A stretch of 64,000 nt of DNA, from contig NC_092670.1 of the NCBI RefSeq assembly GCF_964355755.1, forward strand, positions 12,820,795 to 12,884,794, read 5' to 3'. This DNA is from Antedon mediterranea. Its lineage: Eukaryota > Animalia > Echinodermata. The position numbers and the translations under genes were made by a program. Positions 1 through 64,000 of this stretch are shown here, in pieces. Below the pieces are notes generated by a model. The model made no database searches and was not told where the DNA came from. It worked only from the letters and a program-made list of their open reading frames with translations. Each line of letters starts with the position of its first letter. Position 1 is the stretch's first letter.

Positions 1-64
1 TTCAAGGGATGAAATTGTGTACTGGTGGTTTGATGATGTATTAGAATATTGACGAAACAATTTC
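1..64 (-). other. Probable exon (partial) of a leftward gene leaving the window
   Basis: Minus-strand acceptor tttgttttgcag| immediately before position 64. Promoter motifs at 530-660 and a TAGGCCTA-rich patch at 105-400, as seen just downstream of other transcription starts in this window. Product not identifiable. Confidence 0.35.
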
Positions 65-529
65 TGCAAAACAAATAACAGAAAACCTGACTGAATTAAT
101 ATATATAGCCTCCTCCTAGCCTAGCTACACTACGGCCTAGTAGAGTAGTGCGCCTATTTAATATTAAATTATTATTTGTTATTATAAAGTTACTCTATAA
201 ATTTAATATCTTTAATGAACTAATTATTGCGTGCGTATATCTTTGTGTTTAATTTAATTTGAATATAACATAACATTAATGAAAACTTATTTAGTGTAGG
301 CCTAGCCTAGGACCTCATCGTCAAAACGGTGGCTGACGACCACACTACAGTCTCTATTCGGTAAATTTCTACAGGACTAATCTGACGAAGACTGGCCTAG
401 CTAAAATGTCAATAGTTCTACTGGTTTAAATCGCTCTAAAATAATATTTTTAACATTAATATAAATTAAATACATCGTAGTCTATACTTATACTAAATTA
501 AAATCACATATCATTCAACTAACATTAGA

Positions 530-660
530 AACCCGGAAGCCTGTTAAGTTTAAAACTTTTAACATGGACAGCGCCATGTTTGTTTTTGTGACATATCTTA
601 TAGTGATTCTGATTGGCTGAACGATGATTGATTAATTGCCAACGCAACACCAATAAACAA
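530..660. promoter_or_regulatory. Probable bidirectional promoter
   Basis: ETS-type CCGGAAG (~533), YY1-type CGCCATGTT (~572) and CCAAT boxes (GATTGG ~611, CCAAT ~650), with locally CpG-richer sequence, between two divergent genes. Confidence 0.5.
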
Positions 661-1202
661 TCCTGGAACGTGTCTCCATGGAAGTCGGACGCGCATATTG
701 TATTTTATCGATTGAGAGTAGATCATGTTCAACCGTTTATAAAAGTAAATTCTTAGATCATTGTTGCTTATTTACGACAGTTTATTGCTGTGATAATCGA
801 AGCACGATTCTTGTGGATTACAGACCGTTGATTACTATAGTATAGACTAATTTATGCCTGATGTTTTCTTCTACTAGGCTCAACCTGGAGATGTCCGATA
901 GTCAATCTTATTCAGATTTCACCGTGCTTAATTAACCGGCAAGAGCGAATTTTCCTAATTCATGACACTGGACAGACATAATTCGTTTTAGCTATCTTAT
1001 TGGATTTATTAAATTTAATGTCCAGCTATTTTTCTACTTTTCTTAGAGAAGAATGAAGTAGTTATTATATTCTTTAAAACCATACCACCACCGAGTTTTA
1101 AGTCGAGTGATAAATTGTGAACTTTACACAAAGTTCGCAGATTGAGAAAGATGGTATTGAGGACGATAAGAAATCAACATTTTTTATGAATATTATGTCA
1201 AA

Positions 1203-4200
1203 ATGACGTTTATGAATATTTATACGTGTGTTATATTGTGTGCAATAGTTCTTAATCAATTCCTGTTAATTGAAACAGCTGGATCGTGCAAAGGTGAGAA
1301 ATTAATAAAAAAAGAAATGAAAATGGTATTAATATATTTAAAATTTATTAAGTAGCACATTCCATGGAATTGGACTTTTGGCAAGAAATAATCATGATTT
1401 CTTTATAGGCCCTAAACATATTTTGCATAAGAAATATTAATGTTTAGGTTAATTTAGCTTCTTCAAATGTACAGTATAATATAACTATTTAATATATAAA
1501 TCCAAAGGCAAAATACTGAAAAAATGACAATTCTGTGGGTATCAGTGACTAGATCTCATTTTAATAGTCTATTTTTATTTAATGTGCGCTTGAATTTCAT
1601 TTTATTAATGCTTTATGCTACCTGTATTTAAATTGTATCATATTCACAAATCTATCTAATCGATCTAATTTCCCTGGTAGACTTACAGTATTAATATTTT
1701 CCTTTGGTATCATGACCCTTAACCATGAGTTATAAGTACTATATGCTGTAATATCATGTACTTCATTATGTACTTTTGGATTTGTTTAACCATGGATACT
1801 GCACATGTAGTAATAATTAATATCTACATCTTAAATTGTTGGCACATGATGGATAATCAGTTTCCTTTTATTGTTTTACTTATGAAAAATAATGTTTAAT
1901 GTTATTATGAATGAAAATAGTTCTATAAAGAAGTGAATGTATGAGAAAGGTGATTTTATAGGCCAACCAGTGACGTGTTGTGGCGAGATTTTAATTTTAT
2001 TTCATTTACATCCAGCAGTGAGAAACTTGCAAATTACAGATGGATAAACTTTTTTAAATTGATCATGCTTAAGTCTCATTTGAGGCTTAGGGAGTGGAGT
2101 TGAAAGAGTTAAATGAGTTACAATCCTGGCACTTTAGGATTGAACCCTGCACCTTGGGATTGGAAGACAGTATCTTCAATTTTGGTTTGTCCTAAAAGAA
2201 AAGGACAGAACCAAATACATACTTTTAAGTAAAACACAACTGTCTCTTTAAACAATTGAATGTCCTTTTGAAAAAAAGAATTACTTTAAATCACAGAGCC
2301 TATCTCTGCATAGAAATAATATCTGTTATATAGTTAATTACCACTGTTAATTCTATTATTATTTGTTTACAGTGTATTAATGTGTTGTTGTTATTGTTAT
2401 TTAACAGATGAAGCTGTAGAAAACACTATTGAAGTTCTCTTTAATAAAGATGGAAATATTCTACGTTTAGATGAGGTCTGTATTTATATTTAATTTCTAC
2501 TCTTCATTATTATTATTATTGATGCTCATAAATAATATACACAATATAGACAGTTAATATTAACGATACCTTTAATAGTGCTGCTGTGAATTTACAATAA
2601 ATAAACCATGGTTCTAATTTTACCTCTGTTGCACAAGATATATTTGTTATTAAGTTACTATGGCGATGGTAAAGTGTAACATACATTGGGTTTCTATTTC
2701 TCTGGAGTCAATTTTTATGGTTAACTGGTTAAGTTTTTTCTCAAAGAGAGAAATTGGTTTTATTTTATTCATCTTTATTTATCATGGTTTGGAGAACAAT
2801 ACACCTTTAATAAAGTAAAATTATGTTTTATCTTTATGAAGAGTAAAAAATAAATAAATTAGGTATTCATTAGAAAGAGAAATGATGCATGCATCAGTCA
2901 ATTGAAAGTCAAAATTTGTGAATGTCAAATAATTCTGTTTTTTTTTAGTGGAATGACAAAAGCTCTGATATAAAATTCCAATCAGTTATGGCCAATGGAG
3001 CAACAAATTATTGCCGAAGTCAACCATCTCTGTGTTCCCTGATAGAATACAATGAAACATCTCAGTAAGTATATACTGTAATATACCCTTGATTAATAGT
3101 ATATACTGTAATATACCCTTGATTAATATATTGGACACTGTTAGTACAAACCTGTAGCCAGAGATGGGGACAATGAAACATCTCAGTAAGTATATACTGT
3201 AATATACCCTTGATTAATATATTGGACACTGTTAGTACAAACCTGTAGCCAGAGATGAGGACAATGAAACATCTCAGTAAGTATATACTGTAATATACCC
3301 TTGATTAATATATTGGACACTGTTGGTACAAACCTGTAGCCAGAGATGGGGGAAGGGGAAGGGAAAGTGTGCACCCTTCTTTTTTTAGAAGTACCCTTTT
3401 CAAAGTAGAGAAGTGCCTAACTTAGGGGTGTTTTACATTTTGCACTAAAAAGATGTTTGTATAGTTACTAAAGAAGACTACATTTCTAACGAAAATGAAT
3501 CATTAAAAAAAATGAAAAACTTTTTTATTTAATTTCGTTTTCATCATATCATATTTTATTGTCAATTTATTTTGAAATTTCTAAGATCATGATATACTAC
3601 TGTATATCATTTTTATTTATTATAAATCATAATGGACAATATGAAAACGTTCTTTTTTGTCTAATTTTACCATGCAATTACAGTAATTGGCAACAAATTG
3701 GCTAAAAAACTGTTTTAAATAAACAAAACAATTTTTTCTCTGCTTATAATTATAGTTAGAGTTATTCATTTCACAGTCTGATTATGTAATGGAGATGTTG
3801 TTATGATATCAAATGGACATCATACAATACAGTATAGAAATTGTAATTGGTATTTGTTATTGTTGCTATAGTCACAAATAGAATGTTACGTTTGTTTGTT
3901 ATCTACGCCTCCATAAGTGGATTAAATTGACACCCTTTTATATATATTTGAATTCGTGAAAGATAAACTATTGATTCTATAAACATTTTTTTTTTTGGTT
4001 GTTTTGTTCACTAATTTATTTTATACGACTCTTACTTTTATTACTCAGCTCTAGAACCTTATTGTAATCATTCATTTATCACTCAGTCGGATTATGTAAT
4101 GGAGATATCAAATGAACATCATACAACACAGTATAGAAACTTTGTATGTTTGAAATAATAATAATAATATAACTCAACATCCTTTAAAGATGTATTTTCT

Positions 4201-7200
4201 CCCTGAAAAAATAATTCTTAAAAAAATTCTTTTTGAACATTCCATTTTAATGTAACATAATAGTTATCCATTTTTGATTGAAAAGAAAATGTATTTACTT
4301 TAAAAAATGGATTTTTTGTTGAATTTAACCATTTATTTTGTCATTTTACAAGTGGAAACATTTTTTTCCTAGAGAAGTGATTAACTTTATTAAAAATAAA
4401 AAATAACATTCAAAGTCTGATGTAATAATCTTCATTTTTCATGTTTTTGGGGGACAATTACATTTTTAATATTTAAATAAAGTAGGAGGTTTTTTTTAAA
4501 AAGAATATGGAAGTCATATTATGTTGTATCGTAGACTATAGACTTATCTATGTTGTTTCAGTTCAAGTAATTACATATGAAAGGATATGTGTGCCAATGT
4601 TTATATATTACAAACATTAGGTCAAAATAGGTCAAATCGCCATCTAGAACCTATTCCTTGGAAACACAACAAATTGCATGAATAGGATAAGCCAAAATTT
4701 GATAATATACACAATATTAATAATATTGTACCTAAAATTTTTAATATCTTTCTGAGCATGCAATGTCATTTATAGCTGAATGACTTTAGATTACTCTAAA
4801 TTAGTGATTGTTGATATTGGTCAAAATTAAGAAGCATAACTTAATATAAACATAACTTAATTAAATTTTAAAATTAAAAGCTTTAAAAAAGGAACCATTC
4901 AGATGTTTTTAAAATGTTGAATTTGAAACACTGGCAAAATTTAGTAATATTTGATTGATTTTATCATGGAAGAAATGATTTTATTTAGCACCTTATGCTT
5001 ACCTGGATAAACCAATATGAGCCCTTTCCCTTCTGGGGAGGACATCCTCAACATTATTCTTTTATTGTCTCAACCTTGAATCTTTCAACGGTAATTATAT
5101 TGCTGCAGCTAATTTTATTTTCATATCAATAACTGAAGTAATAGAAAATCGAGAAAATAAATTGTTTCTTATTGACTGTTGACATTTCCTGAGTATCAGC
5201 AATTTATTTCCATAGCAACATACATCATATATAGGTACTAATATTACTGTGGCATTGTGCGATTTTTTATACAAAAGAAAACGTATACAGTAGTAATCAT
5301 CATAGGTAGATAGACTTAATGCGGTATAAATTGTGGTTTTATCATGTTTATTACAATACCAGTAATTTTGTATTTATTGGAAACATTTTTTAAAAGGCTA
5401 TTTCAATTTTGTATTATACATTAAAGTAGCTTATAATTGAGTGCACACTTACCAAGTGTGCTGGTGTCTTGTTGACGATATTAGTTTCTAGGTTACTGTT
5501 ACCAACACAGATTGTATTCTCTGGGACAAAATTTCCATAGAAAATTAAAACAATCCAGGAGTCAACTGATTTAATAGGCCTAATGTTCTTGCTTGTGTAA
5601 CCACAACTACTGGTACAGTCAACTCTGCCATTACCAGACCAGAATACCATAATTTAACAACCTCATTACACTTTTATCCCAATATACAGAAATTGGTCTT
5701 TAAACAAATCAAAAAATTAAAAATTAAACTAAATAATTAAAATAAATAAATTATTATTTTCAAACTTACTATAGTAAAATGTTTTCTTTTTATAGTCCTT
5801 TTGAGGAAGATAACGTTGTTTTCATTGGCAGTACACCGACCTATTCAAATGGTTACGTGAAAATAGAATTTTATATTAAATTAACTGGAATAGAAACTGT
5901 GTTTGATGGTTCCCTGACAACTTACGTCCTTCGAAAATCAACTCTAAAAAGTAAGTATTTATAAATATCTTAAATCATTGAATCTTCTCAGACAGATCCT
6001 TGTGATCATCCATCCTCTGTATGTGATCATTCAAAAGAAGTGGCAATATTGCTATTAGAACTGTGAGGTTGTTATTATACATACTGTACATAGGGTGCTC
6101 AAGATCATTTTAATACACCGATGTATTTAATACTTCTAAATAGTAGCTTCTCAACATTTCCATAGTAAAGTGAAAAGTCTCAGTTGGGTTCCAAATGTGA
6201 ATCATAAGATATAAGACAAATGTTATTATCTCCAAACAGAAGATACAGGAGCTTGCAGTCAAACATACAAAACAAACCATATTATAACCTTTCATTATCT
6301 TCATTAAAGCAATAAACGAATTAAGATATCTGTTTGTAATAACAATAGGAACTCGCATACATCCATTTCTTGGGATAATGTGACTGATAAAACAGGGCTG
6401 ATAGTGAGAGGTTAAAAACATGAGCCAAAGATGCTTTTAGATATAATTATTAATGGTGTGAGCCCATCGTCTGCCTCATTCTGGCTATACGGACAGCCCT
6501 ATAAAACCAAACAATTTTTAACCAGCCCAAGAAAATTCAGTTTTGAAAAAGAGCATGTACAAATAAAACCAAGCTTAATGAGTACAGTATACTACATTTT
6601 ACCATTCTCCATGTGTTATACTATTGTTAGTAGAACATTAATGTTTACATTGTTTCCACGGTCACCAGTCATCATACAACAAGTTATTGATCAAATACCT
6701 ATAACAATTTCAATAATTGCACATGCATCTTTGTAGTAGTTGGTTTCATAATATGTCCAATTATTTCTCATTTATTACTATGGCAACTAATTTAGTAATT
6801 TACAAAATTATTCAGATGAACAATAAATTACCTCGTATTATTTGTTCTAATTTCTATGGTTTATCATAATGGAAATTATAGACAGAAATACTACTAGATA
6901 TTTGAAATGTGTTTTATTTTTTACCATTCTTATTTCTATGTTGATTATAGAGTCTTTTATTTTAATTACTTCTCAATAATGGAAATTACAAACAAATTAC
7001 TCTATTTCAAGTTACTTCTTTTTATTGACAACATAATTTAGTTCACATTTAAAACGGCTCTGAGTGCAATACAGTAGAATAAAACACAGAACAGAGAAGA
7101 ATTTTAATTAATCCTATTTTGGGCACTTTCACCGTTTTATGAGTTTTGAGATTATTCAATGAAAGCTTGTAATTGTTTCCACTCTTGGAAAAATAGTAGA

Positions 7201-10200
7201 TATTAGTAGAATATAAATATAGTTTACTTTGACCAATAATTTTATTGAAAAAAAAGTTAATTACTGTAAAATCATTGTCTGTCAAACAACATGTTTTTGG
7301 TTAAATTAAATATTATTTTGCCTTGTTGTAAGTAAAGTGACATCACAAAAGTTTTATTTCATTTATTTTTAGTTTTCATGAACAATATACTTTAACTTCT
7401 CAAAGTGGAGTACAGTATTCATTTTAGACCTTTTAGATGTCTACATGACATGTAAAAGTCCCTTAGATACTTGAACCAAGATTAAGAGCTTTTATTACAC
7501 TCCTCATCAGGGTATATGACTGTAAATTTATCTAAGGGACTTAGACGTAATGATTTCTAAATGAGATCAGTACATGCATTTAGAAGCCCATCTACCTTTT
7601 ATTTAACTGCGACTGAACAATTAATTTAAATTGAATGAATAATAAACTACTGTATAATCATTTATTTCAATCAATAATTTTATTTCTTACAGATATAACA
7701 GTAGAAAGTGTGGACAATTTGAATTTTAATTTGAACTTCACAACCGCATTTGTTGATGGTGATTTGGTTACTGTGGCAATTGATAATTCTCTTGATAAGA
7801 TAATCATACCAATAGCTGTTGCTGTGCTTTTGATTCTATTACTTATAATGCAAGTTTTAAGAAAAACTCAGTAAGTACTGTATGTCTAGGTTCTAGACAT
7901 TGACAACTTTTGTAAAAATAATAAATTGGCATACTTGAGCAAGAGACTTGGAGAAAGTCTACAGGATGGCCATTATATAATATTTATTTGGATCAATACC
8001 TTTTTAACAGTGGCATAGATGGTGCGTCCATACAATTACACAATTTGAACAACAATAACAATATTAATTAACGTTCATGCTCAGCATAAAATTTGATTGG
8101 CACATTTTCCATACTCAAGATTATTACAAACCTTTTTTTTACAAAAACTATACTGATACAACAATAAAACTACTGTACTCATTATGCAACAGAAAAGGAA
8201 AAACAACACATTTTAAAGTTCAGATAGAATGGCATTTGGGTTCCTGGTACTGTACGCATCTCAAAATTTATAATTTGAAATTTAAAACACTTTTTTTTAT
8301 TGTTTTAACCGTATGTATGTTACATTTTTTTATTATAGCGACGAATTAGAAGAATTGAAAAGAAAACATGGATATGGAAGTCGAACCAAAGTGTCTCCTG
8401 GAATTATTGAATTACAGAAAAAGGTTGAGCACACCGAAGACAAAGGTGAGCAGAGTTACTAGAGTTACTTACAATTTTTATTTAGTTACTTGTTAGATTT
8501 TCATTTATGCTATCTTATTCCGACCAACTCTCCTCACTTTAAACCCCAACAATTTTACAATACATTTAAAATTTCAAAATGTACAGTTTGCGGTATGAAG
8601 CCAAATGCTTTACCGTCCATGGAGTTCAGGCCCCATCTGTCCACATCACGCCTTTTCTTTTTTATATTAGTAAAAATCATTTTCTTTGTATGTATGTGTA
8701 CTTTTCCTATATTTTCTTGTATTTTTAAATAGTTATTGCACCTAATATTACACTATATAGTTTGTGCAATAATGCGTGATTGCTGTTTAATAATGATCTT
8801 ATACTACTGTATCTTCTGTTTATATTAGGGGGAGGGGGTGGGTGAGGTGGTAATACCTTGATGGAAAGGGTGCAAACAACCCTCTTTCGTTTTTGTTCAG
8901 ATATTTTCAACATATTTTCTTGCAAAATTACCAAGGAACACTGTACTATAGTTGTATGTGATACTTTGAATTCTTTCTATAGTAATTTTTAGATGCTTTT
9001 TCTACAATTAATTTGCATGACACTTCTTTTGATATTTTTAGAGTAGTATGTATTTTTCTTTTTCTTCTGTGCACTTATAGGCTGCCATATGTCAGCTATG
9101 AAATAAAATTCAAGCATTGCATACTGTAGGTAAATGTCTATAAACATTTCTTTTTTGTTGATCTAATATGACTACTGTACCTACTACTACGTTTTGTAAA
9201 TCTGTTGTCTGAAGGAGGTATTCTCATTCATCTCTGTAAAAGTAGTAGTACTGTACTTCATTTATTTTCAAATGCATCAACAAAAAAGAAATTTACTTTA
9301 TCATAATCAATTATTTGAATCCAAATGAAATTATTACACTCATTTTCATTAATTATAATAAATGCACATCAATTTTTAATAAATTTACCCTTCATAAAAT
9401 AATGTATTAATTTATCATTGCCATCTAATATCAGTGATATTTCTAGGATTTTAAAATAGTGCCACGCTAGTGTTGCTGAACCTAAACCTAATGTACGATT
9501 TTTACATCGACTTTCGGGTCCATTTCTTAATTAATATCCTCTGAGGCAAACAAATGTATACTAGAAACATAGCAAATTAAGATTTCATTCCTAAATTGTT
9601 TAATCCAATAATACATAATAAAACATAAACATATTTACAATAGAAAGGTATATTGAATCTGTATGTTCAAATAACTATGATAGTGTGGTATTTGAATATT
9701 TTCTATTTATGTTTTCTTTTTATTATTTAATCAATTTAATAGCATTTGTATGCATTACTAATCTCGTATTCATTATTGCACTTGTGCACATATCTGTACT
9801 ACTATTAGGCTATTTCAGGGGAAGACTCAAAGTAATACACTGTAGGAAATTATATATTATAACAACTGTATTTACTATTTGGATAGTGGCTTTAAAAATG
9901 TCAAATGCAATATTGATTTGAAGCAGTAAAGGAATCCATAAAATTAATCTAGCCTTTTCTAAAATTAATTTATTACTGTTATGTTTTCAATAACCTGAAG
10001 GTAATCATGTACAAAGTGGAATGATATAATCTCATTTTACTTATCGTATTATTGGCATTATCATTACTACATGATTATTTCTATTTTGAAGAGAAATGTT
10101 CTAAAGCACATCCTAATAATTAAAGTTTTATTTTCTGAGTAATTGCATAGGCCAATACAAAGTTTAATGCCCATAGTATATATTATATTTATTATGTATT

Positions 10201-11287
10201 TTGTAAAGCACAAAACCACCCTTGATTATTATCATCATCATCAATATTTATCTTCATTTTTCCAGGACCATATGTAAAACAGGTGCTATCTATACCTAAT
10301 ATGATTTTATCCTGTATAAATATGTTTGAAATAAAAAAATTATATGTTTATAGCAGTATTTCTTGCCTTTTTCAGAATTCTCAACCCTCCCCACAATGAT
10401 AAATTATCATTAAGAATATCTTACTTGTGTCTTCATTCTGAACTTTGACATTAATTGTTTCTGCAGATCTTAACCCAGAGTCAAAGTACAACAATAGTGC
10501 TTATGGCCATCATGGACATGTACCACGGATTGGGTTACCTCAAGGCCCAGCTCCGTATGCTTACCCTAGAAGATCCTTCAAAACGAAGCCTATGGCGCAA
10601 GAAGCACCATCAACAGTGAATGAGGAGGTACCACCACCTGCCTATGAAGAATCACTACAGAAGACATTATCTGAAGATGCATCTGCTAGAAATCAAGAGA
10701 ATGAGGAAGATGCACAAAAGCAATCAATAGAAGATGAAGAACCAGTTACAGTTCCAGAACCAGTTATAGTGTCGGAACCAGTTCCAGATGTCAGTAGAAG
10801 GCTACCACCACTGGTTCCAATCACAAGAAAAGATCCAGTTGGAAAAGAAGATGACTTTTCCAATAATAATTTACAAACGGTTGAAGGTATACCAGGTATA
10901 ATTAAAGTTGAAAAAGAACACAATTATAAACCTTCAATGGAAAAAGAAGAGAAACAGATCACATATGAAGAGAAACCTGAAGAAAGGAAGGAAGAAGTTG
11001 ACCCTATTGTGAAAGACACACTGCCAACAAATGACGTTTCTGTTGTGAAAGATGGCATTTCAGAGTTTCAAGAAAATCAAAAACCTGCAGATGAGATAAA
11101 GAAGGAAAAGAAAAAGAAACACAAAAAGCACAAGCACAAACATCGGCATAATTCCGATGGAGAGAGTGAGAGGGATGGCCACGATAGGTCAGCAGATGAA
11201 GGACACAAACGAAAGAAACATCGCAAGAAAAAGAAAAAGCATCGTCATAAACACTCAGATAATGAAGAAGATGAAGAAAACAAATAG
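1203..11287 (+). CDS. Uncharacterised single-pass type-I membrane protein (~511 aa): signal peptide, possible SEA-like ectodomain, TM helix, acidic then Lys/His-rich tail
   Basis: Seven exons with consistent phases: 1203-1293, 2408-2475, 2949-3064, 5796-5950, 7693-7870, 8339-8445, 10467-11287 (1536 nt). N-terminus MTFMNIYTCVILCAIVLNQFLLIETAG is signal-like and the TM is IIIPIAVAVLLILLLIM. The SEA-like assignment is only an impression. Confidence 0.8.
1497..1558. mobile_element. Fragment of the Penelope-like repeat also present at 31382-31445
   Basis: Near-identical TAAATCCAAAGGCAAA(A/T)TACTGAAAAAATGACAAT..TGTGGGTATCAGTG..T.GATCTCA at both positions. Confidence 0.6.
2008..2172 (-). mobile_element. 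tRNA-derived SINE (same family as 52961-53170 and 53426-53610)
   Basis: Minus strand reads GTCTTCCAATCCCAAGGTGCAGGGTTCAATCC (Gly-TCC-like anticodon loop plus B box), then the shared core TTTCAACTCCACTCCCTAAGCCTCAAATGAG. Confidence 0.7.
3049..3350 (+). repeat. 91-bp tandem repeat (3 copies) spanning the exon 3 donor site
   Basis: Units start at 3049, 3170 and 3261 with ACAATGAAACATCTCAGTAAGT. The first unit carries an extra 30-bp internal duplication. Confidence 0.9.
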
Positions 11288-11288
11288 A

Positions 11289-11629
11289 TTTCTTTGATAT
11301 TACTAGGGTGGTTCCTTTGATATTACTGGAGCTGTTCCTTTGATATTACTGGAGCTGTTCCTTTGATATTACTGGAGCTGTTCCTTTGATATTACTGGAG
11401 CTGTTCCTTTGATATTACTGGAGCTGTTCCTTTGATATTACTGAAGCTGTTCCTTTGATATTACTGGAGCTGTTCCTTTGATATTACTGGAGCTGTTCCT
11501 TTGATATTACTGGAGCTGTTCCTTTGATATTACTGGAGCTGTTCCTTTGATATTACTGGAGCTGTTCCTTTGATATTACTGGAGCTGTTCCTTTGATATT
11601 ACTGGAGCTGTTCCTTTGATATTACTGGG
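11289..11629 (+). repeat. 23-bp minisatellite GTTCCTTTGATATTACTGGAGCT, ~14-15 copies, immediately after the stop codon
   Basis: Period 23 from 11311 to 11610, plus degenerate end copies. Confidence 0.95.
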
Positions 11630-13227
11630 GATATGCATAGGGTGATTTACTCAATTATTGTAAATTTTTCATCTTTAGTATTTTACAGTATTTCAATTTA
11701 CTTATAAAGAAATAATTTATATAAAAATATTTTTTTATATTTTCAAAGCTGGGTTACCTAAAGCCTGCTTGATCTGTTTTGTCCAAACACACTTTAGAAG
11801 ACTATGTGAACACGATTTGTAAATTAATATATAGAGTTTAACGAAATGCTTTTAAGGGTGCTTTTTAGTTTATATAATTACTGCAAATACTACACATTAC
11901 ACTGTAATTTCTATAATTTTTATTCATACAAATTGTAAATACTAAATATAGAATTTGAAAGTGAACTAAGTTTACTCTTAAAGCTTGGTTTCCAACTAGG
12001 ATGCAACTCAGGATGTAAACGCAAGCAAATGATGAAAAGCAACAGTTTGATCAAGTCATTGTTGGCAATATGTTGTGCTTATAAAAAGAAAACTCATATT
12101 TCTGCCGAACAAACACTTTATACGTTGAACATGCAAGTTTGCTTACAGTAGTCTTTTATTTTATACTTACCCAAAAACATGAAAAAATGAAGATTAATCA
12201 GACCTTTAAAAGGTAATTTTGCAGTTTTAATAAAGTTTATGTAATGTAATTATTGAACTCAATTTGTTATAAAGCTAGTAAGATACTTTAAAATGTCACA
12301 ATATTTATGGAGAATATTGATTAAAAGAACCTTCATTAAAATGTATATTATTCATACTCTGTTGAAATGTTCTATTACAGGTATAGGGCTCTGTCTAAAA
12401 AAACATTCCCTTTTTTTGCACCTATAAATTAAAAAAGTTGTAAGGTAGAGGTGCTCTACCCTTCTTGAATTTAATTGTGGACACAGAAATATAGCAGAGC
12501 TCAGATAGCAATGAACCATCCAGCGTCAAAGGTTGGGTTAAAAAACAACCCTAAATTAATCCACCATGTTTGTGAAAAGTTCTGCTTTCAGACAGATATA
12601 AGATTTTGTGAAAGTGAAAAAAATTGGAACAATAAATACCAAATAGGAAAACGTGAATACCACAGTGTATAATTGGCAGACTGATATGGCTACAGGGCGA
12701 TTACAAGCATGCTCTGGCCCTTTATCTTGAAAGGAGAAGACATTATAGGGACTTACAGGAATGTTTTTTCTTTTTAGCAACATACACCCTATCGCCACCC
12801 CAAATGCACACTTTCCAACATACTTGAAAAAAATACTCCAAAAAATCAAATTAAATGTAGAGATGAAATACGTCAATCCAATACAGTACACCAACATAAA
12901 CCATATCAAATTACAGCTATTATTAATACCTTGACGAATGCTCAGCAACCAGATTCAATATATTAAATGTTTGGTGGCAACCAAAATATTTTAATTAATT
13001 CGGCATTCTTCAATTAATTATGCAAGAATTGATTTTGTTTATATTATTAGATGTTGTATTGTACAATACATTAACCTTCTGAATTGACATAAAAACCATG
13101 ATAAATTCTATATACTTAATCAGAGCCATGAGACACTAACTCACTATAATTGTACATTTTATTCAATATTTTATAAAATAGCGAATTATTATGCAGAATA
13201 GCTTCAGCATTGTTAAAAGCTAAGTTA

Positions 13228-13419
13228 AACCAAGGCAATCTAACAGGACACTGAACTCGCCTTCTCAAGATAGGAACTCGTAACAATCTTTTGATCTTAT
13301 GTCTTGGCTGTGACAAATACCCGCAGTACTGTACTATGGTCATATTCTCTGCGACGCATGGTGTATGTAAGTGGCGTGGCACTGATCGTGTCGCAGCCAT
13401 ACATAAACCCTTTGATCTT
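13228..13419. mobile_element. Fold-back (MITE-like) element, copy 1 (truncated)
   Basis: Shares AGGAACTCGTAA, TGGCTG.GACAAATAC, CTGATCGTGTCGCAGCCA and TAAACCCTTTGAT with 24475-24692 and 30051-30253. Confidence 0.7.
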
Positions 13420-13825
13420 CCAACTTCCTTTAACCCTCCTGTTAATGGCAAATACAATTTGCTGTTTGGGTTTTTAAAATAAAATAGCTTTAATTCTTGT
13501 AGGCAATTGTCTAACACAGCATTAATATCATTATTGGTCAAACATTTATACAGTTAACACATTTTAAAAATTCATCTATTAAATAAAAAATACTAAATTT
13601 CTGTTATGAAAATCTATATAAAACTTTCTATATAATAAATATAATCTGTTTCTTGTATATAAATTTAAATATTCGGCAATTCTAAAAGATATAAATTATG
13701 AAGTAAGCAAGCAATATTTATGTTGTGCTTAAAGACATGCATTTTAAAAATATTATTTAATATGCTTTATTTAAAATATAATTTATATATGTTTTGGTCC
13801 TATAAAGTCAGACCCCACAATAAAA

Positions 13826-16800
13826 TTACTCTTGGTTAGTTTTCTTTTCCACTTCTTCATCCTTTTTTTCTGGTGAGTTTCTACGACAACTTTCTACATT
13901 AAAGCAAGCCAACTTTTCTTGAAGTGATTCCGGTAAAATCATTAGTATAAACCCACCAACAATTAACACAGTGCCACCAATTTTTATCCAACCAAACGCA
14001 TCATCTCTGAACACTAAATCAGCAACTGTAATGGAAACAAAATATTGTACAGTAGTATGTATGTGTAATACAAACAGGTGTTATGTATAATAAACTGTGT
14101 ATGTAAAAAAACACCAATATCATCATAGGAAAATGTAGAAGTTGGTATCACTAGGGCCAGGCCATGAAATTTTGATACTTGACATATCGGAGAGAAATCA
14201 TGAATAATTACTTATGGCATAAATTAGGACATTATAGAGGGAGCTATATATGCATAGATGCTATAGAAATAGATCGAATAGGTTGTACCAACAGTTTTCG
14301 GCAAGCCATATTGTGTGATGCAATTAAGATCAAGAGTTAAAATCAAACTTTTGGAACGTAATTAATAACAAACTCTGATAACAAACCTGCATTTAGTGGT
14401 ATACCAACCACAGTACCGAGAGCAATGAAGAGTGGGTATGTCAACGCAATTCCAAAGTTCACAAGGAAGTTAAACACTACAAAAGAGAAGAGAAAGTAGT
14501 TTCAAATTACAAACAAAATCAAATCGCAAACTTGCATTCCTCTGCGACTCTTATTCTTTCTATGTTTTGTACATGGTTATCAAATTAGTCCTATATGTAC
14601 CCGTATGTACACCTCTATTCCTTTAACATGTTCTTTTTGTTCGCTTTTTTTTTATTTGATAGTTTATAGTAATCTGAAAGGATGAATCCTATTGAGAGGA
14701 GTTCAACACCCTAATTGCATGCTTCGTCTCAGTGCTGTAGCCACACGAAATAAAGTGGTGCAGTTGACGCAAGAAAAGGGAACAACAATCTCTGTTCAAG
14801 CCACTGGGTTGTCAAAGGCCTTTGTGAAAAATAGGTCAGGTTGAAACCTTACCTACCGTTCTGGTTGAAACCTTACCTACCGTTCTGGTTGAAACCTTAC
14901 CTACCGTTCTGGTTGAAACCTTACCTACCATTCTGGTTGAAACCTTACCTACCGTTCTGGTTGAAACCTTACCTACCGTTCTGGATGATATAATTTTGTC
15001 CACCAGCATTTCAAGATGTATGACAACCAATAACTACTTACCGACAGACAGAGCTGCACTGCCGCACAGATAGTCCCATGGCATAGTGTCCCAAGACCAT
15101 GTTTCAACATCAGTGTAGTACAGGATGAGCATGATAGGCCAGAACAACACAAAGTCACAAAGACCAAGGACAGTAAGGAACAATGATACCTGTCCAGAAG
15201 TAGCATCCCCAACATACTTCTTAAACAGCACCTGAAAGATGATGAACAATACTTGCTTTTGTAACCCACAATTTTGTATGGTGGTCTCTAATGGTATACA
15301 TTGGAGTTATGTAATTGGGCAATGGGGGGAAGCACTTGTACATTATGAAATAAAGTGCTAAACTTAATGCAGTAGAATCCCTATTAAGGAGTTATCCTCG
15401 AAACCTAACAAAGTCTCCCCGTAAATAGGGGTTTCCCAAAGAAGGGTGTTCCGCTACAAATTAGGAGGTGGTTGTTAAAATACATTTGGGGTGTAACTAC
15501 CTAAAGAAGTGTGCTTATGAAAGGTCCATTATAAGATGTTGAAATAAATGGTGAAAATAATGGACAAGACAGCCACTTGGATGAGGCAAGTATTACCTGG
15601 GAAGGGTCAAATTGACTAACCTTGTAGACTGCAGCACCTATGGCGGACCCTATTGAAAGGAGAATCCCAAGCATCGTTGGACCACCAAATCCATCTGCAT
15701 ACGATATCAATACAATGCCTCCAGTTGACAAAACAACTGACAGACTCTGAAACATAAATATCCGAAATAATAGGAGCATCATTTTCAGAATGCATTTTAA
15801 AAGGGAAGCATTTGGGACCTACTGTATTATTTTTATAGGAACATTTAATCAAATTCCAGTTTTGTGCACGTTAGTGTAAACACGACAATAATTGAGTGTA
15901 AAGCCAAAAAATATTATTAATATTGAATAATGTTCCTATAAGAGGACCCCTTCAGGACCCCTATTAAGAGAAACTTTTAGGACCTCAACAAAATGTCTCT
16001 TGCCTACTTAAAGTACACCTTCAGGACCTTAAAGTATTTAAAGGGGTACTACTGTAGCTACATTGTATACACCTAAGCTGTTATTGTCCAGCCTCTATGT
16101 TCCACTCAATGACTTACCCTTACTGGAAGGAGTGACAGTTTTTCTTCAAGCCACACCCATGACAGTATGTATATGAAAGCAGTGTTAGAAGCAAAAAGAG
16201 CTGTAACATCTGCAGCTGCAATCACTCCCAAAGCCCGCACATACATGTAGTTGGTGATGCCCCAGCAGATGGCGAATGGTAAGGTCAGCTTTAAGCCTGT
16301 CACAATGGTGAGACCTCGACTGCCATAAACTGCCTGATCTTCACTGAAATATAACCAAATATAATAAGAAATATCTATAAATGGAAAGTGAAAAATAACA
16401 AGATGATAATGGACCATGTCAAAATTATTCTAATGCAGTTACTACAATTTAGGAGTATCAGTCACTGGTCACTTACAAGCTTGTATAAAAAACTCTAGAT
16501 CTCCTCAAAACAAATCAGTCTGCCTTTGTATTTACTCTTTTACTCAAACCTAAACTTATTTTCTGGGTAATCATACAATGACTGCCTCTTCTACTTATTC
16601 TTGAAAGAAAGTAAAATCATGTTACAACTTACAACATAACCGGCCAAAAAGTGTTTTTTTTTTTAAATAAGTACAAACCGTGATGACGAATCCAGGAAGT
16701 TCAAATAGGGTGGGGGATCCTCTTCCCCTATGAATCGGCCTATGCCCAGATAAGATTACACAGGTAATATTTGTCTGGGGCTCGTATAATACCTTTAATT

Positions 16801-18004
16801 CAAGTACTTACTTATAGACAGCTTTCAACCCAGCACGACGTTTATCTTTGGAGAGTAGCACAACTCCAAGTAGGTAGCCTGGATAACAAACTAACATCCA
16901 CGTAGTTGAAAACCAGATTGTAAAAAACGGCGCGTCGAACGTATCCGAGTACGTACTCTTGGTAAACTGTGTAGAGCCGACCCACGACACGCCAATTCCT
17001 ATCACGACAATGAACCCCAAGAGAGTCTTCTGTACACTGGAAGCACCATCGGGAATGACATCCGGCTCCTCTGGTTCAACTAACTGTACATCCACTAAAT
17101 TATTATAAGAAAAAAATAGAACTATGATACAGATCTGGGAAATGCTAGGCTTTGAAATTAGGGGTTAATTAGCCAATTTCATACTCATGTGGGTTTCCTG
17201 AAAGTCCTGATGAGGGATGACTTAAATCAAACATTAAATGGACATTAGTTTAATACACATGCATGACTGTCATTTTATTATCTTGAATTTATGTTAACAT
17301 TTGATTTGCATAGATTTGTTAATATAACATTTGACCAGGGAGTTGTAAAATAATTATTTTACAACTCCCTGATTTGACATACCCATACTGCATGCATGTA
17401 GGCCTAGGAAGTGTCCTATACTATGGATCATTTATAATAGAATGGTATGAATCGAGTACACTTACTTTTTCAATGGAATGCATGCAATACAATAATAATA
17501 AGACTTGGTTGAAATGATGGTGAACATGAAATTAGTAATGTTGAACTGCAAAAATAATGATTTTAATTTATTAAAACCTTAGCAAGAGAATATACTTGTT
17601 AAGCGCCCACCTCTGAATAAATTTAAGGGGAGAGAGGGGGATTTTTTTTCAATTAATATTATTTTACTATATTTTTATTAGGTCAACAACGTTGATTTAT
17701 GCTAGTATCACTAATATCAGTTTATTAGAATTTTGTTTTTAGAGGTGACTTGAAAATCAGGGGAGATGGGACACTACTCAATATAACAAGTATATTTTGT
17801 TTGCCCTTAGTGTTGCAATTGATTGACATGGCAATTATACAAAAATGTCAAAAACCTAATCAAAAACAAATAAATCATAAATTGTATCGTCATTGAAACA
17901 CTATTTATACCTTTTCCATGATCATTGGAGAAGCTTTTGCTTGTTGGCTGTGACATGTTTGTATCTAGGCCTACCTCTGCAGTGACAGTATATTTAGCGC
18001 TCAT
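13826..18004 (-). CDS. SLC35F3: SLC35F3/F4-like DMT-superfamily transporter (putative thiamine transporter family), ~402 aa
   Basis: Exons 18004-17911, 17094-16812, 16343-16118, 15746-15621, 15231-15042, 14476-14387, 14025-13826, all GT-AG and in phase. Motifs SWVGSTQF, APFFTIWFST, NYMYVRAL, DVTALFASNTAF and FNFLVNFGIALTYP are typical of SLC35F3/F4. Likely co-orthologue of F3 and F4. Confidence 0.9.
14838..14983. repeat. 24-bp intronic tandem repeat GGTTGAAACCTTACCTACCGTTCT, ~6 copies
   Basis: Direct reading; explains the SSRTVGKV-repeat ORF. Confidence 0.95.
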
Positions 18005-18779
18005 TTTTTCTCTTTATCTTGTGCCTCTTAGTCAGTCAGTCTATATTAAAAATGCAAGTCACCGAGTCCAAAAACAAAATATATGTCTCGTCCTCAATGG
18101 GTTAGTCTCGTCCTAAAATAATATTAAATACTGTATAAGATAACTACATTTTGATATTGAATTTGAAAGAATATTTAGTATAGTATTACCCATTACTGGC
18201 CATGTATATGTTTGCCCATTTGAAAAATCCTGAAACCTTTCAAAAAAGGCCTACTAATAATATAAGCACACATGTCCTGCTTATGATTAACACTTCTTTA
18301 TCAAAGGGTGGACTAGTCTATACTCACTAGCACTAGGCCTAGGGTCTAGGCTTGATAACTGTTGTAGGCTAGCCTATTCTGTGCTAGACTAGCCTAGTTC
18401 TACAATACCATTACTTGAGTCCTTTCTATAGGCCTAGTTATAGGATATCACTCTAACTAGCCTAGACGAGGCCTTGCTTATCTACTAAAACAGTACTACT
18501 ACACTTAAGGCCTACTACTAGCTAGGCCTCATCATGCCACTACTACAAGCTAGGCCTAGAGTCTGAGACACGCACATTTGCTTCAAAGTTCACTCTGTGA
18601 GACAGCCGAGATATTATTAAATTATTACTATTAGCTTACATTCTAGCTAGGACCTGTGTTACTTTGAAAGAAGTATACAAGAACAATATCACGGGAATGC
18701 CATGATTACACCATTACACTATATCGCAAAAAAATAAACATAGCTTCCGAGGTTCGTATTCCACCACACATTAAACAAA

Positions 18780-18890
18780 CAGGAGGCACGTGCTCTCCGG
18801 CTGATTAACATGGTTGAATGCGTGCGACGTGGTCGATCCACCTGGTGATTATCTAATTTGCATAAAATATACAAACTACAATCCCACCCA
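18780..18890 (-). promoter_or_regulatory. Probable SLC35F promoter
   Basis: E-box CACGTG (~18787), octamer ATTTGCAT (~18856) and ACTACAATCCCA ZNF143/THAP11-type motif (18875-18886). A minus-strand donor lies at ~18639, with a TAGGCCTA patch at 18300-18650 downstream. Confidence 0.5.
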
Positions 18891-19270
18891 ATTTGTTATT
18901 TCTTGAAAATCTTTTTTTTTAAGACTGGTAATTCTTTTTTAATATTTGTTATTTCTGCATAATAATTGGCGGTTAAACTGTAAATAAATAATTGAAAACA
19001 ACACAAATAAAACTTCGAAAAAAAGTGTACAACAATACGACCTTTATTTATATTAACTTTTTAATGAAGCTACGTCTCACCAGAACGTAAAATGGTATGA
19101 TAGCATGGGAAGATTACTCTTCCAAGCATCAGTTGCAGGGTAGGCTATACAATGTTATCACCACCAGTTTCCATTTTGTTCCATTAAATATTGTTATTCG
19201 ACCCTTGTGCACTGATTATATCACTAAACGGTAGAAGCCATTTCACTCACTCAAAGATTGATCGTTCCAT

Positions 19271-19400
19271 ATTTTTAGTCGCGTGTGCATGCAACGTGAC
19301 TCTACAGCTCACTATGTCGGTCGGTTGGTCGGTAAACACTAACTTGAGCACTAACTCGGCACTAACGCGGCTCCAATATATATATATTTACCCTTGGTTT
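19271..19400 (+). mobile_element. DINE/HINE-like non-autonomous Helentron fragment (second copy 46337-46425, minus strand)
   Basis: TTTTTAGTCGCGTG..CGTGACTCTACAGCTCACTATGTCGGTCGGTTGGTCGGTAAACACTAACT: sub-terminal inverted repeat plus GTCG microsatellite. The reverse complement is present at ~46385-46420. Confidence 0.55.
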
Positions 19401-20004
19401 AGTACGTGCACTGTGTAATGAGATAACAATTCATTGTTGTACCTCACACCCGAAAAAATCACATTTATATATTTAAATTGAACAGATAAAGAAACACAAT
19501 GTTGGCTTAAATTGAAAAAGTAATGACCATGCGTGATAGAAAATCTCCCACCTCTGCAAACACCTCACAAGCAGCATACAATCGTCGCCCGGAGCCTGCA
19601 ATTATTTCACCCGCAGAGAGCGAAAGCTAGTACTTAATTGCTTGTAGTCAAACAATAAACTTTCGCATCTTTCAAGCAATTAAGCGTGACGGATAGGAAA
19701 AATTGCTTTAAAAAAAAATACGAATAGCTGCTAAAATTAGGCTCATGCATCATTATTCATAATCTATTCCTTTAATTTATCCTACATTAGGCCTAATGTA
19801 TTGAAATTAATGCCTTCATATGAGTTTCCGTACCTAGCGCACGTTGTCGGAAATTTTCTGTCAATATTTATCAATTTTTTTATATGATATAATGTCTACA
19901 TAGGAATATTAATATAATATTATATTATTATTATTATTTCGGAAATTGCAATGGAAAAGACAGGGTTGGCTCTTCCATTCCACCATTTTTATAGTGTCTC
20001 CATT

Positions 20005-20118
20005 AGTCTGGGTTCCAGACGGAGTTTTGTCTTAATATTAGTGAAAAGATAAATATTTTGGCACATATGGCGTTTCATACGTATACTACTTGATTTTGGA
20101 TACTCCGTCTGGGGAAAC
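20005..20118. mobile_element. Short MITE-like element (partial copy at 27094-27170)
   Basis: Inverted ends CCAGACGGAGT...ACTCCGTCTGG; ~75 nt of internal sequence repeated at 27094-27170. Confidence 0.6.
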
Positions 20119-20877
20119 ACGCACAAGTCACGTGGTTTGACACCAAGAATTCTTGGTGCATACGATTATCCGGTTGACTAGTTTCAGCTGCATGCGATTG
20201 GCTACTCTCTCGTACACCGTTTAAATATTCATATTTAAGAATTTCAAAGACTCAACAAATAAGATGATGCGCATGCCTAGTAGTCTGGTAAACATTTGAT
20301 GGGATCTTTGAAACATGAAAACTCGTCTTGATATATGATAGGCTAGCTTCTCCGCAAATCAAACATTGAATGGATCATTTATTACGCGGAGATAATTTTG
20401 ATTTAATTCCCACCCAGACCCTGTCCTGTTCTGTGTGGTGGTGTAGCCCTGTTGTGTGCCGGTGGTATGTAGGCCTACTTCATTGGCGTTTTATTTGGCA
20501 GGTCATACGTGCGAGTTGAGTAGGACCTACGAAAGAGGCAAGGCCAAGGACTAAACAATTAATAAACAAAACAACTTGGCATTACTATTTTATATTTCAA
20601 CAGTCTCGATCGTACATTAAGCACTGGTAGGCCTACGTACTCGATCTCTTTCATTTTGAAACAAAATGATCATTGGTTGATTCGAAATCCATATTTACAT
20701 ACCGCCCGCCCCATATAGCCAAATACGGTATGATAACCTACGTCATTCTTATCGTATGTTTGCGGTCTGCAAATCGATTTCTATACGTGTTTCACAAGTC
20801 TGTATTTTCAGAAAAAAATCGCGGTCGAAATAAAAACAAATAAAGATAAAAAAAGATAATACAGACTTGGGGCAAGT

Positions 20878-23498
20878 CTATGTCTCCATTAGAAGAGGAA
20901 TGTTTTCGTTAAATTCTGAATTAGATGACTCTGTTGTTTCCTCCGTTTTACCAAAATTCCACTGAATAAATCTGTAAGAGAAACAAATATAGTCATAATC
21001 TAGAGGATAATGCATAATATATTTATGTAGTAGGCCTAATAAATTATATTCTTAACCTAATAACTCCTTTGATAGACCATTTATAATTGCAAACACAAGA
21101 AAATTTATTTCTGTATAGGCCCACATGCCTTTGGCAATTTTTGTACATTATGTTAACTACTGAATACAAAAAACATTCTCTTTATTTTAGGAGAATACTT
21201 ACATTACCACAAGCATATTCAACAATGATCCAATAAACATTATATAGAATATTAAACTTGGCTGGCTTTCAACACTAGCCGCATAAGTGACACCAACCCA
21301 AATAGGTCCCAGCAAGAATCCAATATTGTCAAGTGCACCAGCCTGGGCAAATACGGCTCCTAGTTACATAAAAATGATAACATTAATTAATTTGTTTGAA
21401 TGTTGTGTAGTAGGCCTATTTTTTAGTGAAATATTATGCTTATGATGTGATGATATTTGTGAATACAAATGATGTTTAGACCTACACCACAAAAGAGAAA
21501 AAAAAAACTGTTGAAAATCTGCCAACGTTTAGAACCAGTTTCGACTGAAAACAAATCTATAGGCCTATACTTGCGTTTATTCGTTTCGATGGCTCTTTGC
21601 CAAATCAGAAATTAAAAACTTAACTTTGACGATTCCAATCTGTTTTTCTACAAAAACATTCGGCTGCATTTAGACTAACCTTGTTCGTTTTGTTCTACCA
21701 GTTTCGACAAACGTGCCTCTACGATTGCCTTTGGTAAGACTGCTAAAACTGCCAATGGTATTGCTAAATAAAAATTACAATTAAAGTTAGGCTTTAGTAT
21801 AGAAAAATAATGTTCAAACAATTTAGGCCCATACCACGCATGATTTAATAGACGAAATATTTCACTTCTTACCGTAGGCATATTCTGGCAGCTTAGTTTT
21901 TAAATGTGTGTTCACATAACATTCGATTTAGATGTTATATTATATACATTATAATGAAAAACAAAATATTCTATCATCACACTTACATAAGTACACTAAG
22001 GTGTCAGAGGTCACGGCGATGACTATTGATGATGCCATTGCTGATATAGACCCAATATAGAAAAGGGTGTAATCGTTTGTTTTAAACAACTTTTGCAATA
22101 ATTTGGTAATACACAACATTCCTGAAAAATAAAACAGCAATTATTATTCCTATGTACCAGGCACAGAAACGTCATTATTCTATTAAGCTCTGTCTATACA
22201 CTATTAAACTAGTTTGACAACAAAAATTGTGATGTGTCCAAAAATAAAGTTTGATAGTGTAGACAGAGCTTAAGTCTGGTCCTTTTGCAGTAATTTTCGT
22301 CTCTAGTGATATCAATTCAAAATTCAATCTATTTCTAAAGAAAACACAATTGTAACCAATTCTGTTATACCAGAAACCTAAGTTACCGCACTGAAAAATA
22401 ATAATATATTTAGCAGATCAAGATCCTAACAGTATATATGACTGACAAAATGGGTCTACATGTCAAAGGTCATGTTTTTAAGCTGCATAAAAATGTAGGG
22501 AAAGCGCAACAACAGGATTTGAACCTGTCATGATTTACGCATGAAAACATTACCTCATTTAGTTTAAAGTATTTTAATAAACATAATTTGTATCAATTAG
22601 AGAAATACTTACCTACGGTGTTGGATAGAAAATAGGATGATGTGAAGTAGCCGGCGCCGCTAGTTGACATATTCAAAGGTGGACCGATAGCATACAGTTG
22701 AAGTCCATGAAACAATGCATTTACCATCGAAGAGTTTAAGATACGAACAAACATCCACAGTAACATTATCTTTCGACGATTATTTGTATTATTTAATATT
22801 ACATTTATCATATCAGCTACTACATTCTTGAAAGAATATTTCTTTGTTAATACCGTCGTGTCAATAGACTCTTCTATCATGAAAACGATGTAGAAAATAG
22901 AAAAAACTAATAGGACTGTTATAAATATAAAAGGCTCAATAAATCCATTATTGTCTATCCAAACGGAAAAAACTAACTGTCCAAGTGCAATACCCAAAAA
23001 GTTGACGCCAAGCAGTACGGACATTCGAAAGGTAAAGTTTGCTGTGTTCGAGATATCGCTAAGATACGAACCAACACCAGATCGGAGTAGGATTGTATTA
23101 CCGGTAAGTCCAATTGAAAGATTACCAATAAGTAGATATTCGATTGGTAATCGATACACTAAAACAATAGTGAAACTGATCGACGTTACAAGCATCCCTA
23201 CCGTCGGTAAAATCATTGTAATCTTCCTGCCGATACAATCACTCCATGTTGAGATGTATAAAATAACAAAAACCGCCGGAAGAGATTGACATATCAGAAA
23301 TATTGTTGTCCAATTTGCTAAAAGTATCTGGGCGCTACTTACTTCCACGTCTCTATTACTCGAATTAAGTTGCAGTTGAAGAATATACTCCGTGAACACC
23401 ACTCCTTGTATGGAGAGAAGGGCGAACGCCAGGTAAATTACCAGAACAGAAATTTCTGTCAGTCCGCTGATTTTTTTAAGTAGGCCTAGGGAAGACAT
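20878..23498 (-). CDS. SLC46-family (PCFT/SLC46A3-like) MFS transporter, ~451 aa
   Basis: Exons 23498-22613, 22121-21987, 21763-21680, 21359-21203, 20971-20878, in phase. Motifs WSDCIGRK, YLSDIS...FRM and LSKLVEQNEQGAVFA. C-terminal ENIPLL fits a [DE]XXXL[LI] lysosomal sorting signal. Confidence 0.85.
22186..22270. mobile_element. MITE with TIR AGCTCTGTCTACACTATCAAACT (PIF/Harbinger-like)
   Basis: Inverted termini flanked by TTA/TAA-type trinucleotides. Other copies at ~28330-28630, 34899-35052, 44066-44183, 44359-44484, 52273-52426, 55903-56045 and 62747-62911. Confidence 0.75.
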
Positions 23499-24474
23499 AA
23501 TAATGGTATTCGGCTTGTCGTCAGTAAATGACAGCCATTCTAATTCGACTAAAGATGAATAGGTCTACTACCAGTGCTTATTATTTATGATTATAGTCTC
23601 ATAAACCTATAGGCACGGTTCCACAAAGAGTACCAGCGTTTAGTGTATCAGGGCTACATCCATAATCAGAAAATATGGGATGTTTCATAAGGGTACCTCA
23701 AGGAAACATTAAGTAAACGTTTGCAACTGTTTCAGGCATGCTCGGGAAAAAAACTGATGAGCACCACATTTAAAGGCTATTTTCACAAGATCAATCTACC
23801 TCTGTATTACAATGTTATAGAAAATACTTACAAGGTAACAAATTATTATTACAAGGTAACAAATGCAATAGGCCTAATAGTTAACATTGAAAAAAAACTC
23901 AATATAATTTTATTATTATATAATATAAACCCGGATAGAAGATACCATCCATTCTATACACTCTATTTCTGGAATGATAATAAACACATTTGGCAAATGA
24001 AAATATTTAGATAATAAATGATATAGATCGTTTAATTTTCCTACTCTACCGTTTCGAAGCCCTATTAATTTCAGTCGGACAATGATGAAAGTCCACGAGG
24101 ACGGAACACACTACAATAGAATTTTAAGAACTATTGTATCTTCCAAAGGTTAGTGCTAATTCCAGCAACGACTTTCCGCGTTTTCTTTAAATAAGACATA
24201 ATTTGGATATTTTACAAGGAATTTCAAATCAGCGGAACTATTGCCAATGACTATTATTATTGCTAGTACAAATCATACCATTATTAAATAAATAGATGTT
24301 TCATTACAAAATGCTTGCCAAGAAAATGTAACTCTTATACATTGAAGTAAGTTTATGTAACGAATTGAAATTAAATTCTTTCTGCTAGTCTCTTTTCATT
24401 TCATTTTAAAATGATATAAAAATGATGTGAATGATAATAAAGAAGCAAATGTCTAAAAATATACCATGTTGTTA

Positions 24475-24692
24475 AGCCAAGGCAATTTAATCAAGGCACT
24501 GAGCTCGCTTTGCCAAGATAGGAACTCGTAAGAACAGCCCTTTGATCTTATGTCTGGCTGCGACAAATACCAACAGACGTACAATGTACATATTCTCCTT
24601 CTCCTTGTCTGCAAGGGGCGTGGAACTGATCGTGTCGCAGCCACAGATAAACCCTTTGATAACCGGAGCCCAGCATCCTGTTGTTAGATTGC
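24475..24692. mobile_element. Fold-back (MITE-like) element, copy 2, in the fucosyltransferase 3' UTR
   Basis: Imperfect terminal inverted repeats GCAAT.TAA..AGG..CTG.GCTC and a perfect internal inverted repeat TGGCTGCGACA/TGTCGCAGCCA. Confidence 0.75.
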
Positions 24693-24699
24693 ATCCAGA

Positions 24700-26031
24700 C
24701 TATTTCCCACTATGTCTTTTTGTAGGCTTGAATGGATATCGATTCTTCGAAGATGGTTTGCATTTTTTATTCCACCATTCTCCATTAATATTATGGTCTT
24801 GTTTTGGAGGTTTAACGTCAAGTAAAGAGCATATTCGCGATGGCGAGAAGTTATCGTTTTCTTTAACCACACGACCCATTTTTTTCCAATCAAAGAATGC
24901 ATTATACATCTCCACATCATTTTCAATTAGATTAATATATTTAACAAAATCTTTCAAAGTATCAAAATCCGAAATATGAATAAATGAATTTGGTGGTGCT
25001 ACTTTTTCATAATCCTTTCTTGAAGGTCCATATACAATAGGGACAACATTTAAATCGTACAAGAAGGGCCATTCCCAAAACTTTTCTGTAATATAATCAT
25101 TACATTCACTGTTTTCAAGAGCAAGGAAAAATTTGTAATTTTTTAGAGCTTGACACACCTGGTTCCAACTGGTACAAGTTAGATTGCCACAATGTCCATA
25201 TATATCAATTGGCAACTGTGTCTGAAGATATTTTACAAATTCGAATCGGTTATACGTCGAGCTTACGCAATTGTGCGCGATCCATGCCATTAGTTTTGTT
25301 TTACCGCGTAACCAGTTTTTGCCCGTTGCCACATTATTCGTTTGAGGATGTTCGAAAGGTATATATCGACCGTAAGGTACGTGTATGTCCGACTCAAAGC
25401 TGTATGACATAGTCAGGTTAAAATGAAACCAACTCGGTGGAGCTTTGACCATTCCTAACAATCGAGTCGGGCTCTCCCACGTCTGCCAAATCCAAATTTG
25501 AGCCGGTGATCGATTCTTCTGAAATAACTTATATTCTTGGTTACGAGTATGAAAACTTGCGTGGAATATCACAATATCAGCGTTGGCCAATTTAGACACA
25601 TTTTCAGAATATGTTATGTATACAGAACATTCTAAATCTGAGCAATTTACTTGTCCTTCGTTACCGCCATAAGCAAAGTGTTTACGCGCAATTTCTGGAA
25701 TCCACCATATCAAGACTGTTTTCATACAACGTGGTACGTTCGGCTGAGATAACTGCTTGACCAATGTGGTTTCAAATCCCACTGATTGTGTGATAGGGTT
25801 CGAATCAGACGAAATCTTTCGAGATAATCCTGTGTCAATAGATTTTCCATCCAGTGATACATTCGTTATACAACCGGCATTATTGTTCAAATTGAGTAGT
25901 ACGTTTGTTTTGGAACTATATCTTATCGTTGGCATCGTATAGAACATTCTGTTATAGTACACAATAATTGATAGTAAACAAAGTGTAATTACAAAAAGGA
26001 AGCGTTTGCTGTACATCTTGTTGGTAAGCAT
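24700..26031 (-). CDS. Alpha-1,3-fucosyltransferase (GT10), single coding exon, 443 aa
   Basis: Type-II N-terminal TM. Motifs ADIVIFH, WESP, FNLTMSY..SD...PYG, and the alpha-1,3 FucT motif YKFFLALENSECNDYITEKFW followed by VPIVYGP...APPNSFIH. Confidence 0.95.
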   Translation of the reverse strand: MLTNKMYSKRFLFVITLCLLSIIVYYNRMFYTMPTIRYSSKTNVLLNLNNNAGCITNVSLDGKSIDTGLSRKISSDSNPITQSVGFETTLVKQLSQPNVPRCMKTVLIWWIPEIARKHFAYGGNEGQVNCSDLECSVYITYSENVSKLANADIVIFHASFHTRNQEYKLFQKNRSPAQIWIWQTWESPTRLLGMVKAPPSWFHFNLTMSYSFESDIHVPYGRYIPFEHPQTNNVATGKNWLRGKTKLMAWIAHNCVSSTYNRFEFVKYLQTQLPIDIYGHCGNLTCTSWNQVCQALKNYKFFLALENSECNDYITEKFWEWPFLYDLNVVPIVYGPSRKDYEKVAPPNSFIHISDFDTLKDFVKYINLIENDVEMYNAFFDWKKMGRVVKENDNFSPSRICSLLDVKPPKQDHNINGEWWNKKCKPSSKNRYPFKPTKRHSGK

Positions 26032-28193
26032 TGTTTACCGAAAAATTCAATCATATCATTTAACAGCATAACAAGTACGGTATAGGACATATATTTGCTG
26101 GCCGTGAGAAGCACAATACCGTGTAAGTAAATGCAAACAACGTGATCTGAAAATATATTTCTAGTCTTAGGCTGGTAGAGTACTGTTTCTGTACTTTCTG
26201 TTTGACCATCTAGAAAAATCACAATAATATATTTTAATTATATTGACCAGGTAGATGCAGTAGTGGGGAACCAGGCCCGGGTGGAAAATATTGAATCTGT
26301 GATTCTACTGTATCGTCATACCCAGCGTTAAAGTTTTGTGGGGAAAAAGCAATAGGCCTATTTAGTGGAAAAAAGGTGGAGACAAGAAACTGTGGATTCT
26401 ATTTTCACTAAAATTCCTTTTCAACAACACACAGTATTCTTTATGTAAATGGAGGTTATATTTAATTTAAGGGCCTACTAATTCTTGTGAACAAAGAGTA
26501 TACCTTTAAATACTTACATTTTACCTTTGAAAAATGCAATATTTGTAAAGATCCAATTTGTGTATGATTAACATATACACCACGTTATTGGTCTTGTTCC
26601 AAAGCTTGTTTAATTCAAAAATTAGATTGCCTTATTTAAAGCAATATGGACTTGCTTGCTTCTTCTCTCTAATATTAACTGCACATGCACAACGCATACA
26701 ATGGTGTTTGTTAAGGAGTGGATGGTTGTTGTACACTTATCTTTTAGTGGTGCGTAACAATAACGTCTGACTGAAAAAAGTCCGGTGTCCCATCAGACGT
26801 AGTCCCCCTATCTTTATGAACTTATTTTTATGAGGCAAACAGTGATTAGTGAGGGTTTAAGTTTTATTTATGAATTTTGTATTGTGTACACATATTAATT
26901 TATTGACGAGTAGCACACTTTTGCCACCATCATTATCCTTCCACACCACTCTGTTTTCCATCCACATAACCGATAGAACGACGCGAGTCAGTCCTCCATT
27001 TTATCTACGTATGATTTACCGAAAACCAAACTAAAGACTTCTTTATAAATCAAAGAAACAGAAACGCATTCGCGCTACGCCCTCTAGAAAAATAGACGGA
27101 GTTTTGACTTAATATTAGCAAAAAGATAAATAGTTTGGCCCATATGGCGTTTCATACGTATAATACTTGAGCTTGTATTTTTTTTTTTTAGATTTTTTTT
27201 AAATTTATTTATTTGTATATCTGAGAGCAAACACAATGTCTATGTTTATTTTATATGCAAATGAAAATAAATGGAGATAATTCACAACTGATAAATGAAT
27301 GAATGAATTGCCTCATATTCTCGTAGATTTTATTGATATTCCTCAGTAGGAATTTTATTATGAAAAAAGGTACTTTTTTAATATAAGGCAACCTTTATTT
27401 TGTATAAATGGTATACGGGAACGTAAGAAGGTACAATCAGATTACTACTTTACTACTACTAGCAGAAATTTCTAAAATCAGACTCCAGGGAGCCTTTTAC
27501 AATACAAGAACAATTAAAGAAACAGCACAATTATGAATTAAGAAGAATTTATTTTTTTCTTAAATAACAGGAACAAAGAAGAAAGCTCTTAAGTAATATG
27601 CTAAAAATTAAGGTTTCTGAATATACGTCTGTGGCTCGTAAACGTACAATTGGGTCTAATAAAACAGGTTAGCATTGTTCACAAACATAGGCCTACTAAT
27701 CCACTAATATGTAGCCTACGTTTTATAGTCAGTTCGAAGATAAAACTCTATACCCCCCCCCCCCCCCCGCAACCCGGATAAATGTTCGTTAAGAAATGTT
27801 TTCGAAATATAATATTTACATTAGTAGAATTGAATGAGTTCAACAGTCTGAGTCTCTACAATATAAATCAACTGCACATAAAGGCTATAATTAAATCAAT
27901 TATTAATATTTTTGGAGTTTTAAGATAAAACTATTAATTTAATAAACTACATTAGGGTATTGGAATTCCAAAAGGGAATCCAGATTCTGTGTTTACTACA
28001 CCCATAAACCATTAAACAATATTATAGGCCTGGTTAAATTTTAAAAACCTTTAAAGATTTTGCTATGGACAACTAATGTTATATCAATTAAAAAGAATAA
28101 GCTTCGTTAGGATTCGATAATACACTACATCACAAATCCTAATGCTATCATTGGCGTTTCATATCTCCAACGTGGTAGGCGGTCCATACATGA

Positions 28194-31100
28194 TCAAAGT
28201 GGTCTATATATTGGAGCACGTTTGATGAATCCATGCCTTTGCTTTTTCTATAGAGACAACAGTTAGATTCAATTTGTTAACGAAATGCATTGATTAATAG
28301 ACCAAATAAATATAATTATACCAAACCGCAATATGGTAGTGATATGGGCATATATGGTAGTGATATGAAATAGTCATGTCTATATATGGGCACATCACAT
28401 TTGATGTCACATAAAGTTTGATGATGTAGACTTAATAGACGCGTAATGGTCGCAAAATAGAAATCCTGGTTAAACAAGACTATTCATATAATAAATGTAA
28501 AGCTCTGTGAAACTTTATGTGACAAACCAACGTGATGTGCCCATATATGGACATGATGATGTCATATTACTACCATATTTGGAAACATCACTCTTTTTTG
28601 TCAAACTAGTTTGATAATGTAGACAGACTTTAGCTTTGCTTACCAAAGAGCTGATCCGAATACTACAAAGAACGATGGCGAAAATGGAAATAACGAGTTC
28701 GTTGGCAGCACCAATCAACAGTATTTCTTCCAATCGGAGACAATCTGACTAAATTATAAAGATACAGAAAATAAAGTTTATGTAATAAATTACAATTAAT
28801 ATGCGTCATGGAAGCAACACAATATTTCATATATTTTACAGACTTGTGGATTTATAAAATACGGTATCATTTTCATGTTTGATCTCTGTCAAAGATAGGC
28901 TACATACGTTTTCCTCCAAGACGAGAGCATACGCCTTCAGTACAATCGCTGCAATGGAGGCCAACGAAGCAATGCATGACATCGTGAGATATGTAATAAC
29001 CTATAGAAGAAAAGTAAAACTCCAGGTATTAATAGAGATAATTAATTAGTAGTTTAAAACCATGGAGAAATAATTCTCCTCATGATATTATAGAGTTGAG
29101 AAATGCAATTACGGATAAGTAGTAGAAAGTGCAAGATGATTGAAACTTGTTCCTTTATTTATTAGCTCTGAGAAACACCAAGGCTATAAACTCAAAAGTA
29201 ATTGTCGATTCTGTATAATATTTTTCTACTTATTTTAGTCGGGATTGATTGCATCGTTGGATATTCATACGCGGGGTTTCACTAACATCATGATGATTGT
29301 GGTACAATAATGTACAAAGTGTAAACATAGAAACATTTTGATTTGTACATAACTTACCCAACCTCTGGACACTGAAGTGGCAGCAAAGAGTCCCATCCAT
29401 CCAGACAATATGAACTACAAATTTACAATAAAAAAAAACCCAAAATATTTAATAAAGATAACCGTTAATTAGTCAGATGATTGCCATATACTCGATCGTA
29501 AGTAGGCCTATTACTCAGGTGGGACTCGAATCATCTCTCACTCCATAGATCACAAGTCTGGCGTTCATAAACAGTACATAATAAACAAATATTCTCAACA
29601 ATCCAACTAACAGCAGTTTACATTAGGTTACTTAACTAAAAAAACAAAAGCTCATTCCATTTGTCTCGACTAATCTACTTTCAAAAGTTCTGTTTATCCT
29701 AGATGTAAAATTACGCCAACAAATATGAGTCCACAGGTGACAAGTCAAAACGCCCGCTGGTGGCGCTACGTAAACACTTTTTCCCCTGACTTGGAGAACT
29801 ATGAAACAATTGTCGTATTCGATTTAGACTTTCACCGTTGAGTACAGTTTTTATGTTGAGTACTTCTTTAACGGAATATTTTGAGCGTTGAGATTGTTCT
29901 TAACGAAAAAGCTTTCGTTGTCAACGTTTTCTATTCAAATGACTTTCTGTTAAGCACAAATTTAATTACAATTCGAATACAAAAAGTACTCAACGGATCT
30001 TTACGTTGACAACGAAAGTTCCCAATCGAATATGACAAATGATTAGTAAAACCAGGGAAATCCAACAACAGAACTCTGAGCGCGCCTTGCCAAGAGAGGA
30101 ACTCATAACCGTTCTTTGATTTTAGGCCTGGCTTCGACAAATACAAGTACCCTGTGGACATTATTCTGTAAAGGGCGTGGAACTGATCGTGCCGGCCACA
30201 GATAAACCCTTTGATCTCCGTAGCTCAGCATCCTGTTGTTAGATTGCTTTGGTAAAACAATGTGTACACACCCATGCACCACTCCAGACTCCGACATAAA
30301 CTTGAGCAAACTGGCAATCCACAAACAGCAGGATCAGGACACCACACACAAGCATAAGTACACCTAACATCACCTGCAGAATGGCAGAGCCTTTCAGGGT
30401 ACGTGGATCGGGCTTACTAGCGCCTTCACGTTCAACGGTGTAACATACGTCTCCATATGGGTTCACATTAGCCCCTATTAACGACGTTCTGTCATAATCG
30501 ACTTGCCTGTTAATTGAAAATCAAAGTAAAATTAACACGGAATATTATTTGCATTTCTTAAAATATAATATTGATACAAAACAATGTTTATAATGTTTTT
30601 AGTCGAATCCTCGTGTATTCTGGGTGTATTGAAACTGCCCTCTCGAAATGTCTATCATCAAACATGCGCGTGCATCATCTCTCGAGATGTTACTGTTGTA
30701 TACAGTACTATATAGGTCTATACAATAGAACCACACTTTCGGGGCCTAATGATGTCCCCCATTAAAAGTGTCTCATGGATAGGAATTGTCCCCTTGTTCG
30801 CATCCTTTCATTGGAAATTCTCCTCTTAGTGGTCTCCCAAAGAAGGGGGTTTTACTGTTAAATTGCTTGTATAGCTACTTGAACGTCGCAACAAAATGAC
30901 GTAACCGCACCACAAGCAATTGGACCCAATCACGTCACAATGGATCATCCGAACTGTCCCTTGTGATTGGTCAACTCATCTTGTGCGTTGGCTATGTGTA
31001 CGGTATTATTTTATTTAAGCTATAGCATTATAGCATTGTATAAAGAACAATTGCACACAAGAACCTGTAACGAGTGTTATAACAAACACTGTGTAAGTAA

Positions 31101-32087
31101 TTGTAAACATAGGTAGTATTTTTGTTTAACGAAAACGTTGACATTTCAAGTCATTCCAAGAACACAAATGTAACCATAACAGACGTCAATCGTTTTCCGG
31201 GTATGGTATTGTTAATAGTAAAAGTATTGTTCCGATTTGTATTGCCCTTCGATGACATAAGGTCCTATATGAATCATCACAAATCGGCAGAAATTTGGCA
31301 ATAGGGAGAGAGAGGGGGGCGTGGGTCTTAGGTAAAAAATGAAATGTATAAATATATAAATTTAATAAACTAGGCCTATATTAAATCCAAAGGCAAATTA
31401 CTGAAAAAATGACAATGCTGTGGGTATCAGTGGCTGGATCTCAATGGAGATACAAAAAAAGCTAAATCAAAACGATAAATAAAAAACAGCCAGAAAAGTT
31501 AGCAGAGCTTTCGGGCAACACATAGCCCTTCATCAGTGCTAGGCCTATATAAATATAGGCTAACTAAGAACATCAAAAATAATATTGAATAGGCCTACAT
31601 GTTCGTACATTTTTGTGACTGTCGTGGGCCCGTCAGGGGTTCGAGGAGTTCTCTATTGAAATTTTCTTAAAATTATTATTATGGTAAGATCGTCCTGGGA
31701 AAAATGTATCTATAATATGTGATTGTGATTTTAGGCGAGACTGTTATGAACTCGTGGCCACTACATGATATTTTTAGTTTCACTGACCATATGAAACGAA
31801 AATTGATGTAAAATATTGTCGACGTAGGTCTAGGCCTATCCTACGCTGTCTTTTAATAGGCCTTTTTCTTGGCTTAGACGGGGTCGTATCATAACCTTTG
31901 TGTAATTATTATGGTTGAATGTGTAAATACCCAAGCGTTATTTCTCGTGTTGCAAATATAAAATATAAAATAACTCAGTGTACTTCCAAACGTATTATAA
32001 CTAATAAAACGCATACTTTAAATTCACATAAACAAATTGAAAATAAATTGTCTGTACTTACGTTTTGTTATCTATGTACGTATACAT
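28194..32087 (-). CDS. MS4A/CD20-like four-TM protein, ~189 aa
   Basis: Exons 32087-32062, 30506-30272, 29414-29358, 29000-28908, 28748-28644, 28247-28194, in phase. Motifs AILQVMLG, GVWSGAW|FILSG and E..ISI typical of the CD20-like family. The first 26-nt exon is the least certain. Confidence 0.8.
30051..30253. mobile_element. Fold-back (MITE-like) element, copy 3, in MS4A intron 2
   Basis: Left end ACCAGGGAAATCCAACAACAGAACTCTGAGC versus reverse complement of right end ACCAAAGCAATCTAACAACAGGATGCTGAGC. Confidence 0.75.
30720..30859. mobile_element. Degenerate Tc1/mariner(pogo)-type MITE
   Basis: TA-CA(G/A)TAGAACC ... GGTTTTACTG-TA ends. Related relics at ~15370-15460, 55086-55253, 60842-60990 and 61327-61575. 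Confidence 0.5.
31500..31541 (-). ncRNA. Minimal type-I hammerhead ribozyme (Penelope-like element type)
   Basis: Minus strand: UAGCA CUGAUGA A GGGC UAUGUGUU GCCC GAAA GCUC UGCUA. Intact CUGAUGA/GAAA core, 4-bp stem II, 5-bp stem I, palindromic AGCU in place of stem III, CUC cleavage triplet. Confidence 0.8.
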
Positions 32088-35000
32088 TATTATTTCATAC
32101 TCCAACGCCAGACAGGACTGTTCTTTCTTTAATATCGGGAACTGACTCGGAATAAAATGTTGTAAAATGGCCGATATGCTTGTTTAGAGTGCGTGTACTT
32201 TGTCCCTTTGTGCTACAACAATGTTTACTTTTTACGATACATAATAGTGGTAATCATTATACTTAGTACCGTGTTCCTATAGCATTGTATTATTATTCTA
32301 GGCCTATTATGTTTTAATTTTATGTCCAGGGTATGTTTTAGTCACTAATAATCTAGACTTCCGTAGAGTTAGTCAGGCTGCAGTGTGAGGAGGTGGGGAT
32401 GCACAGCGCACACTCACTTCAGTGATGGAAAATTCGCCTTCCTGTGTGTAAACCATAGTCTTCAACTAAAAACGGAACTTTTTCAGACGTTATGTAGCTC
32501 AGCTCTCATGCTGTCTCTGCTTATATAAAAACAAATTATGAAATAAGGAAACTAGGCCTATATCGATAATTATGTGAATGTATGATAATATCTTATTAAT
32601 TTTTTTGACATCATTTGGTAGAAATCTGACGAATCTTTTCTTTCGCAATATACCATTTATTCGAATAAACGCCTCGAGGCGTTTAAAGTTGGGGAAGGTT
32701 TTTAGAGGCAAGTTTATTCGATAGAGGCGTTAAAAAATACAACAATTGATATTAAGAAGTGATAAAATACAGTAATAATTCCGCTTGGTCAATGCTTGTA
32801 GATTCAAAAATTCTTTGAAGGTGAGTTTATTCAAACGATGTTCTTTATGGAAGAGGGGCCTTATCGCGGGAGGAGTTTATTCAAAGCGGGTACGGTTTAT
32901 TAAAATAAATACGGTACGGTATATAAAGAAACTTCGAGAAACGTTAACACAACATTATTAGACAGATTTATATACAGAGTGCACATTGTTCTGCTCCCAT
33001 ACTACATCAATGTGATTACTCGAAAACGTACCGGTACATCAAAGATTATTAACGAATTTTGGTCAGAGTGTTCAAGGTGTGACTTATTTTTTTTCGTTTA
33101 TGGTTCATTCTTTTATTACGCAACCAAATTAGTTATACTGGGAATTCATAATTAATAATTAAGTTAGATCGATCAATCACCTAATATTATGAATCATCCA
33201 TCATTAGTAAAGGTGATACTTGTGTCCGCGTACAAATGTCGGTGGAAAGGTGCGATTCTCCGCCCTGAAATGTGTGAGAAATGAGACAATACCGTATTTT
33301 GTAATGTGAAAATAAAACGTTATATAATATATAAGTTGAGAGCTAAAAAGTAAAAGTACTTGATTCAGTATCCCTATCTTTAATGATGATTCAACACGAC
33401 CTATTGTCAGAATTAAATTACATGTTGCAATAACTGAGTAGTTGGCCTATACGTGTGCCCAAGCATGACCATTGGACCACTTTTTTGAAGTTTTTCAAAA
33501 AGGCTTATGTATGCCTAAAGGCGGCCTAAGAAATGCTATCTAACGATAAACTCCTCACAGTCTGAGAACGGTGGTAGTGAACACTCTGATATGACCAAGT
33601 ATTAGGACGAGCAGGGAAGAGAGGGTCAAATCTGGGACGAGGATCAATTTTAGGCCTATACCTGTTAAATATAACTATGTGGTGAATGTTATTCAAGTGA
33701 AATTCGAATGAACAAATTTCTGGTCCTCGGTACATTTTAATTTTATTTGTATCGAACATTATGCCTGTTAGGTCCGGAACAATGGCCCAAATGTTTCTTT
33801 TTATATTCTGAGTGCCAAAACCAATCATTATGCTGAAATCCGGCCTATTCTAAATAAATATATTTTTCAGTTTGTCAGTTAACGACTGTACGACCACTTT
33901 TAGGGAGGCCTATGGAATTTACCCAGAGGTAAAAACAGGTAAAAGGTATTTATTCTGGTCCTCAAGCTTAACCAATGTCATGTGAACAACATTCGGAAAG
34001 ATTGTTTCCGAAATATTAATACTACAGTCTTAATAGGCCTATAAATTATCTACCAACAGGATGAAGAGATTACTGTAGTCCCTGGCAGTCATCCAAAAAC
34101 AGAATTCCGATTTCATAACACCAACTGCCATCATAATATTAAAATGATTGTAATGCTTATCGTTATTGCATCATATCCCCGCAAAAAATCGAACCACTTT
34201 ATTCAAACAATTATTGCGCAATACAATACGATAACCCTGAACTATTTTTCTTGAAGAAGAATGGAATTATCAACAGCGCCCTCTGTTTTAAATATCAGTT
34301 CCAACTTCTATTGAACGACGCTCCCCTAATATAACTTTTGGCAACCGCGCCAAGTAAATGTGTCGCATAATTCGATAGGGTTTATTCACGTTCCGAGTGC
34401 TGAACCAAGGTCAGATTCAGCCCAGTGGTTACATATCAACGGTAAAAATCACTATCCGTTATGATTCATTATTTTTAATCACGATTTTCAGGATTTGGTA
34501 CAAAGGGTTCAATTAATGAGTTGGAAACATTTCCGAAGTTTTCCGGATCATTTCACAGATACACACGTTTTAATCATGGCTATTGTAAAGCATTATTGTA
34601 GGCAAATTTAATAACATGTAACATGAAAACAATGATGTTTGTTTGAAATCACGTGGTGTTTTTTTCTATTCTTTTGTACGGATGACTAGTTCCAGAGGCA
34701 AAAGATAACATACATTACTACTATATTATAACTTATAGTAATTAAAACTAATGAAAGCGGCAGTCTGCCTGACATTAATAATCAGAAGAAATGTCAATGA
34801 TTTTTTGCAGATTGAACAATTTGATTTAATATTTTCAGTAATGCTCTTTGCTCTTCAAATTACAGTAGGACTAGAACTCCTGCTTTTGGACACCCTTAAA
34901 TCTGGTCTACACTGTCAAACTGACCAAAAATGTGATGTGCCCATATGGACATGATGATATCATATATCACCAACGTATTTGGGAATATCACTACCATATT

Positions 35001-36490
35001 TGGACCCATCACACATTTTTGTCAAACTAGTTTTGATAGCATAAACAGAGCTTATGGTCTTCTTATTAAGGGGAACTTTTTCGAACGTTGGGCAATACTG
35101 TTGTAATACAGCCAACCAGGGGACAACAACCCTATATATTAAGGTGACACTTTGTAGGACCCGCTTAAAGATATTCTCCTGTAATTACAAACCACAAAAA
35201 TAAATCATTCAAATTAATTATGCGACTTTTATATTTTATTCAGTTTACTTTGACGATATATTACCTCCTTGGCGTGATAAGTTTACGAGAAGGTAAAAAA
35301 AAAAGAAAAACCAAAATATGCAGATTTGTTATACGGAAGAATCGAATTCCAAAAATAATCATATAATGTAATATAAATATTTTATTATTATACTAGAATT
35401 TTAAATTATACAATTTCTTTTACTTTAATGGCAGCGATAATAAATGTCCTTTAAAAATTAACATTTCTAACTGGAATGATTTCACACTTTTCCCATGTTC
35501 TTGGCAACAACACCATAAGTTTGTTGAAAATATATGTTATTTATTGTAACTCAGTTAAATCATGGTTAAATCAACATTCAAATTAAATTCTTTCATTCCT
35601 AGATTTCTGGTGGGTAAATGGATGGACATTTTTTGAAAAATTTTCCCCTTTTTAAAAACATTCGAGTACTGTACGAGTTCAAATTATTGATTGGATTTGA
35701 CAATTCGGTAATAATACGAACACAAGCACGAAAGTAAATTAAATTTTGAATGCACGGTACAGTATGAAGTGAATAACCTAAATTTATTCATTATTCTTAG
35801 CCTGTGTAAAAATGGAAACCCTCCAATTGCTGTACGGTTTATAAACATAAAATGCATCATGCGAAAATCGTTTGGAATCATGTTGGTTAGATTTAAATTG
35901 ATCCCTCCCGCAACAAAATAATATGCTTCAGTGCACATATGCAAATGAGAAGGAAACATGACACAAATTGATTTTGCACCTACAAACAAATATTGCGATT
36001 GTTACAATCAGTAAGTTTTAGCATCGTCTGAACAATACATTGTTTCATTATTCATTTAAATTATTAATTTATGGTTGCGTCCTCGTCAAAAGACGCCTAC
36101 AGACAAGGTAGCGAATACAACATGGTTATAAGGAGGGCGAGGGAAGCAGATACATCAACATCCAGGGACAATGGAAAACTGTTTATAATGTACTCTGAAC
36201 AGTCATGGACACAGTACAACCTTTGTAGTGTACTACACAGTCCTGAGTACAGTAGTACAACATGCACAGTAACCATTACAACTGGATACTAAACACATCC
36301 GTTAAGCTCACTTTTTGATAATGTTTGTATTTGGTGCAGCATTGATAAGACGCCAACTTCCGATACTATGTTAGAGCAGACAATACCACATCGGGTATCA
36401 GGGTGAACGAACAAAGCAGGAAGATAAACGCCTTTTCAATAATACGCCGGATGTTGATAATACAACATTATCGTTCTGGTTGCGCTATTA

Positions 36491-39400
36491 TTAGAAGAAA
36501 CATGCCTCATCTGGAAACACCGAATCGGGCACCAGCTGGTCTTGACATTTTCTTGAATTCGTCGATGGTGACATCGGTGTGGTCGGACACTTAAACCATG
36601 GATGGTCAAGAATCTCGGCAGCGGTCAATCGTTGCGATGGCTCGACTCGCAGCATGCTACGAATCAAGCATTTCGCCTGTGATGATACGCTGTCCGGGAG
36701 TGTGTATTTGCCACGCCGAATCTTGTCGAATAGCGCCGTAGGATTGGAATCGTGGAATGGGTATCGGCCCACAAGCATGGTATACAGCATAATTCCGAGG
36801 CTCCAGACATCTGCACAGCGACCAGAGTACGTAGTACTGGTGGTCAAGATCTCGGGGCTGACATACGCAGGACAACCATGTTTGTCACTCATTGCATCTA
36901 CTTCAACATTCTCCAATAAATAAGCATCATCGAGTTTATCCAGCTTTAATCTTGTTCTGCAAAGATAACAAAAAAATTACGTTAAATATTTATTTACCAA
37001 TCAAATTCTAGTTTGTTTACCTTCATTGTAGAAAACAAAATAAAAAACCCCAATCTGATTATAATCTAAATATAGCAGAACATTGATGTCATTAAAAGTG
37101 TGGTTACAATAGGCAATAGACACAATGGTATATATAGTAGATATATACAATCAGGAAGTCAATAGATAAAAATATTATCCTAGTATCAGGTGATGGTAGT
37201 GGCCATGAACAAATGGTGATGCAATAACACAGTTCATTTAGGATGCAAGTGTATTGTGGGAATACACAAACTTTTGGAATTACTATTTATTAATATCCAA
37301 AACTAAACTCATTTTTTACATTTATATCACAAGAATTTCTTACTGTAAATAAATTTAAATGTTTTATGTTTGAGGTATACGGGTTTATTTTCCAATCGAA
37401 CAACTCCAAACAACATCACATCATACTGAAATAAGTTTATATACTATTTTCAGAATATGAATTTTCATTTCTCATTTATTTATTTTATAATTTATTTTTT
37501 GTTGTTCACTGTGTAAAATCAACCTGTTAATTACTATTAATAACTAACTGGTTGACTGGTAAATATGAGTTCAACAAGTACTATGGGTTAGTCACAAGTT
37601 AGTGACTAGAGAAAAAAAAAAATGATAATTTGATAAATAATAATGTTCATTCCCTTCTTAGGGTATTACAGTATATACTATAGTGTATCATATAAATAAG
37701 CAGGCTCTCAATGCACTGTACATAAAATTGAGAGAGTAAACATGAACAACTTTAGCAATATTGTTTTAAATGGAAACACACATTTGCCTCCTACACTGTA
37801 CTGTACCTACATGGGACAGCACAGTTAGACAGTCCTCATATTAAATTTAGGTTATAAGGTTACTGGATAGTGTCATGTTACTTTAATGTAGGATGTGAAT
37901 GTGTGAGTCATTATTGTGTTCCTTTGTTCCCTGTTTTCTTCTAATTTGAACCATGTGAATATCATCAATAACATAAGACAGGAAATTGTCTGGGACTAAA
38001 AAGAAAATTAATTTAGTGTGCAATTAATTAGCACAGGTAGGGTAACCGGATTTATTCAATTTACACGGATAAATACAGCTGCCCAACAGCTTATTTATGA
38101 ACTAAACCCCTATTTAAATAATGGTTTCTGCCATTCAATATTTTTTCTATGTTGAAAATATGTACAGTTTGTTCACCAGATAAATGAAAAGCCTATAATT
38201 ATATAACTGTTGGCCCATCATTGAAATTCCTATTGAATAATGGATTATTCTATTTAGAATTCTAGAGTGAGATCAGGTCAACCATACCTTTGCCTATGGT
38301 TCAACCATAGTTCAACAGAAGCCTATTTCAAACAAAATCCCCTATTGCATAATGGGCTCTCCCAATCAGTATGTGGTACAGTTTAGTGAGACTGGAGACT
38401 GCACTGTAAATTGTGCAATCATTTTGTGTGCAGTGTACCGTGAGCTATTTTGGCATGATGGAATTATTATGGTATTGCATAAGACGAAGACGAATCATAC
38501 ATTATCAATACACTCTCATCCATAATATGTTTCTGCTGTCCATCACGACTGTATTGAGTAACTTTTTAATTATAATTGTGAAAACGAATTGTCTTTCATT
38601 TTAATTAATGTACTGTAATATCAGATAGTCCTCATAAAATGGGAAAAATAAATGGAATGCGAGATAGTCAAATTCTTAATTCAGGTCTAGCTTTATCAAA
38701 TTCTTCATCGAATAAAGAAGTGTTGCAAGTACTGTTATAAATGTACTCAACATTGTGTAATAAATCTATTATTTAACAACCCCATGCAATAGAAAGTTAA
38801 TGTCAAATTTCAACAGCATGAGGTCTATGTTAAATTTACCTTCATCTAAAAACATCCTTCTATTAACGAGCATAATGCAAGTGGATGACTGTGATAAATT
38901 TACAGGATTCACATGGATACAGAATTTAAATGGTTAGACAAATCATTTTTTGACGTCCTCAAATCATCATTACAGTTACTGTACAGTACATCTTTAATTT
39001 AATAACATTCCATGATAATGATACCTTAAAAGTAAGATGGCTAGACTATACCATGGATTAAAGAATAGAAGGATATGCATCGACGGTGACATCAAACGAT
39101 TTTACAACGCGCTTGCCTATACTAAAGCACTGCTGCCAATCAAACAAACACGTTCATTGAACTCCGTGTCTCTAACCGCGGCCCTCTGTAAAACGCTGCG
39201 AATCAACTGTTACATTTTTTGAGACCAAAACGTAACCATGTAGAAATCGTATGCGCAGTCTGAATGTTCTATTGACATGTCTGCGTCGATGATTAATTGA
39301 TAACAAACATATATTGCTGAATAATTCTGTTTTAGTTTCATCACAATCGGACTACGAAAAGTTCACTTTCTTACGACTGGTAATTTTAGGTAGTTGGTAA

Positions 39401-41442
39401 TATTAATAAAATATGCCATTTTTATATTTGAATTATCATTATTTGCCTGCCATCTTCTGTCATTAAAAATTGCGTTAATCTATAGAATATTAAATTATGC
39501 ATTTGACCATGTATGTTGTTAGCGTGGCCGGTGTTCAGACATACAACAATCGTGTTTTTTAATATATGGCTAAGCAGTGGTTTCTTCATAAATCTCCTTA
39601 ATTATCGATGTGATTATATTTAAACTGTAGTGCCTGGTGATTGGCTAGGGGTTATGTCATCCACATCACATCCAATCACCGGGCCTAATTGAATGAAAAC
39701 AGCGATCCCTGATCCGGGATTGGCTGGCTATGTATAGTTGCGATTCGTTACCTAGCGGTCGTTTTGAAAAGTACACGCAGGGCAAACTTGATCACGAACA
39801 AACGAAGTAGGCCTACCTATTATTATTATTCACACAAGAAGTAAGACAACGGTGAGTATTTAAGATTAGCCTAGGCCTACCTAGGCAGTATCAATGTCGG
39901 CAAATCATAGGGTTTACTAGCCCAGTTTAGCCTAGTTAGTACAAGGCCTGGGCCTAGCTAGGCTAGCATTCTTGCTGATTTTGTAATTTTACAACAAATG
40001 AGACAACTAATAGTTATTGTCTCAGATGTAGGGCTACTACAGGTCATAAAATGCTACTTTAATCATCATAAAAAAATCATTAGCGTAGATCAATCGCGGC
40101 AGAAACCAACATAGTCAATAGTTGACCATCTACAAACATCATGCCACCAAAGAACGCGCGAAAGAAGCGTAGTAGCCAACAAGGTTAAATGTCGTTGCAC
40201 ATGTGCAGTAAACAATATATTAGGCACGCGACCGTTTCGTTGTTACCATGCGGTTAATTAAACTGTAACATTGTGGGCGGTCCGCGGTCTGTCGGCGAGA
40301 GTCAAGGAACCCTTGATCTCACGTCGATGCATATCCTTCTATTCTTTAATCCATGACTATACCTGCCAACTCTCGCGCACAATGGACAAGTCTCATGCAC
40401 AAGGGCCAATTTGTTATGCCTCAAGCGTACGTGGCTATTTCTCACGCATCCATAAAATATTCAGAAAAAACATTTTTAATTTAATGTCTCGCGCATTGGC
40501 CACTGTAAAAGTTAGCAGGTATACCAATTAACTTACTGCACGTCAAAAAATATTTATTTAATTTTCTCTCACCTTTGTGAATCACGAAAAACAAACTTGC
40601 GGAGCTTCAAATCACGAAGTACAACACCTAAACTGTGACAGTGCGCTACAGCTGCGACGATCTGCTTAAAATATTGCTTTGCTTCGTCCTCTGGTAGCTT
40701 TCGGTTGCTACGGACATGCGAGTGCATGTCCCCGTAGCCACGTTCAAAGAATGCGTAAGCGTATGAATCTCCTAGTAATATTTCTAGCACCTGGTTAATG
40801 TTTTCATGTTGTCCTACGTGAAAATTAGCTTTTAATACTTCTTGGTATTTCCGAATGTCTATTGCCTGAGAATGAAAAATAAACACGCAATTTTTACTGC
40901 TATACCGTTACATTTATAGTTCACTACTACTGTCAAAACGATAAATTATAATGTTAATTCATTTCATGTGACACTGACAGATCTTTTCAGTTACAATCTG
41001 TAATGATTTTCTCCTAGCAGTTTTCATTTGCATACAACATTAACATTTGTACTTAAATTTGAATATGAATAATCTCAACGACAGGTCCAAAACTTAAAAT
41101 TGTGAAATGACGATAATGGAGTTATGTTGCAAATAGTTTAAAAGGATGAATTCATAAATGTTATTAATATTATTTTACATAAAAACATACCTTGCACACA
41201 CATTCTTCTAAGGTTAGACTGTTTACGGCTTTGAACAGCTTACTATCCACTTCGTCCAGTAAAACATAGTTCCCAACTTTACAAACTACATTCGGTTGCT
41301 GTGGCGTAAAATTTGGTGGTGTTGGCGCTGATAAGTTCGGACTAAGAGAAGCGGTAAAATCTCCAGGTGAATCTACAACATGGCTATACGCCTTGTTATT
41401 ATCGCTTTGGATTGCAATTGGTTGAGATCTTTGAACGCTCAT
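36491..41442 (-). CDS. TRIB2: Tribbles pseudokinase, ~336 aa
   Basis: Exons 41442-41191, 40865-40573, 36956-36491. Motifs [25 protein letters not shown]-binding ILDHPWF and COP1-binding DQLVPD. Probably the single pro-orthologue of TRIB1/2/3. Confidence 0.95.
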
Positions 41443-44400
41443 TTGGAATCAAGGGTTTTATATTGTTTTGTAATAAAAAAATTTTAAAACAAAACAAAAC
41501 CTTTAAATTTCTAGGTATTTTTAAATGTGTTCACTCAGCTGCTGTGATACTGTTCCTTCCTTATTATAATTAAAATTATATATTATATCAGGTGACAAAT
41601 TTTAGCAGTTTTATTCTTTACTAGAATAATTAGTCTTTGGTATAAAAAAGTATGTACAATGACAAAGTCTTCTTAGAAATATTAAACAATAACATCGGTC
41701 CCTGAGACAAAAACATTAAAATCTCGCAAAAGATAGTTCATTCATAAAATATGACGAAACAACTGAACTGATGTTGAACTAATATTGCTGAAAATCAAAC
41801 TTATCTTCGTATAATTTGATTAACAAATGTCGATAAAACTATTTACACTGTTTAGCCTTCAACTAAGGTTCATTTAAAATAAAATAATTTTCCTATTTTA
41901 TTTAATTTGACTGACGAAAACCTCTTTCACGCCCTTGATGTTTACGTTGATGTATGTTGGTGGGGCGGCGGTTCTTTAGCGGCACGGTTGCTGTTCAAGG
42001 TGGAGTCGACTTCGCAGAATCACCAAGTATTTTACTTACAATTTGTGTTATTACTTCAAGGTAGATTTGCTCTTGTCTGCTTGGATACTAGCCTAGTTGT
42101 TGATGTTTTGAACAATTTCCACCTATCTGCCCGCTAAAGGGGACGGATTTACCGTCAGTCTTTCTCGCTAGTTGCGAGAGTTTTCTGTTTCGCAACGATT
42201 GCAGGCCATTTTGCAACGTGTGAGTGTGTCATGAATGAGTACAATGTCTTTCATATACCACTTCTACAAATCTGTTTACTTGTATTAATACGCGCCAGGT
42301 TATAGTATTTCGCAATAAATTCTTACTTATAAATTATGATATTTTATCATATTATATATAAAGCAACTATTCATAAAATATATTTAAAAACCTATATCAA
42401 ATAATTTCTTGTCTTAGTTAAATATGTGCATAAAACAACACAAACTAAATGGGGACTATGTTTTTCATTAAGATTGTAAATTGGCTAGACACAACAAAAA
42501 ATTGGCAATGGAATATTTCGGGATGTTGCAATCTTAAAAATGACGCAAGCGAGGCCGGTCTCAGTTTACCAAATATGGGCATTCAACTTCCATATTTGGT
42601 AATGTAATCGTGACCTAATGACGGGCGTATCCAATCATCACGTTCCAATGTAAATGCGGATATCGTACGGTTTTTCATTGTTTACAGTATTTTGTGTGTG
42701 TAGCTAGCTGCTGATACGACGACGATGAATCAGGCAGGAATTTAGTGACGTAAATTTAGAGGAAACCGCATGCAAACGATCAAAAGAACAGAAGGGATTT
42801 TGCGGGACGGTTACCCTCTTTCTAACATCATCATTCTTTTGTCTTCGTCGTTCAGAATATTTGGCTAGCCTATTTATTTATAATATACGTCAACCGGTGT
42901 ACCTACCATTTATAGGTACCTAGCCATAAGCCTAGGCCTATTGATATTTGTCATGAGCTTTGCACAAATCAACATTAATAGTAATAATACATAGTTTTAG
43001 GCCTATTTCAGCCCCCAGTAATTAAATTCATCAATCAACCAGGGAGACCCTGGCTATATTAATTTCTGCATAGGCATGTGCATTCCTCCTAGGCCTATCT
43101 TATTGCTGGAAGATAAAAATAAAAACATCATAAAAAAACAAGCGATTTTATATAATTTACATACCAATTTCGTTTATTAAAATCACGATTGAAAGGCGGT
43201 CTGAATATCACACGCGCGCGACTCATCACGTACACGGATATGTAAAACGCATTGATAACAAACAAAAATCAAAAGATATTCCATAATAATATGAAACACT
43301 GATCCATTTAAAAAATGTAAAATCTGCTTTTTAAAATTTACCATTAATTTTATTCTATACTATACGTACGCGCGCACTTCCTCGTCGCGATCGATCGAAT
43401 TGACGTTTCATTCATGTGCGAGAGGAAGATCGGCGCGCGGCGCAAATACGATGCACCAAGTGGGCGTACAGTATTATTATATCAAAAGATTGTATAATTA
43501 TTTATTATGGACATGATTTGAATAGCGGCGCTATACAATATTTGCTTTTATAATGATAGAAAATTACAATACTGTATTGTAATTTTGCATCTTCAATACT
43601 ATTTTTGTTAAAAACCCTATTATTAACCGGCTAATTGTCATCGCAAAAAAGTCTAAAATTGCAATGAAAATAGAACATAACATTTATTTAACAGCAGTAC
43701 TTAGAATCTCCAACTTGCACGATTGTAAATGGTCTACAAATTGTGTTTGTGTAGAAGAAGAAGCTGCGTGAGCATTTAAAAAAGTGGTCTGCTGTCCTCT
43801 ATTTTTTTAGTCGCTATTTAACATCGGTCTCTGAATTGCCTTTTTTTAGGCTTATGATAACTTAACAGATAGTAATACAGTACTAGTACAATACCGTATA
43901 TGCATTATTAGCATTAATGGCATATAAATACAACATTTTATCTATCTAAACTCCTCTATAAAAGGCACTAATATTATTTGGCATGCATAGAAAGTACATA
44001 CATATTTTTTAAAAGTAAAGTTTACCTATATAATAAACTACAAGGATTCCTTAAACAAAAAAAGGGTTATCTATACTATCAAAAAAAGTGTGATGTGGCC
44101 AAATATGGTAATAATATGACATCATCATGTCCATATATGGGCACATCACATTTTTTTAAACAATTGATAGTGTAGACAGGGCTTTAAAACTAAGATGTAT
44201 CTAATCTAATACAACAAACTTAAATATATTTTACTTGATAAAACCAATTGACTAAAATTAGCCTCCGATTGCTCTTGGTCTATGTTTTTAATGGCTAAGC
44301 CTAACCTACCATTACTGAACAATTTATTTTATGTTACCATTTTCAAAAATACCTGTTAAGCTCTGTCTACACTATCAAACTTTATGTGACAAGAAATGTG

Positions 44401-44742
44401 ATGTGCCCATATATGGACATGTCATATCACTACCATATTTCACACTATTTTTTGTCAAACAAGTTTGATAGTGTAGAAAGAGTTTTAAAAGCAATTTATT
44501 GTAGTAAATCTAACTGGTAAAACCAGTAAGAACACTGAATATACATGCTATACTAATACAAATACTTTCTGAAACTAAAACCACAACTAGGCATAATATC
44601 AAAATCAACGTAATACTATGTAGAAAATAAATATTATGGATTGTTTATTTATTTCCGTCATGGCCAATGTATTAATTTTCATATTTTTTCAGGTGTATAA
44701 ACTTTCTTTGGCGTAAAATTCTTTTTATTCTTGACATAAACT

Positions 44743-47700
44743 CTAAGGCACTCTATGACGATTTTTTCGCTGTATCATCAATCGTAATTCTTTATCTTCA
44801 TTTAAGTCTTCCATTTTCAAAGGGTTCTGGTTTCCACATCCACATACTGGACACCTGCAAAGAGACAGGAAACTTAATAGTTATTTTATCAGTGAATTTA
44901 TGACCTCTCTGTGACCCGATTGTAATGTAAACAATATGGCCAAGAATGATTGAATAACTGTAAACATAGCGTTTGGACGTCGCAATGAATTTTTGTTTAA
45001 TAATTACATTTGCCATAATCCCATTACAAATTACCTTTTTAACATACCAAAATGGCTAAAGGAGTGAGTAAGTGGTCTTGCTAGAGATAGAGTAACACAT
45101 TGAACCAAGATGAATTTCTTAGATTCTTTTAAAAACACTTTTTCTAATCAATTCAGAGAAAAGTACCAAAAAGCCAATTTATTTAGATTGTGGTTTACCA
45201 TCTCCACATATAAATACGTCTATATTTTCTGGGAAGTGCATTCATATGGCAAACCTGGACGAAATGACCCACCATAGACATTCTCCCAGGCGAAAGCCTG
45301 TTTCATAGACATATAGATCTAGTAGGCCTAGCATGTAAAAAAATCACTTTAATTTGGAATTTCAAAACTTTATACAGTTCAAATCAGATTGTATACAAAT
45401 GCCTATCAAGAAAAATTGTTTGTTCTTTCTGAATTATTATTACTTAGGTAATAAATAAGAAAGAAATACTGTACTACTATAAGGAATAAATACTACTACA
45501 CTCCGAGTTCATAAGTTCTAATAAACGCAGCATTATATAGAGTACAGTACTTACATAACCTTTCTCCTAGAAGTCCTAATATAGTTGCTAATGGCTGCTT
45601 TCTCGTAGCTGTGTCCGCAGTGCTTGTTTTTCATTGGTTCCGTCATCTCAGACTGTGTTATTGGACATTTGAGACTGATCTCCATTTGTGTCATCACAAA
45701 CTCCTGGCTATCTTCAAATTCAGTTTCTGATTGAGATGGTTGGTATACAGAACCTATAAAACCAATGAATACATAGTAATAAGTCAACTGTCCCAATACA
45801 GGACACCATGTTACAGGCCAGAAAAACCAGTAATATTTCACAGAAAATGTTTGATGGGCAGTAACACTTAATTATATAGGCTCAATAAAATATGGGTTAA
45901 AGGACAAAATAAAAAATAAAGCCTTCTTTACGCTGATCCAGAGAGAATGAAAGAGGAAGAGAACGGAAAGAGAATGACGGGAATGAAGGAGAAAGAAAAT
46001 AAATGGGGAAGGAAATGAGAAGAAGAGAATAAACAGAATGGAGGAAGAAATAGAAGAAGGAAGAGAATAGACAGAATGAAATAAGTTTAAAAACTCTCTT
46101 TATATATTTGGTAAAATCAACTGGGGTAGGGCAAAACATTTTGAACAAGTCAACTTTTTTCAAATACAATTAAAATAGGAACACTGAATGTAAATCTTTA
46201 TATAAGGTTTAATTCTCTGTATACTTCATTGCTTTATCATATTTTAGACATAGCGATTTTTATCAAAAATACCAGTATTATCTATAATATAACATTATTG
46301 AATGACCTGTGCAGTGGGTTGTCCCCCAAAAAAAAAAGAAAACAAGGCCATATACATGGCTGCAGTCGCTTGCGCAAATTTGAGTTAGTGTTTACCAACC
46401 GGCATAGTGAGCTGTAGAGTAGCCTAACAATAGGAACACTTGTTTACCTGGGTTTTGTACCTGCCAAATTTGCTTCTGCATATCCTGGTAATGATCATGT
46501 TCCTCTAGAGGCGTCTTGTTGTCCTCTGCTTCAAGTTCCTTTACGGTACTCTCTAACATTTTAATAACACTTACTTCTGAAGAGCCAATATTAGAGTCAT
46601 TGGCAACCTTAATATATGAAAGATTGTCATCAAAATGTTATAAATAATTATCATAATTATAATCTTATTATTTAAAATGTCATATACAAATTAATAGCTA
46701 TAATATAGAGACAACACATTTCTTGGAAAGTAAAATTAGAATGTTTTAAGCCGGAGGAGATTGTAGCCTGCATTCATATTAGACTTAGCCCTGGCTAATC
46801 AATTTTGCAGGAAAGATATGTTGTCCTGAAAATGTATTGGTTCGAATGCCACTTTAATGGATTGTCCCATATTAGTTCACTTTGATCAACAATTGGATGG
46901 AAAAAAAATATTTACCTAAAAAAAATGTAATTTAAAGCAAAACATTGTCAACTGGCTGTCAGCCAATAGGTGTTGAATTTAACCATTTGTCTTTTCATAA
47001 GAGAAAACATTGTTTTTTTATATTAAAACTACAAAATGGCTAATCTTCAGTTTTCATGTTTTTGGGGGACAATACATCTTTAATATTTAGGGTCAGTGTG
47101 ATCAAGGCTTAAGCTATAATATGTTATATTTTACGACTTTCAACCCTGTTAATGGTGACGTTTGGTCACTGTAGGGTGATGATGAAATAAAATTAAAAAA
47201 AAGCTAACCATTACTGGATCCATTGGTTGCTATACATTATTTACAATGGTAAACTACACACCTGTTGTCTTACTGTATCAACTGCTTGTTTAAACTGATC
47301 CAAACTTCTCTCTAGAGCTATCATCTCAAGCATTGTGTTTTCCATCTCTTTCAACTGTTCTGATTTGCCTGTTAAAATAATCAATGCAAAATTAAATAAA
47401 TAGTTTTGGCAACAGAATCATTTCTCCCAGTACAGCAGTAAATTCAAATAATATTTTTAATCAATTCAAAGAAGCATAATTAATTGTTAAGGATCCCACA
47501 AGTATGTAAGCGCAATGCAAGTAGTTGACCAATCAGGACGCAATCATCATCCATTGCATCATGATTGGGCAAATTAATTTGTTGCTAATGTGTGACGCAC
47601 CTCTAGTAAACATTGAACAACCGGTTGCGCGAGGTAGTTTGTGATGTGTTTAAAACGTGCAAATCTGTTAAAATGCATCACACTTGGGGGTTGGAACATT

Positions 47701-47933
47701 ACACTAACACAGTACATGAATTAATGATGCTAGTCAGATTTTTTACCATTCATTGCGCAATATCATTGCCTAAAAAAAAGAAGATAATTAATTAATCAGA
47801 CTATACCATCATACTCTACCAGGTCCAGTGCTACCTCTATAGTGTTCTGCATCCCAGATGGTATCATTTCTTTGGTTCTATTCAGTTGAGACATGGTAGA
47901 ATCTAAAACTGCAAAATGTGCTTGACTAGACAT
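44743..47933 (-). CDS. NSMCE2: E3 SUMO ligase NSE2/Mms21 of the SMC5/6 complex, ~234 aa
   Basis: Exons 47933-47807, 47368-47262, 46607-46448, 45753-45555, 44854-44743, in phase. Helical N-terminus followed by the SP-RING CPITQSEMTEPMKNKHCGHSYEK...CPVCGC. Confidence 0.92.
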
Positions 47934-48699
47934 TGTTGTTCTGGATTTCAGATTATTACTGTAAAAAAACAAAATTTTTATTAATTAATTATTATTATAG
48001 CATATCTTTATTATATTAATATATTATTATAATTATTATAGCATATAATCTGATATATGATTGAAAGTAAAATTAAAAAACCTAGGCCTAGGCCAAGCTA
48101 CTATAGGCCTACTAGGCCTAAACATAAATAAATGTAGGGCCTAGCCTTATTTTATTAAATTATCATTTGTTTTTTTAGATAGGAAGCCTTTTTAATTTAT
48201 TCTCTGAAAAAAGGCCTAAAAATAAATAATCAATAAATTATAGCAAGAGAAATGGATGGATAAGCCGTGGCTCATATATAGGGCTTCTAACCTAGACTTG
48301 TCTTGGCTAACGTATCTAGTTATCTAGGCAGGATGGCTTTTAGGGATGCTTCTCCGGGGATAGTAGGATGTAGGCTAGCCTGGCCTCTAGGCCTATAACC
48401 ACCTCTACTCTAGTCTAGACTAGCCTAGCCTCTAGCCTCTCCTAGCTAGTGTAGTAGGCCTATCTAGGCCTAGCCTAGCTAGGCTAGGTGGGCTAAAATA
48501 AAAAGGTACTAGCCTAGGCCTATCTATAGGGCCAGGCTACTGCCTGCACTAGACCGGTTGTTGGATTATTCATAAACTCCTTATCATTAAAAACTAATGA
48601 AATGAGGTGTAACATGATTAGGAGAAAAAGTAAAACAGAACACGTCGGTCAACCTTTTTTAGCAAAACACCGCAATTCGTCAAAATGTTTTTTTTCCAT

Positions 48700-50060
48700 C
48701 ATAAAATTTTGTTTGGCGCGTTAAACTAACGCCATCTACGGCCATTTTAACTTTCAACTTTGTAAAACTTAACCATGGAGAAAAAATAAACATGGATTGT
48801 TGTTGTCTCTATCTCGGGGGCCGGTGCAATATTTCAAATTTTGGGTTATGTAACAATCATTATATGGATGGATTCGATTCAAATACACTCCTACACTAAC
48901 TGTAGTAGGATACTGCAATGATAATTCCAAAAAATAAAAAACTGTAATACCATTTAGGATCGGAGAATAATAATTATTATAATAAATAGAGGACTTTTGG
49001 GATTTAAATTAAATTTAGGGGGATCGGAACAGACGATCGGGAGTAGTACGAACGATCACTCCAAGACGATCGTCCGTGGTCCCGACCCTCTGACAACGCA
49101 TAACAATAACATTAAAAAGTTGCAATCAATAATAAAACGGTATTAATAATAAGTACACACCGATTATTATTATTATGGTTTAGTCGAAACGACGGAAAAA
49201 AAATACAACACCAGACTAATTAATAACTTTTTATTCTGAAAAAGCATTTATTGGTTTCAAATTTTAATTTAAATATTATAAATTATTTAAATATTAATCA
49301 TCTAAGCGTAAAATTAATGTTAGTTTTATTCTTGAAGCTGAAATCAACTTCATTTGATCATCTTGTTTTTACTTTAGGCCTATGCACGATAAACAACAAA
49401 AGATAAAACCAAAAAAATTAGAACATGAGTTTTAATTCAAAGTTTAACCGTTTATCACTATTTTCGATGAATAATAATTGCATTGACGATTAAATGACGT
49501 CGTTATCAGTAATGCTGTAACAATTAGAAATTAAATTCAGTTTGTTGTATTGACCGCTGGACTGCGAGAAATGAGTATGTTGCTCAATTGATTACATTTT
49601 ATTCATTGAATATTTGATTTGATAGACACAGAGAACCGTAATTGCGAGTCAGGGGCGAATCTAATCAAGTGACGTCATGAGTTTTTAAGTAAATCGATTT
49701 AAATAATTAAAATTATCCACAATTAAAAAGCGAGAAAAGTCGTCAATACGAATAAAGTTTGATAAAGAAAATACATCTTTGATCCAAATTGTTAAGGACC
49801 AAAATGGAAATATATTATTTAACTTTCTTTGGTTATCCTGGTTCAATATTAGTTTCGTTTATTATTGTTCCATTGTGCCATTTTATTCATGTTATGTTTT
49901 TTGAAATGAACCAAATAAATAAAATCAAATCCGGCGCCCTCTATCATCTCAAAAGAAGAAAAGGGGGAGGAGGAAGAAATTAAAATCCAAAAGTTGTGTT
50001 TGTTGTTGTTTTTTGTTGTTCGTCGGCGGTCGGTATCTCGTGCGTTGTGTCAAACATCAC
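48700..50060. promoter_or_regulatory. Divergent promoter region between NSMCE2 and the SLC6 gene
   Basis: E2F-like TTTGGCGCG (~48712), CTCF-like CGCCATCTAC (~48730) and GGCGCCCTCTA (~49933), and a full CRE TGACGTCA at 49670-49677. Confidence 0.45.
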
Positions 50061-50386
50061 TTTCGATAAGTTCAATAATAGTACTGTGCTTAGGTCATAT
50101 GAGATCCGCACAATCTAGTATGGATAGCTTTCAGTTCGTGTATATATATACAAAGAATTGTAATTAAACTTATGCTGCTATTTAATTCTCTCTCTTTAAT
50201 TCTAGCTAGGCCTCCTCTTGCTCTTTGATTGCTGTGTGTGTCGACTCGAGTGTGAGGGGGTACTCTGCGCGTTTTTTAAACATTTTCCACCACACGACGT
50301 GGGCTAAAGTTGGCCTAGTCTTCTACTCCTTGCCTGTATTTGTATATCAAGTGTCAACTGTTGTATTAGGTCAATGATAAAATAAA

Positions 50387-53300
50387 ATGGACGATTCGAC
50401 AACAATGCAGGTAAATAGTAAAAATATTTTTTTTCAACTTATAACTAGCTAGGGCCTAGCTGGCTAAGGCTACTACTACTACTAGGCCTACGCGAGTACT
50501 AGCTAGTGTATACTAGTAATTATTAGTAGGCCTAAATAAGTGTATAGCCTTGTAGTACTTCTACTGTATAGGCCAGTAAGTATTATTTATAATAATTAAT
50601 ATATTCATTCAGCAAGCAAGTAAAGAAAAAAAAGAAATTTCAATCAATGCTTTTTTTGTTTCTACATTCTATTGAAAAATGTAGTTCAAAGAAAAAGTTA
50701 TTATAAATGATGATGTACCTACCATTCGACCAGTAATTTTGCATATAGACTTCACAACACATGAAGATAAAAACTTTAATTATACACTATTTTTTATATT
50801 TTATAATTAAATACTATACATTAGGCCTATTCCTTTTAAACAGACTTCACCACCACCAGGTACTTTTAAGTCTAAAGTGGGACTTGTATTATCATGCGTT
50901 GGTTGTATGGTTGGAACTGGAAACATATGGCGTTTTCCACGGATTGTTGCAAACAATAGTGGAGATGAAGGTAATATTTAATTTCTGCACAGTGCATCAA
51001 TTCTATACCTAAATACCTAATATTAGCCTCATAAGGGTCCTCATCATTAAAAGATGCCACTGAATGTGAAGAGACAACTGTAAAAGTAAAGGACAATTTT
51101 TAGAATTGTTTTTTAGTTTTTGGAACTTTTTTAGAATGACCTCAAAGTGGGGAACAGGAGGTTGATTTGCAGCAATTATTAACATACTTGTTTGTATATG
51201 TTTCAAATATCAATTTCTTTTCTCCTTTCCTCAAGTGTGTGCAGTTTTATTTCTGTTTGAAAAAGTCTTCCTACTTGCACCTTTTCTAATTTAGTGATAG
51301 TGTTTTGTATGTGATGAGCTTCCATATAATGAAGCCATACTCAAGTCTTCAACTCTCTTTTGCGATTGTAACACTGTGTTTCCGCAGCCATAACACAAAT
51401 TATCGGTGAATTTTTTTTTTAGCAATGAGATACTGTAATTAATACAAAATCAAGTTGAATGAAATTGGTTAAAGCTCAGGTACAGGCATGAATTTTAAAT
51501 ATAATATTTGGTTAATTGTACATAAATCAAATATTTGTAATAGCCTCACTATTTACAAAATTTGTGTACAAAAGAATAGAGATTTTACTGTGTAATTTGA
51601 ACTATCCCCGCACTGATAAAAAAATGCTTATTTTCAACAAACTCGTGTAACACAAATAAAATCTAAAAAAATTATGAAACATAGGGGAAACTATAGATCG
51701 ATAATTATTGGAATGTATGATCAATAGAAATTTTTTGCCCGCACCTGGCCTTTAAACCCTTACTGTTTTCAGAGAACCTTTAATCGTTAAATTATCGGCG
51801 AATTATTTTTTAAAGCAATGAGATACTGTAGTCAATAAAAAATCAAGTTGAATGAAATTAGCTAAACCCTTTACTGTTTTCAGAGAACCTTTAATTGTTA
51901 ATTATCAGTTTTTTAAATTAAATTTTGGCTCATTGAATTCTAATTTATGATAAAATAAATATTGCATTAATTGTATATTATACAAAGCTAATTATAATTT
52001 CATTCAATTCTATCTACGTTTGCATATTTTATTAATTTATGCCCCTTTTGTATAAATAATAAAATGTTTACTTTCCAAATAAAGTTAATTTTATCTGAAA
52101 ACTACTGTACCGGTACAGTATATTAAAATTTTGACATTTTCTAAAATGGATTCATAATTCTGTAAGCATTAATATATTATACAATTTACATAAATGCATT
52201 TAATTCTTGGGTGAGATTACTATACTACTGAACTATGACCTCCAGATCAATCAATCTTCCTCTGATGGCTAAAGCTCTGTCTACTGATGTACACTATCAA
52301 ACTAGTTTGACAAAAAAAGTTTAATGTGCCCAAATATGGTGGGGATGCCTAAATATGTTAGTGATGACATCATCATGGGCACATCACACTTTTTGTGTCA
52401 TATAAAGTTTGATAGGGTAGACAGCTTAAGGTTAGATTCGAGCCCAAGTGCGGTTAGTTATAAATTGACCATCTTTTTTGTGCAGTAAAGTAGGCTGTGG
52501 TTCAAGTCTCAATCCTAAAAAGTTTCCTGTTTTACTTTTTCCTAAGTACAGAAGAAAGTACAATTTTTGAATAGATCCTAATAAATTTTTGTATAACTGG
52601 AAAATTATTACCTTTTTATTGAACCTTTGTGACATTTTGTTGACAAACTACTGTGTGGAATGATCTATACAGCGCTACACAGCGTCTCCAAGACCATTCT
52701 AAATAGTTTGTATTGTTCTTTTAATACTGTAAATTGTACTTAAAAGGTAGAGTAGGGCAAAACATACTGACCAATTATAAATGTATTAATTATTTACTGT
52801 AGTCATAGTGCAGCCAGATTTGCTAATAATATCAAGCATTTTATGATACCATAAAACTTGAAACTTAACATCATAAAGAATTAATGTACATTAAAACAGT
52901 TAAAAACAAGACAAAACAAATCTGGATTTGAAGGGTCTAGATGGGAATTAATAAAGAAGTGGAGCTGTAGCTTGGTGGTTAACACACTTGTCTTCTAATC
53001 CCAACGTCCAGGGTTTAATCATGACCTAGTGTCAGGGTTGTAACTCCTACTATTTCAACTCCACTCCCTAAGTCTCAAATAAGACTTAGTTTATAATATA
53101 AGCAAGATAAATTATAAAATAAAATAGTTTATCCATCCTGTAATTGGCGAGTTGCTCGCTGTTGGATGCAAAAAAAAAAAATTATTTTAGAAATATAATA
53201 TATTATTTTTAAACAATTGGAATGGAGTTGTGTGGATTCTATGTACATTAAAATAGATTGAACCTGCAGCGCCACAAGACTGGGATTTTTAGACTTGAAC

Positions 53301-56300
53301 TCCACTTCAATTTGTAATGTGAATAAAACTGTATTTTTAGTTTTTCAGTATTTAAAAAACAATCAAACATAATTTTTGCTTTACTACTAATAGTACTATA
53401 CTAATTATTTTATTTTTATTCATACGCATCCAACAGCAAGCACAAACTCGCCAATTAAAGGATGGATAAACTATTTATAATTTACCGTGCTTACAGTAAA
53501 CTCATTTGAGGCTTAGGGAGTGGAGTTGAAAGAGCTGTGAGTTACAACCCTGGCACTTGGTCAGGATTGAACCCAGACACAGACTTTTTGGATTGGAAGA
53601 CAAGCACTACTAATAAATAAATGTATTTTGTTTTGTTTTCTCCTGTTTCATTTAATATTTGTAATACTGTTTTTGATTTTGTTGTTTAACATTTTAAATG
53701 TACATTATTGATGAAGTCCTGAGACAAGCTTTTGCTTCTATAAGTGAGAGGGCCCCATGGATTTCATTGTTATCCTGTAAATTAAACAAAACAAAATTCA
53801 CATTGTTTACTTCACCTGATCATTTCTGTTGACACAAATCGGCGAATTCATCTGAATAAATAATGAATTGATTAGTTGATTAAATATTGCACTCAATTTA
53901 AAGTATAGGTAGTGCTGTAGGTCAATCTGTCCTAATAATTTGAAAATATCAGAAAGAGCTGGTATCGTTTGGGATTTTTAAGCCTTGGACATTTAGGCCC
54001 TTTGCTGTTGGTATTATAAAGCATGATGATATGCATTATAAAGCTTATACTCGAATGAATGCACGTGAAGACACATAAAAGAATAAATACAGAAAACATA
54101 TTGTGACCTGTGACCTATACAAACAGATTATCCTATTCATACCTAAAACCTCAGTTTCACTGTATTTATTTATTCTCTCAGCATAATAATATGACAATAC
54201 AATAACATAGCAGTACAATGAATTGTTTAACTTCTCAAAAACTGAATTACAGTATATAAAGTTTGTATTTAATATTATAGACATTTTGAATGGAATGGTT
54301 AAGTTTGAGAATGTTGTCTAGTCCAGATTGTGATGATAACTTTGATACCTCTCTAAAGAAAAATAAATATCTATTTAAAATCATGTGACAGACAGAAATA
54401 AATAGAGAAAAATTGTTTGTGTTTAGCCCAAAAGTTTGTTTTTATAATTGGCGTATACCACTTACTTAAATCAATCCAATCAATGTATTTCTCAAAATAA
54501 AAATAATCCAATGTAAAACTTAACATCACTGATATTGGTAATCAATTGTTGCCAATACAGTAAGTTACCAAAATATTACTCTGTGGTAGGGGCCTAATTT
54601 TTAAAGACATAATTTTTTTTTAATTGCAATTTGTTGGAGTTCTTTGATTTGTTAATAATATTTTATAATTGATTGATTGATACATTTGATTTTTTCAGGC
54701 TGCCTTCAATTCATCCTTGTGTGGATTTTGTTCCTGTTCATATGGTCAATACCCATGGTGCTTATAGAGTATGGTGCGGGTCGTTTCACCAAAGTCTCCA
54801 CAATATTGTCATTTAAACGACTAGTAGGTCTTAAAAGCTCTTGGTGTGGTGCTTGGGTGGCCCTCGTTGACTTGGGAATTGCGTAAGTCTATTTGAATTT
54901 TTTCATACAAGACCATAAGAAACTCGCTAATTATACTAAGGTTTAATGTCCCCTGAATAAGAGTTGGCTGTTGTGTTAACATACATTGGTCCTTGTTTGT
55001 TTTGTTTCACAGGGAAGTGTTCCCTTTAAGGCCAACCACTGACGAGTGTTAACATTAAGCAGAAAATCGAGTATCTTGTCCCATGTACAGTCTCAATCTA
55101 TCCTAAGCGGAAACCGTCCGTCTTCTAAATGTTGTGTGTAAACGAAAGGTCATAAGGAATAAAATGGATTCAGTCTATATTTGTATTTACTGTTACCACT
55201 CGTCTGTGTAAATTGACCTTAATAGTGTTGTCCCAAAAGACGGTTCTACTGTATTATATTGCATAAGTTAATTTAAAAATGTGATAATTTCGTGTTGTTT
55301 TTTCCAGATCATATTACTCAGTTGTTCTTGGATGGTGTTTCTACTACTTCTGTTATTACTTAGTCAATGATCTTCCAACATCATATGAGCAGAGTTATGC
55401 CACATTTAATGACTTTGCTGTGGTGAGTTTGATTTAATATGCATTTTATTATTCTGTCCTTTCTTTTTAACACAATACAATGTTTTTTAAAAGTTTGAAT
55501 TAGAAAAAGCTTGAGAAAACATTTTTAAAACAGAAAATCATATGAAAGCTTGGTTCCTACTATGATGCAACGCAAGAACGCATACGTAATGCAAGAACGC
55601 ATACGTAACGCAAGAACGCATACGTAACGCAAGAACGCATACGTAACGCAAGAACGCATATGTAACGCAAGAACGCATACGTAACGCAAGAACGCATACG
55701 TAACGCAAGAACGCATACGTAACGCAAGAACGCATACGTAACGCAAGAACGCATACGTAACGCAAGAACGCATACGTAACGCAAGAATGCATACATAATG
55801 CAAGAACGCATACGTAATGCAATTTAGTTGACCGATGATAGGCGACCGTTTGAATAATCCAATAATCGCTTGTTATAGGTCAAATCAATTGCGTTCCACT
55901 TAATCTCTGTTTACACTATCAAACTAGTTTGAAGTGTGATGTGCCCAAATATGGTAGTGATATACCCAAATATAGTAGCACTACTATATTGGGGGTATAT
56001 CACTACTATATTTGGGCACATCACACTTTTTTGTCACATACAAAGTGGTCTTGGTTTGTTGTAACTGCTGTTAGATTATGTTTATTTTATTTTCTTTGTA
56101 ATGTGTGTAGGATTCTGCATGGCCTGTTTTCTTCCACTTTTTGTCTGTGAGTTTAGCAGCGTTAGCCATAGCTTGGGGAGTCAAGTCCATTGAACTTGTC
56201 AACACTGCAACTGTGCCAATATTTCTCTGTTTGATTCTTTTCACCCTAATCTGGTCTCTTACTCTTGAGTATGCCGGTGAAGGGCTTAAGTTTCTCTTCA

Positions 56301-59300
56301 GTCCTGATTGGGGTAAGTTTTTTAAAGTTTATTCGTTTGGTTTATTTTATATTAGTATTCAGTGTATATAAAGATCATGATACCAGTTGACTGTACAGGT
56401 GTAAACTTTAATTTTAATAAAACTGTATTTGTAAATTTGAAATGTAATGTGGTTTCAATGTATTATGTTCATATAAACCAATAATGAACTTGACATCAAA
56501 CAGAGTTTTGTCTAACTAACCAGCTTGACTGATAGATCAACTGGTTATCTAGGCAAAACTGTCTTTTACAGTAAATTGATGTGTCATACTGGAGGATAGC
56601 ATATGGTACATTAATTTCTGCACTCATAATTTAACGTGTAACTTTTATGTTATGTTCGCGCATATAACCATACATTTTGTGTACCCTTTATCTCTGTTTT
56701 TATCTTTAATCACAAAGATCACACCTATATTATTCGTCAAAATTACTAATTTAAATCTTGTTTAAATTGGTTTATATTTTAATGAACAATACCATTTGTA
56801 AAGTTGTGTTAGTTAATATTATACACTATATCATTATTACACTAATAGTATCTTACCATACCAGCATTTATAACCCTAAGCATTGTTATTCTTTGTCTAT
56901 TTATAGATGTGTTTATATACTGTATGCCTCTGCACTACCACTAATGCATAATTGTTAATAATTTATTATAATTTAAGTGTTAATTTATTCATTATACTTT
57001 CTGCATGTTTGTACATTGCATACTTATAATTAATATAAATTAGAAACTAAGACAATTGTATACTATGTTTGTGATACTTTTTCTATAGATGAATTAGCAG
57101 AAGCACGATTATGGATCGATGCCGTAAGTCAGAACGCATTTGACACTGGTGCAGCCAGTGGTCTGTTCTTATCTTACGCGGCTTATATGACAGCCGAGCA
57201 CAGTATTGTTAAAATCGGTTTTCTCATTCCGATTGGCAATAACTTGGTCAGGTACTAGAAGAACAAATTGCTCTAAATTTAGTGAATTCATTATCTTTAC
57301 ATTCTTAGATAAACCTATTATTTTCCAGTTCTCTTTCAAGATAGAACACCTCTCTAAAACAATGGGAATGCCGATTGTGAAGCAAGAGGCGTATTCTGAC
57401 TGGTTACCCACAAACATCTCGATGTGACCTTAGCCCACTGCTCGCATACTAGAAAAGCAAAGTGCTAGATCGGCTGATTATCTGCTCAAAACAGCCCAGT
57501 CGAATATGCCTAGTATGTCAGAAATGCACCATCCCATTATTACTATTAGAGGAGGGTTTTAATTGAGAGAGGACAGGAAATGATTTGTTTATTCAGAGAG
57601 GTGGCACCTCATTCTCACTACTTTTATGCATTTTTATTGCTAGAATTTCAATTTATATTTATCAGGCTTTCAAACAATTGTAGGCATACATGCAGACCCA
57701 AACATCTTTCCACATTTAGATAAACTCATTATTTTCATGTTCTCTTTTAAGATATTTTAATACCCCCATAAACAATGGAAGATGCCAAATGTTGTGCAAA
57801 ATAATGTAAAAAAGGACTGTTCCATTATTAGATGAGGGTTTTACTTGTTAATTGGTTTATTCAGGGAGGTGGCACCTCATTCTCACTGACATTTAAATTA
57901 TTGTGATATCATTTATCGAGCTTTTCAACATTTTTTAAGGCCTACAGGCAGACACAACGTATTTACCTAGTAAACAAACATCATTTTCATGTTCTGTTTC
58001 AGATTTAGTTAATAGTTTTGTGTTTTGTTTTCAAATTCATTTGATTATTATTGTTGTGTATCATGAATTTGAATTAAATAATGCATTTAATGCAACAGTT
58101 AAAAAATACAAATTTTATTAGACAATCAAATAAAATGGCATAGCAGATATCTACAGCATATCTGGGAAGAAGTGAATTCTGTTACTGTTTATAGGAGACT
58201 TATATTCAGTCAAATTAGTACTGGAAGAAGTGAAGTATATGCCTTTAGCCATAAGTGAAGAAATAGATTCAGTCACATTAGTACTGGAAGACGTGAATTA
58301 TATGCCTTCTTCCATTAGTGAAGAAATAGATTCAGTCATATTAGTACTGGAAGATGTGAATTATATTCCCACTGCGTATAGATGAAGAAGTAGATTCCAT
58401 TAAGTACTGGAAGAAGAAGTATAATATGTCTGCTGCCATAGAAGAAGAAATAAATACAATCAAATTAATACTGGAAGAAGTGAATTATATGTCTGCTGCT
58501 ATAGGAGAAGAAGTAGATTCAACCTACCATCTGGACATATTGAGTTGGGTGCTGTATAGGCCGGAGAGTGATGATGTCATGATACAGGAATCTGACTAGC
58601 ATGTGATAGGCATGGGTTTGAGCCTGTCTCTGTACCATATTGATTGTATCCTTAGGCAAAATGCTTTTGTTCTCATTGCGTCATCAATTTGATGGCACAT
58701 AAAGCTGTTGGTTTTACTGTATGTACAAAAAAAATAAAGAACTTTGTACACTATTCGAAAAGAAGATTATGGCATCCTCTCCTGGTGTGCTGATCTTGAC
58801 TCCTTGCTGCCGTGGATCCGTACAGAGCTTATTTCGAATTGACTCAGTTACCAGTTAAGCCTGCAGACGATAAAAAATACTTTTATATTTCCAGCCAATA
58901 TATTGATATAGTTCACATATTAATTGGAATAATTGAAATATCATTACAGATAAGCTTACTGACGTAGAAACCTGGAAAGAGGCGATAGTCCAGAATGCGT
59001 ATGATGTTGGAGCAGGCTTCGGTCTCTTTCACACATATGCTACATACATATCAGACGAAGTTGCCTTAGTCCCTTTAGGGGTTTTCACGCCCATAGGAAA
59101 TAATCTAGTCAGGTACACTCCCAAAATATTTCTCAGTAACTTGGGTGCATGCGATGAAGTCATCTTATCCTCTTTAAATGTATACTGGTGGAAGTCTTCC
59201 ATCCTTCATTTTTTTTCATCTAACTCCATCCTAAAGAGTTGAAGAGTTTTATTAATTAATATCATTGTGCATGTTATTCACTCACCTTAACCGCTTTAAA

Positions 59301-62300
59301 TACAATGTGATTATAATAGTGGAGGTTTTTCATCATAACTTTTGGTCTGTAATTGATGAATATGCCTGTTTCATTTTAAATTTTTATAGTACCCCAACCC
59401 CACAGTCTGAAGAGTAAAAATCAATCAGAATTAATTTATTTTACAGTTTATTTCTTCAACATAAGACATACTAAAGTGTAGTATAATGTATAGGGAATTG
59501 TATCAAAATGGCTTAATAAAGCAGCAACTGATAATATCCAGTATCATAGGCAAATTGTGTAATACTGTGTCATACTGTATCACATGTGACCCCAGTATTA
59601 TGTTAAGGTTAGGTTTATGACCTATGATACATGTCACATGTGATACATATGACACAGTATTACACAATTTGCCTATGATAACATTATAGACATAAGAATC
59701 GGCTGAATACTATGAGAATGCCATCGACTTTGACAAAATGTTGTGTTTGTTATACAGAAGACAGTGTCTATATTCAATTGAGCAAGAGTTTATAACAGTG
59801 CTGTGACAACTCGGTCATCATTTTATTGTCTGTCTGATAGAGTTTTAAAGTCAGCTGAAGTTTATTGTCTCATAATAATTTTATTTTATTTGGTTTACCG
59901 GTTGCCGGTACTGTGTTGATTTTGCAATTTCTCTTATTAATTATATACTGTATAAATACAAGCTTTTCTTTTAACCTTTGACTTTAACATTAACAATATG
60001 CCAAATATCTATTCTGTCTCAAGCATGCCTGTTTTTATACTGTATCATTTTTTTCTATTGGGATTCTGTACCAGTACACCTATGCATAATAAATAATGCA
60101 TTGACACTTTGTCACTACAATTTGCATGCGTCGGAGGTAAATTTAAATACACATCTACCTGCACAAATTCAAGGCCTCAGAAACATGCATGTAAGAGAAT
60201 CATGAGGAACGGATGCTAATGAGAAGGGGAAATATCATATGCATATTTTATTCTGTGTTATTAATTATGTTTTCTTTAGCCCCAGCTTTGCACAGATCAA
60301 AGTGCTTTACAAGAACCAATCATTTATACCCAAAAATTGTGTTTAAATGACTGTATTTTAATCATAGAATTACTGTTTAGATGCATCACCACCACACACA
60401 CACCCACCTTCCCTAGTTTCCTCTTTTTTAAAGTTTGCATCTGCCAAGAGTGCACCCTATTTTTAAACCTAAAATGGAATTATGAACTAATTATTGACAT
60501 CTATTTTTGACAACAGACTATTATTGTTTTAAACTCCCCTGTTCTTTGGTCTGCTCTTGTCTGCACATGACTATAATATTGGAATATTTGTATTGTATGT
60601 TACTAGCACAGTATGACCTACTATTCATATGCTATATGTTTGGTTAACTATCCATAACTAACCCACTAAGCTTCAATATATCAACCATTATCTATTTGGG
60701 CCTATTTTTGTCTTGCTATTATTGGTGACTATAGGCCTAAGCATATCAGTTTTATTACCGGTCACGGTACCTTTCATATCAAAGTTCAATAATAATTGAA
60801 TACTACACTGCAATCATATTCATGTTTACTCTGTAGCATTTCAGTAGAACCTAAAGGAACACCTTTGGGAGCCAGCCAAGTGTAACCCCCGAATAGAGGT
60901 TGACCATAGTGTTAAAAGACATATTCAGCTTGTTTGTTTTACTGCAAAATGCCCCTTAATAGAGGTGTCCGAAAGGAGGGGTTCCACTATACATTTTGCA
61001 TTTACCATAACAAAATTCACTCACATTTGGTTATTGTTATAACCGTATTGCATAATATTTCTTATTCTATGCATGTTATTTTTTTTTAAATAACATTCAA
61101 ATTACGCTTAGTAATATCTAATATTTAATAATTAGTGTATTTAATTCATATTTTAATCACGTAGGCTGAGAGTTCATGTGTGCCCTCCTATTAAAAATTT
61201 TTTGTTATATATCCATATAATAGTTATATTTATATATATTTTTGTTGATATAAAAACAGTTGCTTTATCTATCGTTTTAGAATTTGTATTCGCTTTAATA
61301 AATTAATCATTTATTTTATCCAAATATTAAAGGGACACCTTTGGGACTGAACAAATTGTCCCATTAGTAAGGGAGTCCAGCGTTAAAACATATTTCCCCT
61401 CATTCATTTCACAGGAAAGTGTCTCCTTAATAAGGGTGTACCTTGAATAGGGGTTTGTTTTTGTGTTAAAACATAATATATTTCCCTTCATTTGCTTTAG
61501 GGGTGTCATGTCCTTCAAATAAGAGTTCCCCCTCCCACAAATAAGGGTGTCTCAATGTAAGGATTTTATTGTAGTCATAAACAATTCATTATGTATCACT
61601 ACCAATTTTTATTATTTTTTTACCCATTTCAGCTTATCCTGTGGGATGCTTACATTTGCTACAGTGTTCGCGACACGTTTACAAGCAAACGACACAATAG
61701 AAGAAATTGTAGATATTCTAAAAGACAACGGACCAGCCAACACTGGCTTAACTTTTATATGGTAAATATTTAAAGACAATAGCAGTCTATTTTTTAACCC
61801 TCCAATTGCCATTTTTGTTTAAATATCATGTTGTTTTTTCTGGCAATAAATAAATGAATGAAAACAATTATGGTATATTTCTTTTTATTTTATCAACCAG
61901 CCAGCCAATTTTTTCTGGAGAAATAATACTCAGAATTGTTCTGTTCTCTTTCCAAATTTTCTATTCTTTCTTCTTTCGTTGTTCGGGTCTGAAAAGTGTT
62001 CCTCAAATCCAAAACCGGTCCGTTATGTGGAATTGGCGTTAAACTGACTTCCTCATGTAAAAGAAACTGCAGCAGCATTGATTGTTGATTATTTTACATT
62101 TTTGTTCATAGGTTTCCCTTGCTGTACGAGACAATCACCGGAGGGCGTGTTTTAGCTGTGTTGTTTTTCTTTGCTCTGTCGTTAGCTGGATTGAGCTCCA
62201 TGATTGCTAATGTTGAGTTGTTCGTTCATAATGTCAAAGATCTTGGAGGTACTGTAAATTATTTATGAATAGCATCAAAAATGTTTTTGTATTTTATTTT

Positions 62301-63736
62301 TAATATATAATACCCTCTATTTTCTATTTGGGTTTCTATGAGTTATTTTGAGAAATCACTTGATATCATTTCATCTCTGTACAACAATTTTCGGTTTCAA
62401 CATCTATTTACACTAGTAATTAAAAGTAATAAAGTTGTTAAGTATAAAATGAATTAATGACGTGATACTAAAAGTAATGGAAAATGAGTTTTTATTGTTA
62501 TCTCATGATCAACCGTCGCCAACAAAAGATAAAATTGAAAATAAGCTGATAAAATGTTGTTTTGATATAGAAAACAAAATTAACAGTTTTCATTCATATT
62601 GATTGTGCCATGCAAACCTTAAAACAATATATTACAGAACTTTCTCTACTACATGTGAAATAGACAAAGTCATTGAAACCTTCTCATAAGTCCTTGCTCA
62701 GGTTCGAGTCTCTTCTTGTTGTTCATAGTTATTGCGGTTCTTTCTAAGCTCTGTCTGCACTATCAAACTTTATGCGACAAAAAAATGTGATGTGCCAATA
62801 CAGCATATGAACATGATGATGTCATATTATTACCATATTTAGACATATACAGTAACTACCATATTTGGGCACTTTTTTTTGTCAAACTAGTTTGATAGTG
62901 TAGACAGAGCTTTAGGGAGGGTAAGCACTGGAGGTCCAGTGTTGTATATCTCTGCCTTGCAGCTTGTAAATACATCTCTCTGGAGAGTGAAAGGGTGTTA
63001 TTCCTGTGTTCTCAGTACCCTGTCCTGGATAAAAACTTTTTGTCACCTGAGTGCTAAGGGGAGAAGAAAGTTGTCTGGGCTGTTTTTTTCTGTAGGATAC
63101 AAGTCACAATTCATTCCTACCTACCTTCACATTTACATAAAGTATAACATATTTTTTTTTTCAGTGAAACGATGGCAAGCCACGATTGGATGTACTATTA
63201 TCATATTTTTAATAGGTGTTGGTTCAGCTGTCAACTTGCAATTCTTACTTAACCAAGTAAGATACCACACAATTTTTCTACTAAATGGCTTTGCATAGAA
63301 ATGATGAAAGTATTTAATTAATTTAACTCATTGAAATATATTACAAAATAAAAGGTCACTGCTGTAAACATAAACAGTTTTTCCAAATAATTGTATGTGT
63401 ACATAATTTGTAGTTACTGCAGTAACTGCAGTAGAATAATTTTAAACAGCGTTCATAGAACTTTTTACTCTCACCTGCTTCATACCACTGTAGAACATTT
63501 CTGTAAAATATTTCTGTTTATGAGAAGTTACAAATCTTTGTCATAATTATTAAATTATTATTTACACAATTTTCTCTTTTAAAGGATTTTGTTTGGGGAT
63601 TCGCATTAATTATATCTGGAACCTTGTTCCTGTACATGATTTATAGATATGGAGTTAGAAATTTCCGCCAAGATATGTTTAATAACTACAGCATATCTGA
63701 CTGGCAACTTCCTTTAGTTTGGGAATGGATTGTTAA
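50387..63736 (+). CDS. SLC6/NSS sodium-dependent transporter of prokaryote-like type; 3' end lies outside the window
   Basis: Exons 50387-50410, 50844-50970, 54699-54882, 55308-55422, 56111-56312, [57089-57251 OR 58950-59112], 61633-61761, 62112-62248, 63165-63256, 63585-63736, all in phase. NSS signature VGTGNIWRFP, plus SYYSVVLGW, GLKFLFSPDW, GLTFIW and LAGLSSMI. Confidence 0.9.
52961..53170 (+). mobile_element. tRNA-derived SINE
   Basis: A-box-like TAGCTTGGTGG, tRNA-like head, shared core and A-tail. Confidence 0.75.
53426..53610 (-). mobile_element. tRNA-derived SINE, inverted relative to 52961-53170
   Basis: Reverse complement of the same core (CTCATTTGAGGCTTAGGGAGTGGAGTTGAAA; GGATTGAACCC). 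Confidence 0.75.
55569..55821. repeat. 19-bp tandem repeat ACGCAAGAACGCATACGTA, ~13 copies, expanded inside a MITE-like element
   Basis: Period 19. The left flank AAGCTTGGTTCC.ACTA.GATGCAAC recurs at ~11981, and related sequence occurs at ~30880 and ~47500. Confidence 0.9.
57089..57251 (+). CDS. SLC6 alternative exon 6a (EL3-TM6-TM7)
   Basis: ttctatag|...|gtact, 163 nt, phase 1 to 2: DELAEARLWIDAVSQNAFDTGAASGLFLSYAAYMTAEHSIVKIGFLIPIGNNLVS. Confidence 0.9.
58150..58522. repeat. Degenerate ~58-60 bp tandem repeat, ~6 copies
   Basis: Recurring AGTACTGGAAGA.GTGAATTATAT...GAAGAA.TAGATTC. Confidence 0.75.
58950..59112 (+). CDS. SLC6 alternative exon 6b (EL3-TM6-TM7), mutually exclusive with 6a
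   Basis: cattacag|...|gtacac, 163 nt, phase 1 to 2: DKLTDVETWKEAIVQNAYDVGAGFGLFHTYATYISDEVALVPLGVFTPIGNNLVS. Confidence 0.85.
59542..59680. repeat. Near-perfect inverted repeat, ~48-bp arms with ~42-nt spacer
   Basis: 59542-59590 TATCATAGGCAAATTGTGTAATACTGTGTCATA.TGTATCACATGTGAC is the reverse complement of 59633-59680 with one indel. Confidence 0.9.
62747..62911. mobile_element. MITE with TIR AGCTCTGTCTACACTATCAAACT (full-length copy)
   Basis: Both TIRs are present, with internal GATGTGCC/ACCATATTTGG repeats as in the other copies. Confidence 0.75.
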
Positions 63737-64000
63737 GTAAGTCTGTGTTTGGATACTTATTCTAGATGTGTTTTTGATTTCTGATGACTGACGACCCAAC
63801 TATATAATGTTAGTTCATTGTGCGCATACAAGAATATTGGGACTTGCTTTCTCGCTCCCCCCACTTTAAGACAGGTTTAATGGTTTCTAGGTCCAGGCGA
63901 TGACAGACGACACATTCATTGATTGACCTGACCTAGTTAGATTGTTGGTTGTCACATATTTTCCCTATTGTTTCATGCAGTACCTTTTTCCCTTCAACAA

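Follow-up and report, generated by a model that had tools for sequence, protein, structure and literature searches.

Three sources (PMC8373072, PMC9741552, PMC7954323) report that tandem exon substitutions are over-represented among transporters and channels, and SLC12A1, SLC7A2, SLC25A3, and SLC39A14 are among the entries of a human catalogue supplement (PMC8373072). In SLC7A2, a LeuT-fold amino-acid transporter, substitution of a tandem-duplicated internal exon distinguishes CAT-2A from CAT-2B (PMC8373072 supplement), and the two forms are described in PMC5803215 as differing by tissue and, via a cytoplasmic loop, about ten-fold in affinity for arginine. Exon 4 of SLC12A1 (NKCC2) exists as mutually exclusive homologous exons that encode one transmembrane helix (PMC8373072), and these exon variants differ in ion affinity (PMC6873903). 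Drosophila MRP (ABCC) provides an invertebrate transporter with tandem exon substitutions (PMC7954323). The term "SLC6" gave no match in the human tandem-exon catalogue supplement (PMC8373072), and the fly-list supplement, in which MRP is listed, gave none for snf, SLC6, NAAT1, or SerT as gene names, CG names aside. No report of swapped exons in SLC6, or in the subfamily considered here, was found in the openly accessible literature. Specificity in SLC6 is ordinarily altered through gene duplication.

Here we describe an SLC6 gene of the feather star Antedon mediterranea in which exon 6 is present in two copies. Eleven coding exons, from 50387 to 63736, were placed on the + strand of the window, by which we mean the whole 64-kb stretch of DNA that was analysed:

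50387..50410, + strand, coding exon 1 with the start codon (match to the N-terminus of XP_071958674.1; RNA contig joint to exon 2)
50844..50970, + strand, exon 2, TM1 including the unwound substrate/Na+ stretch (Pfam SNF, E 1.9e-8)
54699..54882, + strand, exon 3, TM2 and the start of TM3 (frame joining and predicted structure)
55308..55422, + strand, exon 4 (frame joining; the overhang of the RNA contig ahead of exon 5 matches the end of this exon)
56111..56312, + strand, exon 5, the upstream constitutive exon (frame joining; RNA contig)
57089..57251, + strand, exon 6a, alternative, isoform X1, residues 219-271, the conserved orthologue-like copy, with TM6a, the unwound Ala-Ser-Gly, TM6b, and the first half of TM7
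58950..59112, + strand, exon 6b, alternative, isoform X2, residues 219-271, the faster-evolving copy, with the unwound Gly-Phe-Gly
61633..61761, + strand, exon 7, the downstream constitutive exon with the rest of TM7 (frame joining; RNA contig)
62112..62248, + strand, exon 8, TM8 including the shared pocket residue Asn348 (the start of the exon is seen in the free overhang of the RNA contig)
63165..63256, + strand, exon 9 (frame joining)
63585..63736, + strand, exon 10 (the coding sequence continues for its last ~110 codons outside the window)

XP_071958674.1, the RefSeq isoform X1 of A. mediterranea (551 aa), is a 100% match to 6a, and XP_071958681.1, isoform X2 of the same cluster (551 aa), carries 6b; therefore, both forms are already present in automated annotation. 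Both were matched by Pfam SNF (PF00209), at 164.8 bits for X1 and 161.1 bits for X2 against a cut-off of 27. The transporter falls under the label YocR/YhdH/HI_0736-like, a branch of SLC6/NSS with uncharacterised, bacteria-like members that ranges over sponges, corals, molluscs, flatworms, echinoderms, hemichordates, tunicates, and amphioxus. By similarity only, it is not nearer to the GlyT, GAT, monoamine, or nutrient SLC6 subfamilies than to prokaryotic NSS. Bacterial relatives reach an E value of about 1e-124, none of them with a solved structure; the best solved relative is MhsT (E 2e-37 by sequence and 6e-74 as a profile), GlyT2 being weaker at 7e-28. Antedon and Anneissia are each represented by a single cluster among the best 120 matches.

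Exons 6a and 6b are each 163 nt long, are preceded by AG and followed by GTAC, both terminate in GTCAG, and are stop-free in the same frame, running from phase 1 to phase 2. The equal length and phase, the open frames, the AG/GT borders, and the shared GTCAG/gtac ends that a preliminary description had reported are thus borne out on the sequence. A single copy, either 6a or 6b, joined to the other nine exons yielded an open frame of 441 codons, and coordinate joining placed a stop at codon 240 when exon 6 was left out and at codon 273 when both copies were included, which confirms the earlier claim that both or neither would break the frame. The identity between the copies, previously put at about 27 of 55 residues, has to be corrected to 25 of 53 whole codons. 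At the nucleotide level, 90 of 163 positions are identical, and agreement at codon positions 1, 2, and 3 is 32/53, 38/53, and 16/53. Between 6a and 6b, pS is 0.82 and pN 0.34 (Fisher p 2e-7): the protein has been kept although changes at silent sites have reached saturation. Both exons matched the same stretch of the Pfam SNF profile, 244-294, with E values of 3.9e-4 and 6.1e-3. As a control for chance, 1 of 7989 intronic 163-nt windows was found to be open with AG..GT ends, and it was without homology to the gene; a tblastn search of the window detected neither a third copy of exon 6 nor any other doubled exon. The pair shows the hallmarks of tandem-duplicated mutually exclusive exons, namely, neighbouring homologues, equal length and phase, canonical splice sites, and a frame that holds with one copy. 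These twin exons are a real, conserved mutually exclusive pair, and 6a and 6b are very probably both in use.

Five sequencing runs contained the stretch, none of which was recorded as RNA, and four were mapped (run X1 and three DNA-type runs). A contig in run X1 joins exon 1 to exon 2; therefore, this run includes spliced RNA. Mapping of run X1 to 56090-61800 at 97% likeness gave 10 contigs. An RNA contig of 1579 nt, at a depth of 19.7, carries the joints 56312-58950 and 59112-61633 with GT..AG ends and extends into exons 4 and 8, so that 6b was used and 6a was skipped in that transcript. RNA cover of 6a was nil in this single RNA run, which represents one sample and whose contigs drop rare forms; the 6a isoform is backed by conservation and by predicted RefSeq X1 models in two species. 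Thus, both 6b junctions expected from the preliminary description were present, but the one RNA run gave no 6a cover. Its claim of mutually exclusive use is likewise upheld in part, by the frame logic, the 5-6b-7 splice in RNA, and the RefSeq isoforms, but not by 6a RNA in that run. All three DNA-type runs, which derive from one sample and possibly from the source of the assembly, contained each exon with its intron flanks, in separate contigs. In X1 and X4, an A>G variant at 58987 replaces Ile230 of 6b by Met; no variant was listed within 6a.

Exclusivity may result from competition between splice sites, and transcripts with double or zero inclusion, which carry early stops, would be cleared by nonsense-mediated decay. 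Steric exclusion of 6a/6b co-splicing is unlikely, the intron between the two copies being 1698 nt long. In a search for docking-site/selector pairing over seven region pairs, the best 30-nt duplexes were no better than those of 4 to 8 shuffles each, and no inverted repeat able to act as a docking site or selector was found.

Repeats were noted in the introns. A 63-nt tandem repeat of five copies (58204-58521) lies between 6a and 6b and harbours, at 58391, a chance open AG-163-GT window without homology to the gene. Two to three imperfect direct repeats, of 36-51 nt families, occupy 57293-58014 after 6a, and a 19-nt tandem repeat of 13.4 copies with 96% matches is located at 55569-55822, in the intron ahead of exon 5. 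At 59542-59680, 430 nt past 6b, there is a perfect nested inverted repeat with arms of 33 nt and 15 nt, which is MITE-like and shows a high repeat depth. The neighbouring-gene span is 22593-46637 on the - strand, and the following features were placed in the window beside the transporter gene:

13826-17164, membrane-protein gene (no Pfam match for the one exon scanned)
22593-23564, - strand, MFS transporter exon (Pfam)
24700-26034, - strand, single-ORF fucosyltransferase (Pfam)
36491-41448, - strand, kinase-domain gene (Pfam), which we take to be tribbles-like
45551-45871, - strand, Nse2-type zinc finger (Pfam)

Anneissia japonica, a member of another comatulid family, is annotated with both exons as well. 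Its RefSeq isoforms X1 and X2 (461 aa each) differ solely in the exon-6 segment, and X1 and X2 are equal in length within each of the two crinoids. Between Antedon and Anneissia, 44 of 53 residues are identical for 6a and 30 for 6b, cross pairs ranging from 25 to 31; constitutive exons are 0.68-0.91 identical, and 6b lies below all of them. This comparison was made at the protein level, pS and pN having been computed between the Antedon copies. The groupings 6a+6a and 6b+6b were starred clades in three trees of 53 columns each, and a separate duplication per species, which would place Antedon 6a and 6b together, was rejected (p-AU 0.0098). At sites conserved in the family, meaning those unchanged in 90% or more of the animal rows, Antedon and Anneissia 6b share 13 of 14 residues, versus 17 of 39 elsewhere (p 0.0015); therefore, 6b is fast but constrained. 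Both copies are, as judged from these alignments, under purifying selection. The Anneissia pair, the rejected separate duplications, the saturated silent sites, and the intact frames together sustain the earlier view of an old duplication with both copies maintained. The duplication would predate the split between Antedonidae and Comatulidae, with 6a having stayed orthologue-like and 6b having diverged; 6a resembles the exon of other echinoderms, sharing 38 of 53 residues with the single exon of a sea urchin. Among non-crinoids, a swap of this segment was seen in 0 of 21 clusters, whose members are 48-53 of 53 identical, in a check to which unannotated exons are invisible; 23 clusters were examined, and the comparison excluded eight members that were short as well as the Amphiura cluster, which has one member. 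No third 6b-type animal exon emerged from a 6b search of 50% representatives, which gave 31 matches with the best at 55%, and a profile built from both 6b copies matched Anneissia and three bacteria-like proteins.

As judged from alignment and models, exon 6 encodes TM6 together with half of TM7. The models of both isoforms have a mean pLDDT of about 90 and an identical helix layout, in which exon 6 contributes a helix at 223-237, an unwound stretch at 238-242, a helix at 243-248, a loop, and the first half of the helix at 257-289; helix breaks occur in both at 31-32 (TM1) and 238-242 (TM6). Foldseek assigned the 6b model to the LeuT fold with a TM score of 0.78. Residue 241 aligns to M236 in the Gly-Met-Gly loop of MhsT and to a Trp in GlyT2. 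In a preprint on MhsT, M236 is equated with LeuT F259, the loop is described as setting pocket volume, and the M236F mutant is reported to have lost aromatic uptake with no gain of Gly or Ala transport (10.1101/2020.04.03.022970). PMC9599917 calls this site a volumetric sensor and places Trp there in glycine transporters and in the broad SLC6A14 alike. The equivalence of residue 241 with LeuT F259/MhsT M236, proposed in the preliminary description, is supported by the MhsT alignment and by the preprint.

At residues 240-241, the two 6a copies have Ala-Ser; 6b has Gly-Phe in Antedon and Gly-Trp in Anneissia. Hence, the contrast first described as Ser versus Phe at LeuT 259 is kept in Anneissia as Ser versus an aromatic residue, but the aromatic there is Trp. 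The Phe/Tyr difference noted at LeuT 253 (residue 235) proved to be confined to Antedon, since Anneissia 6b has Phe like 6a, which rules it out as a conserved switch. A GlyT2-like start of Antedon 6b is absent in Anneissia and was taken as chance. Strict diagnostic sites between 6a and 6b are 222, 237, 240, 246, 257, 259, 263, and 264, with 241 as a ninth by class, and five of the nine lie from position 246 onward, at a distance from the unwound loop. All four crinoid copies have Gln232, Asp236, and Asn268, which are almost invariant across the family; since they are kept in both copies, ion coupling is presumably shared, and both isoforms, whose site residues look conserved, would carry out Na+-coupled solute transport.

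Across the 99 rows classed as animal (118 rows less 19 bacteria-like ones), site 241 has an entropy of 2.86 bits, the third highest of 53, and the other sites from 232 to 242 reach at most 1.3, those next to 241 being nearly invariant. Trp occupies it in 19/19 bacteria-like rows. Paralogues differ at this site (W/N/H in Saccoglossus, M/M/W/H in Glandiceps, M/W/Q in Ptychodera, and G/S/W/W/F in B. lanceolatum), and those with a different residue at 241 are altered in TM8 as well, at residue 348 (MhsT L328 by alignment), which is Asn in both crinoid isoforms and lies outside the swap. The high variability at 241 could reflect mere tolerance. Two observations point to amino acids as the substrate class. 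Gly32, which we take to be a feature of amino-acid carriers, is present in TM1. An exopeptidase is found beside the gene in 8 of 14 bacterial loci (M1 in six and M14 in two), as revealed by scanning 32 of 64 neighbouring ORFs in loci that are related to one another. In loci L001-L003 and L007-L009, the bacterial relative directly follows an M1 aminopeptidase with HEAT repeats, located upstream of 5001 (3783 in L002), and aminopeptidase P is nearby in five of these six, which suggests a peptide-scavenging cluster.

Asp236 (57142-57144 and 59003-59005) is invariant in 99/99 animal and 19/19 bacteria-like rows, the corresponding residue being Thr in MhsT and Ser in GlyT2. Position 236 presumably has a role at the Na+/Cl- site, and an Asp could give a built-in negative charge near it and thereby a chloride-independent subfamily. 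Several gene models of relatives have unusual structures. In oyster relatives (P0141 and P0045), namely Ostrea X2 and Saccostrea, an N-terminal dienelactone hydrolase domain is fused to the transporter, by read-through or as a real fusion. The 785-aa model of an Amphiura relative (P0013) has a C-terminal extension that matches GIY-YIG weakly (E 4e-4, below cut-off), the gene model having probably merged a mobile element with the transporter, and in a Branchiostoma hybrid (P0104) the TM6-TM7 segment is repeated internally in near-identical form, through recent duplication or as an assembly artefact.

The different substrates proposed in the preliminary description are plausible. From sequence and models, we consider it fairly probable that, by exon choice, one gene makes two Na+-coupled amino-acid transporters likely to differ in preferred cargo. 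Exon 6 would have been duplicated in tandem, one copy being used per transcript, and the predicted pockets of the two forms would be unlike in size and polarity: the small, polar Ala-Ser-Gly of 6a would leave a roomier pocket, and the bulky aromatic in the Gly-Phe/Trp-Gly of 6b, along with Val237, would make a tighter one that shuts out large side chains. The exon swap in crinoids may be the counterpart of whole-gene paralogues in hemichordates and amphioxus. We put forward more tentatively, as a proposal about which we remain doubtful, that the two carriers have clearly different amino-acid spectra and are switched by tissue or stage, with 6b re-evolving a Trp/Phe pocket of bacterial type. 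Against a specificity switch, the analogy with characterised transporters suggests that an aromatic at 241 does not fix the substrate, as MhsT M236F did not gain Gly or Ala and Trp is found at this site in glycine-only and in very broad carriers alike (PMC9599917), and the 30/53 identity of 6b together with Phe versus Trp at 241 also fits partly relaxed constraint. Because five diagnostic sites fall from 246 onward, the main rival is that both isoforms are made and have the same substrates, exon choice serving to adjust affinity, turnover, dependence on ions, or gating on the cytoplasmic side. Diagnostic changes indeed cluster in the cytoplasmic loop and the start of TM7 (Leu257, Pro259, Phe263, and Thr264), the pocket residues of TM1, TM3, and TM8 are common to both isoforms, and the known LeuT-fold exon swaps, CAT-2A/2B and NKCC2, alter affinity. 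We nevertheless regard tuning as rather unlikely, given that a Ser-to-aromatic change has been kept at the pocket sensor, where the milder Met-to-Phe change shifts the specificity of MhsT.

The remaining explanations concern the status of the exons themselves. The unbroken 1579-nt RNA contig that runs via 6b, with nothing on 6a in the one run, and the fast evolution of 6b would suit a gene in which one exon alone is in real use, 6a being silent, minor, or replaced by 6b, or 6b decaying. This is improbable, however, for 6a is as conserved between Antedon and Anneissia (44/53) as the constitutive exons, neither copy has lost its integrity even though silent sites are saturated, and RefSeq models both in two species, the missing 6a cover coming from one sample and from contigs that drop rare forms. 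Very improbable, in our view, is that 6b is a far older variant, dating from before the animal radiation or acquired from a relative in bacteria, that other lineages have lost or that is missing from their annotation. It does match some bacterial sequences at 28-29 of 53, as closely as 6a (25-31 of 53), shares Val237, Trp241, Thr246, and Thr264 with bacteria, and joined the bacteria at 97/97 in a tree with seven bacterial rows. Yet three of those seven rows had been selected for matching 6b, the tree had no more than 53 columns, its 6b branches were long, the tests rejected neither a clade of the four crinoid copies (p 0.30 and 0.19) nor an all-animal clade (p 0.11), and Thr246 and Thr264 also occur in sponge and coral rows; furthermore, 6b matches 6a exactly in length, in phase, and in its final nine bases (five exonic and four intronic). 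We read the bacterial grouping as convergence and long branches. An assembly artefact or allelic duplicate is hardly credible: no single DNA contig covers both exons, but their nucleotide identity is 55% with unrelated flanks, both occur with intron flanks in 3/3 DNA-type runs of one sample, the RNA skips 6a, and a second species has both exons.

The pair itself is already known from automated RefSeq models, as homologous-exon swaps are from LeuT-fold transporters, and the arrangement differs from each of the described systems. CAT-2 belongs to another family, and its TM8-TM9 loop acts indirectly on affinity, whereas TM6 and the pocket sensor are replaced here. NKCC2, a vertebrate ion cotransporter, has three alternative exons that encode TM2. 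Drosophila MRP is an ABC transporter, whose swapped exons presumably encode membrane helices. MhsT, LeuT, and eukaryotic SLC6 proteins share with the Antedon transporter the fold, the (G/A/C)-x-G motif of TM6, and the equivalence of residue 241 with M236/F259, but each of their genes has one fixed motif, and specificity shifts by flexible fit or through paralogues; the subfamily of Antedon is further set apart from MhsT and GlyT2 by the Asp at residue 236. The YocR/YhdH/HI_0736-like paralogues of hemichordates and amphioxus likewise vary residue 241, but they are separate genes in which pocket positions of TM1, TM3, and TM8 have also changed. The pair adds SLC6 to the transporter families in which tandem-exon swaps have arisen convergently. 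Isoforms X1 and X2 would be identical but for 28 residues around TM6-TM7, the sensor included, and offer a clean test of the share of TM6 in specificity as well as a route to deorphan a widespread bacteria-like SLC6 subfamily that extends from sponges to amphioxus. If the proposed reading is true, the two feather stars to which the pair has so far been traced would offer, by nature, an isogenic experiment on the specificity of NSS transporters within an orphan subfamily.
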